64,000 nucleotides of DNA, taken from Candidatus Bathyarchaeia archaeon (GTDB lineage Archaea > Thermoproteota > Bathyarchaeia > 40CM-2-53-6 > DTGE01). Of the stretch, positions 1 through 64,000 are shown piece after piece. Each line of letters begins with the position of its first letter. Position 1 is the first letter of the stretch. Under the pieces are notes generated by a model. The model had not been told where the DNA came from. It did not search any database and saw nothing but the letters and a program-made list of their open reading frames with translations. Location of the stretch: contig JAWCKG010000005.1 in NCBI GenBank assembly GCA_038852285.1, positions 16,812 through 80,811 on the forward strand, in the 5' to 3' direction. The position numbers were made by a program, and so were the translations under genes.

Positions 1-1
1 A

Positions 2-1321
2 CCGACACTAACGCCAACACCTACTCCAACGCCCACCCCTACCGTTAAGCCAACTCCAACACCAAGTCCTACGGCGCCTCCTGTAAGCTTAAAACTTGTG
101 TGGTATGTGGCGTATCCGGATCAAATAACGGAGTTTAGAAAGCTCTATCCAAACGTGACGATTGACGCTTGGTACACGGATTATGGGTCGATGATCGGGA
201 GATTGTTCGCGACTCAGGGCAAAGAGGACGACTTAATTCAGCATTACACAGGCACCGTTTGGCTCATGTGGCCTACTGGAACAGTGAAATCAGTACCCGT
301 TTCAGAGCTGCCAAGATGGAAGACGGGTAATGTAACGCCCATCTGGTCCGATCCTGAAAAATACTTTGGAGCCGGCATTTCCAAGGAGGATTCAGCGAAA
401 ATGGCGCCGCTTATAAAAAGAGATCTATGGGTGCCGGGGAAGGAAGAGAAGGAGTTCATCCTAACGCCCCACGTGTACAATATGGATTCAGGTGGATGGG
501 ACCCTGAAATGATACCCGACAAGGAGATTCATACGATGGGCGAATTGCTAAACAGGGAATGGAAGGGAAAAGTAGCCATCTCCGATATAGCAAACTCAGC
601 GATCGCAAGAATCGCGAACTATTTGGACTACACTGGCCAGCTGAAGGTGGAAAACGTCAGCGACCTGAAGCCAAACGAGCTCACTAAAGTGATAGACGTG
701 ATGATCGAGCATAAGAAGGCAGGCCAGTTTAAAGCGTTCTGGCCTGGATACGCCTACGCTGTCGCCTTACATGTAGCCCGGGAAATATACATCTCGGATG
801 TATGGCAGAACGGGGTATACGACGTTAGGAAAGCGGGCGTCCCACTCTACCAGGTGATCGCCGACGAAGGCCATGATGGATGGTTTAGCGGATACTTCAT
901 CGGAGCGGGAACTGGAGCGGACAAGCTTCCCTGGTGCTATAAGTTCATAGATTTCGGGTTCAGCGGCGTCATGACAAGGTATATAGGATCTATAACGACA
1001 TACTATACTTCAACGGGGCCGGTGTCTCAGGAATGCAAAGACGCCATGGGCCCTGAGTTCTGGGGCTGGTTCTATGGAGGCAAGAGAACCTACAAACCGA
1101 TTACTGATTTGTTCCCCAATAGATCGGAGCGAATCGCCCAAGCCTTGTTTGAACCAGAGCACTATACATGGTCGATGACCTCTGGAAAAGAGGATCCTAA
1201 AGGGAACCTGAGAGACGGGGGAGAGTATTTCACGAGGATAGGTAGGATTAGATGTTGGGGCGGCTTTCCCACAAACGCTGAAAAATACACTGAGGAGTGG
1301 TCTAGGCTTAAAGCCGCCTAA
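2..1321 (+). CDS. ABC transporter extracellular solute-binding protein, N-terminally truncated by the window edge. A Pro/Thr-rich linker precedes the globular domain.
   Basis: The frame stays open from nt 2 (PTLTPTPTPTPTPTVKPTPTPSPTAPP...) into the annotated 407-aa ORF. The PT-repeat linker is typical of archaeal surface-anchored binding proteins. Two ABC permeases follow immediately downstream. Confidence 0.55.
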   Translation, partial: PTLTPTPTPTPTPTVKPTPTPSPTAPPVSLKLVWYVAYPDQITEFRKLYPNVTIDAWYTDYGSMIGRLFATQGKEDDLIQHYTGTVWLMWPTGTVKSVPVSELPRWKTGNVTPIWSDPEKYFGAGISKEDSAKMAPLIKRDLWVPGKEEKEFILTPHVYNMDSGGWDPEMIPDKEIHTMGELLNREWKGKVAISDIANSAIARIANYLDYTGQLKVENVSDLKPNELTKVIDVMIEHKKAGQFKAFWPGYAYAVALHVAREIYISDVWQNGVYDVRKAGVPLYQVIADEGHDGWFSGYFIGAGTGADKLPWCYKFIDFGFSGVMTRYIGSITTYYTSTGPVSQECKDAMGPEFWGWFYGGKRTYKPITDLFPNRSERIAQALFEPEHYTWSMTSGKEDPKGNLRDGGEYFTRIGRIRCWGGFPTNAEKYTEEWSRLKAA

Positions 1322-1431
1322 AACCCCCTTTTTTAACTATCATATTTTATTATGGTATGAGTGGAATCTAGAGTTCAATATAACCAGGCTTCGTGGACGC
1401 GTTTTCGCGTAGTGGTGGTTGGTGAGCCTCC

Positions 1432-2277
1432 ATGAATAAAAGAACGTTGTTGGGATTGCCAGGTTTGACGTGGTATACTCTATTCCTGCTCGCACCTCTA
1501 GGAATCACTGTGGTGAGCAGTTTTCTCAGCTCATCTGTGGGAGGCGGTTTAAAGCCCTCCTTCACGCCAGCGAACTATTTAGCCATTCTAAGGGATCCTA
1601 CCAACGTGAGTCTGCTTTTGTTCACGTTGAGGCTTTCCTTAATAGTTACGGCGTTAAGTTTCATAGTCGGCTACATCTTAGGATACTACTTGGCGTTGAT
1701 GGTGAGAAGCGTACCGGTGAAGATGGCGTTGTTCTTCCTTTTCCTGACGCCGTTCTGGATTGAAACCACCACTAAGGCGATTTCATGGTTTCCCGTGTTG
1801 GGTGAAAGCGGTTTTCTCAACGTGCTACTGATGAAGGTGGGTTTGATCAGAGAGCCGATATCGATCTTCCTGTTTTCCCAGTTTTCAGCGACGATGGTGA
1901 TGGTTGTGACGTATTTTTTGATGATGGCGGCGCCTGTCTTTTTAACTTTAAGTAGGATGGATCCAGTTTTGCTGGATGCCGCTCAGTCGCTTGGAGCCGA
2001 TAAGATTCGAACATTTTACCACATAACATGGAAGTTGTCTCTGCCCGGAGTAATCATCGGCGTCGCCTTTGTCTTTGTTCTCAGCGTCAGCGACTTCGCC
2101 ACACCCTCAATCATGGGAGGAGTTATACAGACGATTGGGATGCAGATCGCTTATCAAACGTTTTCTCTAGCCAACTTCGCAGCGGCTTCAGCTTATTCGA
2201 CGATCATAACGGCGATAACCTTAGGGGTTGTCGCTTTGCTTTTCAAGGTTGTAGACGTGACGAGGCTTATCTTCTAG
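1432..2277 (+). CDS. ABC transporter permease (binding-protein-dependent inner membrane component)
   Basis: Multi-TM protein with an EAA-like loop (AAQSLGADKIRTFYHITWKLSLPG). Adjacent to the SBP gene and a second permease. Confidence 0.75.
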   Translation: MNKRTLLGLPGLTWYTLFLLAPLGITVVSSFLSSSVGGGLKPSFTPANYLAILRDPTNVSLLLFTLRLSLIVTALSFIVGYILGYYLALMVRSVPVKMALFFLFLTPFWIETTTKAISWFPVLGESGFLNVLLMKVGLIREPISIFLFSQFSATMVMVVTYFLMMAAPVFLTLSRMDPVLLDAAQSLGADKIRTFYHITWKLSLPGVIIGVAFVFVLSVSDFATPSIMGGVIQTIGMQIAYQTFSLANFAAASAYSTIITAITLGVVALLFKVVDVTRLIF

Positions 2278-2280
2278 GGG

Positions 2281-3072
2281 ATGAGCGCGATGAAGTTTAG
2301 CTTGAAGGGCCTGGTTTCTTTCTTCGTGTTTTTAATGCTGATCATCGTTTACTCTCCGATCATAATGATGATGATTTTCTCTTTTAACAGCGGTCGTAGA
2401 ACGACCTTTCCTTTCGAAAGCTTTAGCGTTCGATGGTATGCAGAGCTCTTCCATAAAAGGGAGCTGATGAACGCCTTAGGATCATCGTTTATGTTGGCGA
2501 TTGCCGTCGCGTTCATCACCCTAGGAATCGTCGTCTCCATGGGCTTATTTTTAAGAGGGTTAACTAGGGGAAGAAAGATGGTGTTTTACATCGTCGCTCT
2601 TGGCATCATCGTTCCAGGCATATCCTACGGTTTGGGAACAGGAATCCTTTACCGGATGTTGAACATACGGTTGTCAAGCTGGACGGCTCTGCCTGTCCAT
2701 GTGGTTTGGGCGGTGCCGTGGGGCTTGATAATTTTATTGACGGCCTTCACCCCCGAGCTGGCGACGTATGAGGAAGCGGCGAGGACGCTGGGAGCCTCTG
2801 AATTGGAGGTTTTCAGAGAGGTAACGATGCCTTTGATCTCCTCGGAGATGATGGCCGCCGCTTTATTCGGATTCCTGCTCTCCTGGGGTGAGTTGATAAG
2901 AAGCATGTTTGTGGCAGGGGGCGCCGCCACAATGCCGGTGTTCATCTATGGCTTCTTGTACGCCTCTCCACCCACGCCCATGCTCTACTCTCTAGGAACA
3001 TTAAACGTGGCTTTCTCATTCATCCTCATGATCGGCGTTGTGACGATGCTTAGAAGGAGGAGTGCCCCTTAG
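2281..3072 (+). CDS. ABC transporter permease
   Basis: Multi-TM protein with an EAA loop (EEAARTLGASELEVFREVTMPLIS). Lies 4 nt after the previous permease. Confidence 0.75.
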   Translation: MSAMKFSLKGLVSFFVFLMLIIVYSPIIMMMIFSFNSGRRTTFPFESFSVRWYAELFHKRELMNALGSSFMLAIAVAFITLGIVVSMGLFLRGLTRGRKMVFYIVALGIIVPGISYGLGTGILYRMLNIRLSSWTALPVHVVWAVPWGLIILLTAFTPELATYEEAARTLGASELEVFREVTMPLISSEMMAAALFGFLLSWGELIRSMFVAGGAATMPVFIYGFLYASPPTPMLYSLGTLNVAFSFILMIGVVTMLRRRSAP

Positions 3073-3087
3073 GAGGCTTAGTGGGAT

Positions 3088-4818
3088 TTAAGGCTCAGCG
3101 GTTTCCAATCTATGCTCCCTGTACAGTTTCTTCCTGTATTCTCGGCTCCTAGAAACCTCTATCATTTTCTCGGCTTTAGCCTTCCCCTCTAACGCTCTCG
3201 CCTTTACATAGTCGTCGATCCGCAGTATCATGCATGCGGCCTCAACGGCCGAGGAAATGGCGAACTCCTTCACGGCCAGCAGGTCATACACCCTCAAAGC
3301 GGACATGTCGACTATTTTACCTTCCAACGCGTCGAATCCCACATGTTTTTCCCCGCTTCTATGTTTGGCTTTCATCGTTGGCAGTATGGTCAGCGGGTCT
3401 AGACCAGCGTTTTTAATCAAGGCCTCGACTGGACGGATGATGGAATCGGCGAAGCGTTGGATGATGATTCTCCTCAGGGGTTCCGCCTCGCGGGCTTCGA
3501 CGTGTAGCATCCTTGAAACCTCTAAATCGGCCGCCCCGCCGGCGAAGACCACTTTAGGGTTTTTGAAGACCATGTTTAGAACGGTCAACGCGCATCTCAC
3601 TTTCCTCTCCCACTTATTTAACGATCTTTCAGATAACCCCTTTAACAATAGGGTGAGGGAGCGTGGGTTTCGGCATCCCTCTATGAACATCCAATCATGG
3701 CCATGATGTTTTCGGACCTCTACCAGCCTCGCGTAGCCTAAAGCTTTGTCAGAAACGTCGTTTACATCGTATACGATTTGGCCGCCTGTAGCCTGGGCGA
3801 TCCTCTCTAAGTCCTCTATGGTGAATCGCCTCACAACCAATATGCCCGCGTCGGAGAGCATCTTAGCCGCCAGGGGGTCGATTCCCTGCTCTAAAATGAC
3901 AACGTTGGCGCCGGCTTCCCTTATTCTCCTCACCGTACCCCGGAGCCTGTTAACCCTGTTTTCCCTCACCGCTTCGATTTCAGCGGGATCTTCAATCGAA
4001 ATCGTATGTTCATAATCGGTGTAACCTCTCTTTTTATCGCGGATTTCGCCTTTAAGGACCAGAATGGAGGCGTTTGAAACCATTCTCGGCATGCTTTCGT
4101 CAGCCGGCTCTCTTCTAACGGCGAAGCCGTCTACGAGCCTTGACTCCTCTAATGAGCCTCCCTCCACATTCGTAATTCGAATTGCGTTTAAATCGAAGCC
4201 CTCTCCTTGTTTTTTCCTCAACTTTAAGGCGGCTTCCACGCATAGCTCCCCGAGTTTCTTAGCCTCCTCTGGGAATATATTGGATGCCAGCCATGTTAAC
4301 TCAAGTTTATTCGCGACGTCTAAATCTACGGCTAAGTGTCGGTAATGTTGAATGGCTCTGGCGGCGGCCCATCCGTATCCCTCTATGACTTCATGGGGTG
4401 AAAACCCTTGCTCTATGAGTTTCCTGCTCTCTGAGAGGAGGCTTGCCGTAAGGAGGACCGTTGTCTTCCTACCGTCACCCACCTCTTTTCCCAAGGCCGT
4501 TACAAGAGAGGCCATGGATTTGGCGATAGGGTAGTCGAACTCTAACTTTTCGAACATGGTTTGACAGTCCTCGGTCACCCATACGACGCCGTCGCCTCCA
4601 ATGATCATTTTTTCGAGTCCTCTCGGCCCGTAAGTCGATTCGACCAGCTCTCCTAAAACCTCTACGACGACGATGTTGTTTACGCGGAAATCTTCACCCG
4701 AATACCTTTCAACCTCCCTGCTTAGAATGGTTGGTTTCTCGATCACGCTGTGCGAAATGGGCTTCCTAGAGAAGTCTACTCTCTGAAACCTTTCCGTCAA
4801 CGCTTTATAGGGATGCAA
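3088..4818 (-). CDS. Thermosome-like group II chaperonin paralog, divergent
   Basis: Motifs: GPRGLEKMI (cf. GPKGMDKML), VFAGGAADLE, and C-terminal ILRIDDYV. The canonical GDGTTT nucleotide-binding loop reads GDGRKTT. There is an N-terminal extension of roughly 35 aa. Confidence 0.8.
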   Translation of the reverse strand: MHPYKALTERFQRVDFSRKPISHSVIEKPTILSREVERYSGEDFRVNNIVVVEVLGELVESTYGPRGLEKMIIGGDGVVWVTEDCQTMFEKLEFDYPIAKSMASLVTALGKEVGDGRKTTVLLTASLLSESRKLIEQGFSPHEVIEGYGWAAARAIQHYRHLAVDLDVANKLELTWLASNIFPEEAKKLGELCVEAALKLRKKQGEGFDLNAIRITNVEGGSLEESRLVDGFAVRREPADESMPRMVSNASILVLKGEIRDKKRGYTDYEHTISIEDPAEIEAVRENRVNRLRGTVRRIREAGANVVILEQGIDPLAAKMLSDAGILVVRRFTIEDLERIAQATGGQIVYDVNDVSDKALGYARLVEVRKHHGHDWMFIEGCRNPRSLTLLLKGLSERSLNKWERKVRCALTVLNMVFKNPKVVFAGGAADLEVSRMLHVEAREAEPLRRIIIQRFADSIIRPVEALIKNAGLDPLTILPTMKAKHRSGEKHVGFDALEGKIVDMSALRVYDLLAVKEFAISSAVEAACMILRIDDYVKARALEGKAKAEKMIEVSRSREYRKKLYREHRLETAEP

Positions 4819-4843
4819 TGGGTTCTCTTCCCTACGGTTTTTT

Positions 4844-5584
4844 TTAAGTTGCCGAATGGCCTCTTATAAAGTCCCATTCCTCTAGGATTTCGTTCACGGT
4901 TTTCATCCTGGCGAATTTTCTTTTCCAAATGTCTAGGCATGCATTCTGAATTTCCGGCCATATGGTTCCAACGGCGTCTACGGCCACTGTAATCCTGTAT
5001 TCTCTGTGGAAACCGCTTTTGATGGTTGAGTCGACGCATATATCCGTCATGACGCCGCATACATAGAGGTATTTCACGCTTTTGGAGCGTAGCTCGCTGT
5101 CTAAAGGTGTTTCGTGGAAAGCGTCGTAACCGCATTTTTCTATCACTACTTCTCCGGGGATTGGTTTTAATTCGTCCACGATCTCGGTTGATGGGTCTCC
5201 TCTCAGGCAACAGCTTGAAGGATGATACGGACCGATTGGCGCGCCAGGTTGATGCTCGAACACCTCCGGGGCGAAGGGGTAGGAGCTTAACCTTAAGCTG
5301 CCTGGTTCATGAATGTATTTCGTGAACACTACGCTAAGCCCGATTTTCCTCGCTTTATCCAACAGCTTTTTAATGTTCGGGAGGCAAACGGTCCTACCGG
5401 CGGGGACCTCTAGGGCAGCTCCCTCCTCTAAAAAGCCCCTCTGCATGTCGACAATCAGCAGGCAGGCTTCCCTCAGGCTAGTGGGCTTTAAGTATTCGTC
5501 GATAAGCCTTTGCTTAGCCTCCTTCAAATCATCTATAGGGGCCTCCGACCTGAAAACCTTTAAAGCGTCCTCGAAATTCACCAT
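4844..5584 (-). CDS. Isochorismatase-family cysteine hydrolase
   Basis: LLIVDMQRGF and CGVMTDICVDST motifs typical of the isochorismatase/nicotinamidase fold. Confidence 0.75.
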   Translation of the reverse strand: MVNFEDALKVFRSEAPIDDLKEAKQRLIDEYLKPTSLREACLLIVDMQRGFLEEGAALEVPAGRTVCLPNIKKLLDKARKIGLSVVFTKYIHEPGSLRLSSYPFAPEVFEHQPGAPIGPYHPSSCCLRGDPSTEIVDELKPIPGEVVIEKCGYDAFHETPLDSELRSKSVKYLYVCGVMTDICVDSTIKSGFHREYRITVAVDAVGTIWPEIQNACLDIWKRKFARMKTVNEILEEWDFIRGHSAT

Positions 5585-5734
5585 TATTATTTACCCATCC
5601 CATATCATATTTTCTCGCGCCAACCCTATTTAAAGTAGGCTTACAGTTTAAGGGCGTTTAACGAGTAAGATAGGAGCCTAGAGGAGGGCCGACCCCAAAA
5701 CGACAGTTTAAGAGAGCAGAGCGTGAAGGTAATT

Positions 5735-6712
5735 TTATTTTCTAACCGAGCGTTTTAGCCCGAACATTGATTCTTTGGTTAAGTCCATAAACACTCCTTT
5801 TTCGCCGCCCAATGTTAAGACGATTTTTTTGTCGGCGGTGGCTTGTCCCACTTGACCTACCGTTAACCCACATTTCTCGAAGATTTCACTGCATTCTGAG
5901 GCGCGGTCGGTGGCGAGGATGAACCCTACGCTGGGATACATGGTTAGCCAATCTGAGAGGTTGACGGAGTCAGGCCTGGGGATTTTCTCAAGGTTGCACG
6001 TCACGCCCATTCCGCTGCTTTCACACATCATCGTTAGGCTGCCGATGACTCCGGGCGCTGAGATGTCTCTAGACGCGTGGGCTAGATTTTTTTCCGCTAT
6101 GGTCATCATGGATGAAAGCTTCCGCTCCACGTCGCTTCGACTTGACTCTACGATGGAGTCGAAGCATCTGATCCATCTCCTCGTTTTAGCTGAGCCGGCT
6201 AGGTCTATGGCCACTAGGATTTTATCGCCAACCATCATTCCCCCGCTGGGTATGATTTGAGAGGCTACACCGATCACCGCCGCGTCGATGGATTCATAGG
6301 TTTGATCTGGATGCGTGTGGCCCTTCAACACCTTTAACCCGTACATGTCTACGCCGGCCTTAACTCCTTCAGCCATCCTTAACCGGTTTTCCCTACTCGG
6401 AGAGGATATGACGTTTACATATCCTATCGGCTTAGCGCCCTTTGCCACCACATCGTTTACGTTCACCACTACCGAGTAGAGCCCGGCCATGTATGGGTTA
6501 AGCTTCACAAGGTCTTCGAGGATTCCGTCAGTTGACACGACGACTTTTAACCCCGCTACTTCGATGAAGCCAGCGTCGTCCAGTTGCAGATCCCCGAACA
6601 CCCTTAAAATGTCTCCTAAACAGCTCTTTCTAGTGAATCCTCGAAACCCTTTACACAACTCTATGATTTCCTTCACGCTCATCGTCAGTCGACATGGCAT
6701 GGGATTTAACAA
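5735..6712 (-). CDS. AIR synthase-related protein (PurM superfamily, ThiL/HypE-like)
   Basis: DDAG...VVSTDGILEDL N-domain motif, glycine-rich C-domain, about 325 aa. Confidence 0.6.
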   Translation of the reverse strand: MLNPMPCRLTMSVKEIIELCKGFRGFTRKSCLGDILRVFGDLQLDDAGFIEVAGLKVVVSTDGILEDLVKLNPYMAGLYSVVVNVNDVVAKGAKPIGYVNVISSPSRENRLRMAEGVKAGVDMYGLKVLKGHTHPDQTYESIDAAVIGVASQIIPSGGMMVGDKILVAIDLAGSAKTRRWIRCFDSIVESSRSDVERKLSSMMTIAEKNLAHASRDISAPGVIGSLTMMCESSGMGVTCNLEKIPRPDSVNLSDWLTMYPSVGFILATDRASECSEIFEKCGLTVGQVGQATADKKIVLTLGGEKGVFMDLTKESMFGLKRSVRK

Positions 6713-6775
6713 GATTTAAAAGTTGAGGTGTGAAACTCGATTCAAATTCATGTAAATGGAGGGAGGAGTCAAAGG

Positions 6776-7552
6776 TTGAGAAAGGTGTTTTTAGGTGAAA
6801 TGACTAGAACGGAGGTTGAAGAATATCTGAAGAGTGGAAATAGAATCATTGTTCCAACAGGCTCCGTAGAGCAGCATGGACGGCATTTGCCGCTTCTAAC
6901 GGATACATTTATCCCCTTAGAGGTCGCGAGAAGGGTGGCGCTTGAAGTAAACGCTTTGGTCGCCCCCCCGATCAGTTATGGGCTTTCCCAGGTGCACAGC
7001 GGGTTTAAGGGATCAGCCTGGTTCACGTTGAAGACCTATATCGGCGTCATCGAGGATGTATGTGTAAGCTTGGCTGAAAGCGGGTTTAAAAGAATCATAT
7101 TCTTAAACGGCCATTACGACAACGAGCTCGCTATGTACGTGGCTTTAAAAGATGTTGCCGGAACCGAGAAGATTCCAGGGGACGTAAGAATAATGGCCTT
7201 CTCCTACTGGAACGCCTTACCACCGGACGTAGGCGTCAAGTACTTGAGCTTTGAAGCTGGATGGCACTCCAACATCGGGGAGACGGCGGCTATGCTCGCC
7301 ATAAGGCCTGAGCTGGTGGGCATGAATCGCGCTAAAGCAGAGTGGCCCAAGTTAGCGAAGGACTCCATGCTCGTATTCACCGTGATCACAGACGCCAAAG
7401 GCGCTTGGAAAAAGCTAGCCCCCAAGGTGGGGGTCTGGGGAGACCCCACCAAGGCCACGAAGGAAATGGGAGAGGAATTTCTAAAGAAAATCACCGAGAG
7501 CGTCGTTAAGGCTATCAACGACGTAGAGGAAGCCTACAAGAAAATGGGTTAG
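6776..7552 (+). CDS. Creatininase-family amidohydrolase
   Basis: N-terminal ...EVEEYLKSGNRIIVPTGSVEQHGRHLPLLTD... matches the creatinine amidohydrolase/ArfB-family signature. Confidence 0.7.
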   Translation: MRKVFLGEMTRTEVEEYLKSGNRIIVPTGSVEQHGRHLPLLTDTFIPLEVARRVALEVNALVAPPISYGLSQVHSGFKGSAWFTLKTYIGVIEDVCVSLAESGFKRIIFLNGHYDNELAMYVALKDVAGTEKIPGDVRIMAFSYWNALPPDVGVKYLSFEAGWHSNIGETAAMLAIRPELVGMNRAKAEWPKLAKDSMLVFTVITDAKGAWKKLAPKVGVWGDPTKATKEMGEEFLKKITESVVKAINDVEEAYKKMG

Positions 7553-7569
7553 AAGTGTGGTTAAAGGGT

Positions 7570-8220
7570 TTACCTCTCAGCTTTTAGGATCCTCCAACTC
7601 AGGTAGAAGGTGGAGGATAACATTCCGATGGCGGCAGCCGCGTAGAGAATCTTTGCTAACCAAACGCTCAATCCTAATAATGCGATAAACGTAATGCCTA
7701 TAGTTCCACCGCATGACCCGCATCCACCCACCCATAGAGCTGCGTTTAGAAGGGACGACGCCAAGGCGCTTAGAGGACTAGCGTAAAGCCCTCCCCTATT
7801 CAACCTTGAAATAGCCCTGCGTGGGCATCGGAACCTATTAAAATGGGAGTAATCATACGCCACGGTTAAGTATAAACCCGTCAAAAAGGCCATGGGAATC
7901 AGCGCCAATAGGTCCTTTATTTTAAACGTAAACTCCCAGTCCACTTTTCCCAGAGTAATCCCGTAAAAAGCCATCAAGGTGTGATCAAGAAAGAAGAATG
8001 CTCTTTTCCAGGAAGATATCCCCCACCCTAACACCTCTAACGCCTCTAAGAGATTAGAAACACGTGCCTGCATTGAATCTTTAAAATACATCATCGGAGT
8101 CACCGTGGAAAGGGCGATAAATATACTGTAGTATAGGAGAATGCCGACTAAAGACACTACCTTATGGGAAATAAGGGCCTTTTTCAAGTAACCTATAATA
8201 TTTTTTACCTGCCTTAACAT
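7570..8220 (-). CDS. Integral membrane protein of unknown function
   Basis: Multiple hydrophobic helices and a CGSCGG motif. No recognised family. Confidence 0.45.
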   Translation of the reverse strand: MLRQVKNIIGYLKKALISHKVVSLVGILLYYSIFIALSTVTPMMYFKDSMQARVSNLLEALEVLGWGISSWKRAFFFLDHTLMAFYGITLGKVDWEFTFKIKDLLALIPMAFLTGLYLTVAYDYSHFNRFRCPRRAISRLNRGGLYASPLSALASSLLNAALWVGGCGSCGGTIGITFIALLGLSVWLAKILYAAAAIGMLSSTFYLSWRILKAER

Positions 8221-8532
8221 GGATAGCCTCGAAAAACTCGTCTAAACCCACCATTCAATAGGTTTGACAGGTGCTCTTAAAAAGCGTTTCCTCCTCAAAA
8301 ACCATGTGTTAAGAACCTTCAAATCTGCGTTGCCTACTGCCACCGGCTTAGCTAAACCAATAAATCCACACCCGGGGAAGGCCCAGCACTCAATCTTCGT
8401 CACTCATCCTCAAGAAACATCAGTAAAGATTGAGATTTTTTACGTAACTTCCGCTCTTCCTACGCTCGCAAAGGAGAAAAGGTTTAATACTAATGGCATT
8501 GTCTTATGGCCGAAATTTCTATGGTGCGTTGA

Positions 8533-10485
8533 ATGAGACGAAACCTTGTAGAGAAGATCGTTGAAGCCCACCTTGTAGAGGGCGAATTAAAGCCCGGACG
8601 GGAGATAGCACTGAAAATCGATCAAGTCCTCATCCAAGACGCGACAGGAACAACCGTAGCCCTAGAATATGAGAGCATGAACTTGGGACGGGTGAAGACC
8701 AATCCGTCCGTGATATACGTGGATCATAACACTCTTCAAACAGGGTTCGAAAACGCGGATGACCATAGGTACTTGCAGACCTTCGCGGCTAAATATGGAC
8801 TGTACTTTTCTAAGCCGGGCAACGGGATTTGCCATCAAGTAAATCTGGAAAGGTTTAGCAGGCCAGGTAGAACATTGCTGGGATCTGATTCACATACCCC
8901 CATGGCTGGAGCGGTCGCCATGCTCGGAATCGGGGCGGGCGGCCTTGACGTAGTCTTAGCCATGGCTGGACAACCCTTCTACACAACCATGCCAAAGGTG
9001 GTTGGAGTAGAATTGAAGGGTAAACTGAAGCCCTGGGTCAGCGGAAAGGACATCGCCCTAGAGATGTTGAGAAGACTCGGCGTCAAAGGCGGGTTGGGTA
9101 AAGCCTTCGAATACTACGGAGATGGCTTGAAACATCTCAGCGTCTCAGCCAGGGCCACCATCTGCAACATGGGCACAGAGATGGGAGCCACCACCTCCAT
9201 ATTCCCCTCAGACCAAGTTACGAAAAGGTTTTTTGAAGCTCAACAAAGGCTTAGGGATTGGAAACCTCTTCAACCCGACGGGAACGCCGAGTACGATGAG
9301 TACTTGGAGGTAAACCTTGAAGGACTTGAGCCTTTAATCGCATGTCCCTCTTCACCGGACAACGTTAAACCAGTTCGAGAGGTCGAGGGAATTAAGGTTC
9401 ATCAGGTTTTAGTGGGAAGCTGCGTCAACTCCTCTCTTGAGGACTTGATGCTTGTAAGCAAACTGCTGGCTCGACATGGGATTCACCCCGAGGTCAGCTT
9501 CGCCGTCGCCCCGGGGTCTAGGCAGGTGCTTGAAGCGCTAGCTGAAAAAGGGGCTTTAAAAGCCATCATCGCGGGCGGGGCTAGGATGCTTGAAAGCGCC
9601 TGCGATGGATGCATTGGAATGGGACAAGCCCCTCCAACCGACGCGGTTTCGCTTCGAACATACAACCGAAACTACCCGGGTCGTAGCGGAACTAGAGGCG
9701 ACAAGGTGTATCTGTGTAGCCCCCAGGTAGCTGCAGCCTCGGCCATAAGGGGGGTGATCACCGACCCGAGGAAGCTGGGTACGCCGCCAAGGATCCCAAC
9801 ACCTAACAGGTTCCCCGTAAACGACCGCCACATTATACCGCCTTCGGAAAGGTGGGAAGAGGTTCAAGTCATTAGAGGGCCTAACATCAAGCCAATACCA
9901 TTAGGTAAACCTTTGGACCAAAGCCTAGGCGGGGAGGTATTATTGAAGCTGGGGGACGATGTCACGACGGACCAAATAATGCCTGCTGGAAGCCAGATCC
10001 TACCTTTGAGAAGCAACATTTTAAAGCTCAGCGAATTCGTTTTTAAGCATGTGGATCCCTCCTTCGCTGAGAGGGCGAGGAGGCTTGGTGGAGGAATCAT
10101 CGTCGCGGGGGAAAATTATGGTCAAGGCTCGTCGAGGGAGCATGCCGCTCTCGCCCCAGCGTACCTAGGGGTTAAAGCGGTCATGGCTAAAAGCTTCGCC
10201 AGAATACATAGGGACAACTTAATCAACTTCGCCGTAATACCCCTCCGATTCAAGCATAAGGAGGATTACGGGAAAATAGAGGTAGGAGATTACATCGAAT
10301 TGCCACATATACTGGAGAGGTTAAGGGAGCATAGAAACATGGGCTTTGAGGCCTCAGATATCGGGGCGTATAACAGATCTAAGGGATTTGCGTTCACCTT
10401 GATCAACGATTTAACGAGGAGACAAGTGGACATAGTAATCTATGGAGGCGCCCTTAACTACGCCCTTCAGAGGCTGAATCCTTAG
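8533..10485 (+). CDS. Aconitase-family hydratase with fused large and small domains
   Basis: 650 aa. Carries GSDSHT, the catalytic Cys ligands (GSCVNSS, CDGCIGMG) and the C-terminal swivel-domain motif SREHAALAP. Confidence 0.85.
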   Translation: MRRNLVEKIVEAHLVEGELKPGREIALKIDQVLIQDATGTTVALEYESMNLGRVKTNPSVIYVDHNTLQTGFENADDHRYLQTFAAKYGLYFSKPGNGICHQVNLERFSRPGRTLLGSDSHTPMAGAVAMLGIGAGGLDVVLAMAGQPFYTTMPKVVGVELKGKLKPWVSGKDIALEMLRRLGVKGGLGKAFEYYGDGLKHLSVSARATICNMGTEMGATTSIFPSDQVTKRFFEAQQRLRDWKPLQPDGNAEYDEYLEVNLEGLEPLIACPSSPDNVKPVREVEGIKVHQVLVGSCVNSSLEDLMLVSKLLARHGIHPEVSFAVAPGSRQVLEALAEKGALKAIIAGGARMLESACDGCIGMGQAPPTDAVSLRTYNRNYPGRSGTRGDKVYLCSPQVAAASAIRGVITDPRKLGTPPRIPTPNRFPVNDRHIIPPSERWEEVQVIRGPNIKPIPLGKPLDQSLGGEVLLKLGDDVTTDQIMPAGSQILPLRSNILKLSEFVFKHVDPSFAERARRLGGGIIVAGENYGQGSSREHAALAPAYLGVKAVMAKSFARIHRDNLINFAVIPLRFKHKEDYGKIEVGDYIELPHILERLREHRNMGFEASDIGAYNRSKGFAFTLINDLTRRQVDIVIYGGALNYALQRLNP

Positions 10486-10888
10486 GTTCGCCCTCCATGA
10501 ACTTCTGTTTCTCAACGTATTCCACCCTAGGCGGGCTGAACACATCTAGGAAAACCCCGTTCTCAGGACCGTAAACCCTGACCTCATGGCTTTCATAAGG
10601 CTTGATCCTGTAAACCATACCCTTTCTGACCGTCTTCCTCACCCCATTACAGGTGAAAACGGCTTCACCTGACAAGCAGACCCCCATCTGCTCATGGGGG
10701 TGGCTGTGAGAGGGCACCACGGAGCCCGGAGGGATCTCAACTAAGAAAAAGGTCATGCGGTCCCCGCTGAGCAGAACCCGACCATAAACTCCTGGGAAAA
10801 ACTCATACCTTCGAAGGTCATTGTAATCTAACGTTTCCATCGCATCACATCCGTTGACTTTTAAGAGGATGAACGAGGCATTTATCAA
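10454..10888 (-). CDS. Cupin-domain protein
   Basis: Two-His cupin motif (HSHPHEQ...) in a small beta-barrel-sized protein. Confidence 0.55.
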   Translation of the reverse strand: MINASFILLKVNGCDAMETLDYNDLRRYEFFPGVYGRVLLSGDRMTFFLVEIPPGSVVPSHSHPHEQMGVCLSGEAVFTCNGVRKTVRKGMVYRIKPYESHEVRVYGPENGVFLDVFSPPRVEYVEKQKFMEGEPKDSASEGRS

Positions 10889-10988
10889 TGTTCTTTTCTT
10901 ATCTACATCTCAACGTTCTTTTTTCAAGCAGTCACTATTTAGAGGATGGGGAACGTAAAAGAAGGGTAACCTGAGTTTGATGATCGGC

Positions 10989-12509
10989 TTAAAGGCCCAG
11001 CATGCCTGGGTTTAGAATATTGTTTGGGTCCAGTAACTTTTTGACGCTCTTTAAAAGGTAGTAGTAGGGGGCGTAAAGTGTTTTCAAGTAGCCCTCAGTC
11101 CCCCACTCGCCGGCGAAGTATGGTTGCCATCCGCAGTCTGATCTCATGTATTCATCGCGTATTCTTTTGGAGTGATAAACCACTCTTTCTCGGCTAGGCA
11201 TGTGGTACTGGTCTCCAAGGACGCCGGGATATATGGCTATTGCAGAGGGGTTGAGCACGTAGCCGAAGAATGTGCCGCTGATATCATGTTTCTGGAGGTC
11301 TTCCTTATTTTCCTCCAAGTACTTGTAAAGGATTTCTCGGCTTTTCGCGAATTGAGAGGGCCTTATGAGTCCGCCACCTCCGATGAAGGATGTCCCTAAA
11401 CCTGTGTCAACGTTCATGAAGGGTTGATAGAACCCGTGAAGCTGGTTGTCATGGTAGTCCATGGCGTAGTGTCTACCCATGATCCATCCCCCGTTTTCCC
11501 CGACTATTTTCTCGATCATCTTAACCTTTTCCTCTAAGACGGTTCGGCTGTGCTCTTCCACCACGGCGAACGCGATCATGTCTCCCTTTTTCTCAAACCT
11601 CTCCACGTTTCCTGACTCCTCTAAGTCATCGTATATGGCTTTAAGCCATCTTCTCATCTCAGGCCCTACGCCATCATAGCTAACCTCGTTTCGCAAATAG
11701 GCTAGGAATTGGATGATGAGTTTATCGTGAAAATTCATGTCCGTAGCCAGCCTTTTACTCGATATTTTTTGGAATATTGTTTGCATGTCCGCTACGTTGT
11801 CAACGCCCCATCCTACACCGTCAGCGAACTCCGGTTTCGCCCATAAACCGAAGGACACTTTAGTTTTCACTCCTAGCGTTCCATGATCGCCTATGAAGAG
11901 GCCTGTAAGGTCAGGGGTTCCATGATAACGAGCATAAAATTTATGCGGCCATTTATAGGCTGAGGCGGTGCGTATGAGCTCACCGGTCGGGAGAACGACT
12001 TCAACTCCTCTTATCACATCGCCCGTACCCCCATATTTCAGCGAGGCATGCCAGTTACTGGACATACTGGCCGCGCCGCCGACGCTGGCGGCCAAGCCGC
12101 TCCCAGGACCCCTAAAGGTGTCTAGCCCCCTTTTCCACAGTTGATGTATCAGGTTGGCGAAGGTTGCCCCCGCCTCTGCGACGGCCACCATATCACCGTC
12201 ATCAACTTCTATTTGATTCATCCTCGTCATATCTAACAGGACACCGTAAGGTTTCAGGGGCATCCCAGCCCCCACCGGGGTAACTCCACCACCCCTAGGC
12301 CAGATCGGAACGCGTAGTCTGTTCGCCAAGTCGACGATGGCGGAAACCTCATAGGGGTCGCCGGGTCTGACGACAACCTCAGGCATCCTTTCCCGCCATG
12401 GCCCCACATCCTTAGCGTAAGCCCATCGTACGTGAGGCTCCTCTGAAACGTATTTCTCCCCAACTATATCAGAGATCCGCTCCGCCAAAGATCTCATCTC
12501 ATTTTTCAC
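10989..12509 (-). CDS. FAD-linked oxidase (GlcD / D-lactate dehydrogenase-like flavoprotein)
   Basis: PCMH-type FAD-binding motif (VPIWPRGGGVTPVGAG) and a C-terminal FAD-oxidase domain. Adjacent to a CCG-domain Fe-S protein. Confidence 0.8.
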   Translation of the reverse strand: MKNEMRSLAERISDIVGEKYVSEEPHVRWAYAKDVGPWRERMPEVVVRPGDPYEVSAIVDLANRLRVPIWPRGGGVTPVGAGMPLKPYGVLLDMTRMNQIEVDDGDMVAVAEAGATFANLIHQLWKRGLDTFRGPGSGLAASVGGAASMSSNWHASLKYGGTGDVIRGVEVVLPTGELIRTASAYKWPHKFYARYHGTPDLTGLFIGDHGTLGVKTKVSFGLWAKPEFADGVGWGVDNVADMQTIFQKISSKRLATDMNFHDKLIIQFLAYLRNEVSYDGVGPEMRRWLKAIYDDLEESGNVERFEKKGDMIAFAVVEEHSRTVLEEKVKMIEKIVGENGGWIMGRHYAMDYHDNQLHGFYQPFMNVDTGLGTSFIGGGGLIRPSQFAKSREILYKYLEENKEDLQKHDISGTFFGYVLNPSAIAIYPGVLGDQYHMPSRERVVYHSKRIRDEYMRSDCGWQPYFAGEWGTEGYLKTLYAPYYYLLKSVKKLLDPNNILNPGMLGL

Positions 12510-12513
12510 CTCA

Positions 12514-12666
12514 TCACGGTATTTTACTCAATATCTTAGCGAAGTGCACCAGTTTTTTACATTTGGGGCAAACAACATGCTTGTACCGATTTATTACATC
12601 GAAGTCTATCATATTGCCAGGTAAGCGCCACTGATTCCCACATAAAGGACACTCCAAAGTCGGCAT
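12514..12666 (-). CDS. Small zinc-ribbon protein (50 aa), not present in the ORF track
   Basis: Manual translation of the minus strand gives MPTLECPLCGNQWRLPGNMIDFDVINRYKHVVCPKCKKLVHFAKILSKIP, with CPxC...CPKC pairs. It sits exactly between the GlcF-like and GlcD-like genes on the same strand. Confidence 0.35.
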   Translation of the reverse strand: MPTLECPLCGNQWRLPGNMIDFDVINRYKHVVCPKCKKLVHFAKILSKIP

Positions 12667-12671
12667 TTTCT

Positions 12672-13883
12672 TCACCTCTCCTCAATGGAGGTTAAGGCCA
12701 GCTCGACAATGTCTTGAACCTTCAAGGTGCCACCTGCCGCTAGCGAGGCGTCTTCAAGGTTCCTCTTACAGAAGGGACAGGCTGAAGTCAATATCTCAGC
12801 GCCAGTCGCCGCGGCTTCTCGAACCCGCTCACCAGCGATACTCAAAGATATGTCGGGGAAGGCCCCTCTTACGCCGCCGCCGGCACCGCAGCAAAAAGCC
12901 CCAGCCTTAACCCGCTCCATCTCCACCAATTCCAAGCCGGGAATCTGATTGATCAGGTCCCTAGGGGCTCCGTAAACGCCCAGATGCCTGCCAAGATGGC
13001 AGGGGTCATGATACGTAACCCTAACGTTCAAAGGCTTAACGAACTTTAACCCATCCATTTCAAGCAGGAGCTGGGATACATGCTTCAACTCAAATCTTAA
13101 AGGCCTGCCCAACACCTCTGGGTAGTCGGAGGAGAATGTTCTAAAACATCCGGGACATGAAAACACAACGGTCGAGGCTCCTGTATCCTCGATCATCTGA
13201 ACAACCTTTTCAGCCAATTCCACCGCCACCTCTCGGAAACCTGTCCTAAACATGACTGAGCCGCAGCAAACTTCCTCAGGCAGAACCGTAAAGTCAACCT
13301 TAGCGGTTTGAAGCAGCTTAACCGTAGACGTAGCTAGCTCAGGTAGCCTTAACGCCGATGTGCAGCCCACAAAATATACTACATCAGCTTTTTTAGGCAG
13401 TTTCATTTGGGAAGGAATCCAAGCGAACCGTTTCTCCGGGGGCTCATCGTAAGGGTTATAGTATTTTCTTATCCTCTCCGCGAATTCTTTATGCTCTTTC
13501 ATCGGGCCTACTCCACTGTCGACTAAATCAGCCCGTAATGCCTCGATAACACCGACTGTATCGACTAGAGCTCCGCACCATTGCTTACACGCACCGCAGG
13601 TCGTGCACAAGTATACGTCCTCAGCCATCGCCGGGGTAGGTTTCAAAGCTTCATACAAGAGTCCCCGAGCTATCAACATCTTTCCGGAGGCGCCAACAAT
13701 CGAGGTAAATCCTGAGGTGTAATCCTTAAAAGGACATATTTCTCGGGTGTAGCCGAATGGCTCCGCGTACCTAATGGCTTCTCGACAAAACTTACAGTTT
13801 TTGCACCATGAAATATAGTCTTCAAAGGCCTTTATGCGGAGTTTTTCGGACCGCTTAGTCCCTACATACATAGAGATAGCCAT
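12672..13883 (-). CDS. Fe-S oxidoreductase with two 4Fe-4S motifs and two CCG domains (GlcF/HdrD-like)
   Basis: CKNCKFCREA...CPF and CTTCGACKQWC ferredoxin motifs, plus the CCG-domain signatures YHDPCHLGRH and CCGAGGG. Confidence 0.8.
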   Translation of the reverse strand: MAISMYVGTKRSEKLRIKAFEDYISWCKNCKFCREAIRYAEPFGYTREICPFKDYTSGFTSIVGASGKMLIARGLLYEALKPTPAMAEDVYLCTTCGACKQWCGALVDTVGVIEALRADLVDSGVGPMKEHKEFAERIRKYYNPYDEPPEKRFAWIPSQMKLPKKADVVYFVGCTSALRLPELATSTVKLLQTAKVDFTVLPEEVCCGSVMFRTGFREVAVELAEKVVQMIEDTGASTVVFSCPGCFRTFSSDYPEVLGRPLRFELKHVSQLLLEMDGLKFVKPLNVRVTYHDPCHLGRHLGVYGAPRDLINQIPGLELVEMERVKAGAFCCGAGGGVRGAFPDISLSIAGERVREAAATGAEILTSACPFCKRNLEDASLAAGGTLKVQDIVELALTSIEER

Positions 13884-14021
13884 TATTCATCGACCAGAAA
13901 GTCCATTATGAAGTAGAGGTTTTGTTGAAGTTATATAAAGGATTTTTTCATCCTGTAGCTTTTTGATCGGTTCATCCACATTATGCCTTGAAAAGTTGAA
14001 CGCTAAACGTGTATCAGCTTT

Positions 14022-15947
14022 TTATTCCTTCAATGATATTCCGCTGTTTTCTAAATGCGTTGCCACCTCGTCAAGCTCAAGCTCCAAAAGTTTTGATTTT
14101 CTAGGCACTCCCTCCGAATCCCATCCTCTTAACTCATAGTACCAGTCTAGCATCCGCTCGTAATTTTCAACGACGGCACCTTCCGTGGGCCCGTTGAGAA
14201 GCTTTTCAGTTCTCCATCTTTTAGCGATTATGTCGTCTTTTCTTCTTACGCCTTCACGTATGTTAAATGCCCTCTCGAGGTTAAACAGTCTTTCTCCCGC
14301 TTTAACAAGCTCCTGATCGTTGATTTCCCATCCTGTCAACGCGGAAAGGAGAATGGCGAACCTCTTAATCGTGAGGCCTGTTTCCCCATTGGGGGAACTG
14401 GTGTGAAATAGGCATGTTCCAAGGGCTTCGTGAACGTTTCCGCAGTTTTGGCATACCACTACTATCTTCGCTTTTTCTTTTGACTCATCTAATGGGCTTA
14501 TGTTCGATGGGTCAGGTAACCCGTATGCTTCCATGCCGCTGGTCGCTTTGAACATGCTAGGGTTGCCAACCCAGTGATAACGTATGTGACAGGCTCCTCT
14601 ATTGCAGGTCCCGTATTGCAAGGCCATCTCCTTTATGGCTCTCGGTGAATGACCAGGTTGCTCTAATCCCTTCACGTGTAAAGCGAGGTCCATGGCATTT
14701 TTACCAAGTTTCTCGGCGACTCGAACAACGCCTTCGGCGAGCAGATCTCCGATTCCTTGTCTTGTCGCTATTTTCTCCGTCAGGTCTACGAGGACTTCAG
14801 GGTCACCCCACGATAACCTCATTCCCTCAGTTTCCTTCAGGGTTATCAACCCTTTTTCAAAGCATTCGACGGCGAAAGCGATCATATAACCGGTGGATAT
14901 CGTATCCATTCCGTAAATGTTGCATAAATAGCTGGCCCTTGTAATCGCTTCCAAGTTATCGATTCTTAAGTATGGGCCCATTAAGTCGATGGTTTCGTAT
15001 TCCGGTCCTCCCATCGGCGGCGACCTGTATGGACCGGATTTGATTTCCGAGTATCTTTCACACCCATAGGAGCAGGCTTGACAGGCCCGGGCCTTCACCA
15101 AATAGTTTCTCCGCAACTTTTCGACGGAGACGTTTTCCCATCGATCAAAGTATCCGGACCGGTCGTGCCAAGTGGGAAGGGCTCCGAAAGCGTTGAGAGA
15201 GCCCGTATAAGCCGGTGTGCCTTCGTAAGCGTATAGCGCGTATAGGGGATTGTTTCGAACAGCTTTCTCTATCTCAATTAGGGCTTTTCGGCACGTTTCA
15301 GGGTCGTTTACCTTTATATCCTTCGTTCCTCTGACGGCTACGGCCTTCACGTTTTTGGATCCCATTACGGCGCCTACTCCACACCTGCCAGCCGCCCGGC
15401 ACAAATCGTTCATAATAGCCGCGAATCTAACCAGCTTTTCCCCCGCTGGCCCTACGATGGCGAGGCGTGCTTGGTATTCGCCGAGATCTTCTTTGATGAT
15501 GGCCTCAGCCTCGGGTACTGGTTTACCCCAAGCATCCCCTGCATCCCTAATTTCTACCAGATCGTTACATACCCATAGGTAGCATGGCTTTTCAGCCCTC
15601 CCTTCTAAGATGATCATGTCGTATCCGGCGTATTTCATCTCCGGTCCGAAGAATCCCCCCGACCTAGCCGCGGCCCATAGCCCTGTTAGAGGCGATTTCG
15701 TCACGGCCTGCCACGATCCCCCACCTTCGCATAGCGTGCCAGCCATAACTCCGGCTGTCAATATGAGCTTGTTCTCAGGGCCCAGGGGATCTACGCCGGG
15801 CTTCAATTCATCGAACAGAATTTTTGTGGCTAGCCCTGGCCCTCCAAGGTACTTTCTCGCCTGATCTTCTTTTAAGGGCTCCTTTATAATTTTCTTATTC
15901 TTCAGGTTTATGCGAAGGATTGTTCCTGCGAATCCACCTAAAACCAT
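14022..15947 (-). CDS. aor: Aldehyde:ferredoxin oxidoreductase (tungsten-type AOR family)
   Basis: 641 aa with AOR N- and C-domain motifs along its length. Followed by a polyferredoxin gene. Confidence 0.9.
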   Translation of the reverse strand: MVLGGFAGTILRINLKNKKIIKEPLKEDQARKYLGGPGLATKILFDELKPGVDPLGPENKLILTAGVMAGTLCEGGGSWQAVTKSPLTGLWAAARSGGFFGPEMKYAGYDMIILEGRAEKPCYLWVCNDLVEIRDAGDAWGKPVPEAEAIIKEDLGEYQARLAIVGPAGEKLVRFAAIMNDLCRAAGRCGVGAVMGSKNVKAVAVRGTKDIKVNDPETCRKALIEIEKAVRNNPLYALYAYEGTPAYTGSLNAFGALPTWHDRSGYFDRWENVSVEKLRRNYLVKARACQACSYGCERYSEIKSGPYRSPPMGGPEYETIDLMGPYLRIDNLEAITRASYLCNIYGMDTISTGYMIAFAVECFEKGLITLKETEGMRLSWGDPEVLVDLTEKIATRQGIGDLLAEGVVRVAEKLGKNAMDLALHVKGLEQPGHSPRAIKEMALQYGTCNRGACHIRYHWVGNPSMFKATSGMEAYGLPDPSNISPLDESKEKAKIVVVCQNCGNVHEALGTCLFHTSSPNGETGLTIKRFAILLSALTGWEINDQELVKAGERLFNLERAFNIREGVRRKDDIIAKRWRTEKLLNGPTEGAVVENYERMLDWYYELRGWDSEGVPRKSKLLELELDEVATHLENSGISLKE

Positions 15948-15964
15948 TTTCTCATCTCTCCCTT

Positions 15965-16459
15965 CTAGAGTCTTTCCGGAGGTCCTATGGGCTCCTTTCG
16001 CCCTATCGAGATGGCCCCACCGTATTCCATCAGCCTCCTTAAATAGGCGGCTTTGTTAGGCTCCACATAGTATAGAACTTTTTTCGGACAATGCTTCACA
16101 CACTCCGGGTCGCCGCCGCACAGATCGCATTTAATAGCCTTACCTGTAACTGGATCTAGCGTTAAAACGCCGTATGGGCATGCGGTGACGCATCTGCCAC
16201 ATGAAGTACATTTTTCCTCATCGATGACCACAGCGTTGGTTTTGGGGTTTCTGTTCATGGCTTTAATAGGACATGCGTCCATGCACAGGCCACATTGAAT
16301 GCAGATCATTGGTATGTCAACGTATGGCTCTGACCTGATCACGTGGATCCTAGATCGAGCAGGGTTGAAGACTTTGCTTTTTATGAAGGAACACCATAGG
16401 ACACATTTCTCACAGCCCGTGCATCGCTCTGGATGGACTGCAAGGATTTTCTGCGCCAT
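15965..16459 (-). CDS. 4Fe-4S polyferredoxin, likely electron acceptor for AOR
   Basis: Four CxxCxxCxxxCP motifs in 164 aa. Lies 18 nt upstream of aor on the same strand. Confidence 0.8.
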   Translation of the reverse strand: MAQKILAVHPERCTGCEKCVLWCSFIKSKVFNPARSRIHVIRSEPYVDIPMICIQCGLCMDACPIKAMNRNPKTNAVVIDEEKCTSCGRCVTACPYGVLTLDPVTGKAIKCDLCGGDPECVKHCPKKVLYYVEPNKAAYLRRLMEYGGAISIGRKEPIGPPERL

Positions 16460-16756
16460 TTATAATTCTTCCTCCTGATTAAGCTCGCAAATTTTTAGTT
16501 GCCCATTTATATTTAAAATATAGTATTTACAACGAATCTGAAATACACCTAAATTATCCTTTTAAGCGGTTTTAAGGTGTTTGAACGCCGTTTTAGTAAG
16601 CCTAAATCTTGTCATATTCGCATTATAACTAGCCACATAATTTACACTTAAAAGTTTTGTCAATAAATGCTTATCCTGGCCTCTTTCATTTCCTATTCTT
16701 ATAAATTATTTGGTGGGTTAATGTTGTTAATTTAGGGGAATGCGAGTTAATTACTG

Positions 16757-17581
16757 TTAATATTTTATAATCGTATGTTGATAGCGTATTTGACTCGTAT
16801 TTTTTCGATTTAGTGCCTTTAAGTGAACAGTTGAAAAAAGCTCATTCCAACGAGACGTTGATGTGGAGGATTTTAAGATGATTCTGGCGTCTACCGCTTG
16901 TAATCCCTTTTCATAGACTAATACAGGGTTGAGGTCTAATTGCTCAATTACCCCTTCGTAGCGCGCAGTCAGATTTGACACTTTGACTAGTGCGTCGACG
17001 ATGGCTCCTATGTCTAGGCGGGGCTGTCTTCTATACCCTTTCAATATTTTTGAGGCTTTCAACTCTTCTATCATTTCCTCCGCGTCTTCCTTGTTGATGG
17101 GCGCGATTCGAAAGGACACGTCCCTGTAGAGTTCAACGTATAAGCCGCCCATGCCCAACATAACGGTTGGGCCGAACTGCGGATCAGCGAGCGAGCCGAT
17201 GATTAATTCAAGCCCCGGCGGCGCCATCTTCTGGACCAATACGCCTTTAAACTCCGCTTTCGACGCATACCTCCTCAGGTTCGCTGCAACAACTTCAAAC
17301 CCAGTTTTAACCTCCTCAGGGTTCTTCAAGTTTACGAGAACCCCGCCTACATCGCTTTTATGCGTTACATGAGGCGAAACGACCTTCAACACCACTGGGT
17401 ATCCAAGCCTCTCAGCCGCTTCAACCGCCTCCCCCGGCGAGTCGGCCAACTGGAACCTCGGCGTGTCGACTCCATACTCCATGCATATGATCTTCGCCTC
17501 ATGCTCGTAAAGGACGGCCCTGTTCTCAGCTTTGGCGTTTTCGAGGATGTGATCGACTTTTGATGTCAACAGAAACCACAC
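16757..17581 (-). CDS. ADP-forming acyl-CoA synthetase beta subunit (ATP-grasp), with a C-terminal extension of about 35 aa
   Basis: The ATP-grasp ACD-beta region aligns with the second beta copy at 53252. The tail KSSTSTSRWNELF... is encoded by AT-rich DNA and may reflect a lost stop codon. Confidence 0.7.
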   Translation of the reverse strand: MWFLLTSKVDHILENAKAENRAVLYEHEAKIICMEYGVDTPRFQLADSPGEAVEAAERLGYPVVLKVVSPHVTHKSDVGGVLVNLKNPEEVKTGFEVVAANLRRYASKAEFKGVLVQKMAPPGLELIIGSLADPQFGPTVMLGMGGLYVELYRDVSFRIAPINKEDAEEMIEELKASKILKGYRRQPRLDIGAIVDALVKVSNLTARYEGVIEQLDLNPVLVYEKGLQAVDARIILKSSTSTSRWNELFSTVHLKALNRKNTSQIRYQHTIIKY

Positions 17582-17750
17582 CTTAGGTGGGTTTTAAGCC
17601 TGGATTTAAAGTTCACTGTCTCAGGCAGGTTTTTATATATATGCTGTTCTGAGCCATAACCGTTTGGTGTTTCGTATGGTGGCGGAGCCTTGGATTGGGC
17701 CTAAGTGGATTTCGAGTCGATGGAACTTCGATGAAGCAGTGTTGAAGGAA

Positions 17751-18899
17751 ATGAGCTTGCCGAGCAAGGTTCAGATATATGATGTTACGTGTAGGGATGG
17801 TGAGCAGCGGCCCGGGGTTGTGTTTCGGAGAGAGGATAAGGTTAAGATTGCTCGGAAACTGGATGAGGTGGGCATTCATCGAATCGAGGCTGGGATGCCC
17901 GCTGTTTCGGAGGACGACTTTGAGGCGGTGAGGGAGATCGCTCACCTTGGGTTAAGCGCCAAGGTTTTGGCCTTCAGCAGGGCGAGGAGGGATGACGTTG
18001 ACTTGGCCTTGAAATGCGATGTGGACGGCGTGTTGATAGAGGTTCCCTCCAGCGACGCGCTGATAGAGCTGGGATTCGACTGGACGAAGAATAGAGTTTT
18101 GGAGGCCGCTGTGGACAGCACGGGATACGCTAAGAAGCACGGCCTGTATGTGGCCTTTTTCCCCTACGACACGACGAGGGCTGACCCCGTTTATGAGAGG
18201 AAGTTGATGACATCGGTGGTGGAGGAGTCTCACGTCGACTCGATGGCGGTGGTGGACACGTTTGGCTGCGCTTCGCCCCAGGGCATGGCTCGACTCGTGA
18301 GGACTGTGAAGAGCTGGATAAACGTCCCATTGGAGGTTCACTGTCATAACGACCTTGGCTTGGCGACCGCCAACTCCTTAGCGGCTGTGACCGCTGGCGC
18401 TGAGGTAGTTCACACCAACGTTAACGGAATCGGGGAGAGAGCCGGGGGCGCCGCAACTGAGGAGGTTGTGGTTGGCCTCCGCGTTTTATATGGAGTAGAC
18501 CTGGGAATCCGATACGAGAATCTGGTGGAGTTGTCGAAGCTTGTGGAGGAGCTGAGCCAAGTTAAGGTTCCCTCCCATAAGCCGGTTGTAGGTGACACGG
18601 CCTTCGGCTATGAGGCTGGCATACCCGTGATGTTCTGCCGCAGGTTGAAGAAAATCGATCGGTTAGAGGTGGCTTTGAGCTATCTTCCGGAGTTTGTGGG
18701 GAACAAGCTGTACATCGCGTTCGGTAAGAAAAGCGGTAGACATGGCGTAGAGTGGCGTTTGGAGGAGATGGGGTTGAAGGCTTCGGATGAGCAGGTCGGC
18801 GAAATTCTGGCTGAAGTTAAAAGCCTAGGCATCGAGAAGAGAAGAGCCCTAACCGATAAAGAAGTAGACCAAATAATAAAAAAGCACGTTAAATCTTAA
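17751..18899 (+). CDS. DRE-TIM metallolyase (2-isopropylmalate / homocitrate / citramalate synthase family) lacking the regulatory domain
   Basis: IYDVTCRDGEQ, HCHNDLG and other IPMS-family motifs. The ORF is open from 17664, but the conserved N-terminus begins at the ATG at 17751. Confidence 0.75.
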   Translation: MSLPSKVQIYDVTCRDGEQRPGVVFRREDKVKIARKLDEVGIHRIEAGMPAVSEDDFEAVREIAHLGLSAKVLAFSRARRDDVDLALKCDVDGVLIEVPSSDALIELGFDWTKNRVLEAAVDSTGYAKKHGLYVAFFPYDTTRADPVYERKLMTSVVEESHVDSMAVVDTFGCASPQGMARLVRTVKSWINVPLEVHCHNDLGLATANSLAAVTAGAEVVHTNVNGIGERAGGAATEEVVVGLRVLYGVDLGIRYENLVELSKLVEELSQVKVPSHKPVVGDTAFGYEAGIPVMFCRRLKKIDRLEVALSYLPEFVGNKLYIAFGKKSGRHGVEWRLEEMGLKASDEQVGEILAEVKSLGIEKRRALTDKEVDQIIKKHVKS

Positions 18900-19004
18900 A
18901 ACGTTTAAGCCTCAAAACTTCAAATCCCAGTCACCTCTAATTTCTTTAACCTTAACTGTAACGATACCGTTTAAACGGCGAGGACGCTGAGGAGGGGCTG
19001 AAGG

Positions 19005-20402
19005 TTGAGCGACATAATCGCGCAGCTGGACCTTTTTTTTAAGGCGAAGTCTGTGGCGGTCATCGGCGCCTCCTCTACGAGGGGAAAAATTGGATACGAG
19101 GTTTTGAAAAGCCTGTGCAAAGGCGAATATAAGGGGAAGGTTTACCCGGTCACCCTCGGTAAAAAGAGGATTCTAGGCCTCAAATGCTACCGGAGCATTT
19201 TAGAGATTCCGGGGAAGGTTGAGTTGGCGGTCGTCATTGTGCCGTCTAAAAAAATATTATCCGTTCTCAAGGAGTGTGGAAACGTTGGGGTGAGGAACGT
19301 CGTCATCATTTCAGCTGGGTTCAAGGAGATGGGCGGTGAATTCGCACAAATAGAGCAGGAGGTGAAGAAGCTGGCTAAAGAGTATTCGATGAGGATTATC
19401 GGCCCCAACTGCATAGGCGTCTACGATTCCGAGACCAAACTGGATACCTTCTTTCAGCCCAGGGTGAGGATGCTCCGCCCTCCGCCCGGAGGCGTTGCGA
19501 TAATGAGTCAGAGCGGGGCCTACGGCCTTACGCTTTTGGAGTGGATTGCTGAAAGCCGCTTCGGCGTCAGCAAGTTTGTCAGCTACGGGAACAGGGTTGA
19601 CGTCGACGAGGCGGACTTGATTAGATACTTTAAGGCGGATGAAAAGACGAAGATAATCGCGATATACGTTGAGGGCGTTGAAAATGGAAGGAAGTTCCTT
19701 GAAGCGGCTAAGGAAACCTCAAAAGAGAAGCCCATACTGGTTTTAAAGGCGGGCAAGACGGGTTTAGGCTCGGAGGGCGCATTAACGCACACAGGCTCGC
19801 TGGCAGGCTCATACGAGGTGTATAAGGCGGCCTTCAAACAGGCAAACCTCATAGAGGCGGAAACCCTCGCAGAGCTGTTCGACATGATGAAGGCGTTGGC
19901 CATGCAACCTCCCGCCGAGGGTAGAAACATAGCCATGACCTCCAACGGAATGGGCCCATGCATAGCGGCCATGGACATCTGCGAGCGGAGAAACCTCACC
20001 GTGGGAGAATACGGCGAGGAGACGGTGAATAGGCTGAAGGAGAGGCTTCCACCTTACTGCGTGGTCGGTAGGGTTGTAGACCTTTCAGGAAGCGCCACCT
20101 CGAAGGATTATGAGGCAACGCTTGAAGCCTTCTTAGAGGATGAGAAGGTCAGCCTCTTGATGCCCTTCTTCATTTTCCAAGACGCCCCCTTGGACGAGGG
20201 CATCATCGAAGTCCTGAGGAAGGTTCGGAAAAAGGCCTCGGAGCTTCAGAAACCAATCATATGCGGGGCGAGTGGAGGACCATACACTAGAAAACAGGTA
20301 AAAGAGGTTGAGCTAATAGGCATACCCGTTTACGAAACGCCTGAAAGAGCCGTCTCAGCGGCCCACGCCCTGATAAAAGCTGGAGAAATACTAAAGCGGT
20401 AA
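19005..20402 (+). CDS. ADP-forming acyl-CoA synthetase alpha subunit (CoA-binding plus ligase-CoA domains)
   Basis: N-terminal CoA-binding fold SVAVIGASSTRGKIGYEV, 465 aa, similar to the copy at 51862. Confidence 0.85.
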   Translation: MSDIIAQLDLFFKAKSVAVIGASSTRGKIGYEVLKSLCKGEYKGKVYPVTLGKKRILGLKCYRSILEIPGKVELAVVIVPSKKILSVLKECGNVGVRNVVIISAGFKEMGGEFAQIEQEVKKLAKEYSMRIIGPNCIGVYDSETKLDTFFQPRVRMLRPPPGGVAIMSQSGAYGLTLLEWIAESRFGVSKFVSYGNRVDVDEADLIRYFKADEKTKIIAIYVEGVENGRKFLEAAKETSKEKPILVLKAGKTGLGSEGALTHTGSLAGSYEVYKAAFKQANLIEAETLAELFDMMKALAMQPPAEGRNIAMTSNGMGPCIAAMDICERRNLTVGEYGEETVNRLKERLPPYCVVGRVVDLSGSATSKDYEATLEAFLEDEKVSLLMPFFIFQDAPLDEGIIEVLRKVRKKASELQKPIICGASGGPYTRKQVKEVELIGIPVYETPERAVSAAHALIKAGEILKR

Positions 20403-20517
20403 GAATAAATAAAATTCAACCTACGTCAAGTAAAACGGCCCTTCGCGACCAGAGTTCGGATGCCTGAAAACTTATATTTAGCATCCTCAACTGATAGGAA
20501 GGTTCCGGTGAAGGTGG

Positions 20518-21045
20518 ATGAAGATTATCGATCTCTCTGTGCCCGTTACCCCTAGGCTGGAGGTGCCAAGCTATAAAGGAGTTAAACTCTTTGAGTGGCG
20601 GACACCTTACGCGACTTGGGATAAAGACGGATACATCTCCACCAAGTTCACGGCGTGGTCTCATGTAGGCACTCACGCGGATTCGCCCCACCACTTCGTT
20701 AAAGATGGACAAAGCATAGATCAGATACCTCTAGAAGTTTTCGTCGGCGACGCCATCATGTTAGATTTAACTCAAAAAACCCATGGAAGAATAACGGCCT
20801 CGGAGCTGGAGGAAGCTTTCAGAAGGGTTGAGTCCAAAGGCGTAAAGTATAGGCCAGGATGGAAGATGCTTCTACGAACCGACCACATAAAAGTATGGCC
20901 TAACACCGAGTACTGGACTGAAGGACCCTCTCTAAGCAGGGAGGCAGCGGAGTGGATCGTCTCCAAGAAACCTTCATGCGCCGGATTCGACTTCTTCCAA
21001 GACATCAAAGGACCTAAGGAAAAGGCCTCCCACCACACAAGATAA
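20518..21045 (+). CDS. Cyclase-family protein (kynurenine formamidase-like)
   Basis: HVGTHADSPHHF metal-binding motif. Somewhat short (175 aa), so possibly C-terminally truncated. Confidence 0.6.
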   Translation: MKIIDLSVPVTPRLEVPSYKGVKLFEWRTPYATWDKDGYISTKFTAWSHVGTHADSPHHFVKDGQSIDQIPLEVFVGDAIMLDLTQKTHGRITASELEEAFRRVESKGVKYRPGWKMLLRTDHIKVWPNTEYWTEGPSLSREAAEWIVSKKPSCAGFDFFQDIKGPKEKASHHTR

Positions 21046-21606
21046 TTCTAGGAGCGGACATCTGCCAACTAGAATACTTAACAAACCTTGACCAAATAAA
21101 AAAGACCAGTTTACGCTCGTCGCCTTACCATTAAAGATCACGGGAGCGAAGCCGCATTAGCTCGCGTAATAGCCATTATAGATTAGAATAACGCCCTTAA
21201 CTGAGAATGTTGTTGCCCCGTATGTGCGGTTTTCAGGCTGTGTTAGCGGCCTTTTTGACGCTACTAGGGCAGGTGGAAATGTGTAGCTAAGCCCTAAAAG
21301 ATTGCAACTCGACGAAAAGACTTAACCAGCCAAGGCTTATAGCAGATGCATTCATAAAGCATCAACCAACATAAGCCAACCAGCCACAAAACTCAGTTAA
21401 GAGCGTGATTATAAGGAAGATGATGGGTAGCATAGGTTTAAGAGATTTTCCTTGATCCTTCCCGCCTCCGTTACATACGAATGTATTACTTTTTGCTTCT
21501 AAGGGCTGGGGTAAGGCTACCCTATTTTCATCTTGGCGGGCTATATGACTTATTGTTTAAACCTTTACTTATAAAATTATTAATTTTTAAAATATTAGAT
21601 AGTTGC

Positions 21607-22692
21607 CTAGCGTTTTATCCTCGCTGTTCCGCCCGCCGCCACGTATTTAACCTCCTCTAATGTTACTTGGGAGGTGTCTCCTCTAGTTGATTGAAGAAGG
21701 GCCCCATGCGCTGCTCCGAACTCGACAGTTTCCCGAGGCGTTAAACCTCTAAGAAAACCGTAGATTAATCCACTGGTGAACCCGTCTCCTCCCCCTACTC
21801 TATCCTCTATTTCCAAGTTTTCATACCGCCTAGACTCATAGAATTCCCGGCCATAGTATAAGATAGCGCTCCAATTGTTCAGTAAACCCGATACAACCTC
21901 TCTTAGGGTTGTTCCTATCACTTGGACGTGGGGGTATGTTTGGACGACTTCACTAACCATTCTCTTGTAGCTTTCCACTTCAAGCTTACGGTATGCCTCA
22001 TCGACGCCTTTCACCTTAAAGCCTAGAACCTTCTCGAAGTCCTCTTCGTTTCCGATCAAAACATCGACGTACTCTACTAGTCCCTTAGTGGTTTTCTGCG
22101 CTTGCTCGCTGGACCAAAGTTTGGATCTGAAGTTTAGGTCGTAGCTTGTGACGACACCGGCTTTATGAGCTTCCTCTAAGGCTTCCTTCGCGACTTCAGC
22201 GCATGTTTCGGAGAGGGCTGTGAAAATCCCTCCTGTGTGGAACCATCTCACCCCATCGGAAAAAATTTTTTTCCAGTTCACTTCCCCAGGCTTCATGTGG
22301 GATGCGGCGCTGTGACCCCTATCATAGAGAGTTACGCTTGCCCTAACACCTGTGCCCACCTCAGTAAAGTTCAGTCCAATGCGATCCCTTTTCCCGACTC
22401 CATCGTAAGGTACCCAAACAACGTTGGACACATCCACCCCGGCGGCTCTCGCGTGGTTCCTTATCAAATATCCTAACGGGTTTTCCACCAGCCGACCTAC
22501 CCAGCCAGTTCTTAACCCAAGCCTAGACCCCGCGTACGCCACGTTATACTCCCCTCCTCCAACCCAAACCTCCAGCGTAGAAGCGAACTCCAGCCTCCCA
22601 TGGCCGGGCGGTGACAGCCTTATCATGCACTCGCCTAGGGTGAGCAAGTCTAACCTGCATTCTTCTTCTCCCTTAATCTTCAAACTACTCAT
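21607..22692 (-). CDS. PfkB/ribokinase-family sugar kinase
   Basis: Ribokinase-like fold motifs, including a C-terminal GAGD-type anion-hole region (VGGGDGFTSGL). Confidence 0.75.
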   Translation of the reverse strand: MSSLKIKGEEECRLDLLTLGECMIRLSPPGHGRLEFASTLEVWVGGGEYNVAYAGSRLGLRTGWVGRLVENPLGYLIRNHARAAGVDVSNVVWVPYDGVGKRDRIGLNFTEVGTGVRASVTLYDRGHSAASHMKPGEVNWKKIFSDGVRWFHTGGIFTALSETCAEVAKEALEEAHKAGVVTSYDLNFRSKLWSSEQAQKTTKGLVEYVDVLIGNEEDFEKVLGFKVKGVDEAYRKLEVESYKRMVSEVVQTYPHVQVIGTTLREVVSGLLNNWSAILYYGREFYESRRYENLEIEDRVGGGDGFTSGLIYGFLRGLTPRETVEFGAAHGALLQSTRGDTSQVTLEEVKYVAAGGTARIKR

Positions 22693-22854
22693 ATCGATTT
22701 TACCTCCATCCCCTCCATAACATCACAACGGTTTATGATGAATGCAGTTGTTGAAGAATAACTTTTCTCCCTAATCTCTAAGGGATGCTGTTAAGACAAG
22801 CCGGCTTCCAGCTAAGCCCTTATTTTCATCAGCACCCTTTCTTATTTGACTCTT

Positions 22855-23949
22855 TCATGGGATCAAGGCGGCTTTTCCTACTTCCCGTTTCTCCATCGCG
22901 TTAATAGCTTTGTTTACTTCTTCAAGTTTGAACTTATTGGAGATGATCTTATCGAAGGGATACTTGTCGACATGGCGTTCCAGGAACCTTAACGCTTTGA
23001 GCAGGTTTACGTGACGCACGGCCGCCGCCTTCCCACCGTACAGCTTCATTCTCTTTAACGTGATTCGAGTTGGGTTTATGGACACTGACCCGGCTTCCGA
23101 GGCGGTTCCGATCAGCAAGTATCGGCTGGGATCCCTACCCATCTCTAAGCCTTCAGCTATAACCGATGGGGATCCAGTGCACTCCAATATGAGGTCTGGT
23201 CCGAACCCATCGGTTAACTCCTTAACCCTCTTCACCCTTTCCTCAGGCGTTCCATACTCTTTCAAGTCTATGATGTGATCTGCTCCGAATTCTAAGGCTT
23301 GCCTTATCCTGAAGTCCGATTGCTCGACGACGATCACCTTGTAGGCGCCCATCTCCTTGGCTAACGCGACGCCGTATAGGCCGAGGGCCCCCGCGCCCTG
23401 AATCAACACGTTGTCGGCGATATTGACTTTCACGGTTTCCAAGCCCTCGATCATGGTAATCAACGCGCACGTGGCAGGCGACACCACCTCATCGGAAAGC
23501 GTGTCCGGAACCTTAAAAATCGGCGTTCCAGGGCTTAAATAGATGTATTCAGCGTAGGTTCCGTTCAAATGAGGAGGATCCCTGCACGAAGCGTATCCAT
23601 AGTATTTTCTGTTTAGACATCCCTGAGGGTCCTGTCTCACCACACAGTAATAGCATTTCCCACAGGCGATTACATGGCTGAATATGACACGGTCCCCCTC
23701 CGTTAGGGGGTTGCCAGCAGCGTCGGAGGTTAACCCCTCTCCCAGCCTGTAAACTCGCCCAACGCCTTCATGCCCCAATATCGAAGGATAGGATACCGCT
23801 CTCCTCCCCCGGTAGATGTGAAGATCTGTGCCGCATACGCTAGCCATCTCCACACTAAGCAAAACCGCTCCCCTCTCAACCTCTGGCATAGGGAAGGTTC
23901 GGATTTCAAATGGTTTTTCAGGACCCGTTAAAACCGCAGCCTTAACCAT
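22855..23949 (-). CDS. Zinc-dependent alcohol dehydrogenase (MDR family)
   Basis: CGTDLH and GHEGVG catalytic-zinc motifs, structural zinc Cys cluster, Rossmann GAGALG. Confidence 0.85.
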   Translation of the reverse strand: MVKAAVLTGPEKPFEIRTFPMPEVERGAVLLSVEMASVCGTDLHIYRGRRAVSYPSILGHEGVGRVYRLGEGLTSDAAGNPLTEGDRVIFSHVIACGKCYYCVVRQDPQGCLNRKYYGYASCRDPPHLNGTYAEYIYLSPGTPIFKVPDTLSDEVVSPATCALITMIEGLETVKVNIADNVLIQGAGALGLYGVALAKEMGAYKVIVVEQSDFRIRQALEFGADHIIDLKEYGTPEERVKRVKELTDGFGPDLILECTGSPSVIAEGLEMGRDPSRYLLIGTASEAGSVSINPTRITLKRMKLYGGKAAAVRHVNLLKALRFLERHVDKYPFDKIISNKFKLEEVNKAINAMEKREVGKAALIP

Positions 23950-24064
23950 TCAATCAACCTCCCTAGAATACCTAAAACCCCACGTATTTAATTCTAATCT
24001 TTAGGAGGCGGGGCCATTACAAACCTTATATGGGTTAAATCAGTAGATAAGGAGGTGATCTCCT

Positions 24065-25417
24065 ATGAAGACTGTGAAAATATTGAAGACGCCTCCTGGG
24101 GTCTTGGCCAAGCAGGTCATCGATAAGGTGAAAAAGTTTGAAATGCCGATCACGGGGGTGATGTTCCACGCTGAGTCCGATTGGCCCATTGTCTTTGCCG
24201 AGGGTAAAGGCGCGGTCCTAGTAGATTTAGAAGGAAACGAGTACATAGACTTTAACGGCGGGTTTGGAAGCGCCTCCACAGGGTATTGCCACCCAAAGGT
24301 GGTTCAGCGCGTTAAGGAGCAGGTTGAGAAGCTCACAATGGCTGGGGGGAGGCTTCTCCACCCGGTTAGGGCTGAGCTCGCCGAGAGGATCGCGCGGATT
24401 TCGCCGGGGGGGTTGGAGAAAAAGGTGTTGATCGCGAACACGGGAACTGAGGCGGTGGAGATCGCCATCAAGCTTTCCCACGCCTCTTCTGGGAAGCCTG
24501 AAATCATCGCCTTCCAAGGCGGCTTCCACGGCCGTTTCCACGGGGCCATGGCTTTATCCAGCAATCGAACGGTGAAGAAAGGATACTATCCATGGATGCC
24601 TGGTGTGATTCACGTACCATACGCCGAATGCTTTAGATGCGTGTTCGGAAAGGAATATCCAGAGTGCGACCTTCAATGCCTCAAATACGTTGAGCACGTG
24701 ATCTCGGATCCAGGCTCAGGGGCCTCCGACATCGCGGCGGTGTTCGCGGAGCCCATTCAAGGCTTCGAAGGCTTCGCTGTCGTTCCCCCCGACGAGTTCA
24801 TGGCTACGCTGAGAAAGATCTGCGACGAAAACAACGTGCTCCTCGTAGCCGACGAAGTATACACGGGCTTCGGCAGAACAGGGAAATGGTTCGCCTGCCA
24901 GCATCAAAACGTGGTGCCCGACATCATTACTAGCGGGAAGGGCGCCGCCAGCGGACTGCCCTTCAGCTGCGTCATCGCGCTCGACCACGTCGTCGAAAGG
25001 CTGAACCAGAAGGGCGTGGTCCACAGCGCCACATTCTTAGCCAACCCCATCAGCTGCGCCGCTGCCATCGGAACCTTAAACGCCATAGAGGAGGAAAAAC
25101 TGCTGGAACACTGCGTCAAGGCAGGCGACACTTTGCTGAAGGGCTTAAAAGACTGGTTTGAGGATAATGGGTTTAAGGGTGAAGTCAGGGGAAGAGGCCT
25201 GTTCCTAGGAGTGGAGTTCGTTGAAAACCTCAAGACCAAAAAGCCTGACAGAGAGCTGCCCGCCAAAATCTCAAAGGAATCCATCAAACGAGGCCTATTC
25301 GTCGAAGTGGGTGGCCGGTACCGAAATTGTCTAAGAATCACCCCACCCCTTGTCATAACGATGGATCAAATCCATGAATCTCTAGAAATACTGGAGGAAG
25401 CGGCGAAAACCACCTAA
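24065..25417 (+). CDS. Class III (omega) aminotransferase, PLP-dependent
   Basis: 450 aa with ...LVADEVYTGFGRTG... and a TSGKG lysine region characteristic of AT-III. Confidence 0.85.
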   Translation: MKTVKILKTPPGVLAKQVIDKVKKFEMPITGVMFHAESDWPIVFAEGKGAVLVDLEGNEYIDFNGGFGSASTGYCHPKVVQRVKEQVEKLTMAGGRLLHPVRAELAERIARISPGGLEKKVLIANTGTEAVEIAIKLSHASSGKPEIIAFQGGFHGRFHGAMALSSNRTVKKGYYPWMPGVIHVPYAECFRCVFGKEYPECDLQCLKYVEHVISDPGSGASDIAAVFAEPIQGFEGFAVVPPDEFMATLRKICDENNVLLVADEVYTGFGRTGKWFACQHQNVVPDIITSGKGAASGLPFSCVIALDHVVERLNQKGVVHSATFLANPISCAAAIGTLNAIEEEKLLEHCVKAGDTLLKGLKDWFEDNGFKGEVRGRGLFLGVEFVENLKTKKPDRELPAKISKESIKRGLFVEVGGRYRNCLRITPPLVITMDQIHESLEILEEAAKTT

Positions 25418-25446
25418 CTCAACCCTGAGGGCCTTAACCTGAGCTT

Positions 25447-26490
25447 TCACAACACTTCTGGGATTACATGCTCCACGTATAAACGCAGGTTTAGCTCCAT
25501 TTTTTCCGGAGGCACTGTAAAAGCGAAGATAAAATGCCGGACCCCTGCTTCAACGTACTCTCTTACGCGTTTAAGGCAGTCGCTTGGCGTCCCGAATATG
25601 AAACTCTTATTCACCGGCTCGATGGGCAGAGCTCTCGCCGTGTTTAATAGCTCCTGAACTGCTTCGTCATCGTATACCTTTTTAAGGAGGTGGAATTCCG
25701 ACACGTTAAACCCATAGTCTTCAAATACTTCAGGCGTCCAGTACAGGAGGAGGGTTTTAGCCGGCAGCTCGATCATCTCCCTAGCTTTCTCTCTATCCTC
25801 ATCGACGACTGTGTGAACGAACAGCGCGGGCTCTATATCCCCCTCAGATCTCCCACTAGTTTGAGCGTAAGATTGAATCATATCTAACTTTTCCCTGTAT
25901 TGTTTTGGAGGGAAAGCGAACGCTATTGGAATCCAACCGTCAGCCTCAACTCCTGTTATTTTCATCGAGTTGGGTGAGGCGGCCGCCACCCAAATCGGAG
26001 GATGCGGACTCTTAATAGGCTTCGGCCTCAAATATGCTTTTTCAAGCCGATAAAAACGCCCCTTGTAGGTTATTGGATTCCCCGTCCATAAAGCCTTCAT
26101 TATCTGTATTGCTTCCTTCAATCTAGCGATTGGATGATCCCATGAGATTCCGTAAGGCTCTAAGTTGGTGGCTTCGCCGGCTCCAAGGCCAAGTATCGCG
26201 CGACCTCCGCTTAAGTGGTCTAGAGTCGTCACGGCCTGAGCCAACACCGCTGGATGCAACCTATGGGGGTCGCTTACCGCCGTTCCCAACGTCACCTTAC
26301 GCGTTTCAGAGGCAAGGGCGCTCAATACCCCCCAAGTGAAATAAGCCCCCCAGGGCTTCACACCTAAGTCAACCAGGTGATCAACCATCCAAATAGAGCT
26401 TAAACCTAAATCCTCAGCCAGCTTAGCCATCCTAAAAGTCGCTTCTAAGGGATGGTCTGGAATTTTAATTCCAAACTTTACCTCGCTCAT
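25447..26490 (-). CDS. Luciferase-like (LLM) flavin/F420-dependent oxidoreductase
   Basis: LLM TIM-barrel motifs (SIWMVDHL, LGLGAGE) in 347 aa. Confidence 0.75.
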   Translation of the reverse strand: MSEVKFGIKIPDHPLEATFRMAKLAEDLGLSSIWMVDHLVDLGVKPWGAYFTWGVLSALASETRKVTLGTAVSDPHRLHPAVLAQAVTTLDHLSGGRAILGLGAGEATNLEPYGISWDHPIARLKEAIQIMKALWTGNPITYKGRFYRLEKAYLRPKPIKSPHPPIWVAAASPNSMKITGVEADGWIPIAFAFPPKQYREKLDMIQSYAQTSGRSEGDIEPALFVHTVVDEDREKAREMIELPAKTLLLYWTPEVFEDYGFNVSEFHLLKKVYDDEAVQELLNTARALPIEPVNKSFIFGTPSDCLKRVREYVEAGVRHFIFAFTVPPEKMELNLRLYVEHVIPEVL

Positions 26491-26613
26491 TCAACTCACT
26501 CCTCCTGCTTTAGACCATGCTCATAAAAAATATATTTCATTAAAAAGTTATTCAAGCTCACCTAATCTACTGGGGAGAGGTGGCTTACAATCGAATCCTT
26601 TAACACCGATGTA

Positions 26614-28305
26614 TTGGTTATAGGTGGAGGAGGTGCCGCGGCGAGGGCTGCGTTGGCCGCCCGGGAGCGGGGATCCGAGGTCGCGGTGCTAGTGAAAGGC
26701 CGACTCGGTGGAAGCGGGTGCACACCATACGCGGCATCGGAGTGGCTAGCGTTTGGGGCGGCCTTAGGCCACGCGGATCCCAGGGATAGCCCTGAGCAAC
26801 ATTATAAGGACATACTGGAGAAGGGCGCTTACGTGTGCGACCCTAGGCTCGCTAGGATATTGGCCTATGAATCCCCTGAAAGATTGCTCGACTTAGAAAG
26901 CAGGGGAGTTAGGTTCGATAAAACACCTGATGGCAGATTTGTACAGCGGATGTCGGATGGAGCCACCTACCCTAGAGCGTGCGCGAAGGGAGCTGAAACC
27001 GGACGGGAAATCATGAGGGTGCTTTCAAACCAAGTTAAGGAGCTGGGATGCGACGTGTATGAAAATACGATGGCCGTAGACCTAATATCTGTCCGCGATG
27101 CCGTATACGGGGTCATCGCATTAGACATGGAATTGCGTGAATACGAGGTTTTCTGGGCGAAGGCGGTGGTCATGGCCACCGGGGGGGCTGGATCCCTGTT
27201 CAAGCACAACGTCTTCCCTGAGGGGATGACGGGCGACGGCTACGCCATGGCTTACAATGCTGGAGCTGAGCTTGTGAACATGGAGTTCATTCAAATAGGC
27301 CCCGCAATCCTGCGTCCCACGAAATTCGATGTAGGAGGCGTGTTGTGGAGGCTGGGCCCCCGGTTGTACAACAGGCTTGGAGAAGAGTATCTGCGGAAAT
27401 ATCTTCCAGTAGGCGTTACGGTGGAGGAGGTGTACGCCCTGAAAAGCGTGAGCTTTCCCTTCTCCACTAGAAACAACTCCATGTACATTGACATCGCGAA
27501 CTTCACGGAGATCGTGGAGGGTAGAGGAAGTGAAAGCGGCTGCATTTACTTCGACCTAACCCATGTGGATCCAGCTCGAGTCGAGGAGGAAGCTGGGGTT
27601 CCATTCAACTGGCTGAGGAGCTTCGGAGTCGACTTAACGAAAAGCCCTGTGGAAATCGCCCCCGCCGTCCAGCATTTCAACGGCGGCGTACACGTCGGGG
27701 AATGGGGTGAAACAAACTTGAGGGGCCTCTTCGCGGCGGGTGAATGCCAGGGTGGACAGCATGGGGCGGATCGGCCGGGTGGAGACGCCCTAGCCAACTG
27801 TCAGGTCTTTGGGTTTAGGGCCGGTCACATGGCTTCGAAAATGGCTGAAAAAACATCGCTTAGAAAGGCTTCTCATCGTAGGGTTAAGAATCTAATTGAG
27901 AAGCTGCCGAAGCCCATCGACTCCCAGGTGGCTTCCAGGGTGATTAAAGAGATCCAGGAATCCATGTGGAGAAACGTAACCGTGGTGAGGACTGAGAATG
28001 GCCTGCAGGAGGCTTTAAGAACGTTAAGCCGACTGGAGGCTGAGGCGGCGGAGGGACAGAGAGGGGATGGAGACGTCGTTAAATCCTTGGAGATTAGAAA
28101 CATGATCGCGGTTGGTAAGCTGGTTTCCACCGCGGCCATGACCCGCAAGGAGAGCAGGGGCACTCATTATAGAAGGGATTACCCCCAGAAGGGGGGCGAT
28201 GAGTGGTTAAGGTTCGTATGTTTAAAGCGTGTCGATGATCAGGTAACCGCGACGCTTAAGGACGTTGAAACCGGTGAATCTTTAAATGGAGACGCTCCTC
28301 CTTAA
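26614..28305 (+). CDS. FrdA/SdhA/NadB-family FAD flavoprotein, apparent TTG start
   Basis: N-terminal VIGGGGAAARAA dinucleotide fold, the active-site ESRGTHYRRDYP motif, and a C-terminal helical domain. No Fe-S partner gene is adjacent. Confidence 0.8.
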   Translation: MVIGGGGAAARAALAARERGSEVAVLVKGRLGGSGCTPYAASEWLAFGAALGHADPRDSPEQHYKDILEKGAYVCDPRLARILAYESPERLLDLESRGVRFDKTPDGRFVQRMSDGATYPRACAKGAETGREIMRVLSNQVKELGCDVYENTMAVDLISVRDAVYGVIALDMELREYEVFWAKAVVMATGGAGSLFKHNVFPEGMTGDGYAMAYNAGAELVNMEFIQIGPAILRPTKFDVGGVLWRLGPRLYNRLGEEYLRKYLPVGVTVEEVYALKSVSFPFSTRNNSMYIDIANFTEIVEGRGSESGCIYFDLTHVDPARVEEEAGVPFNWLRSFGVDLTKSPVEIAPAVQHFNGGVHVGEWGETNLRGLFAAGECQGGQHGADRPGGDALANCQVFGFRAGHMASKMAEKTSLRKASHRRVKNLIEKLPKPIDSQVASRVIKEIQESMWRNVTVVRTENGLQEALRTLSRLEAEAAEGQRGDGDVVKSLEIRNMIAVGKLVSTAAMTRKESRGTHYRRDYPQKGGDEWLRFVCLKRVDDQVTATLKDVETGESLNGDAPP

Positions 28306-29775
28306 CCTTCCATCGGCGCTGTAGAGGTTAACCTCGACCTTTCCACCTCCAAGGATGTGAGACGCGCATGCCATGCATGGATCGTATGCCCTCATGACCA
28401 CTTCGATTCTGTTCAAGGAGGCTTCATCCACGGCGCCGCCGCGAAGGATTTTCCCCGCGGCTTTCCTGATTGATATGTTAATGGCGGGGTTGTTGCATGT
28501 GGTGGGTGGTATGAAGTTGGCGGCTTCCACCCTCGCGTCCTCAGTGGGCTTATACCAATGTAACAAAAGCCCTCTAGCAGCCTCCACGACCCCGAAGCCT
28601 TCCTTTAAAGTCGACTCCTGGGGAATATTCCTTACATTCTCATCGGTGATCTCCTCGTCTAAGCTGAGCTCAAGAACCCTTTCAGAAGCGTATAACAGCT
28701 CGATCAGCCTCGCCCAGTGGTAGGCGAAGATGTTGTTGATGGGCTTGCGTTTAAAGGTTTCAACCATCCTCTCGTATTCCCGCTGGGCCTTAGAGGTGGC
28801 CATACCTTTAGCCACGTTTAACCTGGCAAGGGGGCCAACTCTGAAAACACCGTTTTCAGGAGCCTCCGTCAAACCACGCCAACCCACTCGTCTGAGGTAA
28901 GGAAACTTCACGTACGTCCACTCCATTATCTCCTCCGCGACGTGATCAAAGTATTCCTCCGGCCTTATCTTCGCGTACGTCGACCCGTCAGGAGCCGTGA
29001 TCTTAATATCCCCATCATACAGGTTCACATGGCCTTCCCGGTCCACGAGGCCCGCGTCGTAGCTGGTGAGCGCGAAGTCCTCATCTACAAGTAGACCTCT
29101 ATGGTCAGCGTTCTTTAACACCTCTTCATCGTAGAGTTGGAGGGTAAACTCGGCGAACTCCACGCATGACCGAGCCATCTTCTCTATCTCCTTCCTCTCC
29201 TTCTCAGATATGGGTTTAGACAACCCTCCTGGAACTCCGGTGACTGGGTGAACGGCCTTCCCCCCAACGATCTCCACGATCCTCTGTCCGTAAGCCCTAT
29301 GCTCAATCACCTTGCGGCCAACACCCTCCCCATACTTTTTCAGAACTCCTAGAATGTTCCTTTCAGCAGGCTTCTCCCCCACTCCCACAAGGAAGTCTGG
29401 TCCGCTGAGAAAATAGAAGTTGAGGATGTGGTCGGCTATCATGTACCCGTTATGCATCATCTCCCTCAGCTTCGCCGCCGTTGGAGTGGGCTCCAATCCC
29501 AACAGGCTGTCCACCGCCTTCACCGAGGCTAAGTGATGAGCCGGGGAGCATACCCCGCAGATGTTGGAGGTGATCCTAGGCAGGTCCTCGATCAACCTGC
29601 CTACGCAGAATCGCTCGAAGCCCCTGAGCTCCGGAACCTGCAGATATGCGTTTTTAACCCCGCCCCTCTCATCCATGAAGATGTCGATTTTCCCATGCCC
29701 CTCAAGCCTAGTCACGGGATCAATGGTCAATCTGCCCTCCACTATAACCATAGTTTTACCGCCCGCCTCCTCCAA
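28282..29775 (-). CDS. mvhA: [NiFe]-hydrogenase large subunit (MvhA-type, F420-non-reducing)
   Basis: N-terminal RICGVCSPAHH and C-terminal DPCMACASH Ni-Fe ligand motifs. Confidence 0.85.
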   Translation of the reverse strand: MEEAGGKTMVIVEGRLTIDPVTRLEGHGKIDIFMDERGGVKNAYLQVPELRGFERFCVGRLIEDLPRITSNICGVCSPAHHLASVKAVDSLLGLEPTPTAAKLREMMHNGYMIADHILNFYFLSGPDFLVGVGEKPAERNILGVLKKYGEGVGRKVIEHRAYGQRIVEIVGGKAVHPVTGVPGGLSKPISEKERKEIEKMARSCVEFAEFTLQLYDEEVLKNADHRGLLVDEDFALTSYDAGLVDREGHVNLYDGDIKITAPDGSTYAKIRPEEYFDHVAEEIMEWTYVKFPYLRRVGWRGLTEAPENGVFRVGPLARLNVAKGMATSKAQREYERMVETFKRKPINNIFAYHWARLIELLYASERVLELSLDEEITDENVRNIPQESTLKEGFGVVEAARGLLLHWYKPTEDARVEAANFIPPTTCNNPAINISIRKAAGKILRGGAVDEASLNRIEVVMRAYDPCMACASHILGGGKVEVNLYSADGRLRRSVSI

Positions 29776-30721
29776 CCCTCACACCTCTACCGATCAGTGA
29801 GGATGAAAAACAGTATTTGTACAGAGCCCCCACCGGGTCCTTTAGGGCCTCTAATGCGCCTATGCTTATAGGTTCATCTGTGGTTAGGATGGATCCTAAG
29901 GCGCCGATCATCCTGGCTCCTTGATCTGAAACGTTAAGCCTCCCGCCGCAGCCCCCGCAGGGCACGTTCGCCTCAACGCATTTGGCTCCACAGCCCCCTC
30001 GTGTAGCGGGCCCCATGCACAGTAAGCCCTGCTCTAAGAAGCATTTCTCCGGGTCCAAGGCCCTCCGGTATAGTCGATTCATGGACTGGACGGTTTTGCT
30101 GACTCTCTCCCTTCGACACTCGTCGCATACACTTTTGTCGGATCCTATGTAGAACTTGGGCCCCTGCGCGTTTCCAGCTGTGAGTATTTGAAACAGCCTC
30201 AGTATCAACTTAACAGGTGGAGGACACCCTGAAACATAGTAGTCGACTTTAGCCACGCTCTCGATGGGTTTGTTCAGCTCCAAGATGTCCGGCAGGTATA
30301 GCTCACCCTCAGGGGCCTTAAACACTCTGCTCGGCTTGACGGCTTGAGGGTTTCCAGTAGTAGGCGTCTCTTCGTATACTGTTTTAAGCATGTCCTGTTT
30401 TGAGCCTAGGTTTGCTAAGCCTTGGGTGCCACCCTCACAGGCGCATGAGCCGAAGGCCACCAGTGTTCTGGCCTTCGACCTCAAAAGTTTGACGATGTGC
30501 TCGTTTTCTTCATTTCTTATAGACCCGTTAACGATGGCCACATCCAAGTTTGGTAGGCTTTCCAGATCCTTGTATTTTACATCCATGGCGACAGGCCAAA
30601 AGACGATGTCTATGTCCTTTAAAACCTCTAGCAAGGCTTCGTTTACATCCAATAGGCCTACGTCGCATCCCCCGCATCCAGCGGCCCAGTAAACCGCCAC
30701 CTTCAGCTTACTCAAGCTCAC
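29756..30721 (-). CDS. mvhG: [NiFe]-hydrogenase small subunit (MvhG-type)
   Basis: Proximal-cluster Cys motifs (GCGGC...GSC) and CxxC...CGxC distal motifs. Overlaps the mvhA start. Confidence 0.8.
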   Translation of the reverse strand: MSLSKLKVAVYWAAGCGGCDVGLLDVNEALLEVLKDIDIVFWPVAMDVKYKDLESLPNLDVAIVNGSIRNEENEHIVKLLRSKARTLVAFGSCACEGGTQGLANLGSKQDMLKTVYEETPTTGNPQAVKPSRVFKAPEGELYLPDILELNKPIESVAKVDYYVSGCPPPVKLILRLFQILTAGNAQGPKFYIGSDKSVCDECRRERVSKTVQSMNRLYRRALDPEKCFLEQGLLCMGPATRGGCGAKCVEANVPCGGCGGRLNVSDQGARMIGALGSILTTDEPISIGALEALKDPVGALYKYCFSSSLIGRGVRVGGGGR

Positions 30722-31148
30722 TCAACTCCGTAGAGGATTCCTTCAAGGGGTTTGGGCCAAGCCTCTTCAATTCCTCAACGAACTCCCTTACCTTCCTCGA
30801 GAACTCCTCTCCTTCAGAGGCGGATATCCACTCCAATCTAAGCCTTTCCGGCTCGACGCCGAGCTGTGTTAGGAGAAGCTTTAGGATTTGAACTCTGTTC
30901 CGAGCCTTCAGATTCCCGTTGACATAGTGGCAGTCGCTAGGGGGGTGGCAGCCACCTATGAATACGCCGTCGGCGCCTTTTTTGAGGGCCTCCAAGACGA
31001 ATTCAGGGTTTACTCGACCAGTGCACATAACTCTGACGATTTTCAGGTTCGGAGGGTACTGAAACTTGCTTGTACCAGCCATGTCCGCGCCTGCGTATGT
31101 GCACCAATTGCAGGCGAAACAAACTATGTTAGGTTCGAATTCGGACAT
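30708..31148 (-). CDS. mvhD: MvhD-like [2Fe-2S] electron-transfer subunit
   Basis: 146 aa with CFACNWC... Cys pairs. Positioned between hdrA and mvhG. Confidence 0.75.
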   Translation of the reverse strand: MSEFEPNIVCFACNWCTYAGADMAGTSKFQYPPNLKIVRVMCTGRVNPEFVLEALKKGADGVFIGGCHPPSDCHYVNGNLKARNRVQILKLLLTQLGVEPERLRLEWISASEGEEFSRKVREFVEELKRLGPNPLKESSTELSELE

Positions 31149-31151
31149 CGG

Positions 31152-33140
31152 TTAACGCCTCACTGTGGACAAAATGGCTTCAACCTCGCTCTTCAACTGC
31201 TCATCTGTGAAATGCCTCATTTTAATCGCGCCTGAGGGACATGTGGCGCCGCAGACGCCGCATCCTTTACATAGAACTTGGTTGACCTTAGACCTCTTCA
31301 TTCCCTCTCTGACTTCGAGCTCGATCGCGTTGAAGAAGCAGGCCTGAACGCATAGACCGCAGCCCCCACATCGGTCCTCGTCAACCTCGGCTGTTATCGG
31401 CTCGACGGTAACCACTCCCTTAGATAAGAGGGCTGACGCCCTGCTGGCCGCGGCGCTGGCCTGAGCCACCGTGTCCGGTATGTCTTTAGGCCCCTGGGCG
31501 GTGCCGCAAACATATATGCCATCCGTGAACGTTTCAACCGGCCTAAGCTTTGGGTGGGCTTCAGCTAAGAATCCGTCAGGAGTCGTTGAAAGCTTCAGTA
31601 TGGTTCTCAGCTCCTCGACATCGGATGGAATTAGCCCGGCGGCCAACACGACGAGGTCGAATTCTTCCTCGAACACCTCACCCAGATAGGTGTTTTCATA
31701 TCTTAACCTTAAGTTTCCGGAGACGTCTTCAAGCACCTCAGCGACCCGGCCCCTCACCACTTTCACCCCTTCTCCTTGCACCCTTTCCAGAAACTCCTCG
31801 TATCCTTTCCCGAAGCATCTCAAATCTGTGTAAAAGATGACCACATCCGAGCTTGGATCCTTTTCTTTAACCTGGTGTGCTTGCTTGACGGAGGCCATAC
31901 AGCATATCCTAGAGCAGTACTTGTTGGAGTTTACATCCCTAGATCCGACGCATTGTAGGAAAGCTACCCTTCGAGGCGGCTTACGGTCGGAAGGCCTAAG
32001 TATTTGACCATAGGTGGGCCCTGAGGCGCTGACCATCCGCTCGAACTCTAGGTTTGTTATCACGTTTTTGTATCTTCCATACCCATATTCATATTTCTGT
32101 GAGCAGTCGTATGGTTCGTACCCGGTGGCGATGACGATCGCCCCTACCTTGAGCTTCACCTCCACGGGTTTCTGATCAAAGTCCACCGCCTTTTCAGGGC
32201 AAAACTTCTCGCATACCCTGCAAACGCCTTTCTGATGGTACAGGCAGTGCTCTGGGTCTATGGTGTACTTTAAAGGAACAGCCTGTGGGAACGGGATGTA
32301 TATGGCTTTCCGCTCGCCGAGGCCCATGTCGAACTCGTTGGGAACCCTGACGGGGCATTTTTCAGCGCATAACCCGCAGGCCCTGCACAATTCTTCTCGA
32401 ACAAACCTAGGCTTCCTTAAAACGGTGACTTCGAAGCCTCCTACATTACCCCCCACGGACTTTACTTCGGAGTAGACGAGCAATTCGATGTTTTCGTGTC
32501 TCGAGGCCTCTACCATTTTCGGCGTCAGTATACATGAGGAACAATCTAACGTTGGAAACGTCTTGTCAAGTTGAGCCATATGTCCCCCGAGGGAGGGTTG
32601 CTTCTCAACCAAGTAGACTTTGAAGCCTTGATCCGCTAAGTCGAGTGAGGCTTGAATGCCGGCTACGCCACCACCCACCACTAAGACAGATTTTTCCACC
32701 TCTATGGTAAGGGGTTCAAGAGGCTCATTATGGAGGCTTTTCATCACCGCGGCGGCTACCAGAGCCTTGGCCTTCTCCGTAGCCGCTTCTTTTTGGTTCA
32801 TATGAACCCAGGAGCATTGCTCCCTGATGTTCGCTACCTCCAGCAGGTAGGGGTTGAGTCCCGACTCCTTCACCGTCCTCCTGAATGTTTCCTCATGCAT
32901 CCTCGGCGAGCATGCCGCCACAACCACGCGATTTAATCCCCGTTGCTTCACGTTGTCCTTTATCAATCCTTGTCCTGGGTCGGAGCAGAGGTAAACATAG
33001 TGGGTTGAAAACTCTACCCCGGGAAGTTTCCCAGAGAACTCAGCCAAGGCCTCCACGTTTACTGTTCCGGCGATGTTGCTTCCACAATGGCATATGAAGA
33101 CGCCTATTCTCACAGGCTCTTTTAGAGGCTCATCCTTCAC
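31152..33140 (-). CDS. hdrA: Heterodisulfide reductase subunit A (FAD, multiple Fe-S)
   Basis: 662 aa with the GGGVAG FAD motif, several CxxCxxCxxxCP ferredoxin motifs, and an N-terminal Cys cluster. Confidence 0.9.
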   Translation of the reverse strand: MKDEPLKEPVRIGVFICHCGSNIAGTVNVEALAEFSGKLPGVEFSTHYVYLCSDPGQGLIKDNVKQRGLNRVVVAACSPRMHEETFRRTVKESGLNPYLLEVANIREQCSWVHMNQKEAATEKAKALVAAAVMKSLHNEPLEPLTIEVEKSVLVVGGGVAGIQASLDLADQGFKVYLVEKQPSLGGHMAQLDKTFPTLDCSSCILTPKMVEASRHENIELLVYSEVKSVGGNVGGFEVTVLRKPRFVREELCRACGLCAEKCPVRVPNEFDMGLGERKAIYIPFPQAVPLKYTIDPEHCLYHQKGVCRVCEKFCPEKAVDFDQKPVEVKLKVGAIVIATGYEPYDCSQKYEYGYGRYKNVITNLEFERMVSASGPTYGQILRPSDRKPPRRVAFLQCVGSRDVNSNKYCSRICCMASVKQAHQVKEKDPSSDVVIFYTDLRCFGKGYEEFLERVQGEGVKVVRGRVAEVLEDVSGNLRLRYENTYLGEVFEEEFDLVVLAAGLIPSDVEELRTILKLSTTPDGFLAEAHPKLRPVETFTDGIYVCGTAQGPKDIPDTVAQASAAASRASALLSKGVVTVEPITAEVDEDRCGGCGLCVQACFFNAIELEVREGMKRSKVNQVLCKGCGVCGATCPSGAIKMRHFTDEQLKSEVEAILSTVRR

Positions 33141-34030
33141 TGGACGCTCACCTTGGTGATCTTCCTTAAAAACGGCTGGGTAGATATGGCGTGGGCCTGT
33201 AACCCCAGAAGTCTTGGGTTTAAGCCAAACGCCAACCCTAGTAGCTGGGTTAAATGGACGACTGGTATGTTATATTCTAAGCCCTTCTTCTCGGCTAGCT
33301 CCCTTTGACCTCTATCGAACTGTAGGTGGCAAAAAGCACATACGTTTAATATGCAATCTGCTTGCGACGCCTTTACGTTCTCCAACTTCTCCTTCGTCAT
33401 GTCTAAGGCGAGCTCCAAGTTGGAGGACCTTACCCCTCCGCCTGCTCCGCAACACATGTGCTTGTCCTTATAATCGACGCTTTCGGCCCCTAGGTTTCGA
33501 ACCAACTCATCCACAAATACGGGTTTCTCAGGGTTATCGATCTTTTTCAGAGTTCCAGGCCTCAGAAGATGACATCCATAGTGCACGGCGATTTTCAATC
33601 CAGTCAAGCTCTGACTCAGCCTTTTCACTTGGTCCAAATGTCCCTCATATATCAGCTTGGCGAAGTGATGAACCTCCACGTTTCCCCTGTAAATCCTTCC
33701 AGTTTTAGAAAGGAGCGCATTCACGGTTTTCCTTGTTTCCTCTTCATTTTTGAGCGTATTGTTTGCTTCAAAGAGGGTCCCGAAGCATCCGTTACACAAG
33801 GTAACCACGTCAGCGCGGTTTTCCTCCGCTATGGCAAGGTTTCGAGCCGCCACCGTCAACCAGGTTTGTTCACTAAAAGAGCCAACAACCCCGGGTGCGG
33901 GGCAGCATGAAGCTCCAAGCATGTCTTTCAAATTCACCCCGAGTTTATTGAAAACCATCTTGGTGGCGGATTCTATGCCAGGATACCTATTAGGGACGAT
34001 GCACCCTAGGAACAGGGAGTAACTCGTCAA
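33137..34030 (-). CDS. hdrB: Heterodisulfide reductase subunit B (two CCG domains)
   Basis: CCPAPG and CCGAGGG CCG-domain signatures. 4-nt overlap with hdrA. Confidence 0.85.
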   Translation of the reverse strand: MTSYSLFLGCIVPNRYPGIESATKMVFNKLGVNLKDMLGASCCPAPGVVGSFSEQTWLTVAARNLAIAEENRADVVTLCNGCFGTLFEANNTLKNEEETRKTVNALLSKTGRIYRGNVEVHHFAKLIYEGHLDQVKRLSQSLTGLKIAVHYGCHLLRPGTLKKIDNPEKPVFVDELVRNLGAESVDYKDKHMCCGAGGGVRSSNLELALDMTKEKLENVKASQADCILNVCAFCHLQFDRGQRELAEKKGLEYNIPVVHLTQLLGLAFGLNPRLLGLQAHAISTQPFLRKITKVSVQ

Positions 34031-34539
34031 CCAGTCATCCTCCTGAAACCAGTGGCCTCCAAGATGGTTTCAAGCTCCTTCAGCGATTCAGGGTAGCTGT
34101 GGACGGTCGGAGGTAGCTCGCTCAAACCTAGGCTTTTCCTGACAGCCCTCACTTCATCGTTTATCGGCACCAAGTGACCTGTATCACAAAATAGCCGGGC
34201 CACCTTTTGATGAGCGGCCTTCATGAACCCCTTTCGAACGGCGATATTCCTCAGCCTCTTTATGACCGAGGTTGGCTGGGCGTCACGGGGGCATCGATCA
34301 AAACAGACATAGCAGGTGGTGCATAGCCACAAATCATCGGAGTTTAACACATCTTCGAAACCCATAAGAACCTTTTCCATCAACCGCCTCACCCTTAACT
34401 GTGTCCTTCGACCAGATGGACAGCTACCCGTACAAGCCCCGCATTGAACGCATTTCAGAAGATTTCGACTATGGGATATGAGTTCATCTAATACGGTTTC
34501 AACGGCTCGGGATCGACTTTCTTGGATGGACGTGGGCAA
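34027..34539 (-). CDS. hdrC: Heterodisulfide reductase subunit C (2x[4Fe-4S])
   Basis: CVQCGACTGSCP and CTTCYVCFDRCP motifs. Overlaps the hdrB start. Confidence 0.85.
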   Translation of the reverse strand: MPTSIQESRSRAVETVLDELISHSRNLLKCVQCGACTGSCPSGRRTQLRVRRLMEKVLMGFEDVLNSDDLWLCTTCYVCFDRCPRDAQPTSVIKRLRNIAVRKGFMKAAHQKVARLFCDTGHLVPINDEVRAVRKSLGLSELPPTVHSYPESLKELETILEATGFRRMTG

Positions 34540-34902
34540 AGTTTTCTCCTCAAACCGTGTTGTGGAGAGGGTGCGAGTTGGGTCATATTAACGGAGTTAA
34601 AATATTTAAAGATTATTTAATGTGATGCCGTGCTGGAGACCCCTGCTTTATGACAAAAATATTTTAATTTTATCGGATAAAACCTTCCGATGCTATGTTT
34701 TTTTTAAAAAAAAAGTTTGTCGCTTTACTAAAATTAATTTTCAGATGAGAACTACGAGCTCGCTTTCTTAAACCTCAAATATTATTTAAAAATTTCAAGA
34801 CTTAAACCTATATATAGCACTTTCAAGTGAATTAAACGTGGCTGAAGGCTTTTTTATGTTAAGAGGTTTAAAAATTAATGATTTGTCGGTCTTCGCGACT
34901 GC

Positions 34903-35595
34903 GTGGGATGCTGTATGAGAAGAAGCCTATCTGGGTGGCTTGATAGGAGGGAGAAGGCGCGGACGTTGAGCATCGCGAAGGAGCAGATGAAGAAGGCTTT
35001 AGACACGGTTTACGAGTTAGAGAAAGGCCTAAGGGAGGCTTCTCAGGGAGATCATGAGGCGTCAAGGAGTTCCATTGAAAGGCTGTTCGTGATGGAGGAG
35101 GAGGTGGATCAGTTAAGGAGGGAGGTTTTTCAGCGCTTAGCGAGGGTTGAGTTGAGGACCAGGGATCGAGAGGACCTCCTGCACTTTGTGAAAAGAATGG
35201 ATGTCATGGCGGATCATGTGAAGGATTCCGCTAGAGCGGTGTTGATCCTATTGAAGTCTAAGTCTATTCCCTCCACCATTTGGGACGGCTTAATCAAAAT
35301 GTCTAAAAGCTTGGTGGAGTGCGCTTCATCGCTGAGGATGAGCATTGAAAGGCTTGAGGACGATGTTAAGAAGGCGGAGGAGTTTTCGCTGAAAGTAGAT
35401 GAATGGGAGCATAAGGTTGATGATCAAAACCTAGATTTGAGGAAGCTTTTAATCGAGGGGGCTGGGAAAATCGATCCCGCCACCCTCATAACTCTTAGGG
35501 ATCTGGTGTTTTCCATGGAGGAGGTGGCGGATAGTTGTGCAGACACCGCCGACTACATACGTGTGTTGATCTCAGGCGGGATGGGCCCCCATTAA
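34903..35595 (+). CDS. DUF47 / PhoU-like protein (distant PhoU homolog, TIGR00153-like)
   Basis: Helical, Glu/Arg-rich repeats with the EEEVDQLRRE...LRTRDREDLL pattern. The start may be the internal ATG at 34915. Confidence 0.6.
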   Translation: MGCCMRRSLSGWLDRREKARTLSIAKEQMKKALDTVYELEKGLREASQGDHEASRSSIERLFVMEEEVDQLRREVFQRLARVELRTRDREDLLHFVKRMDVMADHVKDSARAVLILLKSKSIPSTIWDGLIKMSKSLVECASSLRMSIERLEDDVKKAEEFSLKVDEWEHKVDDQNLDLRKLLIEGAGKIDPATLITLRDLVFSMEEVADSCADTADYIRVLISGGMGPH

Positions 35596-35607
35596 CCGGG
35601 ATATAGA

Positions 35608-36279
35608 TTAGAATAGCCCAACTGTGATTACTCTAATTTGGTCTACTGTGTTTTCACACCAATCTGCGACGTATTCTATGGCGTCTAGCAGCTGGCTGAT
35701 CAATATGGCTTCCCCTGGGTTTATGTTTCCATAATCCATGCTGGGGTAATGCTCCCTAGCTTGCTGGTATAAGCCGTCCACCTCCTCCTCAAGCCTCTCC
35801 ACTTGGTCAGCTATTTTCAAGGATTCTTCCAGGTCTTCGCTGAGCTTGTCAACGCATCTAGCCACCGCGTTAACGCATTCCCCAACCTTGCCAATCATGC
35901 TTAAAACCACGTTCATCAACTCTGATGGTAGCTTATGGATCGGCGCCGACACTAAGATTCTAGCTGCTTCCAAGCTCCAGTCCGCGATCCAGTCGATGAG
36001 GCGAACCAAGCGTAGGAGATCGCCTCTATCAGACGGCTCCAACTCGCTTTTAGCCACCTCCAACGTAATTCTTCTCCTAATCGAGTCCGCTTCCCTTTCA
36101 TGGCTGAACACTAAATTTATGCTGGAGGAAGCCACGTCGACATCTCCTACCGATTTGAATTTAACGGCCTTAGAAAGCTCTTCAAAGCATTTGATTGTTG
36201 AGTCCAAATGGTTTCTAGCCAGCTGAATAACGCTGATCCTTTTTCTTCTATCAAGCCAATCCAATATTCTTTTACTCAA
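35608..36279 (-). CDS. DUF47 / PhoU-like protein, co-transcribed at the end of the ABC importer operon
   Basis: Same fold pattern (EREADSIRRRITLE...SDRGDLLRLV). Its start overlaps the stop of the upstream ABC ATPase. Confidence 0.6.
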   Translation of the reverse strand: MSKRILDWLDRRKRISVIQLARNHLDSTIKCFEELSKAVKFKSVGDVDVASSSINLVFSHEREADSIRRRITLEVAKSELEPSDRGDLLRLVRLIDWIADWSLEAARILVSAPIHKLPSELMNVVLSMIGKVGECVNAVARCVDKLSEDLEESLKIADQVERLEEEVDGLYQQAREHYPSMDYGNINPGEAILISQLLDAIEYVADWCENTVDQIRVITVGLF

Positions 36280-37375
36280 CCTTTATCGCTTCCATCAAAC
36301 CTTCCTTCGGATAAAAGTAGATGTGAATTCTTTTCGGATTTAACCTTACACTTACTTTTTCCCCTAATCTAAACCTTACCTTTGATTCGATTGGGGTTCG
36401 AATAGTGATCAAATCGTCGTTGATGAGGCGAACCTCAAACCTTGTGATCCCTCCGGTGAACCTCACCCTCTCCACTTCACCGGCAACAACGTTCACATCG
36501 CTGCCCGAATATTTTTCAAGCTTCATGAACTCAGGTCTTATCGCCAAGGCGACCCTGTCACCTATTTTAAACCCATCAGCCTCGGCTTTTATCATTAACC
36601 CTCCATGAACCTCCACAAAGGTTTCCCCCTTACCTACGTTGACGACAACACCGTCCAAGAAGTTGGCTTCGCCGATGAAGTTGGCTATGTAAGGAGTCTT
36701 AGGATGAAGGTACAGGTCTTCTGGCGACCCAACCTGCTCAATCCTGCCCCTCCTCATCACCACAATTTTATCGGAGATCGTCATAGCCTCCTCTTGGTCA
36801 TGGGTTACATGTATGGCCGTTAAGCCTAGATCCTCCACCAGCTTCCTCAGCTCGTAGCGCAGGATGACCCTTAACTTCGCGTCTAAAGCCCCTAAAGGCT
36901 CGTCGAGCAGCAGAAGCTGCGTTCCAGCCGAGAGGGCCCTAGCCAACGCAGCCCTCTGCTGCATGCCTCCGCTAAGCTCCTCGGGATAAGCGTCCTCCCT
37001 GCCGCTTAACCTCACCATCTCCAACATTTGCTTCGCGAGCTTTTCAGTATCCTCTTCACTCCAACCCTTCACCGCCGGTCCATAAGTGGTGTTGCCCCAT
37101 AGATCCATGTGAGGGAACAACGCGTAGTTTTGGAACACGAACCCGACCCCGCGATCTTCTGGAGGAACCTTGGTCACATCTCTGCCGTCGATTAATATCC
37201 TTCCTTCATCGGGCTCCACTAACCCCGCTATGAGGCGTAGGGTGGTGGTTTTCCCGCATCCACTGGCCCCCAGCAAGGTGACGTATTCACGGTTTTTCAC
37301 CGTTAAGCTGATCCTGTCCACTGCCACAACTTTTCCATACCTTTTCGTGACGTCAATTAATTCTACGTCAGGCAA
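36272..37375 (-). CDS. ABC transporter ATP-binding protein with a C-terminal TOBE-like domain (FbpC/CysA/PotA type)
   Basis: Walker A GASGCGKTT, signature LSGGMQQR, Walker B LLLDEP, plus a C-terminal beta-rich extension of about 120 aa. Confidence 0.9.
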   Translation of the reverse strand: MPDVELIDVTKRYGKVVAVDRISLTVKNREYVTLLGASGCGKTTTLRLIAGLVEPDEGRILIDGRDVTKVPPEDRGVGFVFQNYALFPHMDLWGNTTYGPAVKGWSEEDTEKLAKQMLEMVRLSGREDAYPEELSGGMQQRAALARALSAGTQLLLLDEPLGALDAKLRVILRYELRKLVEDLGLTAIHVTHDQEEAMTISDKIVVMRRGRIEQVGSPEDLYLHPKTPYIANFIGEANFLDGVVVNVGKGETFVEVHGGLMIKAEADGFKIGDRVALAIRPEFMKLEKYSGSDVNVVAGEVERVRFTGGITRFEVRLINDDLITIRTPIESKVRFRLGEKVSVRLNPKRIHIYFYPKEGLMEAIKVE

Positions 37376-37398
37376 TTTGATTCAGACCTCCGCTAACG

Positions 37399-39117
37399 CT
37401 ATTTTGAAATCCATTTAAAAACCACCAACAACACCAGCGATATGCCTATCAGATAGGCGGAGGAGAATAGGGCGGCGGGAATGGCTAACGCTTCAACCAT
37501 GTTGACGACCAAGGTAGGAACCGTGATGTCCTTCCCCATGACGATGAAGGTTGCGCCTGTTTCGCCCAGGGAATGGGTGAAAGAGAGTACGGCGCCGGCT
37601 AACACTCCCCTCTTCACCAAGGGCAGCGATATGGTCTCCGCCACGTCGTAGGATGTGGCCCCTAAGGTTCTCGCACTCTCCTCGAACAAGGCGATTTGAG
37701 AGCCCTCGTACGCCGCAATGGTGGGCTCAACGATAACGGGAACGGAGAAAACGATATGGGTTAAAATTGTAAGCCATACCCCTGGATTCAGGAGGCTTAA
37801 ACCTGAGGGCCCCCATAGCAGGAGGACCGATAAACCTAAAGCCGATGTGGGAACAATGAGAGGAATCTTCAGAACCGACCTTATCAATCCTCCAAACCTG
37901 TGTTTTTTGATGATGAACGCCAAGGGGACGGCTAAGCAAACGGATATGTATGTGGCGGTTGAAGCGACTGTAAAAGATGTAACCGTAGCCCTTACAAGGG
38001 ATTTAAAGTAGTTCGGAGGACCGAACAGCTGGTATAAGATTCCGCCAGTGACCTTCCCCGTGTATGGATCTCGACTCCAGTAAGGGATTATGGAGTTCAA
38101 CACCACAAGCACTGGGATGATCACCGTTATAACTAGGATCGATAAACTGGCCACATCTTTAACGATGTTTAACTTCTTTGAAAACGTTCTCTCAAGTCTA
38201 GGAATAACCCTTCTAAGCCCGGAGCCTAGCTCAAGCTTCTTAAACCCCCTAAACCTTAGCCTTGAGCCCATTAAAAGCTCAACAGGCAGAATCAGCGCCC
38301 AGGCCACTAATATCAGGAGGCAACCGAGAAAGGAGGCCGGTGCGAACTTAAATTCAAACACCCATCTTACGATAGCAATGGAAGCCGTTGAGTATATTCC
38401 GCTCACAACCATCGTGGCCCCGGTTTCCCCTAAGGACCGGGCGAACGCCAACACACTTCCAGAGAAGATGCCTGGGAGGGCAAGGGGCAGCAAAATTTTT
38501 CTAAAGGTTGTAAAGGAAGGCGCCCCCAATGTTCTAGACGCGGTTTCATAAACCGGGTTCACCTCTTCCATTTTGGCCTTCACCGTCAGCACAACGTATG
38601 GCAACGTGAGTCCAATATGAACCATGAACATTAAGAAGGGAATTTTAAGAAGGGGGATCAGGTAGCCAAGGTTGATGAGCCCTGAGCCCAAACCCAGAAA
38701 TCCCCCTAAACCAGCTACCGTGGTCCATGTGATCAAGGTGGCGAACCCGAAGCCTGAAGTGGGAATTACCAACGGCAACGTTACGATGTCCTCGAGTAGA
38801 GATTTTCCAGCAAACCTTTTCCTAGCCAACATGTACGCCAAGGGGACGCCGAAGATTAAGTCGAACAGCACCGTCAAGGCGGACAGTTTAAAAGAGAACA
38901 ATAATACCCTTTGGATTTGGATCCAATTCTCATTTCCTATATGGGGGTTCGCGAAAATCTCCAAGTAAATTTCGTTCCATCGAGTAAAGGTGAAGGAGAT
39001 TAAAAATATCGTGGGCAATAAGACCAAAAACATGAACGCGGTTAAAGAAGAGTAAAGGACAAGGGAATTGAACCATCTTCTAGGCTCAGTTTTAACGACT
39101 GTAAGCCATGTCTGCAT
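37399..39117 (-). CDS. Fused double-domain ABC permease (FbpB/ThiP-like)
   Basis: 572 aa with two tandem permease modules, each carrying an EAA-type loop (ETASRTLGAPSF and EESARTLGATSY). Confidence 0.85.
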   Translation of the reverse strand: MQTWLTVVKTEPRRWFNSLVLYSSLTAFMFLVLLPTIFLISFTFTRWNEIYLEIFANPHIGNENWIQIQRVLLFSFKLSALTVLFDLIFGVPLAYMLARKRFAGKSLLEDIVTLPLVIPTSGFGFATLITWTTVAGLGGFLGLGSGLINLGYLIPLLKIPFLMFMVHIGLTLPYVVLTVKAKMEEVNPVYETASRTLGAPSFTTFRKILLPLALPGIFSGSVLAFARSLGETGATMVVSGIYSTASIAIVRWVFEFKFAPASFLGCLLILVAWALILPVELLMGSRLRFRGFKKLELGSGLRRVIPRLERTFSKKLNIVKDVASLSILVITVIIPVLVVLNSIIPYWSRDPYTGKVTGGILYQLFGPPNYFKSLVRATVTSFTVASTATYISVCLAVPLAFIIKKHRFGGLIRSVLKIPLIVPTSALGLSVLLLWGPSGLSLLNPGVWLTILTHIVFSVPVIVEPTIAAYEGSQIALFEESARTLGATSYDVAETISLPLVKRGVLAGAVLSFTHSLGETGATFIVMGKDITVPTLVVNMVEALAIPAALFSSAYLIGISLVLLVVFKWISK

Positions 39118-39142
39118 CCCTATCCTCCTCCTTCGCGTTCCC

Positions 39143-40303
39143 TTAAACGCCGGGGTTTCGAGCCTTCGCCCAATCTACGAATATGGCTTCCAGCACCTCG
39201 CCAAGTGGGGGGTTAAGAACCGGCGTATCGATGCGTGGTTGAACTCCGTTTTCCTCGCTGAACAACTCTTCATCCAAGGGCACGCTTGGATTGGCTGGCC
39301 TCAGCCCATACTCTTGGGCCATTCTCTGAACCTCAGGCTTCAACAGATATATTAAGTACTGGGTCGCGGCGAACCTCTGCCAGATCGACACCCACTCTGC
39401 GTCTAAGATCACGTAGGGATGGTCGCAGAGGAGAGTCCCCCTCTCAGGGTATATGGCTTTAATGGAGTCTCCCCACTTCTTTTTCGCTTTTAAGGAATTA
39501 TCTATGACGACGTTCTCATAAACTCCGAAGACGTCGATGGCGTCAGGTCCGTTTTCAGCCGCCCAGCTTCCGAAGAACCCTGTGCTCTCGCCGTAAGCGA
39601 CTGCGTGGGATTCAATCGCCCTCACAAACTCGACGACTTCTGGTTTTTTCAGATCCTCTACCTTGATTTCATCAGGCCTTTTATTCAACGCCTCAGCGAA
39701 CTCCAACACGGCTACCATGGCTCCACCGTTCGACAAGAGCGGATCAGGATGACCATATTTGAAGTGAACTCCTTTCTTACTTAGCTCGTAGAGGTCACGG
39801 AAGCTGGTAACGTTATATTTTGATAGGAAAGAGCTCCATCCAGCGATGACCACGGGAGATGTGGCCAAGGCCGTCCAATCCTTAGCGATGAGCTCTTCAT
39901 GGCCCTCACGCATCCACTTGCCGTTTAAATACGGGATCCACAGACTGGAGGCGGGGCTCCAAGCCGTGGGCTTGGCGCTTCCCAAGAGGATTAGGTTCAC
40001 GGTTTTATGAGAACCCGTTACCGTCAACTTAACCTTAACAGTTATGTTAAACTCGTCTTTAAACCATTCTTCAAAATCAGGGGTCACCCTCTCAATCCAC
40101 CCCTGCTTCTCGCTGGTGCATAGGAACTCAAACTCTATGTATTCGGGTTTAACCGTGGCGGTGGAGGGTTGAGTAAGGCTAGTGAATATGAATGAGATAC
40201 CTGAGAATATTAGAAAGCCAATTATTACCCCTGAGATGAGCATTAGGTATCCTCGCCTAGGAAACAAAGGCCTCCTCGACATGCTCCACACCTCTCCAAC
40301 CAT
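39143..40303 (-). CDS. ABC transporter substrate-binding protein with an N-terminal membrane anchor
   Basis: N-terminal TM helix followed by a periplasmic-binding-protein-like domain. First gene of the SBP-permease-ATPase operon. Confidence 0.7.
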   Translation of the reverse strand: MVGEVWSMSRRPLFPRRGYLMLISGVIIGFLIFSGISFIFTSLTQPSTATVKPEYIEFEFLCTSEKQGWIERVTPDFEEWFKDEFNITVKVKLTVTGSHKTVNLILLGSAKPTAWSPASSLWIPYLNGKWMREGHEELIAKDWTALATSPVVIAGWSSFLSKYNVTSFRDLYELSKKGVHFKYGHPDPLLSNGGAMVAVLEFAEALNKRPDEIKVEDLKKPEVVEFVRAIESHAVAYGESTGFFGSWAAENGPDAIDVFGVYENVVIDNSLKAKKKWGDSIKAIYPERGTLLCDHPYVILDAEWVSIWQRFAATQYLIYLLKPEVQRMAQEYGLRPANPSVPLDEELFSEENGVQPRIDTPVLNPPLGEVLEAIFVDWAKARNPGV

Positions 40304-40692
40304 TCACGTTCATCTACGCTCCAAGTTTAATGGGTCATCTCGAAGCCGAGCCTCATTAGCGCAATGTCGCTCACCGTTTCCTCAAAGAATAGCTAACAAG
40401 CGCATTTATATCGTTTCACGTCTTATGTTCGCTCTGTTCCTAATCATCTAAGGCTTTTAACGATTGCGGGTTAAACCTCATGCCCCTTTAAACCAGAATT
40501 CCACGAAACGTGGACAAGGAGGTTTGAAAGCCGCGTGAAGGGGGTTTTTGAAACCTTAACAGGGACGCTTGGTTAAGGTCAAAGCGAATATACTCCGACT
40601 TTGAGCAACGTTCTTGACTCGTGAAAGTTTGATTTCGATTGAGATTACGCGTCTTGTTTCCGCTCCAATCAGCCGCTGGATATCGTAACCCA

Positions 40693-42222
40693 TTAACCCT
40701 CTAGGTATTGAGCCACCTTCTTTCTAAGGGTTTCCCTATATTTCCTTAGGTTTTTACTCAAACTTTGATGAGCTGCCTCGAATTTAGACATGGTTTCTCT
40801 GAGGTTTTTCAGCGACCTACGCACTTCCATAGGCGCTGATGATCCCCCAGAGCGGCGGTGACTTACACATATGGACGGGTCTATGGCCGATTCCAGCTCT
40901 TTGGAAGACATGTGAATCATCCGTCCTAAAACTTCCTGGGAAGCCTTCTCCAAGTCTTCGGGTTTAACGTCTCTTATTCCCTTACCCGAGTTGGCCAGCT
41001 TCATAACCATCCTTCCCACTATCATGTGGGATTCTCTGAAGGATATTCCATGCCGCATAGTTAACGCTTCAGCCAAGTCTACCGCTGTGGAAAACCCCTT
41101 CTCCACCGCTTCTCTTAGACGATCCCGGTTTATCTTCAAGGTGCTGAACACGCCTTGAAGAACCTTCAAGGATGACTTTGCCGCTTCGAAGCTCACTTTA
41201 ACCGGGATTTTCGATTCCTGAAGGTCCCTGTTGTAGCCTGAGGGCGTCCCCTTTATCTGAGTCAGGAGGTTAATTAACGCTGAATATACGGTTCCAGCCC
41301 TTCCCCTCATCAACTCTAGGGGACAAGGGTTCTTTTTATGAGGCATTACGCTGGATGTAGAAGCGTATTCATCTGCGAGCTCCACATAGCCGTACTCCCA
41401 TGTCGACCATAGTATCAGGTCTTCCGCCATTCTGGAAAGGTCAGCCATCAGGTTCGCCAGACATGCCACAGCTTCCACAGCGAAGTCTCTGCTTGAAACC
41501 GCGTCCAACGAGTTTTCAACCAAACCGTCAAACCCAAGAAGCTTCATGGTTTTAGCCCTATCGATGGGGAAGCTTGTTCCCCCCACGGCGCATGCTCCAA
41601 GGGGAGACATGTTCACCCGCTTATAGCAGTCTAGAAGCCTCTCACAGCTCCGGCCAAGGACCTCCATATAGTACGCGTAGTAATGCGCTAGAACTCCTGC
41701 CTGCGCGTGCTGTGTATGCGTGTACAACGGCGCCAGGGTGTTGATTTCCTCCAAAGCCCTCGAGTGTAGCGTCCTCATTAAATCGAGGATCAAACCTATC
41801 GTTTCGACTATCTCAACCCTCAACTTCATCCTTAGGTCTAAGGCTACCTGATCATTTCTTGAGCGGGCAGTATGCATCCTCCCCCCCTTTTCAATTCCTA
41901 TGAGAGAGATCACTTGGCTTTCAACGTACTCGTGGATGTCCTCAAACCCGCCTTCCAAAACGGGGTTAGGTTCAAGCAGATTGGCTCTAACCTTCTCCAG
42001 GGCCCATAAAATCGCCTTCAACTCCAGCTTCGTGATGATGCCCTGCTCAGACAACATGATGTCATGAGCTTCTGTGCCGTCAATGTCCTCCATCGCCAAC
42101 CATAAGTCATCTTGGAGAGAGGAAACAAACTTCGCTGTTTCCACCCCATAACCCTTTGTGAGCCTCGACCGATAGACCCCTTCGTAAACCAAGCTGCCAA
42201 ACACCCTAACTTTAATGCTCAA
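40693..42222 (-). CDS. argH: Argininosuccinate lyase (fumarate-lyase family)
   Basis: Fumarate-lyase signature GTSSVMPHKKNP and the ArgH-like ENSLDAVSSRDF motif. Confidence 0.8.
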   Translation of the reverse strand: MSIKVRVFGSLVYEGVYRSRLTKGYGVETAKFVSSLQDDLWLAMEDIDGTEAHDIMLSEQGIITKLELKAILWALEKVRANLLEPNPVLEGGFEDIHEYVESQVISLIGIEKGGRMHTARSRNDQVALDLRMKLRVEIVETIGLILDLMRTLHSRALEEINTLAPLYTHTQHAQAGVLAHYYAYYMEVLGRSCERLLDCYKRVNMSPLGACAVGGTSFPIDRAKTMKLLGFDGLVENSLDAVSSRDFAVEAVACLANLMADLSRMAEDLILWSTWEYGYVELADEYASTSSVMPHKKNPCPLELMRGRAGTVYSALINLLTQIKGTPSGYNRDLQESKIPVKVSFEAAKSSLKVLQGVFSTLKINRDRLREAVEKGFSTAVDLAEALTMRHGISFRESHMIVGRMVMKLANSGKGIRDVKPEDLEKASQEVLGRMIHMSSKELESAIDPSICVSHRRSGGSSAPMEVRRSLKNLRETMSKFEAAHQSLSKNLRKYRETLRKKVAQYLEG

Positions 42223-42438
42223 GAAATCGTTATTAATGTTGACCCTGCCTTAATCGAACCGACCTCACGAGCCTTTGGCTTCACCGTTGACTTCTAATGG
42301 ATTAATACGCAGTGAAAAACAGGGGATAAAATTGTAGGCGAGAGCTACTATCCGGAGAGCGTTGCCTCCTCTTGAGGGGTTTCGGAGCCTTTTTTGGCAT
42401 CCTCAAATAAGGTAGAGAGTCATGTGAAAATTATACTT

Positions 42439-42948
42439 TTAATGAGTGTTAGTAGCCTTTGACTCCAGGGCTTCCCTAAGCTCCATAAGACGTTCACCCA
42501 TCTTCCTCCAGTCGAAGCTAAGCATTCGCAGCCTGAGACTGCAGACTCGAAGCTCCTTACTTAACTCCTCCACGAATATGCCGTGGTTTCCGTCGACGTT
42601 GCATGTTGGACTTCCCGTCCTCCCGATAAACCCTACAACCTCGTATCCTTTGCTTTTATACTCTTTAATCTGCTGGACCGCTTTAACCGCTAACGCATGG
42701 CAGTGACGGCGGAATCCTTCGTTGTCGTAGAATTTTCTATCCCGCGCCTTTCTATCCAACCCGTACATTTCCTGTTCAGGGCAAGGAAGTTGAATGACGC
42801 CGATTTGATGGGCTTGGATTAAATCCATTATTTCATTTACAATGGCTGGGTAATGGCTTGGACTGCTTGACCCCTCGCAGACGGCGTTCATATTCAATAT
42901 ACAATGGGAGAGAAGTATGACCTTGCCGCTCCTTCCATCTTGGATCAT
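42439..42948 (-). CDS. DUF523-family protein (TudS-like, putative 4Fe-4S)
   Basis: ILLSHCILN...LPCPE pattern resembling DUF523. Translationally coupled to the upstream radical SAM gene. Confidence 0.5.
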   Translation of the reverse strand: MIQDGRSGKVILLSHCILNMNAVCEGSSSPSHYPAIVNEIMDLIQAHQIGVIQLPCPEQEMYGLDRKARDRKFYDNEGFRRHCHALAVKAVQQIKEYKSKGYEVVGFIGRTGSPTCNVDGNHGIFVEELSKELRVCSLRLRMLSFDWRKMGERLMELREALESKATNTH

Positions 42949-42951
42949 GCT

Positions 42952-43950
42952 TCACCACAACGCGGTTGAAATCTTCACAGGACCTATTAGCGGTATTCTG
43001 CACCCGCATCGGGGACATCTATTCCCGCTCAACCTGTTTTTCAGGACCGTAAAGCCTTGCCTCGCTATCAGGAGGCCACCGCATTCCGGGCAATACGTGT
43101 TTTCGTATCGATGGCCTGGAACGTTTCCTAAATAAACGTATTTCAACCCATGTCTGTAGGCCGCTTCCACAGCTCTTTCAAGCGTTTTTACTGGGGTGCT
43201 CGGCCTATCCGTCATTTGGTACTCTGGGTGAAAACGAGTAAAGTGTAAGGGAATTTCTTCATCCATTTCACTGAGCCTTGAACAAACCTCCTCTACGGTG
43301 GCTTGATTGTCGTTTACCCCTGGAATTATGAGGCATACCACCTCCACATGGAGCCCTAGACTTCGGGCTAGGTTTATGTTTCTCCAAACCTTTTCAACAT
43401 CCGCTCCACAATACTTCCTCACGGCTTCGCATCCACCTTTCAAGTCGATTTTAACAGCGTCTAATCCAGCGTCTTTAAGCATCTTTAAGGCTTCTGGGGT
43501 CATGTACCCATTAGAAACATACGTGTTGTAAAGTCCCCGACTCTTGGCTAGGTGGAAAAGATCTAGGCTGTATTCAAGTTGAAGAGTTGGCTCATTAAAG
43601 GAGACAGAGGTCCCGTCGCAACCCCCCTCTAACGCCCTTTCAACCAGCGTCCATGGATTCACATAGTTCCCATCGTTTAAGCTTGGAGGCGTTTTGCTGA
43701 TTTCATGGTTTTGACACCAGGGACAAGTGAAGTTACAACCCCAACTGCCGATCGTCAAGGCGAGGCTACCAGGCTTATAGTGGAAGAAAGGCTTTTTCTC
43801 GATAGGGTTAATGGAAACGCTGGATAGATCACCGTAAATCACCGTGTACAAGCATCCCTTAATGTTCTTCCTCGTTTTGCAGAATCCCCATCCGTCCTCC
43901 TTTACGATACATCGCCTCTCGCATGTAAAGCATTGAGCCCTACCGTTCAC
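42952..43950 (-). CDS. Radical SAM enzyme of the AmmeMemoRadiSam type
   Basis: N-terminal QCFTCERRC...GFCKTRKN zinc-ribbon-like region and the CNFTCPWCQNHEIS (Cx3Cx2C-QNxEIS) motif diagnostic for this subfamily. Confidence 0.75.
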   Translation of the reverse strand: MNGRAQCFTCERRCIVKEDGWGFCKTRKNIKGCLYTVIYGDLSSVSINPIEKKPFFHYKPGSLALTIGSWGCNFTCPWCQNHEISKTPPSLNDGNYVNPWTLVERALEGGCDGTSVSFNEPTLQLEYSLDLFHLAKSRGLYNTYVSNGYMTPEALKMLKDAGLDAVKIDLKGGCEAVRKYCGADVEKVWRNINLARSLGLHVEVVCLIIPGVNDNQATVEEVCSRLSEMDEEIPLHFTRFHPEYQMTDRPSTPVKTLERAVEAAYRHGLKYVYLGNVPGHRYENTYCPECGGLLIARQGFTVLKNRLSGNRCPRCGCRIPLIGPVKISTALW

Positions 43951-44093
43951 TAAGCTTTCATATAACCTAGCTTCCCGAACAACCCGTAAACTCGTAATTT
44001 CGTGTAGAGAAGGCGACCGTGAAGTTATCCTTTAAATTTTAGCTCGACTCCTATAAAATCGTTTGTTAGAATTTACGGCCAGAGGCCCTTTAA

Positions 44094-45362
44094 ATGAAGG
44101 TCAAGTTAAGGTACGGTGAAAGGTTTCTGAACCTTGAGTTGAAAGATGAGAAGATAGTTTTCGACCTAGACATAGCTGACCACCCCTCGATTCAAAACAT
44201 GGAGGATCGACTTCGGCTCGAGCTGAAGAGGCCTCATTCCTCCCATCCCATCTCGTCGATCGCTGGAGCTGAGTCAAAAGTAGCCTTGCTCGTCGACGAC
44301 CTTACACGACCAACCCCCCAGAGTATCCTTCTCCCCATAATTCTAGGAGAGTTGGAAAAGGCTGGAGTTAAGAGTCATAACGTTAAGGTGATCGTCGCTT
44401 TGGGAACTCATAGACCTATGAGCAGTCAAGAGATCGAAGACAGGTTCGGAGAGGTGGCTGAGAAATATGAGGTTGTGAACCATGACCCCAAGGATTCGAA
44501 GGCGTTAACGAACATCGGTGCCACAGGTAAAGGCTTCCCGATCATGATTAACCGAGAATTATGGGAGGCGAACCTAACGATCGGTGTCGGTAACATCGTC
44601 CCCCATATGTACGCTGGGTGGGCTGGAGGGGGGAAAATCGTGCTTCCCGGGGTTTCTGGAGAGCAGACCACGGGTGGAATACACCTTCTTGGAGGAAGAA
44701 TTAGGCCGGCGTTCAAGTTTCTAGGCAGATTAGACCACGAAGTGAGAAGGTTAATAGACGAAGTCGCCTTAAAGTCAAGGTTAGGCTACATTGTTAACAC
44801 AGTGTTAAACAGAGATAGAAGGGTATGCGGTCTAACGGTGGGGCATCCTGTAGAGGCGTTCAAGAAAGGCGTTGCGTTCGCTGAGAAAATCTATAGGCAA
44901 ACCATTCCAGAGCCAGCCGACCTTGTCATCGTCTCCAGCTATCCTGCGGATGTCGATTACTGGCAAGCCATCAAAGGGGTTGTTTCAGCCAGCCTAGCGG
45001 TTAAGCCTGGAGGGGTTGTGTTATTGGTCACCCCCTGCCCTGAGGGAATTTCACCAACCCACAGAGCGATGAGGGAGTACGGATCCTACGGGTATGAGGA
45101 GTTAAATAAGATGGTGGAGGAAGGCGATATCGAAGACGCTGTGGCGGCTGGAACTCTCCTCTACCACGCCCAGCTTAGGGAGAAAGCCAGAATCATCATT
45201 TACTCGGACGGCTTAAAGGAGAAAGACGCTGAAGCCCTAGGCGTGGCCTACGCCGGCGACTTTGAGGAAGGCTTGAAGTTGGCTGAGGAATTCTTGGGAG
45301 AAAAAAAACCCAAAATCGGGTTGATACGTAATAGCGAGGTCCTTCCAACCCTTCCCATCTAA
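44094..45362 (+). CDS. LarA-like protein (nickel-pincer lactate racemase family, DUF2088)
   Basis: LVDDLTRPTP and ALGTHRP motifs characteristic of LarA. Confidence 0.7.
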   Translation: MKVKLRYGERFLNLELKDEKIVFDLDIADHPSIQNMEDRLRLELKRPHSSHPISSIAGAESKVALLVDDLTRPTPQSILLPIILGELEKAGVKSHNVKVIVALGTHRPMSSQEIEDRFGEVAEKYEVVNHDPKDSKALTNIGATGKGFPIMINRELWEANLTIGVGNIVPHMYAGWAGGGKIVLPGVSGEQTTGGIHLLGGRIRPAFKFLGRLDHEVRRLIDEVALKSRLGYIVNTVLNRDRRVCGLTVGHPVEAFKKGVAFAEKIYRQTIPEPADLVIVSSYPADVDYWQAIKGVVSASLAVKPGGVVLLVTPCPEGISPTHRAMREYGSYGYEELNKMVEEGDIEDAVAAGTLLYHAQLREKARIIIYSDGLKEKDAEALGVAYAGDFEEGLKLAEEFLGEKKPKIGLIRNSEVLPTLPI

Positions 45363-45390
45363 CCATCAATTCGATTCTTCAGGTTATCTG

Positions 45391-46572
45391 TCATCGATAC
45401 CCCCTTAACCCTGCTGCCAGCAAGATAAGAGCCGCCGAGAACATCGAAGTTAAGCTTAACATCAAAGTTGAGAAAGGCATAAGGACCGCCATAGAGCCGG
45501 CTATCGCCCTACCGATGGCCCCCCCTATGTCAGCTGAAGCCCACAGCGCCGCGATGGCCACGCTTAAATCCTCTGGGGGCTGGGTGTCGGTGAGCAGCGC
45601 TGAGGATGGTGGAACACGAATGCCCCAGGCGACACCGTATATCAGCATACCCAACGCTAAGTAGATGAAGCCGCGGGCCAGCGCCAGCGTGGTAAAGGCT
45701 AAGGCCGATAACGCGAAGCCGATCATCACAGGCTTCTTCCTACCAATTCTATCTGAGATCGAGCCTATCGGAATCCTCACCAAGGCGTTTAATCCTCCGA
45801 GTAGGGTGAATAGAACCGCGATGATGAATGGTGGCAAAAGCAGCTCGCGTGCCCCATATACGGGGAAGATGACTTGGAAAACTCCGTCGGCCACGAAGAA
45901 CATGACCGTGGCGAGGCAGAGAGTTGAAACTTCTCTGCGTTTAAGGATCTCAAAGAGGTGGAGCGCGGAGTCGAGTTTTGAGCCGTCTAAATTTCTCCAC
46001 CGGGTCTCCGTGGCCTTAAGCTCCCCGGAGGCTGCCAAAGCGGCGAGGGTGAGCAAACCTAAAGCTGGGAAAATTATGAGGGTGATGATAAGGGTTTTAA
46101 ACTCGAAGACTCTGAGGAGAACGCTTCCCAACGCTGGGCCGATGACCATGGCCATGCCGATGGAGAAGTAGTATCTACCTGAAACCATCCCTATCTTACC
46201 AGGAGGAGCTAGGTTAAGAGCCGTTGAGGCGATTATCGGACCGAAGGACGCGGAAGATAAACCGTACATAATGAGGATCGGCGCCAAGACGCGGGATGAT
46301 TTCGCTAGGTAGAGCAGTATGAAGGAGAGAATGTGGACAACGTAAGCGGATGATATGAACGGCCAGACTCTACGCTTCCTAGCCGCCACTCCGAAAGGAA
46401 CCTTCGTTAACAAGGTCGTCAGGGAGAGAGACCCCATGATCCATCCTACCTCCACTAATGAGGCCCCTAACTCCAAGGCGTACAGCGGGAATATTGGGGA
46501 AACAGCTTGCCAACCGACGAAGAAGGCGAATGACATCCATGTAATCACGTCTATACGTCTCCCCACGTCCAT
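45391..46572 (-). CDS. MFS transporter
   Basis: 12 predicted TM segments and MFS loop motifs (GSISDRIGRKK). Confidence 0.8.
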   Translation of the reverse strand: MDVGRRIDVITWMSFAFFVGWQAVSPIFPLYALELGASLVEVGWIMGSLSLTTLLTKVPFGVAARKRRVWPFISSAYVVHILSFILLYLAKSSRVLAPILIMYGLSSASFGPIIASTALNLAPPGKIGMVSGRYYFSIGMAMVIGPALGSVLLRVFEFKTLIITLIIFPALGLLTLAALAASGELKATETRWRNLDGSKLDSALHLFEILKRREVSTLCLATVMFFVADGVFQVIFPVYGARELLLPPFIIAVLFTLLGGLNALVRIPIGSISDRIGRKKPVMIGFALSALAFTTLALARGFIYLALGMLIYGVAWGIRVPPSSALLTDTQPPEDLSVAIAALWASADIGGAIGRAIAGSMAVLMPFSTLMLSLTSMFSAALILLAAGLRGYR

Positions 46573-46913
46573 CTTTCAACCCTCTTTTCACTCAGCATTA
46601 GCCTGAAGGGTTAAAGAGCCTTGAAGGCGTAAGCCACCAACGCTTCCCATCCTGATCAGATGACACTCCAACTACATCCTTCCTCGACTGGAAACCCCTA
46701 TGCCCGTCGGCAAGGTAGCCGTGATATTTCAACATATCTAATCCATTTAATAGGCGTATGGTTGAACCGGAAAATATAAGGCTCATGCTTCGATGATTCG
46801 CATCGACCTGGAATGATTCGACGTTGATGAGGGCTTGGTGGGTTTGCATTGAAGAAGTGGTTTAATAAGCCAGCTCATCGTTTAATGTTAGCTGTGAAAG
46901 GAGGGTTTAACAT

Positions 46914-47474
46914 ATGCCCATTATGCGAAGTAAGGATTGTGAGCTTGAAGGCTTGATGGACACCGCTAGACTCATGATGGTTGCGGCGAGAACTGCCCCT
47001 AAGTCCGGCGGCGTGGACGATGTGGAAACCGTCCTCCTCTACGGTGAAGAAAAAGATAAGTTGGCGGTTGAAATGGAGCGGATAGGGGAGGAGAGAAATA
47101 AACCTGGATTTCTCAGGGATGCGAAAAATGTGAGGGATTCAGACGTGGTGGTATTGATTGGAGTAGACGCTGCTAGAAGCTTCGGTTTAAACTGCGGGGC
47201 CTGCGGCTACACCACGTGTAAGGAGTTTGACGAAGCTGTTAGAAAAAGGGGTCTTGACTTCGAAGGCCCTTCATGCACATTTAAGGTACTAGATCTGGGA
47301 ATAGCTCTCGGCTCATCCGTTAAAACGGCAAGCCTTCTCGATGTTGATAACAGGATCATGTACCGAATCGCAGCGGCCGCTCATAGACTAGGGTTCCTAG
47401 AGAAATCCACATTATCCATGGGGATCCCCCTTTCAGCGAAGGGAAAAAACATATACTTTGACAGAAAAGCATAA
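46914..47474 (+). CDS. DUF2148-like ferredoxin-domain protein
   Basis: CGACGYTTC Cys cluster and conserved N-terminal ARTAPKSGG. Confidence 0.55.
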   Translation: MPIMRSKDCELEGLMDTARLMMVAARTAPKSGGVDDVETVLLYGEEKDKLAVEMERIGEERNKPGFLRDAKNVRDSDVVVLIGVDAARSFGLNCGACGYTTCKEFDEAVRKRGLDFEGPSCTFKVLDLGIALGSSVKTASLLDVDNRIMYRIAAAAHRLGFLEKSTLSMGIPLSAKGKNIYFDRKA

Positions 47475-47751
47475 ACAAATCCCTCCCATTTTTTAATGAT
47501 AAATTTACAGCCCATCAGAAATATTATGATCATTGGAACAGGCGTAGCAGTGTACATGGATTGAATGGTCTGGTTATGAGTGGTCTCAAATTTGTTGATT
47601 ATGAAAAATAAAACGGGTATTTTTCTAGATATTCGAGAGGAAGGTTATCATTATAATTACTGTCAGTTATTGGAAATAAAACTTGGGAAGAGATGGATGA
47701 TCTTAAATGTGGAATCGGTGCTTTATAATCGATGATTTTCAGTGTTTACGT

Positions 47752-47979
47752 CTACTTTGGCGCAGGGGCTTGTTCCCCCGGCTTTGGCTTCGCCTTTCTT
47801 ACTCTGCGTTTTCTCGGAACCGCGCGCCCCCTTCTCCTAGTGGGCTGGTTGATAATGGATAAGACTAGCTCTCGAATTTTTCCGCTCATATCACCTGGCA
47901 GCGCGTTTACGCCGTTCCTTAACTCCTCAGCTAGAGCCAGAAGCTTCGCGGCAGACCTAGTCCCTACTTTTCTCGACAT
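47752..47979 (-). CDS. Hypothetical small basic protein (75 aa), uncertain
   Basis: An amphipathic N-half and a very basic C-tail sit in a locally GC-richer patch. An overlapping plus-strand ORF makes the strand choice uncertain. Confidence 0.2.
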   Translation of the reverse strand: MSRKVGTRSAAKLLALAEELRNGVNALPGDMSGKIRELVLSIINQPTRRRGRAVPRKRRVRKAKPKPGEQAPAPK

Positions 47980-48931
47980 AAATCATCAAAATGTTTTATA
48001 TATTTGGTCTAATAAATAAAGCTTTCTCATCTTAAACAATGGAGTTCATGCTTCTCATAAAACTCGTTTTGTGTTAAGTACAAATTAAAGAAGGAATATG
48101 ATAGATACGTTGCAAATACATATGATTTGAGAAATACTGGTTAAAGAGGACCATTACCTTACTTGAAAAATAACGCTTTCATTAAACCTGAAAAGAATTA
48201 AAAATAGTAGTACATTTTAAGATAGTTTAGAGAAGTGTTAAATTCTGTTTCTGTTTAATAATTCATTCATCGGTTATAGACGTCTATGTCTTGAGGGACT
48301 AGTGTTATGTGGAATGATGCTAGGAGCGGTTTGAAAAATTTTTAGCTGACGATTCAAAGAACTATTCTAATCTGTAAAAGATGTGACTCAATTGTTTATT
48401 TGACGAAGTAAATTAGGTTTGCTTTCAACTACTAGGGCTATGCTGATTACACTCCACACCCTAGATCCGTTTCGCTCCGTCAGGCTAAACTGACTGGATT
48501 CTAATCTTCACAAGCTTCTATAGACTTCTTAAATATTGATTTAAGCCATCTAACCTTATCTTTAACCATTTTAAAATTTTAGTTAACACAGAGCCATACG
48601 TCGACATTGTGCTGATTTATATTAAATGCGACTTACATATCGACGCATGTCAAATTAATGTGATACGCAGAAAACCTGAAATTGACGTTATAAAAATTCA
48701 ATGACCAAAAATTAAGACGTTAATTAACATCCTCACGGGCTGGTGTGTATAGCTTTTCACAAACCTATTCCATCTTTTTCCAAGCCATAAGGATAGGGTG
48801 AGGGATTCAATGCGTCCCACACCTTTTCTATGAAGCTGATAAAACCATCTAAGAGAAGACTACGATTTAGAATGTTATAGACCTTAAGATTAAGAATTTA
48901 AATGGGAGGTGCGTGAAATCAATATGAATAT

Positions 48932-49035
48932 GCGGGGGTTGCCAAGTCAGGTCAAAGGCGCAGGGCTTAGGACCTACATCAACGTAGGAAACCCTGTCCC
49001 GAAGGGGTTCGTGGGTTCGAATCCCACCCCCCGCA
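48932..49035 (+). tRNA. tRNA-Leu(UAG) with a roughly 19-nt intron in the anticodon loop and a long variable arm. No encoded CCA.
   Basis: Acceptor GCGGGGG pairs with CCCCCGC. T-arm is GTGGG-TTCGAAT-CCCAC. Anticodon stem is CAGGG/CCCTG, loop CTTAGG with the intron at 48972..48990. Variable arm is TCCCGAAGGGGTTC. Confidence 0.8.
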
Positions 49036-49126
49036 CTTTTGCGTTTACTTTTATTATCGTATGGAGAATATGATAAAATATTGTTCCGGTAAGAAGTCAA
49101 ACTCCTCCTTTAATTGGTATCTAGCT

Positions 49127-49617
49127 TTATGCATCTCGCCCTAATGACTTCCTTTGGAACAAAATGCCTAAACATTCTATTAAAACTGAATCCACCATCA
49201 CTTCTAACTCTATGATGGCGATTCCTCCGTTTGGTTTCGACTTGTCTCTCAATTTTCTAAAATAGTATACCCGATTTGGCAAATGATGATTAACGTTTCG
49301 CATAAAGACTAAATCTAGGCTCCTTCTAGGTAGAGGTAACTCATCTTTCGAGATAAGGATCGTTTCAACGTTATCTAAGCTTTTTATTTGGCTTTATCCT
49401 TGATAAATTCTAGAAATCCGGGATCTGTGCCAACCGAAAACACTTGGCCTTTTCTCCCGACTGTATTTGTAAACCGTGTAGAATAATATCCGCCTCCAGC
49501 TTCAATGTCAGCCACTATTTGTACTGACTGCGATATGAGTGCTTCCAATATCTCATCAGGTTTGTTTTTGAGGTCAGACGCTTTCCTATTAAACATCTCT
49601 GCCTTAAGATTTCTCAT
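49127..49617 (-). pseudogene. Class I SAM-dependent methyltransferase disrupted by a frameshift
   Basis: The N-part (49384..49617) carries motif I VADIEAGGGYY and post-I VFSVGTDPG. The C-part continues in a -1/+1 frame down to the stop at 49127 (LDLVFMRNVNHHLPNRVYYFRKLRDKSKPNGGIAIIE, matching MTase motifs II-III). Confidence 0.6.
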
Positions 49618-49765
49618 TCTCTACATATCTCATCAACAATTCTGAATGTTCATAATTTTAAGTATTCATTGGAAACAAAAAAGGACTTTATCTTAACATC
49701 TTTGTTTGGGTAAAAACGAGAATTTAAACCATTTTAAAACCAAATAGCCTCTATTAGGAACAATT

Positions 49766-49948
49766 GTGTCTTTGCGCCTCAGCTTGTATAAGGCTCATAA
49801 GGCAGTTTTAGATGGAGAGCATGTTCAGCCCAAGTTCATCGATTCAGGCATATACGTCGTTGTAAAGCATCCAATGTACCTTGGAACCTTACTCTTTTGC
49901 CCATCATTTCTACTCATAAGCCTCCCGCTTCTTTCAACAGGCATCTGA
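49766..49948 (+). pseudogene. C-terminal fragment of an ICMT/phospholipid-methyltransferase-family membrane methyltransferase
   Basis: GIYVVVKHPMYLG matches the G-Y...RHP-Y-G motif of the ICMT family. There is no coding-like N-terminal region upstream. Confidence 0.4.
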
Positions 49949-50063
49949 GTCGTGTTCTTCACAACGCTCGAAAAGACTTAGCTGACATAATTAGAGGAAG
50001 TCTCTTTAAGTTAAAAGTACATCAAACATTATCCTATACAGTTATTTAGGCGGAAGAAGAAGG

Positions 50064-50498
50064 TTAGACCTTCTCTGCTTCTATCTGAGCAAGCTTATAT
50101 TTTGCTTTCAGAAGCTTCGAATAAAGGGCTGATACCTTGGCAGCGTTCTTGCTTAATAGGGCCTTAAGAAGGTCCCCTTCAATCTCGGCTACTTCTAACC
50201 GTTGATAATAGTCCAGTGTTTCTTTGAAGTGGGCTAATACGATTTTACCTGTCAGGATTGGATGATTGTTTGTGACGTTAGCCTCTGGAAAGCGCATCCC
50301 ATGCTCAAATTCGACTTCTAATCCAATCCGAAAATTCTCAACGGATATTTCCATGCCGCTTGTTTCAATTTCCGCCAAGATTTTCTTGGCCTCATCGATC
50401 GTAACCTCAGCCTTTTCCAGATAGGTCCAATCCCTAATTCCAAGTTTCTTGCAAACATTTTGAACTTCTTCAATTGAAACGTACTCTGGAAGCTTCAT
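50064..50498 (-). CDS. Hypothetical protein (144 aa) in the accessory region
   Basis: Clean ORF with normal composition. No recognised motif. Confidence 0.45.
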   Translation of the reverse strand: MKLPEYVSIEEVQNVCKKLGIRDWTYLEKAEVTIDEAKKILAEIETSGMEISVENFRIGLEVEFEHGMRFPEANVTNNHPILTGKIVLAHFKETLDYYQRLEVAEIEGDLLKALLSKNAAKVSALYSKLLKAKYKLAQIEAEKV

Positions 50499-50809
50499 AT
50501 AGTTTCACAACCCTACAGAAATAAACAGCGATGAAATAGGATTTATGCTTATCGACCTCAAGGTACATATAATCGTAGGATCATTTTCTCAGACTACGAG
50601 GCCTAAAACTTTTCTTCTTCTGGAAATCTTCCGTTGACGTCTATTTAATTAACCATTCGTCAAATGTATTAAAATTTTAATGTGTTAGGGTTTCTTGAAT
50701 CGCGATTCCTATGAAATTTCGGGCGAATAGATTGGGGCATGGAACCCAACATCGCCATCGATTAGGTTGAAGAAAAGGTTATTATATTGGGGGTCTAAGG
50801 TTAAGCTCG

Positions 50810-51214
50810 GTGACCGGAATGGTTGAGGAGAAGCCCACAACCGCTTATATACTCTCCTTGATAGGGGGAGTCATGATCTTGGTAGGTGGCTTAAGCACAG
50901 TTGCCGTGATGGGAATGTGGCGGTGGGGCATGATGCATGGATGGAACCTCAGGTTTGCTCCAACAGTGATCGATAGATGGACTTTCATACCGATGATGTT
51001 CACCATCTTAGGTTTGTTCGGAGCGATCTGCGGCATCATAGTCATCGTGGGATCTCATATGCTTAAATCACGTCCTGAGGAGCATTTCAAATGGGGGACA
51101 ATGATCCTTATATTCTCGGTGCTGAGCATCTTTGGAGGGGTGGGTGGTTTTGTAGTTGGGCTAATCCTAGGAGTTGTAGGGGGAGCATTGGCTATTTCTT
51201 GGAAGCCAAGGTAA
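50810..51214 (+). CDS. Small membrane protein (4 TM, glycine-rich)
   Basis: Hydrophobic helices with GGxGG patches. Confidence 0.5.
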   Translation: MTGMVEEKPTTAYILSLIGGVMILVGGLSTVAVMGMWRWGMMHGWNLRFAPTVIDRWTFIPMMFTILGLFGAICGIIVIVGSHMLKSRPEEHFKWGTMILIFSVLSIFGGVGGFVVGLILGVVGGALAISWKPR

Positions 51215-51861
51215 ACTCAACGGAACCTTCTCTAGGTTAGGAAGATTTCGCAACTAGACAAGCCTTGCGTAAAACTTAGAGCTTTGATTATGCGAATTCC
51301 CCTTAACGATTTACCTTCTTCCATCTTATCTCGGAAACATCCCCTCATCGTACCGGAAAGGCCGTTTCCTTGGCATACCAGGGTCCATAGTAGGCTCAGG
51401 CCATTTTAGTCGCAGGCATTTATCTAGTCATGGCAGGTCGGACAAAGATATATACGGTTCAAGGGCGACACGTTGTCGAGGGGCATAGGAGCGTGTAAGA
51501 CAACCTCAGTGCTTAGGGTTCATCCTGCTGACACTGGAATGGCTGATCCATCGGCCAACTTTTATCACCGCGATTCTGTGGCCAAATCTAACGTTTTCAT
51601 ATTATGGATTGCTGTGAAGGAGGAGGATTAATATCCCATACTTGGTGAAGGTTACGAAAAATACGTTAGGAATGTACGGACGTTCATACCTAGAATAGGG
51701 GGTCAGCCCCTCTCTGCAGAGCCCCTAGGAGCACCGCATGAAGAAGTGCTCCTTCATGGAAGAGAATGTGTTATTTTAGACTAATTTCCACGTTGTTTGG
51801 GTTGCTATGAATATGAGCCTTATTGCGCAAACCTTTTAAAAAAACTCTATCAACTTTATAG

Positions 51862-53250
51862 TTGATGCCTATGGTTGAAATTAAGGAGAAATTGGAACCT
51901 TTTTTTAACCCGAGCTCCGTGGCAATAATAGGCGCTACTACTAGAACTGGGGCCGGCGCGTTCAACGTTATGGAGAACATGATACGGTTTGGCTACGAGG
52001 GCGAAATTTACCCAGTGAACCCGAGGTATGAGGAGGTTCTAGGAAGGAAGTGCTATAAGGACATTAAGGACGTCGATGGAAAGGTGGATCTTGCTTTAAT
52101 AGCCATTCCTAGGCACATAGTCCCCGGCGTTGTGAAGGACTGCGCGACAAAGAGTATAAACTCGGTCATAATCGTGAGTCAAGGATTCGCGGAGGTTGGA
52201 GGGGAAGGCAAGAAGTTTCAAGATGAAATTGTAGAGACGGCGAAGAAAACTGGAATGAGAATATTGGGTCCGAACACTTTAGGAACCCATAACTTCTTCG
52301 ACAACTTCACATCTTCGTTCATACCCCTTAAGAAGAGGGATTATGAGCCCATCGGCATCATCTGTCAGACCGGGCTCTTCTTCGCCGGGTTCCCCAGGTT
52401 TAGGTACGGAAAGGCCGTAGATGTGGGAGGATGCTGCGATATAGACCCAGTAGACATGGTCAGATATTACGCTGAGGATCCAAACATAAAGCAGATTTTC
52501 GTCCATATGGAAGGCCTTCGGCCGGGTCGAGGCAGAGACTTCCTCGAGGCCGCTAGGGAAGCGAAGGGTAGGGGAAAAGACCTCATCGTTATGAAGGTCG
52601 GGGAAACTGAAACTGGGAAAAAGGCGATAATATCCCATACCGGCTCACTAGCTGTAGAGGATAGGGTGTTCGAAGGAGCTTTACGGCAAGTTGAGGTTCC
52701 ACGCGTTAGGGATTATACCGAGCTGCAAACAGTCAGCCACGCCTTACTTAAGCTTCCTAAGATGAGGGGGAACAGGTTAGCGATGCTGACGCATCATGGA
52801 GCCTCAGGCGTGATGGCGGTGGACGCAGCGGAAGAGTTTGGTTTAAAGTTCGCTGAACTGTCGGAGGAGACAAAGAAGGCTGTACAGGAGCTTTCACCAG
52901 CATGGCTTCCAATCGGAAACCCAATAGACATCTGGCCTGGGTTAATGGGGGGGCCTGAAAAGATGCATGAAACTGCCCTTAAAGCCGTCTTGGAGGATAA
53001 AAACGTGGACGGTGTACTCCTCTCCATTCATATAGCTGACTACAGCCCCTGGCCGATTGGAACCTACGGCCACATCGAAGCCCTCAGAAAGCTTGCTCCC
53101 CAGTACGATAAGCCAGTGATCGTGGTGCCAATAGGCACGGAGCAGGAGGGCACAAGAAGAGGTCTGGAGGAGGTTAAAAACGTGGCGGTGTTTGACAACA
53201 TAAGGGACGCTTTTAAGGCGTTCTCAGCATTAGCGCCCCCTGAGGTTTAG
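51862..53250 (+). CDS. ADP-forming acyl-CoA synthetase alpha subunit
   Basis: CoA-binding N-domain SVAIIGATTRTGAGAFNV, 462 aa. Directly followed by the beta subunit. Confidence 0.85.
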   Translation: MMPMVEIKEKLEPFFNPSSVAIIGATTRTGAGAFNVMENMIRFGYEGEIYPVNPRYEEVLGRKCYKDIKDVDGKVDLALIAIPRHIVPGVVKDCATKSINSVIIVSQGFAEVGGEGKKFQDEIVETAKKTGMRILGPNTLGTHNFFDNFTSSFIPLKKRDYEPIGIICQTGLFFAGFPRFRYGKAVDVGGCCDIDPVDMVRYYAEDPNIKQIFVHMEGLRPGRGRDFLEAAREAKGRGKDLIVMKVGETETGKKAIISHTGSLAVEDRVFEGALRQVEVPRVRDYTELQTVSHALLKLPKMRGNRLAMLTHHGASGVMAVDAAEEFGLKFAELSEETKKAVQELSPAWLPIGNPIDIWPGLMGGPEKMHETALKAVLEDKNVDGVLLSIHIADYSPWPIGTYGHIEALRKLAPQYDKPVIVVPIGTEQEGTRRGLEEVKNVAVFDNIRDAFKAFSALAPPEV

Positions 53251-53251
53251 G

Positions 53252-53986
53252 GTGAGGAGGATGAGGTCCAAGATTTTACAGGAGCTTTCAGCGAAGGGGG
53301 TAGAGCTCCTCAGCGAATATGAGGCTAGAATCATCCTTCAAGAATATGGCATCCCATGCCCCAAGGAGGTGATGGTCGATTACCGAGAGGGAGAGAAGGG
53401 CTCAGAGTACTTAAGAGAGCTCAAAAAGATTGAAGAATGGCCGGGGTATCCGCTGTTTTTCAAAGTGGTGTCCCGCGACATAAAGTCAGCTACAGACGCT
53501 AACGCGATAAGGAGGGCCACCTCGGATGTCGAGGCCGCCCCTCTAATAGACGCGATTATAAGCAACGCAAAAAAGTATAAAGAAGGCATAAAAATTGAGG
53601 GGATTCTGGCCAGCGAAGACGTTTCCACCCATGAAACCCGAGAGATGCTCATCGGGTCCACGGTTAACGAGCAGTTCGGCCACCTCATCTCCCTAGGATT
53701 CGGGGGCGTTTACGTAGAAGTTTACAGAGACGTGGAGTTTAGAGTAATCCCCATCAAGGAACTGGACGTCCACAACATGATCAAGCATTTAAGAGGAAGA
53801 GAGTTGCTTGGAGCGTTCAGAACGGCGAGACCTGTGGACTTGAGGTTGCTTGTTGACACCGTTCTTAAAGTTTCGAAGATGGTTGAGGAAAACCCTGAGA
53901 TAGTTGAGCTAGACATAAATCCCTTGATCGTTGGCCCCGACCGAGCTGTAGCCGTGGACACGTTGATCAGGATGCGGGCGAAGTAG
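53252..53986 (+). CDS. ADP-forming acyl-CoA synthetase beta subunit (ATP-grasp)
   Basis: 244 aa ATP-grasp protein. Starts 2 nt after the alpha stop. Confidence 0.8.
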   Translation: MRRMRSKILQELSAKGVELLSEYEARIILQEYGIPCPKEVMVDYREGEKGSEYLRELKKIEEWPGYPLFFKVVSRDIKSATDANAIRRATSDVEAAPLIDAIISNAKKYKEGIKIEGILASEDVSTHETREMLIGSTVNEQFGHLISLGFGGVYVEVYRDVEFRVIPIKELDVHNMIKHLRGRELLGAFRTARPVDLRLLVDTVLKVSKMVEENPEIVELDINPLIVGPDRAVAVDTLIRMRAK

Positions 53987-53987
53987 C

Positions 53988-56702
53988 GTGGAGCTTATAC
54001 CCACATATTGCTACCAGTGCTATAATGGTCCAGACCCCATACTGGTAAAGGTGGAAGACGGTTTCGCCGTTGGAGTCGAGCCGAACTACGCCCTAGCCTC
54101 CAAACACCATTCTGGTGGGAGGGTTTGCTCAAACGCCTATGGATTGATTGAGAAACTATATAATCCGCACAGGGTGAAGACGCCTTTACTTAGAACGAAT
54201 CCGAACAAGGGGGGAAATGAAGACCCTGGTTGGAAGGAGATAAGCTGGGGCGAAGCCCTAGACATCTTAGCAGACAGGTTTCGGAAGGTGAAGGAGAAGG
54301 GAGGCGTGGACGAGAACGGATACCCGAGGATGGCTCTGACCCTAGGGGCCGCGGGCACTCCTGAGGGCCACTTCGGCCTGTTACCAACCTTTTTATCAAC
54401 GATGTTTAGGTGGGTGGGGCCTATGGACTTGACTATAGGAACCGGTCAAGGCGTAAAATGCTACCATTCAGAGCATGTATATGGTGAATTCTGGCATAGG
54501 GCCTTCATGGTTGTCGCCGATCTCCCCAGAACGAGATATTTAATCTCTTTTGGCCACAACGACGTTGGCTCCGACGGTGTCACCGCTTGGAGGTTGGCTC
54601 AGGCCAAGGAGGATGGGTTAAAAATCGTTAAGGTGGAGCCGCATCTTTCGGCCAGCGCGGCCTTCGCGGATAAGGTGGTTTTTATTAAGCCGAAAACGGA
54701 TGCCATGTTCCTCTTCTCCATGATACATGTGATTCTTCATGAAAATAACTGGCGGGAAGTTTGCGACCTAGAGTTCCTAAAGAAAATTACGAATAGCCCC
54801 TATTTGATAGGACCTAACGGATACTACATAAGAGATGTGGAAACAAGAAAGCCATTAGTATGGGATCCCGGTGACGTAAGAGCGAAACGTCACGACGACC
54901 CCTCAATTAAGGACTACGCGTTGGAGGGAAAATTTGAGGTAGGGGGAGTGGAGGTAGGACCTAACGGAGAGGTTTGGGAGCATGAAACCGTTGAATGTAA
55001 GCCCAGCTTTCAACTGCTTATGGCTCATGTGAAGGAGTATACGCCTGAATACGCAGAGAAAGTATGCGAGATTCCTAAAGGCACTGTGAGGGATGTAACT
55101 AAAGAGTTCCTTGAAAACGCATGCGTAGGAATGATGGTGGAGGTGAACGGAGAGAAGCTTCCTTACAGGCCTGTCGCCATAGAGTTGGGAAAGACCGTCA
55201 ATAACGGCCCCGGAGGATATGAAACCTGCTGGGCTCGAACGGTATTGCTTTCACTCGTCGGAGCGCTGGAAGTCCCAGGAGGAGCCATCGGCTCAGGAAG
55301 CAGGTTAAACCCTCCTTACGAGATGCGGTGGATGAGCGTAGAACCCGGCCCGGATGGCTTTATGCTTCAAAATCTAAATCCAACGGGCAAGGAGGAGTGG
55401 CCTCCAAAGGTGATGTTTAGAGGGCCCTTCACGGCGCTTTGCCCCATCATGGGATCCCGAGGATGGGCAAGCGGAATAGCCCCATTTACGCTGGCCTGGA
55501 TGTTCATGGATGAGACCCCTGAGGGCTGGCCTAATCCATCACCTCCCGACATCTGGATCATATACCGGGCAAACCCGCTCAGAACCCAGTGGGACCCAGG
55601 CCTCATGGAAAGGGTGGTGAAGAAGTGCCCGTTCATAACCCACATCACCTACATCATAGATGAGACAAGCTGGTACGCCGACCTGGTCCTACCCGACCAC
55701 ACAGACTTGGAAGGATACCAACTAACTCCAATCTTCTCCAAGCATTGGTATAGCCTGTGGGATCACTACGGCTACATCCTAAAGCAACCGGTCGTGAAGC
55801 CCATTCACAACACGATGGACATGACGGACATCATAGTCGAGTTAATGGACAGGTTGGGACTGCTGGTAGAGTTTAACTCTCGGGTTAACAGGGGGTCCGG
55901 CACTGGGATCCCACTAGCCGGCGGAAACTACGATTTTAGGCTGAAGGAGGATGAAAAACACGGTTCAGAGGAGATCTGGGATAGAATATGTAAAGCGGCT
56001 ACAGCGATGTTAAGCGACGGAAAAGAAACATACGGATTAGACTGGTTTAAGAAGAACAGCATTTATTTAAAGCCTTACCCAAAACCTGAGAAATACCTGT
56101 ATTACGTGTTAAAAAAGAAGGGCCTCAGGTTTGAGGTCCCCTATCAGGAAAGCGTCAAGAAAGTTGGAGCTGCGCTTAAAAATAGGCTCCATGAACGGGG
56201 GATTAAATGGTGGGATAGACAGCTTGAAGAATATCAAGCGCTACCGCGCGCGAAGGACTTTTCTAAGTTGTGGGATGAATACTACTTAAAGATTGGAGTG
56301 AACCCTGAAGACTTTGACATGTGGTTGATCGCCAGCAGAAGCCCCAACTTGGTGTGGACGGGCAATGTGTCAAACCGTAGGATGCTTAAAGCGGCGGCGA
56401 GGGCCTTAGACTTCGGAGGCGTTGTGATAAACAGGGAGGCGGCTGGTGAAAGGGGGATTGAACATGGAGACGCCGTCATCGTGGAGTCTCCCTTCGGGAA
56501 AAAGAAGAGTAGGGTGATCGTAAGGGAGGGACAAAGGCCAGATGTGGCCCTGCTCGTCGGCCAGCTCGGCCAATGGGTAGCCCCATACGCTAAGGATGTA
56601 CCCGCACCGAATGTAAGCGACTTCGTCAAGCTTGACCTAGACATTCTAGACGCTGGAGGGTCCTCATGCGACCTGACTCGAGTAAGAATCTATAAGGCAT
56701 AA
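53988..56702 (+). CDS. Molybdopterin (bis-PGD) oxidoreductase catalytic subunit. Cytoplasmic (no Tat signal), with a degenerate FS0 motif.
   Basis: 904 aa, DMSO-reductase-family architecture. The N-terminus reads CYQCYNGP (CxxCxxxP in place of CxxCxxxC) with a fourth Cys at RVCSNAYG. There is no twin-arginine leader. The GTG start lies 2 nt after the ACD-beta stop. Confidence 0.85.
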   Translation: MELIPTYCYQCYNGPDPILVKVEDGFAVGVEPNYALASKHHSGGRVCSNAYGLIEKLYNPHRVKTPLLRTNPNKGGNEDPGWKEISWGEALDILADRFRKVKEKGGVDENGYPRMALTLGAAGTPEGHFGLLPTFLSTMFRWVGPMDLTIGTGQGVKCYHSEHVYGEFWHRAFMVVADLPRTRYLISFGHNDVGSDGVTAWRLAQAKEDGLKIVKVEPHLSASAAFADKVVFIKPKTDAMFLFSMIHVILHENNWREVCDLEFLKKITNSPYLIGPNGYYIRDVETRKPLVWDPGDVRAKRHDDPSIKDYALEGKFEVGGVEVGPNGEVWEHETVECKPSFQLLMAHVKEYTPEYAEKVCEIPKGTVRDVTKEFLENACVGMMVEVNGEKLPYRPVAIELGKTVNNGPGGYETCWARTVLLSLVGALEVPGGAIGSGSRLNPPYEMRWMSVEPGPDGFMLQNLNPTGKEEWPPKVMFRGPFTALCPIMGSRGWASGIAPFTLAWMFMDETPEGWPNPSPPDIWIIYRANPLRTQWDPGLMERVVKKCPFITHITYIIDETSWYADLVLPDHTDLEGYQLTPIFSKHWYSLWDHYGYILKQPVVKPIHNTMDMTDIIVELMDRLGLLVEFNSRVNRGSGTGIPLAGGNYDFRLKEDEKHGSEEIWDRICKAATAMLSDGKETYGLDWFKKNSIYLKPYPKPEKYLYYVLKKKGLRFEVPYQESVKKVGAALKNRLHERGIKWWDRQLEEYQALPRAKDFSKLWDEYYLKIGVNPEDFDMWLIASRSPNLVWTGNVSNRRMLKAAARALDFGGVVINREAAGERGIEHGDAVIVESPFGKKKSRVIVREGQRPDVALLVGQLGQWVAPYAKDVPAPNVSDFVKLDLDILDAGGSSCDLTRVRIYKA

Positions 56703-56715
56703 AGAGGGCGACGAC

Positions 56716-57363
56716 ATGACGCATTGGGGGATGGTGATAGACCTAGGGAAATGCATCGGCTGCATGACATGTACAGTCGCGTGTGAATGCGAAAACTTCC
56801 TTCCTTATGGACTCTCATGGGCGAAGGTTGCGGATTTCGAAGATGGAAAATACCCCGCGGTTAAAAGAACGTTCCTTCCAACGCTATGCATGCATTGTGA
56901 TGAAGCTCCCTGTGTGAAGACGTGCCCCACTGAGGCTACGATGAGGCGTGAAGACGGAGTCGTCATAACCGACTATGACAAATGCATCGGCTGCAGGCTC
57001 TGCATGATCGCTTGCCCCTACGATTCCCGCTCATACGTGGAGAAACTAGAGCTACCTTTGCCGTTATCTTTAATGAAAAAAGAGGTTAGGTCCAAGTATC
57101 AGCTCATAAAAGATCAAACGGCGTCAAAATGCACCTTCTGCGCCCACAGAATAGACAAGGCGAAGGAAACAGGCAAAACACCTGGCAAGGATCCTGAAGT
57201 AACACCGATATGCGTAAACACCTGCGTAGGAAACGCCAGGTATTTCGGAGACCTAGAAAACCCGGAAAGCGAGGTTTCAAAGCTCGCGAAAAGCGACAGA
57301 GCCTTCGTGCTTTACGAGGAAGCAAAAACCCGTCCTTCCGTATACTACTTAAAGAGGAGGTGA
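56716..57363 (+). CDS. Four-cluster 4Fe-4S ferredoxin subunit (DmsB/PsrB-like)
   Basis: CIGCMTCTVAC, CMHCDEAPC, CIGCRLCMIACP and CTFC...C motifs. Confidence 0.85.
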   Translation: MTHWGMVIDLGKCIGCMTCTVACECENFLPYGLSWAKVADFEDGKYPAVKRTFLPTLCMHCDEAPCVKTCPTEATMRREDGVVITDYDKCIGCRLCMIACPYDSRSYVEKLELPLPLSLMKKEVRSKYQLIKDQTASKCTFCAHRIDKAKETGKTPGKDPEVTPICVNTCVGNARYFGDLENPESEVSKLAKSDRAFVLYEEAKTRPSVYYLKRR

Positions 57364-57372
57364 TCGACATCC

Positions 57373-59343
57373 TTGAAGGAGCAGCGAATACCGGTGGAGG
57401 TCGTTAACCCCGTCGGATATAAAATACCTGAAATATTATATGATCTTCGCCAACGACCTCTGGAGTTCAACCTGGAGGAGCTTAAGAAGAGGCTACGCAG
57501 CATCCGCAAGTATACTGTCGACAACTTGGACTCACTACTCCAGCGTTTAGAGAGGTCTTTGAAACGATACCCGGAGGTCAGTCTCATCTATGCCCGCGAC
57601 GCTGAGGAGGCGGTGGAAGCTTTGAAGAATGTATGCGGATCGATTAGAAGGCTTTCGGTAAATAAGTCAAACACTGTGGAGGAGTTGAGGAAACCGTTAG
57701 CCGAGCAGGGCTTCGAAATCGAAGAAACATATTATCAACAATTTGAGGACTTCACACCTGTTAAGGAGAGGAAGCCCTACTGGCAGATGCCGGAGGTTCC
57801 CTCAGAGGTTAAGTGGAGGTCGTTTACCTCCAACCCATTTCGATGGGAAGTGAATAGTGGAGGGTTAAGTGAAAGCGGTAGGGTCATCCTGTTCGGCATT
57901 AACGCCATCTCAGCCGAGGACGGCACAATATTCTTCTTAGAGCATTCAAGAAACATTTCGGGAGGACTGCGCGAAGCATCACATATGATATTTTTAGTTG
58001 GCCTGGAGAAGGTGGTGCGCAACCGAGAAGACGGAGTTTTTCAAACTCGATCTGCAGGTTTATTTGGCTTTGAAGGCATTACGTCTGAGTTGAAGCTCCA
58101 AGGCGCGGAGCGTGAGCCACTATACGAGAGCCGAGGGCAGGCCTTGAACCCAAGAATCTCCATCATCCTACTGGATAATGGGAGAAGGGCCATTCAGAAA
58201 AGAGAAGACCTCAGAGAATTGCTTTACTGTATTGGTTGCCGGACATGCAACGCCGTGTGTCCATTCTCTTATTCTTCCATGCGCGCAGGGGAATGGACGA
58301 AAGGACCTAGAAACTGGATTAAAATGTTTAGGGAGACGTTCATGCAGGAGGCGCGGACTAACGCAGAAATGGTTTGGGATTGCACGACCTGTAAGTCATG
58401 TGAGGCGCATTGTCCACTTGAAATAGGGCAGGTCTATAAGTTCATTAAGATGAGGGAACAATTGGTCGAGGAGGGGAGGGGGCCTCTACCTCAACATGTC
58501 CGCTTCGGCGAAAGTGTGAAGGCGAACTACAATCCGTACCGAGAGCCGCATAGTGAAAGGTTCGCGTGGCTTAACGAGACCTTAAAGCGAAAGGCTGAAA
58601 CAGTGTACTTCGCGGGTTGCACCGCATGTTACAGGGAAAAGTCCATCGCTGAATCTACTGTTAAAATTTTGAATTCTCTTAACATAAACTTCGGCGTTCT
58701 CGGAGAACAGGAGTGGTGTTGTGGTTCACCTCTACTGCGAACTGGTCAAAGAAGGCTAGCCCTCGAAGTGGCTAAACACAACGTCAACTCGATAGTGGAA
58801 AGTGGAGCGAAAAGAGTTGTTACGTCTTGCGCTGGATGCTATGTAACTATGAAAGAAGACTATGAGAGGCTGCTCGGCCTCAAGCCTGATTTCGATGTGT
58901 TACATATCTCGGAGCTTCTATACTCACTCTTGGAAATGGGGAACCTAACGTTTAAAAAGGGATTAAACATGGTCGCAACCTACCATGACCCATGCCACTT
59001 AAGCAGAAGCCGAGCAGTATTCCTACCTGAGCCGGAAAGGCATAGGGTTTATGAGCCCCCAAGACGGGTTCTCCAAGCCATACCGGAATTGAAGTTTGTT
59101 GAAATGCTAAGAAGCCGAGACCATGCATGGTGCTGTGGCGCGGGAGGGGGCGTTAAAGCAGCCTCCCCAGACGTGGCGGTGTGGATGGCAACTGAGAGGA
59201 TTAAAGAGGCGGAAGAGGCCAAGGCTCAGGTAATGGTAACCGCCTGCCCATTCTGCGTGCGAAACCTGCGAGACGCTACGGTGGCGGCTAACAAACCAGT
59301 CAGGGTATTCGACCTGACAGAACTCGTATCTCAAGCCTTATAG
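57373..59343 (+). CDS. LUD-domain (LutB-like), 2x[4Fe-4S], two-CCG-domain (HdrD/LutA-like) fusion protein
   Basis: N-terminal LUD/DUF162-like region, CIGCRTCNAVCP and CTTCKSCEAHCP ferredoxin motifs, then CCG signatures (CCGSP; HDPCHLSR...CCGAGGG). No TM helices. Confidence 0.8.
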   Translation: MKEQRIPVEVVNPVGYKIPEILYDLRQRPLEFNLEELKKRLRSIRKYTVDNLDSLLQRLERSLKRYPEVSLIYARDAEEAVEALKNVCGSIRRLSVNKSNTVEELRKPLAEQGFEIEETYYQQFEDFTPVKERKPYWQMPEVPSEVKWRSFTSNPFRWEVNSGGLSESGRVILFGINAISAEDGTIFFLEHSRNISGGLREASHMIFLVGLEKVVRNREDGVFQTRSAGLFGFEGITSELKLQGAEREPLYESRGQALNPRISIILLDNGRRAIQKREDLRELLYCIGCRTCNAVCPFSYSSMRAGEWTKGPRNWIKMFRETFMQEARTNAEMVWDCTTCKSCEAHCPLEIGQVYKFIKMREQLVEEGRGPLPQHVRFGESVKANYNPYREPHSERFAWLNETLKRKAETVYFAGCTACYREKSIAESTVKILNSLNINFGVLGEQEWCCGSPLLRTGQRRLALEVAKHNVNSIVESGAKRVVTSCAGCYVTMKEDYERLLGLKPDFDVLHISELLYSLLEMGNLTFKKGLNMVATYHDPCHLSRSRAVFLPEPERHRVYEPPRRVLQAIPELKFVEMLRSRDHAWCCGAGGGVKAASPDVAVWMATERIKEAEEAKAQVMVTACPFCVRNLRDATVAANKPVRVFDLTELVSQAL

Positions 59344-59390
59344 GCTCCTCGAGGAGTAATGGTAGCGTCATCTGCTCGGCCAACTGTTTT

Positions 59391-59425
59391 ACGTTGAAAA
59401 TTAATTTTTACGTTGAAAATTAATT
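59391..59425. repeat. Exact tandem direct repeat acgttgaaaattaatt x2 (period 19)
   Basis: Identical 16-mers at 59391-59406 and 59410-59425. Confidence 0.8.
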
Positions 59426-59491
59426 AATGAGTGACGAGGCCTCATAAGGGGGCGTTCAACGATTTTTTTTAGAAGGTGCTCCCTTGTCGGG

Positions 59492-59533
59492 GATTGTGAA
59501 GAATGATTAAATGATTGTGAAGAATGATTAAAT
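59492..59533. repeat. Exact tandem direct repeat gattgtgaagaatgattaaat x2 (21-nt unit)
   Basis: Two perfect head-to-tail copies at 59492-59512 and 59513-59533. Confidence 0.85.
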
Positions 59534-59583
59534 AGATCTCGACGGATCCCTTACGGGTTCAAAATTCATATTCTCGCCAACGA

Positions 59584-59748
59584 TTATCGTCGGTCAACGA
59601 CGAAATATTTGTTACCTTTCTTAACGACCTTATGACCTCCCTGCTTCAGAAACCTCATCTGCGATTCAGCTCCTCTAGGATACTTTTCGTTTATCACGCC
59701 GCCAATTTTGAGGGTACGCCAATAAGGCGCGAGGTCCCATTCACCCAT
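59584..59748 (-). CDS. Hypothetical small protein (54 aa), not in the ORF track
   Basis: Manual translation gives MGEWDLAPYWRTLKIGGVINEKYPRGAESQMRFLKQGGHKVVKKGNKYFVVDRR. A GGAG motif lies 9 nt upstream of the ATG. The ORF overlaps a composition-poor plus-strand ORF. Confidence 0.2.
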   Translation of the reverse strand: MGEWDLAPYWRTLKIGGVINEKYPRGAESQMRFLKQGGHKVVKKGNKYFVVDRR

Positions 59749-60272
59749 TTCGCTTCTCCTTCAGCGGCGCGGGCCGCTCTCCAAGCGAAAACACCTATGG
59801 GTAAAGAACAGCCGATCGTTGCGTTGTGTTTTTCTAGCTAGGATTGCTCGAATCACGCTAACCGTGGTGATTCTACTCCCATGGCATTTTTTCATCAACT
59901 TGTCAGCTTCAATGGGCGCTGGAATAACAACAGTGCTGATCCCGTCTTCTCGTTATCTTCCCTGAAATTTTCTCAACTCTTGGCAAATCCTTGCTGTTCC
60001 TTAATTTTTCACGCCAACTTTTTATCTTCACCATCCTACCCACATTCAAGATGATTAACCTCATTTTCATTTATATGAGTCACTAATAGAGAGAGTGAGA
60101 GGGGACGAATTCAACTTAACGCAAATATGGTGAACAGATGTTTAGATGGAGGCTATTCGATGATGAAAATGGGTGTAAAGCGTTGGGGTTCGCTGGCGGG
60201 TTTAATAAGCCAATGTCCTATCCCCTAATACGTTTTTCGAAAAATCCATCGAAAATTTGATGGGTCTCTCCC

Positions 60273-60674
60273 TTACTTTAGCGGCACATACATGCTGGAT
60301 CTTGACGCTCCGATTCCTGGGGTTCCATGGACCACCTTTTTGATCGGCGAAGAGAACTCGCCGAGGTAATGGCCCACCATCTCCGGCCTAATCTTTACTG
60401 GGAGAAATTCTTTTCCGTTATACACAAGAATGGTGAGGCCCACCATTTCAGGTAGGATGACCATGTCCCTGCAGTGGGTTTTTAAAACGTTTTTCCCTCC
60501 TTCCTCGCCTTTCTTCAGGTTTCTTAAATTTTCCAGGAGGACTTTCTGTTGCGGGGTCAGCCCTCTGAGAAGGGACCTCCTCTGTCTTGAAGGGAGAAGC
60601 TTGATGAACTCATCCATGGAAAGCTGTTTCAACTGTTCCAATGTATATCCACGGTACATGAATTCCTTAGGCAT
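60273..60674 (-). CDS. rps19: 30S ribosomal protein uS19 (S19p/S15e)
   Basis: [11 protein letters not shown]...[15 protein letters not shown]...VYNGKEF...[11 protein letters not shown]...[12 protein letters not shown] matches the uS19 consensus. Confidence 0.9.
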
Positions 60675-60741
60675 TTAACGCCACCGCCGCGATATGATTT
60701 CCTTATCCTACAGTTTCTTGGTGAAAACCTTCTATTTAACC

Positions 60742-61470
60742 TCAGCGTTTAGTTCTTCCTGTTCTCTTGGCGGCGATCAACCCCACCTTACGTCCCGGAG
60801 GGGCGTGTCTTGAGATGGTGGTTGGCTTGCCTGGATGTCTATGTCTCCCGCCGCCAAATGGGTGGGAGGCGGCGTTCATCGCCTGTCCCCTGACCCTTGG
60901 CCAGGTTCCGCTTCTCGCCCTCATCTTATAATGGTTTTTGCCGGCTTTAAGTAGGGGTTTCTCGAGCCTTCCGGAGCCCGCGACAACCCCAACTGTGGCC
61001 TTGCATCGATCATCTAAGTAAACGGTTTTTCCAGAAGGTAGCTTAACCTGTGTGCCCGCCGGTGTGTGGGCTACCACCATGCAGTAGGCTCCTGAGCTCC
61101 TAGCGATCCTTCCACCGTCGCCGGGCTTTAACTCGACATTGCACACCAAGGTGCCCTCGGGAATCGAACCTAACGTCAAGATACTTCCGATCGTGGGGGC
61201 TGCGTCTCCGCCCACGGCCACCTCGTCTCCCAGGCCTAGGCCCTCTGGTGAGGGAAGGTAGAAGCTTCCCTTCCCATATAAATCGATCAACGCTAGAGGC
61301 GCTCCCCTACCGGGGTCATGGGTTAAGCCCTTCACCACTCCTCTCAGACCCGTCCTCCATGAGGTTTCATCCAGAGTCGGGTAGGAGGAGCTCGCGACCC
61401 TTCGATGTGTAGGGGAGGTGAACACGGATCCACCTCTGCCCCTCCTTCTTGCGATGATTCTTTTTCCCAT
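60742..61470 (-). CDS. rpl2: 50S ribosomal protein uL2
   Basis: MGKRIIARRRGRG...GNV...HPFGGG uL2 hallmarks. Immediately upstream of uS19 on the same strand. Confidence 0.9.
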   Translation of the reverse strand: MGKRIIARRRGRGGSVFTSPTHRRVASSSYPTLDETSWRTGLRGVVKGLTHDPGRGAPLALIDLYGKGSFYLPSPEGLGLGDEVAVGGDAAPTIGSILTLGSIPEGTLVCNVELKPGDGGRIARSSGAYCMVVAHTPAGTQVKLPSGKTVYLDDRCKATVGVVAGSGRLEKPLLKAGKNHYKMRARSGTWPRVRGQAMNAASHPFGGGRHRHPGKPTTISRHAPPGRKVGLIAAKRTGRTKR

Positions 61471-61586
61471 TTCTTCCTACCGCCTAAACTTAGCCTTAGA
61501 CACCCTGTTACTCAGACTCTTTAACTTTTTCTTTCACCAACCCCAATATTTCTTCATATAGGTATTTCATTTGGAGGACGGTTGAC

Positions 61587-62678
61587 TTGAACGTTTTAGA
61601 CCAACTGGAAACAGTTAAAGGGGTGGATAGGTTTGATATGTTAGGCAAGTTAAGGGAGATCCCACGCTACATTCCGGAAACTTTAACACGGCTCTCCAAG
61701 CTTAAGTTGAAGGCTTACGGCTTAAAATACAGTGCCGTGGTCATAGGAGGTCTAGGCGGGTCCGCAATAGGCGGGGATGTTCTCAGGGACTGGCTGAGCG
61801 GAGATATTGACGTACCCATCGTAGTGAACCGTGGTTACGGATTACCCGCCTTCGTTAATGAAAGAACTCTCTTCCTAGCTGTCAGTTATTCAGGCAACAC
61901 GTTTGAAACCCTAACCCAATTCGATGAGGCTTTAAAAAGGCGATGCGCGTTGTACGCGATTACCTCCGGCGGGCAGCTGGAGAAGAGGTGCCTCAGCTTT
62001 CATGTCCCCCTTCTGAAGGTTCCAGCCGGTCTTCCCCCGAGAATCGCCCTACCCCATCTCTTCGCTTCACTAGGGTATGTAATGTTACTGGAGGGTTTCC
62101 TCAAAGGGCTCGCCGACCTCGAGAAGGCCTCCCAAGCGATGATGAAGCTTGAGGAAAAGATCGGAATACACGTACCTTCGGAGTCAAACCCCTGCAAGAA
62201 GCTGGCTTTGAGCCTTGATGGAAAACTGCCTGTGATACTGGGGTTGGACCGCTTCTCCAGTGTAGCTCGAAGGTTCAAAACCCAGCTTAACGAGAACTGT
62301 AAGGTCCAAGCCCGGTACGAGTTAATTCCAGAGCTCTGCCACAACGAAGTCGAAAGCTTCAGGCCCACAACGGGAAAATTAGCCTCGGATTCCCCGTTCG
62401 CGTATTTTTTGATGAGAAGCGAGGCTGAAAGCGGAGTTGAGTCCGCTGTCTTCGAGGTAATAAAGGAAAAGCTAAACCGCATGGGAGTAAAGGATGTTCA
62501 CGAGATATGGGGGGTCGGCGGCCTCTTAGAAAGCCTGTTAACATCCATTTACACCGTTGACTACTTAACCTGCTATTTGGCGATTCTGAGGGGGGTCGAC
62601 CCAACCCCGGTGGAGTCCATCGAGGAGTTTAAGGTCTCCTTTAAAGAGAGGCTTCGGAGAAGCCATCAACCACCTTAA
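61587..62678 (+). CDS. Bifunctional phosphoglucose/phosphomannose isomerase (SIS-domain, crenarchaeal type)
   Basis: Double SIS-domain layout with GGLGGSAIGGD, about 360 aa. Confidence 0.75.
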   Translation: MNVLDQLETVKGVDRFDMLGKLREIPRYIPETLTRLSKLKLKAYGLKYSAVVIGGLGGSAIGGDVLRDWLSGDIDVPIVVNRGYGLPAFVNERTLFLAVSYSGNTFETLTQFDEALKRRCALYAITSGGQLEKRCLSFHVPLLKVPAGLPPRIALPHLFASLGYVMLLEGFLKGLADLEKASQAMMKLEEKIGIHVPSESNPCKKLALSLDGKLPVILGLDRFSSVARRFKTQLNENCKVQARYELIPELCHNEVESFRPTTGKLASDSPFAYFLMRSEAESGVESAVFEVIKEKLNRMGVKDVHEIWGVGGLLESLLTSIYTVDYLTCYLAILRGVDPTPVESIEEFKVSFKERLRRSHQPP

Positions 62679-62679
62679 C

Positions 62680-63978
62680 TTAACCTTTGGTCACCCCTAG
62701 GGGCGTTAACCTAGCGACCTTTCTGGCGACGCCGAGCCTATGGCTGACCTCGGCCACTCTGTCGACGTCTTTATAGGCGTCAGGAGCCTCCTCGCTTACT
62801 ACGGCCATGCTGGCGGCTCTGATCATGATCCCTTGATTTTCAAGGCTTTTTTTCACTTCTCCTCCCCAAAACCTCTTTTTAGAGGCGGCTCTGCTCAGGA
62901 TTCTTCCAGCTCCATGAGCCGTGGATCCGAAGCTCAGCTTCATCCCCGCTTCTGACCCTACCAAGAGCCATGAGCTTGTCCCCATGCTTCCAGGTATCAG
63001 CACGGGCTGTCCGACACCTCGATATTTAGCTGGAACCTTAACGTGGCCTGATGGAAAGGCCCTAGTGGCACCTTTACGGTGGACACACACTGTTTTCATT
63101 CCACCGTCGACTTCATGGTCCTCGATTTTAGCTATATTGTGGGCGACGTCGTAAATGAGACTCATTCCCAACGCGTCAGCGCTCTTCCCCAACACCTTCT
63201 CGAAAACCTCCCTGGTCCAATGTGTGATCATCTGCCTGTTCGCCCAAGCGAAGTTGCATGCTGCGGCCATCGCTGGCAAGTAATCCTCTGCCTCCTTGCT
63301 CTTCAATGGAGCGCAGGCAAGCTGTATATCAGGGAGAGGTATGTTGTATTTTCTCACAGCCCTCTCCATCACCCTAATGTAGTCATCGCAGACCTGATGG
63401 CCGAATCCTCTGCTTCCCGTGTGGACGAGAACCATTACCTGCCCCACCCGCTCGACGCCGAAAGCCTGCGCGCATTTTTCATCGTAAATCTTGTCCACCC
63501 TATCGATCTCCAAGAAGTGGTTTCCACTACCCAGACTTCCCAGCTGTGGCATTCCTCGACTCTTCGCTGTCGAGGAAACCTTATCGGGATCCGCTCCATC
63601 CATGCATCCGTTTTCTTCGCAGTGGAGCTGGTCTTCGCTCCAACCGTATCCCCTATCGATCGCCCATTGAACGCCGTCGACAACAACCTTGTTTAACTCG
63701 GTTTCCGTAACCTTGATTTTACCTCGGCTGCCTAGGCCGCATGGAATGTAATTGAAGAGAAGGTCGATTAGCTTCGAGAGAACAGGCTTTACATCATGTT
63801 CGTTCAAACTCGTCCTTATAAGCCTCGCCCCGCAGTTTATGTCATAACCCACCCCACCTGGACTCACCACGCCTTCATCGAAGTCTGTAGCGGCCACTCC
63901 GCCGATGGGAAATCCATAACCCTCGTGACCGTCGGGCAGGGTTATTGCCCATTTATATATCCCAGGCAAATGTGCCAC
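62680..63978 (-). CDS. rtcB: RNA-splicing ligase RtcB, with the N-terminus probably beyond the window end
   Basis: GYGFPIGGV, GSGNHF, CNFAW...HNIA and HGAGR motifs. The ORF runs to within 22 nt of the window end. Confidence 0.85.
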   Translation of the reverse strand: MAHLPGIYKWAITLPDGHEGYGFPIGGVAATDFDEGVVSPGGVGYDINCGARLIRTSLNEHDVKPVLSKLIDLLFNYIPCGLGSRGKIKVTETELNKVVVDGVQWAIDRGYGWSEDQLHCEENGCMDGADPDKVSSTAKSRGMPQLGSLGSGNHFLEIDRVDKIYDEKCAQAFGVERVGQVMVLVHTGSRGFGHQVCDDYIRVMERAVRKYNIPLPDIQLACAPLKSKEAEDYLPAMAAACNFAWANRQMITHWTREVFEKVLGKSADALGMSLIYDVAHNIAKIEDHEVDGGMKTVCVHRKGATRAFPSGHVKVPAKYRGVGQPVLIPGSMGTSSWLLVGSEAGMKLSFGSTAHGAGRILSRAASKKRFWGGEVKKSLENQGIMIRAASMAVVSEEAPDAYKDVDRVAEVSHRLGVARKVARLTPLGVTKG

Positions 63979-64000
63979 ATTGGCGCATTGCTCTATTGTG

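Follow-up and report, generated by a model that had tools for sequence, protein, structure and literature searches.

A DUF47-linked ABC importer of Bathyarchaeia with ties to phosphate loci

We describe a previously uncharacterised ABC importer which, together with two PhoU-like DUF47 proteins, forms a conserved, self-contained module of five genes at 34.9-40.3 kb of a 64,000-nucleotide stretch of DNA (the window) from an uncultured sediment archaeon of the Bathyarchaeia. In Bathyarchaeia and Thermofilaceae the importer is part of a phosphate-homeostasis gene set, and by sequence its components trace back to the SulT/MolT branch of ABC importers, which handles sulfate, molybdate and tungstate. 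We give somewhat better than even odds (about 0.55) to the reading that this is a non-Pst importer for phosphate or a phosphorus oxyanion akin to it, with DUF47 proteins acting on the ATPase as brake or sensor.

All five open reading frames described in the initial annotation were found in the window (Table 1), and their Pfam domains agree with the operon it had proposed, in the order substrate-binding protein (SBP), fused permease, TOBE-ATPase and DUF47-B, with DUF47-A convergent beyond the operon end. The second DUF47 gene had correctly been placed as convergent, at a spacing that is 12 nt rather than the 13 nt given. The two DUF47 genes were said to flank the operon, but both are at its 3' end.

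Table 1 Features of the five-gene module and its surroundings in the window.
Feature	Position	Strand	Basis or detail
DUF47-A, PhoU-like	ORF 34903-35595, likely start 34915	+	PF01865
DUF47-B, PhoU-like, operon-terminal	35608-36279	-	223 aa; PF01865
ABC ATPase with C-terminal TOBE_2 regulatory domain	36272-37375	-	Pfam
Fused double-domain ABC permease, 572 aa	37399-39117	-	two BPD_transp_1 (Pfam)
Substrate-binding protein (SBP)	39143-40303	-	SBP_bac_11 (Pfam)
8-nt ATPase/DUF47-B overlap TTGAGTAA	36272-36279	-	sequence
Convergent gap DUF47-A/DUF47-B, 12 nt	35596-35607	.	sequence
Intergenic region 5' of DUF47-A, AT-rich	34540-34914	+	sequence
Operon upstream region	40304-40692	-	sequence

The TTG start codon of DUF47-B overlaps the TAA stop codon of the ATPase gene within the 8-nt sequence TTGAGTAA, in keeping with the translational coupling claimed for one DUF47 gene at the operon end. 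This start/stop overlap of ATPase and DUF47 is conserved in 10 loci, in two architectures and across lineages. The junction [A/T]TGAGT[A/G]A is shared by L001, L002, L006, L008, L017 and L019 and recurs in L036, L041 and L089, whose operons have a different gene order. Since the convergent gap leaves no space for separate terminators, the DUF47-A and DUF47-B transcripts probably overlap; in L017 the two open reading frames themselves overlap by 4 nt. The region 5' of DUF47-A, which is divergent from an HdrC-like gene, contains the TATA-like TTTAAAAATTAAT at 34867-34879 and is the probable DUF47-A promoter. On the minus strand, TATAAAT at 40410-40404 upstream of the SBP operon is a putative operon promoter, and the true SBP start is likely M8 (ATG at 40282), which is preceded by GGAGAGGTG.

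Both DUF47 proteins match PF01865 (PhoU_div/DUF47) with the model nearly fully covered (E 1e-20 for DUF47-A and 1.2e-32 for DUF47-B), and the AF2 model of DUF47-B (pLDDT 92.6) is a six-helix bundle, which confirms the DUF47/PhoU assignment of the two helical proteins. Foldseek searches with the DUF47-B model returned first the DUF47 structures 2iiu and 2olt (TM 0.79-0.84) and then the PhoU structures 4q25, 1t8b and 1t72, and the four E/DxxxD motifs of the protein are invariant. The PhoU model TIGR02135 gave the DUF47 accessory 17.5 bits (cut-off 130), and TIGR00153 gave the DUF47 proteins 66 and 90 bits, below its cut-off of 104.3. With 29% identity over their full length, DUF47-A and DUF47-B are distant paralogs. 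DUF47-B is of the 'WIADW...ADWCENT' subtype, which also adjoins genes of the Na/Pi-cotransporter family, and is 37-41% identical to those Na/Pi-linked DUF47s. DUF47-A, read from the ATG at 34915 (226 aa), is 100% identical to P0390 ('DUF47 family protein [Ca. Bathyarchaeia archaeon]') and is of the 'VMADHVKDS...ADSCADTADY' subtype, which in many other Bathyarchaeia is the operon-terminal DUF47 of this transporter; it shares 42-45% identity with the operon-terminal DUF47s of other compared loci and 48% with P0494, the last operon gene of L099.

Of the 45 related clusters that are complete, 37 (82-86%) showed DUF47 linkage, defined as a DUF47 gene within 1.5 kb of the transporter. At least six gene arrangements occur: DUF47 can be convergent or divergent, doubled or mid-operon, or it can lie downstream or, on the same strand, upstream. 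The co-occurrence of DUF47 with this ABC system, for which the initial annotation had suggested a survey, is not a chance association, and because the linkage survives rearrangement a functional tie is favoured. DUF47 is present in 13 of 13 ATP-ATP-DUF47-SBP-PERM loci, where it sits between the genes for the ATPase and the SBP and either overlaps its neighbours or is no more than about 100 nt away from each. L017 retains all five genes, including the convergent pair, amid flanks unrelated to those of the window (transporter genes about 80% identical, DUF47-A 67.7% and DUF47-B 67.6%), and this retention, taken with the linkage in most related loci, likewise argues for more than chance. It is hardly credible that the DUF47 genes are mere neighbours which serve Pst, Na/Pi transport or general phosphorus sensing and have no direct role in the ABC system. 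Such a view could call on the DUF47-D2 ortholog that stands beside pst without an adjacent transporter in L103-L105 (DUF47-D2 thus does not depend strictly on the transporter), on an orphan DUF47-A relative between unrelated genes in L097 and on nine uncut loci that lack DUF47, but it conflicts with the conserved 8-nt coupling to the ATPase, the tight mid-operon packing and the frequency of linkage.

In the SBP an N-terminal membrane-anchoring helix (residues 17-43) precedes a type II cluster-D fold, and Pfam assigns the protein to SBP_bac_11 (E 9e-12). Among the NCBIfam models it had no match, and none to PstS in particular, so that membership in the PstS family, which had been raised as a counter-case, was not seen. 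Structure prediction, proposed earlier as a way to the ligand class, led to Sbp-like top matches: the AF2 model (pLDDT 89.7) retrieved the Sbp structures 5um2 and 1sbp as best Foldseek matches (E 1.7e-14). An HHalign comparison of the SBP family with E. coli Sbp and CysP gave a probability of 96.8% (E 2.2e-10) and the NCBIfam matches of family members to Sbp/CysP were weak; by HHalign, NCBIfam and Foldseek, Sbp/CysP are the only detectable SBP relatives. Where the alignment with Sbp reaches the ligand loops, its register disagrees between two runs. The relatives of the SBP form 427 clusters, and the taxon-named ones among the 120 listed are all from Bathyarchaeia. We assign the SBP to an uncharacterised family that is distantly related to Sbp and CysP, which bind sulfate and thiosulfate.

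The permease was scored as separate halves against family models. Its N-terminal half gave 115 bits with CysT, 114 with ModB and 112 with WtpB, and its C-terminal half 90 bits with ModB and 73 with WtpB, all below the family cut-offs; neither the permease halves nor the SBP reached a curated family cut-off. As the permease halves are nearest CysT/ModB/WtpB and the SBP has kin only in Sbp/CysP, the importer is a SulT/MolT-like oxyanion system. The PstC/PstA models gave the halves about 43 bits (cut-offs about 195), which together with the lack of a PstS match upholds the claim that the transporter is not Pst; past the general fold, similarity to PstS or PstC/PstA was not detectable. The ATPase matches ABC_tran (2.6e-33) and TOBE_2 (7.2e-11) in Pfam, and its best NCBIfam matches, all under their own cut-offs, are PhnT2 (the top match, 353 bits), PotA, UgpC, CysA, FbpC (PRK11432, 283 bits) and WtpC.

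Automatic annotation would probably call the importer Fbp/Afu-type, and the 'Fbp-type' label of the initial annotation holds for the architecture but not for the sequence affiliations of the permease and SBP. A Fbp/Afu-type ferric-iron importer would account for the FbpBC-like combination of fused double permease and TOBE-ATPase, for the many FbpA structures in the SBP Foldseek list (E about 1e-12) and for the FbpC score of the ATPase. We nevertheless regard it as very unlikely, since the fused-type models PhnU2 (36-39 bits) and ThiP (about 29 bits, whole protein) fall far below CysT/ModB on the permease, none of 25 SBP family members matches an FbpA-family NCBIfam model, the 25 commonest neighbour-gene clusters contain no iron-related genes and the PhoU-type partners would be left unexplained.

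The phosphate context comes from the related loci. In 13 of them an AbrB-PhoU regulator, in which an AbrB/MazE domain is joined to two PhoU domains, is divergent from the SBP gene and 35-433 bp upstream of it; these 13 include L026 and L027, both without DUF47. A pstSCAB-phoU operon adjoins the importer in L018, L040 and L055, and this pst is bona fide (PstS TIGR02136 209 bits, cut-off 206.6; PhoU TIGR02135 136.8 bits, cut-off 130.25). A syntenic Bathyarchaeal frame (c3 < R < ... DUF47-D2 > c7 c16 c8 c17) has a variable slot between the AbrB-PhoU regulator and DUF47. The slot holds pst-phoU-D1 plus SBP-PERM-ATP in L055 and L040, pst-phoU-D1 only in L103 (also in L104 and L105, where the downstream flank is different) and SBP-PERM-ATP only in L045, L050, L073, L042, L048 and L066. 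Other Bathyarchaeal DUF47s are last in pst operons (L103-L118) or paired with Na_Pi_cotrans genes (L007, L016). Because related genomes have the importer in the regulated slot that Pst takes elsewhere, it probably represents a novel type of phosphate-type uptake system; because L040 and L055 have Pst beside it, it is not a mere Pst replacement. Most likely its substrate is inorganic phosphate or a closely related phosphorus oxyanion, taken up alongside or instead of Pst. Archaeal AbrB-PhoU and DUF47 are 'phosphate' proteins by annotation only.

Of the two earlier readings, an uncharacterised oxyanion importer stands, whereas a non-phosphate importer becomes less likely because the genomic context (AbrB-PhoU in 13 loci, adjacent pst, alternation in the slot) ties the system to phosphate homeostasis. 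The latter, which was the main reading of the initial annotation, corresponds to the main rival of the phosphate reading: a divergent sulfate, thiosulfate, molybdate or tungstate importer that recruited a PhoU-fold DUF47 'transport brake' from phosphate systems. The SBP and permease affinities point that way, the WtpC and CysA models align well with the ATPase over its whole length, and Bathyarchaeia possess tungsten enzymes, such as the aldehyde:ferredoxin oxidoreductase (AFOR) encoded at 14022-15947 of the window. The scores are, however, all far under the family cut-offs, AFOR is a neighbour in 0 of 80 genome loci, and the 25 commonest neighbour clusters hold no recognisable molybdenum-cofactor or sulfate-assimilation genes, while AbrB-PhoU and pst are recurrent neighbours and the importer alternates with pst in one syntenic slot. 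In a survey of 926 bacterial genomes, each clade of PhoU-type accessories went with a single family of phosphate importers (99.4% for PhoU and Pst, 97.8% for PitR/DUF47 and PitA), and no member of the PhoU family is known to control a non-phosphate transporter (PMC13170248). We therefore consider this rival doubtful.

Several observations run against the phosphate reading. By homology the substrate would be sulfate, thiosulfate, molybdate or tungstate rather than phosphate, and we know of no phosphate-carrying member of the SulT/MolT branch. No AbrB-PhoU open reading frame occurs anywhere in the window and no pst lies nearby, and there are the uncut loci without DUF47. An importer of organic or reduced phosphorus that is part of the response to phosphate starvation and has DUF47 for an accessory seems improbable; its substrates could be phosphonate (2-aminoethylphosphonate), a sugar phosphate or other organophosphate, phosphite or pyrophosphate. 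PhnT2 as the top ATPase match, weak PhnV and PhnS2 matches, the PhnS-like 4r6y among the best SBP Foldseek matches by TM-score/rmsd and the hexose-phosphate and PLP binders AfuA, VcA0625 and P5PA among the Foldseek matches would fit it, as would the presence of Pst beside the importer in L040 and L055, which is sensible if the substrates differ. Yet Phn, Afu and Ugp are more distant from the SBP profile and the permease halves than the inorganic-oxyanion systems are, and phosphonate/phosphite catabolic genes are absent from the 25 commonest neighbour clusters.

Under the phosphate-type reading we infer both the ligand and a physical contact of DUF47 with the ATPase. A tetrahedral oxyanion would be caught by the membrane-anchored SBP in an Sbp-like pocket which, judged from remote homology, may be formed by helix N-termini, Ser/Asn/Gly loops and a conserved Tyr-Glu. 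The anion would be passed to the pseudo-heterodimeric fused permease, with an ATPase dimer supplying the energy. The 8-nt overlap could give DUF47-B production in fixed proportion to the ATPase. By analogy with PhoU-PstB and PitR-PitA, the DUF47s may bind the ATPase/TOBE side and, once the cell has enough phosphorus, brake transport or report on it. DUF47-A, from a probable promoter of its own, could be a second, independently regulated brake or sensor of the transporter, or provide output to other targets.

FbpABC/AfuABC systems likewise consist of one SBP, one fused permease (about 520-570 aa) and one TOBE-ATPase, but the permease and SBP of the present importer are affiliated by sequence with oxyanion systems, and to our knowledge Fbp/Afu operons contain no PhoU-type gene. 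In sequence, the SBP is closest to Sbp/CysP and the permease halves to CysT, ModB and WtpB, components of the CysPUWA/Sbp and ModABC/WtpABC systems, and CysA, ModC and WtpC have a C-terminal regulatory domain like the ATPase here. Unlike those SulT/MolT importers, the present system has fused permease domains, a membrane-anchored SBP of its own large family, and PhoU-type partners and a phosphate-locus context that are not known there. Bacterial PitR (DUF47/PhoU_div)-PitA pairs, as in S. aureus, have an accessory of the same Pfam family and fold, whose gene adjoins that of the transporter which it presumably monitors (PMC13170248). Their partner PitA is a PiT-family secondary carrier whereas here it is a primary-active ABC importer, an ABC partner is not described in the bacterial PitR survey (PMC13170248), and the DUF47 scores here are below the TIGR00153 cut-off. 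In comparison with pstSCAB-phoU, the SBP, permease and ATPase here are outside the Pst families, the permease is one fused chain, the ATPase has a TOBE domain for which E. coli PstB (257 aa) is too short, and the accessory is DUF47 (PF01865) rather than PhoU, in two paralogs. The gene order nevertheless mirrors pstSCAB-phoU as had been claimed, with the PhoU-fold protein last, the accessory has the same six-helix fold and E/DxxxD motifs, and in Bathyarchaeia the two systems share the same regulated locus behind the AbrB-PhoU gene.

The operon proposed in the initial annotation was confirmed by the ORF map, the sequence and Pfam: genes encoding a substrate-binding protein (SBP), a fused permease and an ATPase are followed by one encoding a PhoU-like DUF47 protein (DUF47-B), and a second DUF47 gene (DUF47-A) is convergent with the operon. 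The translational coupling was found as an 8-nt overlap, TTGAGTAA, in which the DUF47-B start codon lies on the ATPase stop codon. Two details required correction: the DUF47 genes do not flank the operon but are both at the same end of it, and their stop codons are 12 nt apart rather than 13 nt. The start of DUF47-A was assigned to the ATG at 34915 because a 226-residue public protein of a Candidatus Bathyarchaeia MAG is identical to it. The flanking genes are unrelated: as the operon is read, MvhADG/HdrABC follow DUF47-A and an argininosuccinate lyase gene precedes that of the SBP. The former is a complete MvhA/MvhG/MvhD plus HdrA/HdrB/HdrC-like row (NiFe hydrogenase large and small subunits, FlpD, an HdrA-like flavoprotein, a CCG-domain protein and a ferredoxin), which adjoins DUF47-A and is divergent from it. 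Elsewhere in the window, a tRNA gene missed by ARAGORN is long enough to hold an intron and is surrounded by a gene-poor stretch in which GC falls to 0.37 versus about 0.50 elsewhere. This stretch might be an integrated element beside the tRNA gene.

Coordinates of the module and of other features in the window
Feature	Position	Strand	Basis
SBP	39143-40303	-	ORF map; Pfam SBP_bac_11
Permease, 572 aa	37399-39117	-	Pfam, two BPD_transp_1 domains
ATPase	36272-37375	-	Pfam, ABC_tran + TOBE_2
DUF47-B, 223 aa, TTG start	35608-36279	-	Pfam PF01865, E 1.2e-32
DUF47-A, 230/226 aa	34903/34915-35595	+	Pfam PF01865, E 1e-20
Mvh/Hdr row	28282-34539	-	
Second ABC importer	98-3072	+	
ORF of second importer, 407 aa	98-1321	+	no NCBIfam match
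PotB/PotC-like permeases	1432-2277 and 2281-3072	+	
tRNA, 104 nt	48932-49035	+	Rfam, 46.9 bits
Gene-poor stretch	48000-51500		

The importer had been called Fbp-type, and its architecture, a fused permease with two BPD_transp_1 stretches plus a TOBE_2 ATPase, is indeed that of Fbp/Afu systems, although this is an architectural feature only and the sequences pointed elsewhere. Scored alone, the N-terminal permease half gave 115 bits with CysT, 113.9 with ModB and 112 with WtpB, and the C-terminal half gave 89.6 bits with ModB and 73 with WtpB. These were the best likenesses of each half, yet they fell far under every curated cut-off (CysT 246, ModB 182.6 and WtpB 340 bits). The whole fused permease exceeded the ModB cut-off (191.8 bits) because its two halves add up. 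Scores with the Pst permease models were 43.6 (PstC) and 41.9 bits (PstA), for cut-offs near 195. Lower scores still, under these values of about 43 bits, came from the fused Fbp/Thi/PhnU2-type models. The ATPase gave 272 bits with WtpC (cut-off 440) and 282.9 bits with FbpC (PRK11432, cut-off 496). That a system of this architecture imports iron is very improbable given the FbpC score and the lack of any FbpA-type match in NCBIfam. The SBP family has a single invariant Tyr-Glu where the Fbp-type Fe3+ site (His/Glu/Tyr-Tyr) has Tyr-Tyr. A second ABC importer is encoded at one end of the window; the ORF that precedes its PotB/PotC-like permeases possibly encodes another unclassified binding protein.

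The window SBP matched no NCBIfam model at E<=0.01, the PstS models TIGR00975 and TIGR02136 included, and PDB searches with its sequence, single or as a profile, returned nothing useful (the best match was the Sbp structure 5um2, E ~0.5). Structure prediction, the route to the ligand class suggested in the initial annotation, gave an AF2 model (pLDDT 89.7) of a cluster-D type II binding protein. The best Foldseek matches of the model were the sulfate-binding proteins 5um2 and 1sbp (E 1.7e-14, 18% identity), followed by PhnS-like, PotD, FbpA and AfuA structures. Among 25 members of the SBP family the only recurrent curated matches were sulfate/thiosulfate-binding proteins (8 members, best E 5.6e-5), and none of the 25 matched PstS, ModA, WtpA, TupA or FbpA in NCBIfam. 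In HHalign the family profile aligned with E. coli Sbp plus CysP over 247 columns (probability 96.8%, E 2.2e-10), whereas neither E. coli PstS (probability 0.4%) nor ModA gave a significant alignment; membership of the PstS family, which would have told against the proposed non-Pst importer, can thus be set aside. The sulfate-binding model TIGR00971 gave 12.3 bits with the SBP (cut-off 155.5), and the kinship with Sbp and CysP, as judged from sequence, is a real but remote homology, far short of membership. An Sbp-like SBP together with a CysT/ModB/WtpB-like permease makes this an oxyanion importer by descent, from the sulfate/molybdate/tungstate (SulT/MolT) branch of ABC importers, and one belonging to none of the characterised SulT/MolT-like families.

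The residues invariant in the SBP family (S64-E65-K66, G97, S116-P117-A118, H185, S191-N192-G194, S240-T241, Y262-E263, D294-H295 and R335) gather at those strand-to-helix loops from which the anion site of Sbp is built. The Sbp sulfate-ligand positions compared were Ser45, Ser130-Gly131-Gly132, the Ala173 NH and Trp192. One alignment placed S98, S191-N192-G193 (on Sbp S130-G131-G132) and Y262 at ligand positions, with the Y262 of a YEN sequence opposite the W192 of WEN in Sbp; a second, better-supported alignment shifts by 1-3 residues and has a different register here.

Relatives of the SBP formed 427 clusters at 90% identity and, among 120 listed, all those with a taxon name were Bathyarchaeia. 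Several sources mislabel these proteins ‘Ca-activated chloride channel family protein’, which is the JGI name of the family; a VWA model gave one weak match. Distant relatives number more than 1,100 representatives, many fused to extra domains, as in proteins P0132-P0137, P0155 and P0156 (550-1100 aa), where an SBP-like domain is joined to other domains. At locus L011 (3735-9019) two tandem paralogs, about 33% identical to the window SBP, occur without permease, ATPase or DUF47 and near an aldehyde:ferredoxin oxidoreductase (AFOR) gene; evidently the family has orphan members too. SBPs 53-61% identical to that of the window were also present in bins labelled Actinomycetota, Saccharibacteria, Heimdallarchaeota, Odinarchaeota and Baldrarchaeota (L075, L077, L085, L027 and L026). 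Note that L075 has the gene order and coordinates of the Bathyarchaeota locus L073, from one sample series, and that in a neighbor-joining tree of DUF47 proteins no two sequences are closer than those of L075 and L073. For these five loci mis-binned contigs seem more likely than a truly wide distribution.

Both helical proteins matched the DUF47 model PF01865 over nearly its full length, as had been supposed: DUF47-A with 74.5 bits over profile positions 15-212 and DUF47-B with 113.4 bits over positions 11-213 of 214 (cut-off 24.4). Scores with TIGR00153, a hypothetical equivalog of DUF47, were 66.1 and 89.7 bits (cut-off 104.3), and at the level of primary structure the two proteins represent divergent subfamilies of DUF47. 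They are paralogs, as annotated, but with 29% identity over the full length they derive from an old rather than a recent duplication. The canonical PhoU model TIGR02135 (cut-off 130.25) gave 17.5 bits with DUF47-B and no match with DUF47-A. Moreover, canonical PhoU sits after pstB, whereas the gene before DUF47-B encodes a TOBE-ATPase rather than PstB. The AF2 model of DUF47-B (pLDDT 92.6) is a six-helix bundle of PhoU-like fold, for which Foldseek returned first the DUF47 structures 2iiu/2olt (TM 0.79-0.84) and 3l39, and then bona fide PhoU. In 35 aligned sequences, DUF47-A included, E61/D65, D96/D100, E164/D168 and E202/D206 are invariant.

This alignment separated two subtypes, ‘WIADW...ADWCENT’ (including DUF47-B) and ‘VMADHVKDS...ADSCADTADY’ (including DUF47-A), in both of which the four E/DxxxD motifs are retained together with R68, R107 and D213, a combination characteristic of PhoU-fold proteins. 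The subtypes rest on pairwise identities and motifs, and the neighbor-joining tree, which carries no support values, served as a guide only. The DUF47-A-like subtype is the operon-terminal gene of the same transporter in many Bathyarchaeia, for example L099 and L045 (the L099 protein, P0494, is 48% identical to DUF47-A), and the DUF47-B subtype is terminal in the window's lineage, which therefore holds both transporter-linked subtypes. DUF47-B is coupled to the ATPase, and DUF47-A lies behind a putative AT-rich promoter region of its own; DUF47-A would be another regulator of this system, expressed on its own. DUF47-B also shares 37-41% identity with the DUF47s encoded after Na/Pi-cotransporter-family genes. 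In these Bathyarchaeota loci (L007:2906-6672 and L016:4785-8551) a Na_Pi_cotrans gene (PF02690) and a separate DUF47 gene occur twice in tandem.

The co-occurrence of DUF47 with this ABC system, a check put forward in the initial annotation, was clear in 77 non-redundant loci mapped from public contigs and genomes: 37 of the 45 complete clusters have a DUF47 gene no more than 1.5 kb away, as do 13 of 13 loci with the order ATPase-ATPase-DUF47-SBP-permease. With S, P, A and D standing for SBP, permease, ATPase and DUF47, and D' for DUF47 on the opposite strand, the orders were S-P-A-D (21 loci), A-A-D-S-P (13), S-P-A-A-D (6), divergent D' before S-P-A-A (6), D-S-P-A (4), D-S-P-A-A (2), D-S-P-A-D (2) and S-P-A-D-D' (2, the window and locus L017). 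That the linkage outlasts so many rearrangements is good evidence that DUF47 and the transporter are functionally tied. Ten loci, among them A-A-D-S-P operons with their different gene order, share the ATPase/DUF47 junction [A/T]TGAGT[A/G]A, again an 8-nt overlap, which implies that DUF47 is co-translated with the ATPase. In L017 the transporter genes are 77-80%, DUF47-B 67.6% and DUF47-A 67.7% identical to those of the window in the same convergent arrangement, and nothing beyond the five genes matches the window; the five-gene module is thus the unit of conservation.

The commonest non-core neighbor was a protein of about 350 residues in which an AbrB/MazE DNA-binding domain is combined with two PhoU domains (AbrB-PhoU). 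In 13 loci, the DUF47-less L026 and L027 among them, its gene is divergent from the SBP gene and lies 35-433 bp upstream of it. A canonical pstSCAB-phoU operon directly adjoins the system in L040 and L055 and is also adjacent in L018, a relative 76% identical to the window, and the PstS and PhoU proteins of these operons exceed the curated cut-offs (L055 PhoU, 136.8 versus 130.25 bits). The notion that Bathyarchaeia do without Pst and have this system as its replacement was rejected as a general statement, as Bathyarchaeia do have bona fide pst operons, in some cases beside it. The presence of both systems side by side in some genomes fits two affinities or two substrates. A scan for PstS showed that Bathyarchaeal pst operons have abrB-phoU on the minus strand followed by pstS-pstC-pstA-pstB-phoU-DUF47, with the DUF47 gene starting about 25-30 nt after phoU (L101-L119, e.g., L103:8930-15918 and L118:5081-11120). 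Archaeal pst operons thus include DUF47 themselves. A second DUF47 gene sometimes follows.

These arrangements converge in one syntenic frame, c3 < R < slot DUF47-D2 > c7 c16 c8 c17, where R is abrB-phoU and D1 and D2 are DUF47 copies. The slot holds pstSCAB-phoU-D1 together with SBP-permease-ATPase in L055 and L040, SBP-permease-ATPase alone in L045, L050, L073, L042, L048 and L066, and pstSCAB-phoU-D1 alone in L103, where the c7/c8 flank is retained (L104 and L105 match it in gene content but have another downstream flank). The D2 accessory remains without the transporter in L103-L105. The swapping of two transporter cassettes between the same regulator and accessory is the strongest argument for one physiological purpose. 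In the eight loci of this frame that contain the SBP cassette the flanks are probably a PyrB-like gene (c3) on one side and PyrI-like (c7), c16, c8 and acetyl-CoA-synthetase-like (c17) genes on the other, the clusters being named by position only; the phosphate locus appears to have been inserted into a pyrB/pyrI neighborhood. In other lineages (L005, L006 and L015) adenylosuccinate synthetase is a recurrent neighbor. Two further genes occur a few kb or less from the operon: one for a small winged-helix protein (weak DUF7347 match) in 7 loci, and a low-molecular-weight phosphatase/ArsC-like gene (PF01451) in 6 (e.g., L045:17663-18073). Should the importer carry phosphate, a gene for arsenate detoxification close by would be logical. 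For the closed Bathyarchaeota chromosomes (CP0706xx-CP0708xx) the analysis covered about 9 kb on either side.

From the observed gene content, folds, conserved linkage, translational coupling and locus shared with pst and AbrB-PhoU, we favor, with a probability of about 0.55, a non-Pst, SulT/MolT-derived importer that belongs to a phosphate-homeostasis gene set of Bathyarchaeia and Thermofilaceae. The importer would carry phosphate or a related phosphorus oxyanion, and DUF47 would work on the ATPase in the manner of PhoU on PstB, braking transport and/or sensing its flux. An organic or reduced phosphorus compound as the substrate seems distinctly improbable. The main evidence against phosphate comes from homology, which favors sulfate, molybdate or tungstate, and the SulT/MolT branch is not known to include a phosphate carrier. 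An importer of a sulfur, molybdenum or tungsten oxyanion with a recruited PhoU-like brake would suit the homology of both SBP and permease. However, we consider this unlikely, as AFOR neighbors were found in 0 of 80 genome loci and no recognizable sulfate-assimilation or molybdenum-cofactor genes were found among the 25 commonest neighbor clusters. A tungsten link had been suggested by the AFOR genes near L011 and L099 and was rejected on the same count of 80 loci.

Inference of phosphate uptake commonly relies on Pst, PiT and NptA genes only, and Bathyarchaeia are among the most abundant archaea of anoxic sediments. The system is unannotated and widespread in their genomes, as the 427 protein clusters indicate. 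Should its substrate be phosphate or another phosphorus compound, inferences on phosphorus cycling from sediment metagenomes miss a major transporter, the bacterial rule of one accessory clade for one importer (PhoU/Pst, PitR/PitA) fails in archaea, and an ABC importer lineage has changed its anion specificity. If instead it imports sulfate, molybdate or tungstate, this would be the first PhoU-fold regulator on a non-phosphate transporter, and thus both outcomes are informative.

In 926 bacterial genomes each PhoU-type accessory clade accompanied a single family of phosphate importers, Pst in the case of PhoU (99.4%) and PitA in that of PitR/DUF47 (97.8%), and no ABC partner of DUF47 was described in that survey (PMC13170248). 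Neither DUF47 gene of the window lies beside a PiT-family (PF01384) gene as in a PitR-PitA pair; their neighbors are the ABC ATPase gene and an HdrC-like ferredoxin gene, and in related loci DUF47 is partnered with the same ABC system, pst or Na_Pi_cotrans. Bacterial DUF47/PitR goes with PitA, a rule from which the DUF47 that closes Bathyarchaeal pst operons departs. Our literature search found no description of this SBP family or of a DUF47-ABC pairing. Tentatively, the system could be a fourth phosphate importer-accessory class, found in Bathyarchaeia and Thermofilaceae and not known in bacteria, in which a SulT/MolT-derived importer with an Sbp-like SBP would have switched its specificity to phosphate, could replace Pst at the same AbrB-PhoU-controlled locus and would be gated by an ATPase-coupled DUF47. 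Archaeal DUF47 would then be a general accessory of three families (Pst, Na/Pi-type and this ABC importer), versus PiT only in bacteria. All components come from known superfamilies and the system is not categorically new: the operon order mirrors pstSCAB-phoU, as first noted, and the logic is the same, an ABC importer with a PhoU-fold accessory.

Follow-up and report, generated by a model that had tools for sequence, protein, structure and literature searches.

The closest described counterparts of the locus considered here are archaeal tRNA-linked elements and "captured" genes, which are associated with integrases of the SSV type or the pTN3/TKV4 type (PMC5495485, PMC7253208, PMC8371274). 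In Thermococcus, tRNA-Leu genes serve as integrase attB sites and coincide with synteny breakpoints (PMC5495485). The locus lies in a 64,000-nt stretch of contig JAWCKG010000005.1 (referred to here as the window) from a Bathyarchaeia genome recovered from a hot spring. To our knowledge, the Bathyarchaeia include no cultured model organisms. As in the tRNA-linked elements, foreign-looking, low-GC DNA abuts an intact tRNA-Leu gene, and relatives of the window keep a partial tRNA 3′ end beside the same methyltransferase (MTase) gene. Unlike those elements, the locus has no whole or split integrase, no bounding direct repeat and no virus or plasmid genes, and the unit that the lineages have in common is a module of ~0.7 kb with a single gene. 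In our reading, genes here have decayed and been rearranged in an ordinary way and some of the DNA is foreign; the region is not a recognizable integrated virus or restriction system.

The region at 47480–51860 is 26.8% coding with a GC content of 40.2%, versus 91.6% coding and 50.1% GC in the rest of the window. It is the least-coding and lowest-GC stretch present, since all same-size, non-overlapping stretches elsewhere in the window are at least 74.5% coding and have at least 47.1% GC (sd 0.015). An earlier, sequence-only reading had described it as low-coding and AT-rich, and these values bear that out. Non-coding DNA is AT-rich genome-wide, at 41% GC outside the region and 37% within it, and the low GC of the region is therefore mostly a consequence of its few genes. 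A 1.5-kb block at 49036–50566, beginning directly after the tRNA 3′ end, has 38.5% GC versus 50% for the genome and is unlike its host in a compositional test, although it is largely non-coding or pseudogene DNA, a type that is AT-rich genome-wide. The same reading reported only small or hypothetical ORFs, but two of these, DUF5661 and DUF6114, are intact members of conserved families. The annotation should list one intron-containing tRNA-Leu(UAG), these two intact conserved genes, three pseudogenes of methyltransferases and an orphan ORF of doubtful status. Labelling the stretch as a prophage or restriction-modification relic is unwarranted. Intergenic features are given below without a strand.

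The tRNA-Leu(UAG) gene (48932–49035, + strand) contains a 19-nt intron (48972–48990) at position 37/38. It matches Rfam tRNA at 46.9 bits, the alignment placing 22 inserted nucleotides in the anticodon loop, and its fold has a z of −3.65. Default ARAGORN misses the gene, while ARAGORN -i finds it with a 19-nt intron, yet labels it Ser(UGA) and shifts the intron. A canonical bulge-helix-bulge (BHB) at 37/38, the discriminator A73, a long variable arm and exons near-identical to the 85-nt tRNA-Leu(GAG) of a relative (contig L099) together identify a Leu(UAG) gene with a 19-nt intron; the sequence-only reading had likewise named an intron-containing tRNA-Leu(UAG). We placed the splice sites by hand, using the sequence and the fold and not a dedicated tool, and the distal helix is weak in this assignment. 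Otherwise the gene resembles other archaeal tRNA genes with BHB introns and is in no way unusual, having its intron at the canonical position and a 4-bp central helix between 3-nt bulges. It is predicted to be a working gene whose intron would be taken out by the archaeal splicing endonuclease, and we read a TATA-like ATTTAAAT at 48895–48903, ~30 nt ahead of it, as its presumed promoter. The tRNA-Leu(GAG) and tRNA-Leu(CAG) genes that adjoin the same MTase in relatives are, in contrast, intronless.

A UbiE/ArsM-like class I SAM methyltransferase (~190 aa, 38% GC) is represented at 49057–49617 on the − strand by a full-length pseudogene, which is convergent with the tRNA and stops 21 nt short of it. 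Its best families are UbiE/MenG, ArsM and CmoB, and the names given to its homologs are UbiE and arsenite MTase. In a tblastn comparison with the intact homolog P0001, residues 1–188 of 191 are covered by the window in four frame segments. The sequence-only reading had called this gene frameshifted, and the damage exceeds that claim: a six-way alignment contains three 1-nt deletions, one nonsense codon (GAA>TAA), loss of the SAM-binding motif I (DIGAGGG to DIEAGGG) and a change of VFAVD to VFSVG. The 41 substitutions on the window branch are distributed 12/18/11 by codon position (the two intact sister branches have 10 and 16), and the MTase evolves neutrally in the window. The pseudogene sequence is identical across independent assemblies. 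Prokaryotic unitary pseudogenes, frameshifted or truncated genes of housekeeping or accessory function that decay neutrally, likewise display 1-nt deletions, nonsense codons, loss of catalytic motifs, an even spread over codon positions and, as with one pseudogene discussed below, occurrence in two species. The locus differs from them in that 2.7 kb hold a cluster of three methyltransferase-type pseudogenes, of which one is apparently lateral.

Copies of this MTase in other genomes bear on the origin of the DNA. Its upstream region of about 120–125 nt (49618–49738, − strand, 26% GC) is conserved in contigs L091, L090 and L099, and homology to relatives stops at its far end. At the other end, the homology boundary lies inside tRNA-Leu: the window and L099 have the whole tRNA, L091–93 have 23 nt of it, and L094 and L090 have a degenerate form. 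The MTase adjoins tRNA-Leu or its remnant in five lineages (the window, L099, L091, L094 and L090), and the isoacceptor differs, being UAG in the window, GAG in L099 and CAG in L090. In L090, L094 and L099 the gene sits amid housekeeping genes. No flanking genes are common to the copies beyond ~125 nt upstream, and the unit common to the lineages is a single gene of ~0.7 kb. The module at 49013–49738 is 80–87% identical to copies in contigs of 40–50% GC with unrelated flanks, and the copies on Bathyarchaeia contigs of 40–43% GC, which have no flanking genes in common, are ~87% identical to it. Third-codon-position identity is 67–89% among MTase copies versus 62–69% between the window and its sister species in the ACS and molybdopterin oxidoreductase genes. 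The GC content of the MTase is 0.38–0.42 in every host, including two hosts of ~50% GC, and in one of these (L090) its GC3 is 0.30 versus 0.49–0.57 for the neighbours. With the 41 neutral changes removed, we estimate that the window MTase would be ~95% identical to the L091 copy; the two host loci are 7–10 GC points apart. The module appears to have been acquired laterally from a Bathyarchaeia lineage of lower GC, and we infer that the whole block at 49036–50566 may share this origin. Part of the similarity could instead stem from strong purifying selection on a gene inherited vertically in a low-GC clade. The distance between the hosts is itself judged from GC content, missing synteny and one possibly paralogous hydrogenase (52% aa identity).

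The right third of the region has a different history. Contigs of a sister species (L100–L104) are ~84% identical to the window from 50567 to the window's end, and nucleotide synteny resumes exactly at 50567, where the low-GC block ends; the last segment of that block (50499–50566), the upstream region of the DUF5661 gene, has no counterpart in the alignment with the sister species. To the left of 50567, the sister species has FMN_red, thermosome, Rpb6 and NurA/HerA genes instead. The intergenic region at 50567–50809 is homologous to the sister species' divergent intergenic region between FMN_red and DUF6114, and this similarity breaks off where the FMN_red start codon lies. The FMN_red gene is absent from the window and was presumably deleted at the junction in the window lineage. 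The intact DUF6114 membrane protein gene (50810–51214, + strand; Pfam) is 82% identical in amino acids and 79% in nucleotides to its sister-species counterpart, and is native. Beyond it, 51215–51860 had been described as a gap. It is not empty: a 5′-truncated ICMT-family pseudogene, scrambled over three frames, occupies 51297–51690 on the + strand (ICMT pseudogene 2). Its ortholog in the sister species is 74% identical in nucleotides and matches it with a tblastn E of 2e-25, across a stop codon and scrambled frames. The sister copy, which scores 38.6 bits for Pfam ICMT (threshold 24), 32 for PEMT (threshold 25) and 5e-14 in NCBIfam, is also broken, with less damage, and the gene was evidently dead already in the common ancestor of the two species. 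The region ends with the upstream region of an ADP-forming acyl-CoA synthetase alpha gene (51691–51861), in which sister-species homology is detectable from 51809. From this alignment, the right third (50567–51860), ICMT pseudogene 2 included, is identified as native DNA common to both species.

A truncated ICMT-family fragment reported earlier proved genuine, and lies within the low-GC block. This ICMT/PEMT-family pseudogene 1 (49826–50056, + strand) consists of the C-terminal ~75 codons with four in-frame stops, has lost its N-terminal half and is overlapped by a 60-aa ORF at 49766–49948. Its matches to Pfam PEMT (E 0.002–0.004) and NCBIfam isopcys_mtase (E 4e-4) are sub-threshold, and tblastn with a reconstruction of the sister species' ICMT gives an E of 0.003; the family assignment is likely, if weaker than for pseudogene 2. 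Taken together, the locus offers a small, dated example of gene decay, with one pseudogene that would predate the split from the sister species and one that is younger and apparently laterally acquired.

On the left, the flank is conserved to 47497, with 86% identity in contig L105, which stops 23 nt past DUF2148. No relative contig was recovered that spans the tRNA and either conserved flank, or that joins both flanks. Comparison with relatives, proposed earlier as a check on the integrated-element idea, gives a mixed answer: each flank is conserved in a relative (to 47497 in L105 and from 50567 in the sister species) and the sister species lacks the 49036–50566 block at this place, but DUF2148 is not adjacent to DUF6114 there, which rules out a simple insertion as the explanation. 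The arrangement recalls the tRNA synteny breakpoints of Thermococcus (PMC5495485) in that gene order relative to a ~84%-identical species breaks 1.5 kb from tRNA-Leu, and in that the homology boundary falls inside tRNA-Leu in other lineages. It differs in that the window's breakpoint (50566/50567) is outside the tRNA, with no inverted tRNA partner and no integrase identified. A gene-order break near tRNA-Leu is hereby recorded in Bathyarchaeia.

The marks of a mobile element were sought at several levels. Six-frame Pfam searches of 47475–51865 identified only MTase, PEMT, DUF5661 and DUF6114, with no integrase or other mobile-element gene, and the ORFs checked within 13 kb on both sides are housekeeping genes, none belonging to a mobile element. 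The sequence-only reading had suggested looking for a duplicated tRNA 3′ fragment (att site), and neither tRNA end has a second copy in the 64 kb: a tRNA 26-mer gave no second match with up to 3 mismatches, the 23-nt 3′ core gave only a chance-level match with up to 7, and the 40-nt 5′ half gave none with up to 14. At the junctions there is no degenerate tRNA copy, and local alignments are at the null level. As a positive control, related contig L097 shows a 46-nt direct repeat, which accompanies a tRNA-Ala(CGC) and an integrase-like ORF begins within it. PHROGs yielded nothing but weak generic MTase matches, IMG/VR only a distant DUF5661 domain within a large viral protein (and nothing for the orphan ORF p75), and phage and plasmid collections matches to the tRNA alone. 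The suggestion that the MTases derive from a former restriction-modification or methylation system fails in its restriction-modification part and is rejected: the three remnants include no DNA methyltransferase (N6A, N4C or C5), six-frame Pfam has no nuclease domain, and the enzymes are of small-molecule and membrane types, namely UbiE/ArsM-like and membrane ICMT/PEMT-type O-methyltransferases.

How the region arose can be read in several ways. The account that we prefer, and to which we give about an even chance, is that recombination anchored at tRNA-Leu brought DNA in, followed by neutral decay at a synteny breakpoint, making the region a patchwork and not a single element. A recombination event with one end in the tRNA-Leu gene would have delivered at least the ~0.7-kb MTase module, whether mediated by an integrase or by homologous recombination with the conserved tRNA as the anchor. 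The methyltransferases, free of selection, would then have degenerated neutrally, accumulating deletions of 1 nt and of larger size as well as a nonsense codon and losing SAM-binding residues, and decay and deletion together would have left the long AT-rich non-coding DNA. Both the mechanism and the order of these events are our inference. A rival reading, in which the region is what remains of a self-mobile virus or plasmid that used a tyrosine integrase of its own to enter tRNA-Leu and later lost both this integrase and the distal att site, predicts an attP matching GGGTTCGAATCCCACCCCCCGCA. It would account for the low-GC block starting exactly at the tRNA 3′ end and for the att-core-like 23-nt copy of the tRNA-Leu 3′ end on the module in L091–93; L097 shows that such elements occur in the group, and Thermococcus tRNA-Leu genes offer a precedent (PMC5495485). 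We nonetheless consider it unlikely, as there is no integrase fragment in six-frame Pfam, no att copy in the 64 kb or in degenerate form at the junctions, and no PHROG, virus, phage or plasmid match that supports any gene, while the unit common to the lineages is just ~0.7 kb and the MTase stands amid housekeeping genes in L090, L094 and L099. Of the earlier proposal of a decaying integrated element or island at a tRNA hotspot, what survives is that the DNA is accessory, decaying, located at a tRNA and partly foreign-looking; an integrated element is not borne out by the gene content, the att search or the native right third.

Purely vertical decay in place is improbable to a similar degree. 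In this reading the tRNA-Leu/MTase pair would be ancestral to the chromosome along with the genes around it, the need for them was lost, and rearrangements in the relatives, as opposed to the window, produced the differences. The MTase lies beside tRNA-Leu or its remnant in five lineages, ICMT pseudogene 2 demonstrably goes back to the common ancestor with the sister species, and a further pseudogene at 59578–60022 in the window indicates gene decay beyond this spot. These points have to be set against the low MTase GC in all hosts (with the GC3 disparity in L090), the estimated ~95% identity of the pre-decay gene to that of L091 despite the 7–10 point GC gap, and the lack of any common flanking gene past ~125 nt upstream. 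An assembly or binning artefact, in which the tRNA, as a repeat in metagenome graphs, became the site of a chimeric join, is very improbable. The starts of two Logan contigs (49010 and 49011) do coincide exactly with the tRNA T-arm, several contigs terminate between 47497 and 48394, and 48395–49010 is spanned only by the window's own assembly and GCA_038849055.1. However, the window and the GCA_038849055.1 contig, which are separate assemblies, agree at 99.96% over 44065–57000, the whole stretch included, and the MTase-tRNA junction also occurs in L099, from an unrelated sample.

Recombination anchored at tRNA-Leu leaves room for a further, speculative idea, which we regard as doubtful. The MTase, its ~125-nt upstream region and the tRNA-Leu 3′ end might constitute a minimal, integrase-less module of ~0.7–0.8 kb that spreads among Bathyarchaeia by tRNA-Leu-targeted recombination, either using integrases supplied in trans or with tRNA homology as an anchor. 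Such a module would land beside different leucine isoacceptors and leave tRNA fragments or pseudo-tRNAs behind, and the window would hold a dead copy. If the module truly moves, tRNA-Leu would serve as a recombination site in another archaeal group besides the Thermococcales, for which this role is described.

The 1.45 kb located 5′ of tRNA-Leu falls outside the scope of the recombination and decay explanation. It begins with an AT-rich spacer (47475–47751, 33% GC) between DUF2148 and p75, an orphan 75-aa ORF (47752–47979, − strand, 54% GC) whose N-terminal part is helical and whose tail is basic and resembles an AT-hook. Strain-level SNPs are concentrated at 47674–47854. p75 belongs to no Pfam, NCBIfam or PHROG family. 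Of 1.84 billion representatives, only two are related to it: a strain variant at 95% and, at 39%, a protein that contains RGRP repeats. Between strains it has four nonsynonymous and two synonymous differences, and its protein-coding status is uncertain. The following 952 nt (47980–48931, 32.7% GC) are featureless, with no ORF >40 aa, no Pfam match in six frames, no Rfam match, no meaningful repeats and no tblastx match in 2 Mb of Bathyarchaeia loci. A single strain SNP occurs within 47980–48394, and we presume that the p75 promoter occupies the left end of this segment.

Within the low-GC block, the intact DUF5661 gene (50064–50498, − strand, 144 aa; Pfam 37.3 bits) was considered as an accessory gene and rejected as such, since the family is very widely conserved in archaea: 7985 homologs occur across archaeal phyla at 71–82% identity, the best 120 of them at 72–81%. 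By our calculation its GC3 of 0.44 is ~3 sd lower than the ~0.58 of other window ORFs. Low GC is perhaps a property of DUF5661 itself, as it is lower in this gene than in the adjacent ones in L188 and L189 too. Elsewhere, DUF5661 adjoins ferritin, Zip and FUR genes.

The stretch around the tRNA-Leu(UAG) gene (window 47480-51860) comes from a hot-spring Bathyarchaeia metagenome-assembled genome and is flanked on both sides by housekeeping genes in a window that is otherwise dense in coding DNA. The left flank encodes PhoU, an ABC transporter, argininosuccinate lyase, a radical SAM enzyme, LarA, an MFS transporter and a DUF2148 protein, the last with its top GTDB matches in Bathyarchaeia. The right flank encodes the alpha and beta subunits of ADP-forming acyl-CoA synthetase (ACS), a molybdopterin oxidoreductase, Fe-S proteins, and ribosomal proteins S19 and L2. 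A sequence-only reading had described the stretch as low-coding and AT-rich, and it is: 26.8% is coding and its GC content is 40.2%, versus 91.6% and 50.1% in the remaining window, where every stretch of equal length is at least 74.5% coding and at least 47.1% GC. Most of this AT-richness is explained by the scarcity of genes, as non-coding DNA is AT-rich everywhere in the genome (41% GC). A second assembly, GCA_038849055.1 (contig JAWCND010000007), matches window 44065-57000 at 99.96% identity.

Contigs of a sister species (L100-L104; 90% amino acid identity in ACS alpha) show collinearity with the window, at about 84% identity, beginning at 50567 and continuing past 63773. Homology extends left through the intact DUF6114 gene (50810-51214), which is common to both species, and its upstream intergenic DNA, and ends where the sister species has the start codon of an FMN reductase gene, which is missing from the window. 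Beyond it on the left, the sister contigs carry thermosome, Rpb6, M50 protease and NurA/HerA genes, all absent from the window. On the opposite side, a relative covering the left flank (L105) matches 40279-47497 at 86% identity, with its contig stopping 23 nt past DUF2148. Taken together, the two limits define 47498-50566 as the non-collinear part. No contig joining both flanks of this part was found among the recovered relatives; L105 was the one close relative in a JGI metagenome scan with the DUF2148 protein, and the 80 loci from a GTDB genome scan (best 67% identity) had no shared neighbour genes. A transposase-like 78-aa ORF in L100 has no Pfam support and is not claimed as such.

The frameshifted class I methyltransferase (MTase) noted earlier proved to be a pseudogene at 49057-49617 on the minus strand. 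Its homologs are proteins of ~190 aa, named UbiE or arsenite methyltransferase, which are common among archaea, Bathyarchaeia included. A tblastn search from an intact homolog of 191 aa recovered residues 1-188 in four frame segments. A six-way nucleotide alignment placed the lesions as a GAA>TAA stop with a neighbouring 1-nt deletion and two more 1-nt deletions, and also revealed changes of motif I from DIGAGGG to DIEAGGG and of VFAVD to VFSVG. Independent assemblies are identical here, so the lesions are not sequencing errors, and programmed frameshifting is ruled out by the three separate deletions, the stop codon and the motif loss. The window branch has accumulated 41 substitutions (12/18/11 by codon position), compared with 10 and 16 on two intact sister branches, a pattern of neutral decay. 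A relative's copy (L090 10001-10495; GCA_038883335.1) contains its own 1-nt insertion, which puts the C-terminus of the 164-aa product annotated as "class I SAM-dependent methyltransferase" out of frame; here the gene has been inactivated or truncated a second time, independently of the window copy. The ~125 nt upstream of the MTase (window 49618-49738, 26% GC) shows roughly gene-like conservation in the window, L091, L090 and L099, and may represent a promoter, a leader or some regulatory element.

The claimed intron-containing tRNA-Leu(UAG) gene (48932-49035) is supported by Rfam (46.9 bits, the anticodon loop carrying an insert), by ARAGORN in intron mode, and by a canonical bulge-helix-bulge read by hand from the sequence. 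Default ARAGORN missed the gene, and intron mode found a 19-nt intron but placed it so that the anticodon becomes UGA (Ser). The central helix of the motif (C35-G57, U36.G56, U37-A55 and A38-U54, gene numbering), with 3-nt bulges GGA and AAA, puts the splice sites at 37/38 and yields the loop CUUAGGA with anticodon UAG. A long variable arm, A73, and exons near-identical to a relative's 85-nt tRNA-Leu(GAG) likewise fit leucine identity. Two Logan contigs (L008 and L009) start precisely at the T-arm (49010 and 49011), the kind of break that assemblies typically show where a repeat is shared. On the 5' side of the tRNA lies a 952-nt gap that is devoid of ORFs, repeats, RNA families and homologs. 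A replication origin in this AT-rich gap was considered and dropped, as no ORB-like or other repeats occur there, and an Rfam search of the gaps for structured RNA at E <= 1 returned the tRNA and two chance-level matches only.

Copies of the MTase in relatives extend the comparison. Window 49013-49738 matches L091-93, where the gene is intact, at 85% in blastn (87% across the aligned gene); 48931-49730 matches L099 at 85%, and the MTase region matches L090, L094 and L097 at 80-82%. The loci share the gene, the ~125 nt upstream (in four lineages), and a short downstream spacer into the tRNA-Leu 3' end, and nothing further, except that L094 and L097 are alike upstream. In L099, a complete tRNA-Leu(GAG) directly follows the MTase. 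L091-93 have exactly 23 nt of the tRNA-Leu 3' end (L091 3088-3110) and then unrelated DNA with no tRNA, the gene beyond being, as judged by eye, a putative radical SAM enzyme. L094 has a degenerate tRNA-Leu-like sequence (6858-6928) followed by tRNA-Pro(CGG), and in L090 (10586-11792) about 8 nt precede a transporter gene, beyond which lies tRNA-Leu(CAG). Across lineages, the same MTase is found beside three leucine isoacceptors (UAG, GAG and CAG).

The GC content of the MTase is 38-42% in every host, while that of the host loci is 40-50%; in L090, whose host is at ~50% GC, its GC3 is 0.30 versus 0.49-0.57 for its neighbours. Third-position identity among MTase copies is 67-89%, a level that equals or exceeds the 62-69% of the ACS and molybdopterin oxidoreductase genes when window and sister species are compared. 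The uniformly low GC, the GC3 in L090 and the third-position identity favour lateral spread of the MTase module (gene, upstream region and tRNA-Leu 3' end), probably with one recombination end in tRNA-Leu. A low-GC block (49036-50566, 38.5% GC) fills the interval between the tRNA 3' end and the synteny boundary. The sole other strong low-GC3 outlier among ORFs of the window is a 90-aa ORF at 8264-8536 (GC3 0.43).

Whether this module is truly mobile is the point of interest. The sequence-only reading proposed a decaying island at a tRNA hotspot, which stands insofar as the stretch is accessory, decaying and beside a tRNA, and finds no support as regards a discrete integrated element. Six-frame Pfam searches detected no integrase or other mobile-element domain, and PHROGs, IMG/VR, and phage and plasmid collections returned nothing but matches to the tRNA and, within a large viral protein, a distant DUF5661 domain. 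The search for a duplicated tRNA 3' fragment (att site) found no repeat of either tRNA end in the 64 kb and no degenerate tRNA copy at the junctions. Native DNA, with an old pseudogene in it, makes up one third of the stretch. A textbook integrated element is present in the related contig L097 (4363-9264), where the 3' part of tRNA-Ala(CGC) (9190-9264, minus strand) is repeated as a 46-nt exact direct repeat 4.8 kb away (4363-4408). An integrase-like ORF (4362-5297) begins in the repeat, and small ORFs, an RHH protein and CcdA lie between repeat and tRNA.

A restriction-modification origin of the methyltransferase remnants, also suggested from the sequence, is not supported, since the enzymes are of small-molecule and membrane O-methyltransferase types. 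The comparisons favour a reading in which the tRNA beside the stretch would serve as a recombination site in the clade. This kind of phenomenon is already known, and the stretch resembles the case of Thermococcus, in which there are tRNA-Leu attB sites and synteny breakpoints located at tRNAs (PMC5495485). An integrase ORF or its vicinity containing GGGTTCGAATCCCACCCCCCGCA beside the MTase, if present in Bathyarchaeia viruses, plasmids or MAGs, would favour a true integrative element.

Two further remnants belong to the ICMT family, one of them probably. The truncated fragment noted previously (ICMT-1, 49826-50056), the probable member, is the C-terminal third of a gene; its own family matches are all sub-threshold, and it aligns with the sister species' reconstructed ICMT protein at E 0.003 with four in-frame stops. 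The region 51215-51860, formerly read as an empty gap, holds a second pseudogene (ICMT-2, 51297-51690) with 74% identity to a sister-species stretch. In the sister copy, a single frame interrupted by two stops and, near its end, by a frameshift (L100 vs L102) gives a 173-aa reconstruction that scores above the Pfam ICMT and PEMT thresholds (NCBIfam isopcys_mtase, 5e-14). The window copy aligns to this protein at E 2e-25 in three scrambled frames with its 5' end missing. Its own reconstruction has no match in Pfam, NCBIfam or PDB, and the family assignment is made through the better-preserved sister copy. As ICMT-2 is broken in both species, the pseudogene is older than their split. The two remnants share no significant similarity, so the idea that they are mutual duplicates was rejected and they were handled as separate genes.

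The other long gap in the window (59344-60272, 929 nt) holds a two-frame pseudogene (~59578-60022, minus strand) with 45-58% amino acid identity to a 157-aa protein adjoining the intact MTase in L091, itself a weak MGMT-type DNA_binding_1 match (E 0.0016, below threshold). The sister species has just 386 unrelated nt at this position. An inversion tying the MTase to this pseudogene is ruled out by the 45-58% identity and by sister collinearity on both sides.

Among the intact ORFs, DUF5661 (50064-50498) is more than the small hypothetical ORF it was taken for, with 7985 homologs scored. The best 120 of these are 142-150 aa (mostly 144), show 72-81% identity to the window protein, and derive from Bathyarchaeia, Methanomethylicia, Thermoplasmata and others, spanning several archaeal phyla. 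The literature holds no dedicated paper and no solved structure for DUF5661; its predicted structure is confident and all-helical (pLDDT 86.7), with no match among PDB folds (best E about 1). An 864-aa viral protein contains the domain as well. In two loci (L188 4093-4527 and L189 8001-8435) the gene has ferritin, Zip and FUR genes as neighbours, a hint of a role in metal homeostasis. L188, from the same sample as a sister contig, was ruled out as the sister species, its organism being 41% GC.

The putative coding ORF p75 (47752-47979; 75 aa) is an orphan: 1.84 billion representatives yielded a single strain variant and a single relative at 39% identity, which shares its architecture of a helical N-terminal region with basic RGRP-type repeats after it. 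Between strains it differs by 4 nonsynonymous and 2 synonymous changes. A 180-nt segment comprising the p75 3' end and DNA just downstream (47674-47854) contains 17 of the 26 differences that separate two strains of this species over 2.7 kb, a cluster that could be a recombination tract or reflect relaxed constraint.

What the first reader, a model, noticed from the sequence alone, without database searches (positions are those of the whole stretch)
51862..59343. Five-gene cluster: ADP-forming acyl-CoA synthetase (alpha+beta) coupled to a cytoplasmic Mo/W-bisPGD oxidoreductase, a ferredoxin subunit and a LutB-HdrD fusion
All five genes lie on one strand with 1-14 nt spacers; the beta stop and the Mo-subunit GTG start are 2 nt apart, which suggests one operon. 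Pairing an ACD, which normally makes ATP from acyl-CoA in fermenters, with a signal-less DMSO-reductase-family catalytic subunit and a soluble CCG-domain electron-transfer partner is not a textbook arrangement. One hypothesis is oxidation or hydroxylation of an acyl/aryl-CoA or 2-hydroxy acid, analogous to phenylacetyl-CoA:acceptor oxidoreductase or pyrogallol transhydroxylase, with electrons leaving through an Hdr-like module. The LUD domain additionally suggests a lactate or 2-hydroxy-acid connection.
Basis: partly seen in the sequence, partly recalled or inferred. Interest (0 to 1): 0.8.

Follow-up and report, generated by a model that had tools for sequence, protein, structure and literature searches.

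The report
Soluble archaeal phenylacetyl-CoA-oxidase-like operon
This Bathyarchaeia operon encodes a membrane-free version of the molybdenum enzyme that bacteria use to oxidise phenylacetyl-CoA, in which an ADP-forming CoA synthetase replaces the usual ligase and a soluble Hdr/Lut-type iron-sulfur protein replaces the membrane anchor; this leaves open where an anaerobe sends these electrons.

Summary
Five same-strand ORFs sit at the stated coordinates with gaps of 1, 1, 13 and 9 nt. One archaeal TATA box lies upstream and a T-run lies downstream.

The 904-aa subunit belongs to a large, highly conserved MopB family, found in more than 578 species genomes. JGI labels this family phenylacetyl-CoA:acceptor oxidoreductase (PadB).

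In bacteria and most archaea the operon is thioesterase, Mo subunit, 4-cluster FeS subunit, NrfD-type anchor and a PaaK-like ligase. It is often followed by 4-hydroxybenzoyl-CoA reductase (above NCBIfam cut-offs) or preceded by indolepyruvate and 2-oxoacid oxidoreductases. The family therefore very probably alpha-oxidises arylacetyl-CoA.

The window belongs to an archaeal subclade (bootstrap 100%) in which the anchor is replaced by soluble modules. These are a CCG protein, a LUD-CCG fusion, MvhD+FrhB, or HdrA+HdrC. The ligase is replaced by a co-evolving ACD. The complete five-gene cluster recurs in five other loci (Bathyarchaeia and Brockarchaeota MAGs and three metagenome contigs), and truncated contigs from Thermoplasmatota and Hadesarchaea MAGs carry its visible part.

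Gene 5 is a true LutB+LutA/HdrD-like fusion and is a mosaic. Substrate, direction of the ACD and the electron acceptor remain inferred. I rate it a new variant of a known kind, of moderate interest.

The parts
51834..51841 (+). Archaeal TATA-box-like element (TTTTAAAA), candidate promoter of a leaderless operon transcript
   Evidence: It is the only match to WTTTAWAW on the + strand in 51000-60000. It lies 21-30 nt upstream of the candidate start codons.
51862..53250 (+). ADP-forming acyl-CoA synthetase (ACD/NDP-forming) alpha subunit, 462 aa
   Evidence: Pfam CoA_binding, CoA_binding_2, Succ_CoA_lig and Ligase_CoA_2. TIGR02717 scores 352 bits, below its 567 cut-off, so it is not the acetate-specific equivalog. 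The SHTGS phospho-His motif is at residue 258. It is 54-57% identical to the ACD alpha next to MoA homologs in L088 and L093, but only 31% to the paralog at 19005-20402.
53252..53986 (+). ACD beta subunit (ATP-grasp), 244 aa
   Evidence: Pfam ATP-grasp_5, E 1e-47. The best NCBIfam match is ADP-forming 4-hydroxybutyrate-CoA ligase, 140 bits. Conserved directly upstream of MoA in L001, L081-L083 and L085, in L035 and L091, and 178 nt upstream in L088.
53988..56702 (+). Cytoplasmic Mo/W-bisPGD (MopB) catalytic subunit, PadB-like, 904 aa, 102 kDa
   Evidence: Pfam Molybdopterin + Molydop_binding. No signal peptide. The FS0 motif is C8-x2-C11-x4-D16...C47, and C158 aligns with the conserved Cys of the ArrA SSVCAEAHK segment, which I take from memory to be the Mo ligand. 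All of these residues are invariant in 34 homologs. The nearest solved relatives are ArrA and PsrA/PhsA. Homologs carry the JGI name 'phenylacetyl-CoA:acceptor oxidoreductase'.
56716..57363 (+). Four-[4Fe-4S] electron-transfer subunit (PadC/PsrB/ArrB type), 215 aa
   Evidence: Fer4_11 and related families. Matches ArrB, QrcC, DsrO and TtrB at E 1e-45 to 1e-51. Sixteen Cys form four cluster motifs. It was detected within 6 kb of MoA in 85 of 91 loci, directly downstream in most.
57373..59343 (+). Soluble LutB+LutA/HdrD-like fusion (LUD domain 1-270, 2x[4Fe-4S] 271-400, two CCG domains 401-656), 656 aa; candidate electron-exit subunit replacing the NrfD anchor
   Evidence: CCG E 5e-37, Fer4_8, and LUD at 19.8 bits against a 22.6 cut-off. 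TfrB 254 bits, LdhH 196 and LutB 84, all below cut-off. Both CCG motifs are complete. The AlphaFold model has pLDDT 88.4. It matches EtfD 9ojn, LutB/LutA 9a6l, HdrB 5odc/8rvu and LutC 2g40. It is a mosaic: the N-terminal part is 51-64% identical to cluster orthologs, but the CCG part is only 34-36% identical to them and 59-70% identical to stand-alone HdrD-like proteins.
59464..59471 (+). Oligo-T run (T8), candidate archaeal terminator of the operon
   Evidence: Read directly from the sequence. It lies 121 nt after the stop codon of gene 5. There is no further + strand ORF of 80 aa or more until 60430.

Best explanation
The five genes form one operon. It encodes a soluble, cytoplasmic variant of the PadBCD-type arylacetyl-CoA:acceptor oxidoreductase system.

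Proposed pathway, with each step marked as shown or inferred:
1. The ACD (genes 1-2) makes the acyl-CoA substrate from a free arylacetate (phenylacetate, 4-hydroxyphenylacetate or indoleacetate) at the cost of ATP to ADP. It takes the place of the PaaK-type AMP-forming ligase of the bacterial operons. The replacement of the gene is shown; the direction and substrate are inferred.
2. The Cys-ligated Mo/W-bisPGD subunit (gene 3) oxidises the alpha-methylene of the thioester with water, in a four-electron reaction, to the 2-oxoacyl (arylglyoxylyl) level. This is inferred from family context.
3. Electrons pass through FS0 and the four clusters of gene 4 to gene 5. Gene 5 is a LutB/LutA-HdrD-like protein that occupies the place of the NrfD-type quinol/quinone anchor. 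The replacement is shown.
4. From the CCG clusters of gene 5, electrons go to a soluble or membrane-surface acceptor. My preferred guess is a disulfide of the heterodisulfide type, recycled by the HdrABC-MvhADG complex encoded about 17 kb upstream. A quinone reached peripherally is the second choice. This step is inferred and is the weakest.
5. No thioesterase is encoded in this clade. Release of CoA may therefore be intrinsic to the enzyme or performed by the reversible ACD. This is speculative.
For: Operon status:
- Gaps of 1, 1, 13 and 9 nt, a single TATA box and a downstream T-run.
- Complete synteny recurs in a Bathyarchaeia MAG (L035), a Brockarchaeota MAG (L083) and three metagenome contigs (L081, L082, L091). 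Its visible part recurs on truncated contigs of Thermoplasmatota (L085) and Hadesarchaea (L001) MAGs.

Family function:
- More than 578 species carry a homolog that is 46-77% identical.
- JGI names these proteins phenylacetyl-CoA:acceptor oxidoreductase.
- In 91 loci, within 6 kb of MoA, the neighbours are: FeS subunit 85, NrfD-type anchor 65, FlK-like thioesterase 40, MBL-fold hydrolase 11, PaaK-like ligase 39, XDH-type enzyme 22.
- The ligases hit PaaK TIGR02155 best, at 594, 417 and 411 bits.
- The XDH-type genes in L016 are 4-hydroxybenzoyl-CoA reductase gamma, alpha and beta, all above equivalog cut-offs.
- L051 has IOR alpha above its cut-off (IOR beta falls just below), followed by genes for the alpha (above cut-off), beta and gamma subunits of a 2-oxoacid:acceptor oxidoreductase, directly upstream of the Mo subunit.
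- L090 has a four-subunit POR-type enzyme, a PaaK-like ligase and an HGD-D protein.
- The literature describes the Pad pathway as PadJ ligase, PadBCD alpha-oxidation via phenylglyoxylyl-CoA and hydrolysis, then PadEFGHI (PMC5109826, PMC9765128, PMC4453571).

Module replacement:
- In NJ trees the clade {window clade, L086, L088, L092, L093, L084} has 100% bootstrap support and nests among NrfD/MBL-type loci.
- Within that clade the anchor is replaced by a CCG protein (L086, L088), a LUD-CCG fusion (window clade), MvhD+FrhB (L092) or HdrA+HdrC (L093).
- L088 shows the one-to-one correspondence ACD-MoA-MBL-FeS-CCG.
- The ACD co-evolves with MoA: 54-57% against 31% for the paralog in the same genome.

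Location and redox context:
- All five proteins lack TM segments and signal peptides.
- HdrCBA-MvhDGA lies in the same window.
Against: - No sequence of the biochemically characterised PadB (Thauera aromatica, Aromatoleum EbN1) could be obtained. Membership therefore rests on automated KO-derived names and on context.
- The archaeal ACD/CCG-type loci themselves show no IOR, PaaK, Hcr or benzoyl-CoA genes nearby. Their neighbours are methylmalonyl-CoA mutase, thiolase, GlcD/GlcF-like genes and FTHFS. The substrate in this subclade could therefore differ from that in bacteria.
- Methylene hydroxylation yields fairly high-potential electrons. From my own knowledge, the ethylbenzene/1-phenylethanol couple is near +30 mV and CoM-S-S-CoB is near -140 mV. 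A heterodisulfide acceptor would thus be thermodynamically tight unless thioester cleavage pulls the reaction.
- ACDs classically run in the ATP-forming direction in archaeal fermenters.
- L086 has the CCG partner but no ACD within the contig.
- Mo versus W cannot be decided.
Confidence: 0.6

Rival explanations
1. The enzyme chemistry is the same (alpha-oxidation of an acyl-CoA by a Pad-type Mo enzyme), but in this archaeal subclade the substrate is not aromatic. It would be, for example, a short-chain or branched acyl-CoA such as propionyl-CoA going to lactyl/pyruvyl-CoA. The ACD, typical for such acids, supplies or consumes the thioester.
For: No aromatic-pathway gene lies next to any ACD/CCG-type locus. 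The neighbours include methylmalonyl-CoA mutase with MeaB and a B12-binding protein (L081), a thiolase (L091) and a GlcD/GlcF-like 2-hydroxyacid oxidase (L083; also in the window at 10989-13883). The ACD subunits match ADP-forming 3-hydroxypropionate- and 4-hydroxybutyrate-CoA ligases (the beta subunit matches the 4-hydroxybutyrate ligase best). The LUD domain is associated with lactate utilisation (PMC3924224).
Against: The Mo subunit is 46-50% identical to the bacterial enzymes embedded in PaaK/IOR/Hcr operons, and more than 200 alignment columns are invariant. This argues for conserved chemistry and a similar substrate class. From my own knowledge, Pyrococcus ACS II accepts phenylacetyl- and indoleacetyl-CoA, so an ACD does not exclude aryl substrates. 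The neighbouring genes are on other strands or in other operons.
Confidence: 0.17
2. The ACD works in its classical ATP-forming direction. Arylacetyl-CoA comes from indolepyruvate:ferredoxin oxidoreductase during peptide fermentation. The ACD then conserves the thioester energy of the oxidised product (arylglyoxylyl-CoA or a later aroyl-CoA), replacing the wasteful thioesterase of the bacterial operons.
For: The window clade has lost the MBL or FlK hydrolase that accompanies the Mo subunit in 51 of 91 loci. From my own knowledge, ACDs are reversible and make ATP in archaeal fermentations. The Pad reaction proceeds via phenylglyoxylyl-CoA, which is then hydrolysed (PMC9765128).
Against: L088 carries both the ACD and the MBL hydrolase. 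There the ACD corresponds to the ligase, not the hydrolase. No IOR is seen in the window or in sister loci.
Confidence: 0.15
3. Gene 5 is a second catalytic subunit rather than a mere electron exit. The Mo subunit only hydroxylates, giving a 2-hydroxyacyl compound. The LutB/LutA-like protein then oxidises that 2-hydroxy acid to the 2-oxo acid, as LutABC does with lactate.
For: Gene 5 matches the LutB and LutA models and LutC structurally, and TIGR00273 LutB at E 7.5e-24. Orthologs carry PF02589. In the small sample, gain of the LUD domain coincides with loss of the MBL hydrolase.
Against: Sister loci do without any LUD domain (L086, L088) or use unrelated modules (MvhD+FrhB, HdrA+HdrC) in the same position. 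There is no LutC. The LUD match of this protein is below Pfam's cut-off. The CCG module has been swapped for a stand-alone HdrD type, which fits a generic redox module. This reading also still lacks a final acceptor.
Confidence: 0.1
4. The Mo and FeS pair is a reductase for an inorganic sulfur, arsenic or selenium compound (Psr/Phs/Arr/Ttr type), and the adjacent ACD is unrelated.
For: The best NCBIfam and PDB matches are PhsA, ArrA and PsrA, and ArrB/TtrB for the FeS subunit.
Against: The scores are far below cut-offs (152 against 694 bits for PhsA; 106 against 1600 for ArrA). There is no Tat signal, so the active site is cytoplasmic. Conserved partners across 91 loci are CoA ligases, thioesterases, IOR and 2-oxoacid oxidoreductases, and 4-hydroxybenzoyl-CoA reductase. 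The ACD co-evolves with the Mo subunit.
Confidence: 0.04

Closest known systems
Phenylacetyl-CoA:acceptor oxidoreductase PadBCD (Thauera aromatica, Azoarcus evansii, Aromatoleum aromaticum EbN1; Rhee & Fuchs 1999, as cited in PMC4453571, PMC5109826, PMC9765128)
   Same: It has a large signal-less MopB subunit followed by a four-cluster FeS subunit, in the same gene order. Family members carry the PadB product name in JGI. Relatives sit in operons with a PaaK/PadJ-like ligase, a thioesterase, 2-oxoacid oxidoreductases and 4-hydroxybenzoyl-CoA reductase.
   Different: There is no PadD-type (NrfD/DmsC-like) membrane anchor; a soluble 75-kDa LUD-Fer4-CCG protein takes its place. The ligase is ADP-forming (ACD) instead of AMP-forming. 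No thioesterase and no PadEFGHI genes are in the cluster. The host is an anaerobic archaeon. Orthology to the purified enzyme could not be tested because no reference sequence was available.
Psr/Phs/Arr clade of Mo-bisPGD enzymes (PsrABC 2vpw, ArrAB 6cz7)
   Same: These are the closest solved structures and profiles. They share a conserved Cys in the active-site segment (the Mo ligand, from memory), an N-terminal FS0 site, and a PsrB/ArrB-like four-cluster partner.
   Different: The window enzyme is cytoplasmic (no Tat signal). The third FS0 cysteine is replaced in an invariant C-x2-C-x4-D motif. Bit scores are far below family cut-offs. Its context points to CoA-ester metabolism, not chalcogen or arsenate respiration.
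NDP-forming acyl-CoA synthetases (archaeal ACD/ACS I-II; ADP-forming 3-hydroxypropionate- and 4-hydroxybutyrate-CoA ligases)
   Same: The alpha and beta subunits are separate, with CoA-binding, Succ_CoA_lig and ATP-grasp_5 domains and the SHTGS phospho-His motif.
   Different: It scores below the acetate-specific equivalog cut-off (352 against 567 bits). It forms a dedicated lineage that co-evolves with the Mo enzyme. Its proposed role is as the activating ligase of a Pad-type pathway.
LutABC / LdhH lactate-utilisation Fe-S proteins
   Same: Gene 5 has the LutB architecture (LUD + 2x[4Fe-4S]) fused to a LutA-like double CCG module. It matches the LutA-LutB model 9a6l and LutC 2g40 structurally and the LdhH profile at 196 bits.
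   Different: There is no LutC. The scores are well below equivalog cut-offs. It is embedded in a Mo-enzyme operon at the position of a membrane anchor. The LUD domain is absent from sister clusters.
HdrD/HdrB, TfrB and EtfD: Fer4+CCG redox modules
   Same: It has two ferredoxin-type clusters plus two complete CX(n)CCX(n)CXXC motifs. The best structural match is the M. smegmatis EtfD soluble domain, followed by HdrB. The C-terminal module is 59-70% identical to stand-alone proteins that JGI names HdrD.
   Different: There is no HdrE or cytochrome b, and none of the TM helices of EtfD. It lacks the [2Fe-2S] domain of TfrB (254 against 385 bits). Whether its substrate is a disulfide or a quinone is unknown.

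Membership tests
PadBCD phenylacetyl-CoA:acceptor oxidoreductase | Large Mo-bisPGD catalytic subunit without export signal (about 93 kDa in the purified enzyme, from memory of Rhee & Fuchs 1999) | tested here: met
   904 aa and 102 kDa, with Molybdopterin + Molydop_binding domains. The N-terminus begins with FS0, so there is no Tat motif.
PadBCD phenylacetyl-CoA:acceptor oxidoreductase | Small multi-cluster FeS subunit (PadC) encoded directly downstream | tested here: met
   215 aa and 24 kDa, with four Cys4 motifs, 13 nt downstream. It was detected within 6 kb of MoA in 85 of 91 loci.
PadBCD phenylacetyl-CoA:acceptor oxidoreductase | Integral membrane anchor subunit (PadD); the enzyme is membrane-bound | tested here: not met
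   There is no NrfD/DmsC-like gene in the cluster, and no TM segment in any of the five proteins. Relatives have an NrfD-type gene in 65 of 91 loci.
PadBCD phenylacetyl-CoA:acceptor oxidoreductase | Orthology to the characterised PadB of Thauera or Aromatoleum | tested here: inconclusive
   No reference sequence was obtainable. A plasmid tblastn search was empty and there is no NCBIfam PadB model. The only direct support is the KO-derived JGI product name on dozens of family members. The annotation of Rfer_3093/3094 as PadB/C in a Comamonadaceae genome (PMC2755013) fits the Burkholderiales homologs.
PadBCD phenylacetyl-CoA:acceptor oxidoreductase | Genomic association with an arylacetate-CoA ligase and enzymes that process the arylglyoxylate or aroyl-CoA product | tested here: met
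   Met for the family: PaaK-like ligase in 39 loci, HcrCAB above cut-offs, and IOR plus 2-oxoacid oxidoreductase. In the window itself only a CoA synthetase (ACD) is present; no downstream enzymes lie nearby.
PadBCD phenylacetyl-CoA:acceptor oxidoreductase | Catalyses four-electron oxidation of phenylacetyl-CoA to phenylglyoxylate | not testable with these tools
   Requires an enzyme assay.
NDP-forming acyl-CoA synthetase (ACD) superfamily | Alpha subunit with CoA-binding and Succ_CoA_lig domains and a phospho-His motif; beta subunit with an ATP-grasp_5 domain | tested here: met
   (SHTGS at residue 258).
Acetate--CoA ligase (ADP-forming) equivalog TIGR02717 | Score at or above the curated cut-off of 567 bits | tested here: not met
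   352 bits. This is a distinct ACD lineage.
LutABC lactate utilisation system | LutB (LUD + 2x[4Fe-4S]), LutA (2xCCG) and LutC (LUD) encoded together | tested here: not met
   LutB-like and LutA-like parts are present but fused. There is no LutC gene in or near the cluster. TIGR00273 scores 84 bits against a 445 cut-off, and LdhH scores 196 against 800.
HdrD-type (Fer4 + double CCG) proteins | Two [4Fe-4S] ferredoxin motifs followed by two CCG domains with CX(n)CCX(n)CXXC motifs | tested here: met
   C286/289/292/296 and C337/340/343/347. C416...C449C450...C486xxC489 and C541...C587C588...C625xxC628. The fold matches HdrB with TMt about 0.7.
HdrDE heterodisulfide reductase | Partner cytochrome b (HdrE) and CoM-S-S-CoB reduction | tested here: not met
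   There is no HdrE-like gene in the cluster. Activity is not testable here.
Psr/Phs/Arr/Ttr respiratory reductases | Tat-exported catalytic subunit; score above the equivalog cut-offs | tested here: not met
   There is no Tat signal. PhsA scores 152 against 694, ArrA 106 against 1600 and TtrA 31 against 1750 bits.

The most novel reading that the evidence does not exclude
Electrons from a Mo/W-dependent C-H hydroxylation of an acyl-CoA would be delivered, through the HdrD-like CCG module, to a low-molecular-weight disulfide. This could be a heterodisulfide or an unknown thiol cofactor of non-methanogenic archaea. The resulting thiols would then be re-oxidised by the HdrABC-MvhADG complex encoded in the same window, running as an electron-confurcating hydrogenase together with reduced ferredoxin. 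Such a scheme would let a fermenting archaeon without a respiratory chain carry out an oxidation that bacteria can only perform with quinones and nitrate. It would also assign a physiological role to the enigmatic Hdr/Mvh genes of Bathyarchaeia. The alternative exit modules in sister loci (MvhD+FrhB, HdrA+HdrC) would be variations on the same theme.
Probability: 0.2. Interest if true: 0.8.

Novelty: new variant of a known kind. Interest (0 to 1): 0.55.

Why it matters
PadBCD is, to my knowledge, the only Mo-bisPGD enzyme known to act on a CoA thioester. It has been characterised biochemically once, as a membrane enzyme, and no PadB-like structure turned up in my PDB searches.

This analysis shows three things:
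- Its family is very large (more than 578 species genomes) and strongly conserved.
- Its operon logic (ligase, oxidase, thioesterase, aroyl-CoA processing) is recognisable across Bacteria and Archaea.
- One archaeal lineage has detached the enzyme from the membrane and connected it to Hdr/Lut/Mvh/Frh-type soluble modules, with a dedicated ADP-forming synthetase.

A naturally soluble complex would be a more tractable target for structure and mechanism.

It also raises a concrete bioenergetic question. Where do strict anaerobes that may lack quinones send relatively high-potential electrons from a methylene hydroxylation? That question bears on how Bathyarchaeia and relatives degrade aromatic amino-acid and lignin-derived acids in sediments, and on what Hdr-like proteins do outside methanogens.

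Tried and rejected
- Reference PadB sequence. I looked for an authentic PadB to test orthology. A tblastn search against plasmids found nothing. Literature searches for padB, padBCD and locus tags gave only pathway descriptions. Rhee & Fuchs 1999 is not held. The single genome scan kept only the 80 best loci, none of them from Rhodocyclales.
- 'The ACD replaces the thioesterase'. This is weakened because L088 has both an ACD and an MBL hydrolase. I keep it only as a rival.
- TPP enzyme next to the L081 cluster. I considered it as a possible benzoylformate decarboxylase. It is an acetolactate synthase, above the TIGR00118 cut-off. The adjacent PorA-like gene is an ordinary POR-type alpha subunit (512 against 550 bits).
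- Apparent split of gene 5 in Brockarchaeota. The deposited annotation gives 155 aa plus 496 aa. I first read this as a free LUD protein, but the DNA holds one uninterrupted 656-aa ORF.
- Longest-first ORF picking in high-GC bacterial loci gave spurious antisense ORFs. I replaced it with tblastn using representative queries.
- Bacterial promoter/terminator scanning was not used, because the host is an archaeon. I used a TATA-motif scan instead.
- Pyrogallol transhydroxylase and acetylene hydratase are distant relatives only: E 6e-6 and 3e-12, against 2e-44 for ArrA.
- Searching with the N-terminal 275 residues of gene 5 alone returned only 4 hits because of the word index. The full-length search and the exhaustive representative search were needed.
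- ARAGORN found no tRNA in the window, although Rfam finds one with an insertion.

Full report
**1. Observation**

All are on the + strand, with gaps of 1, 1, 13 and 9 nt.

Profile searches identify them as follows:
- An ADP-forming acyl-CoA synthetase alpha subunit (CoA_binding, Succ_CoA_lig; SHTGS phospho-His motif).
- Its ATP-grasp_5 beta subunit.
- A MopB catalytic subunit.
- A four-cluster ferredoxin subunit of the ArrB/TtrB/DsrO type.
- A 656-aa protein with a weak LUD match, two ferredoxin-type clusters and two CCG domains.

The Mo subunit has no Tat signal, because its first residues already form the FS0 site. None of the five proteins has a predicted membrane helix.

The only TATA-like element on the + strand between 51000 and 60000 lies at 51834, just upstream of the first start codons. 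Shine-Dalgarno-like motifs precede the internal genes. A T8 run follows at 59464. The source is a Bathyarchaeia MAG.

**2. What the Mo enzyme is**

The 904-aa protein has thousands of full-length relatives. In the species-representative genome collection more than 578 genomes encode one. Identity is 46-50% even in Burkholderiales (including cultured Ramlibacter), Rokubacteria, Methylomirabilota, Nitrospirae, Planctomycetota, Caldarchaeum and Nitrososphaerales. JGI names many of them 'phenylacetyl-CoA:acceptor oxidoreductase'.

The nearest solved structures are ArrA and PsrA/PhsA. C158 aligns with the conserved Cys of the ArrA SSVCAEAHK segment, which I take from memory to be the Mo ligand. That residue and an unusual FS0 motif (C8-x2-C11-x4-D16...C47, with the third Cys replaced) are invariant in 34 sequences. 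NCBIfam has no model that claims the protein: PhsA scores 152 against 694 bits.

**3. Context across 91 loci**

I compared the gene neighbourhoods with tblastn, using representative queries, after Pfam and NCBIfam annotation of representatives. Within 6 kb of the Mo subunit, the counts are:

| Neighbour | Loci (of 91) |
|---|---|
| FeS subunit | 85 |
| NrfD/DmsC-type membrane protein | 65 |
| FlK-like hotdog thioesterase, immediately upstream | 40 |
| MBL-fold hydrolase | 11 |
| PaaK-like ligase | 39 |
| XDH-type enzyme | 22 |

The FeS subunit lies directly downstream in most loci, and the NrfD/DmsC-type gene usually follows it.

- The ligases hit phenylacetate-CoA ligase TIGR02155 best, at 594, 417 and 411 bits. 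All are just below the 646 cut-off.
- In L016 the XDH-type genes are the gamma, alpha and beta subunits of 4-hydroxybenzoyl-CoA reductase, each above its equivalog cut-off.
- In L051 an indolepyruvate:ferredoxin oxidoreductase (alpha subunit above cut-off, beta just below) and the three subunits of a 2-oxoacid:acceptor oxidoreductase (alpha above cut-off) sit directly upstream.
- L090 has a POR-type four-subunit enzyme, a PaaK-like ligase and an HGD-D protein.

This is the logic of the anaerobic Pad pathway as described in the literature. PadJ ligase acts first. PadBCD then performs alpha-oxidation via phenylglyoxylyl-CoA and hydrolysis. PadEFGHI then gives benzoyl-CoA (PMC5109826, PMC9765128, PMC4453571). 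4-hydroxybenzoyl-CoA reductase serves the 4-hydroxyphenylacetate branch; that last point is from my own knowledge.

I therefore regard the family as arylacetyl-CoA alpha-oxidising enzymes of the PadBCD type. Direct orthology to the purified enzyme could not be tested, because no reference sequence was reachable.

**4. What is special here**

NJ trees with bootstrap give two major groups. One is a FlK/PaaK group (100%). The other carries MBL-fold hydrolases.

Nested in the second group is a clade with 100% support. It contains the window and its 74-77% identical relatives, together with L084, L086, L088, L092 and L093. Only L084 (MSBL1) in this clade keeps the NrfD anchor. The others replace it with soluble redox modules:

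| Locus | Replacement for the anchor |
|---|---|
| L086, L088 | 510-aa CCG protein |
| Window clade | about 650-aa LUD-Fer4-CCG protein |
| L092 | MvhD-like plus FrhB-like |
| L093 | HdrA-like plus HdrC-like, encoded convergently |

The AMP-forming ligase is replaced by an ACD in the window clade, in L088 and in L093.

The ACD alpha subunits of these loci are 54-57% identical to the window's, which parallels the 58-61% identity of the Mo subunits. The ACD paralog in the same window (19005-20402) is only 31% identical. The ACD is thus a dedicated, co-evolving partner.

L088 (ACD-ACD-Mo-MBL-FeS-CCG) maps one-to-one onto the bacterial operon of ligase, Mo, thioesterase, FeS and anchor. This is why I assign the ACD the activating role and the CCG protein the electron-exit role.

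The complete five-gene cluster recurs in a Bathyarchaeia MAG (L035), a Brockarchaeota MAG (L083) and three JGI metagenome contigs (L081, L082, L091). On the truncated contigs of a Thermoplasmatota MAG (L085) and a Hadesarchaea MAG (L001), the visible genes show the same order.

**5. Gene 5**

The N-terminal 275 residues find LUD-domain proteins, including a 'lactate utilization protein' at 35% identity. Full-length orthologs carry PF02589.

An AlphaFold model built on a 50-sequence alignment is confident, with pLDDT 88.4 and pTM 0.88. Foldseek matches the following:
- The soluble part of M. smegmatis EtfD (9ojn).
- The LutB and LutA chains of the LutA-LutB model (9a6l; LutA TMt 0.83).
- HdrB (5odc, 8rvu; TMt about 0.7).
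- LutC (2g40).

The protein is thus a genuine LutB+LutA/HdrD-like fusion, with both CCG cysteine motifs complete.

It is also a mosaic. The LUD domain is 51-64% identical to the cluster orthologs and the ferredoxin part 48-53%. The CCG module is only 34-36% identical to theirs, yet 59-70% identical to stand-alone 400-aa HdrD-like proteins from Hadarchaeales and others. Such a module swap fits an interchangeable redox adaptor better than a substrate-specific catalytic subunit.

The three precedents for this fold point to different acceptors. HdrB/HdrD reduce disulfides. EtfD, and from my own knowledge GlpC and SdhE, reduce quinone. The acceptor of LutAB is unknown. The acceptor here therefore cannot be read from sequence.

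**6. Mechanism proposed**

- Shown: operon organisation, the soluble nature of all subunits, family context, and the replacement of the ligase and anchor genes.
- Inferred: arylacetate activation by the ACD (ATP to ADP); four-electron alpha-oxidation of the thioester by the Cys-ligated Mo/W centre, with water as oxygen donor; electron transfer through FS0 and the four clusters of gene 4 to gene 5.
- Weakly inferred: reduction of a disulfide-type acceptor at the CCG clusters, with recycling by the HdrCBA-MvhDGA complex encoded at 28282-34539 in the same window. A peripheral quinone reductase role is the alternative.
- Speculative: CoA release by the enzyme itself or by the reversible ACD, since this clade lost the hydrolase gene.

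Thermodynamics are a caveat. From my own knowledge, benzylic hydroxylation couples lie near 0 to +30 mV and the heterodisulfide near -140 mV.

**7. Rivals**

- A non-aromatic acyl-CoA substrate in the archaeal subclade. No aromatic genes flank these loci; methylmalonyl-CoA mutase, thiolase and GlcD/GlcF-like genes do.
- An ATP-forming role of the ACD on the oxidised product.
- A catalytic 2-hydroxyacid-oxidising role for gene 5.
- An inorganic Psr/Arr-type reductase, which is effectively excluded by location, scores and context.

**8. Verdict**

Its central interpretation, a PadBCD analogue with an Hdr-like exit, is supported. The transhydroxylase and lactate ideas are not supported.

The system is a new variant of a known kind: a soluble, ACD-coupled, Hdr/Lut-module-coupled form of the arylacetyl-CoA oxidase. 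Interest is moderate (0.55). The chemistry is probably known. The modular rewiring, and the open question of the electron acceptor in an anaerobic archaeon, are worth experimental follow-up.

Noticed in passing
window 28282-34539 (- strand): A complete HdrC-HdrB-HdrA-MvhD-MvhG-MvhA gene string: Fer4 170 aa, 2xCCG 297 aa, FAD/Fer4 662 aa, FlpD 146 aa, Oxidored_q6 321 aa and NiFeSe_Hases 497 aa. It is a heterodisulfide-reductase/hydrogenase complex in a non-methanogen, about 17 kb from the cluster.
   Followed up: partly
window 26614-28305 (+): A 563-aa flavoprotein with FAD_binding_2 + Succ_DH_flav_C (TfrA, FrdA or NadB type) and no adjacent FeS subunit. In MSBL1 locus L092, a similar flavoprotein plus a TfrB-like Fer2-Fer4-CCG protein and a fumarase lie beside the Mo enzyme.
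   Followed up: no
window 10989-13883 (- strand): A GlcD-like FAD oxidase (506 aa) next to a 403-aa double-CCG protein (GlcF/HdrD-like). The same pair sits just upstream of the five-gene cluster in the Brockarchaeota locus L083. With HdrB and gene 5, that makes at least three CCG proteins in 64 kb.
   Followed up: no
window 14022-20402: A tungsten-type aldehyde:ferredoxin oxidoreductase (AFOR_N/AFOR_C, 641 aa) with a 164-aa polyferredoxin. There is also a second ACD, split into a beta subunit (16757-17581, -) and an alpha subunit (19005-20402, +) around an HMGL-like synthase. The second ACD alpha is only 31% identical to the cluster's.
   Followed up: partly
window 44094-46572: A LarA-like (Lar_N + LarA_C) putative 2-hydroxyacid racemase and a divergent MFS transporter lie about 5-8 kb upstream of the cluster. 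A link to 2-hydroxy or aryl-lactate metabolism is conceivable but untested.
   Followed up: no
window 47500-50000, tRNA at 48932-49035 (+): A 2.5-kb stretch of only 37% G+C (against about 50% elsewhere) contains almost no ORFs. Rfam finds a 104-nt tRNA there (47 bits), presumably intron-containing, that ARAGORN missed. It could be a remnant of an integrated element next to a tRNA. Only short chance-level repeats were found.
   Followed up: partly
window 59387-59426 and 59493-59533: Two small tandem duplications lie in the 3' intergenic region: TTTACGTTGAAAATTAATT x2 and GATTGTGAAGAATGATTAAAT x2. They flank the T8 run at 59464-59471. Their function is unknown.
   Followed up: no
L092 4035-5890; L093 3624-8216: MSBL1 relatives couple the same Mo and FeS pair to other soluble modules. 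L092 has an MvhD-like (FlpD) protein plus an FrhB/FdhB-like F420-binding subunit. L093 has convergent HdrC-like, HdrA-like, ACD beta and ACD alpha genes.
   Followed up: partly
L016 15780-19597 and about 21 other bacterial loci: 4-hydroxybenzoyl-CoA reductase gamma, alpha and beta (all above NCBIfam equivalog cut-offs) follow the PaaK-like ligase in the bacterial operons. These include genomes of taxa usually regarded as aerobes, such as Ramlibacter and Rubrivivax.
   Followed up: partly
L055 5456-7882: In a gammaproteobacterial MAG, an 808-aa ORF with ACD-alpha-like similarity (26% over 487 aa) lies directly upstream of the thioesterase and Mo subunit. This may be an independent recruitment of an NDP-forming synthetase. 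The Mo gene of this locus contains a stop codon or frameshift.
   Followed up: no
L083 9245-11215: The deposited annotation splits the Brockarchaeota ortholog of gene 5 into 155-aa and 496-aa proteins. The DNA holds one uninterrupted 656-aa ORF, with a run of X from ambiguous bases.
   Followed up: yes
window 53988-56702, residues 8-47: The FS0 site has the family-wide invariant pattern C-x2-C-x2-G-P-D...C instead of the usual C-x2-C-x3-C...C. This implies either an Asp-ligated [4Fe-4S] cluster or a [3Fe-4S] cluster.
   Followed up: partly
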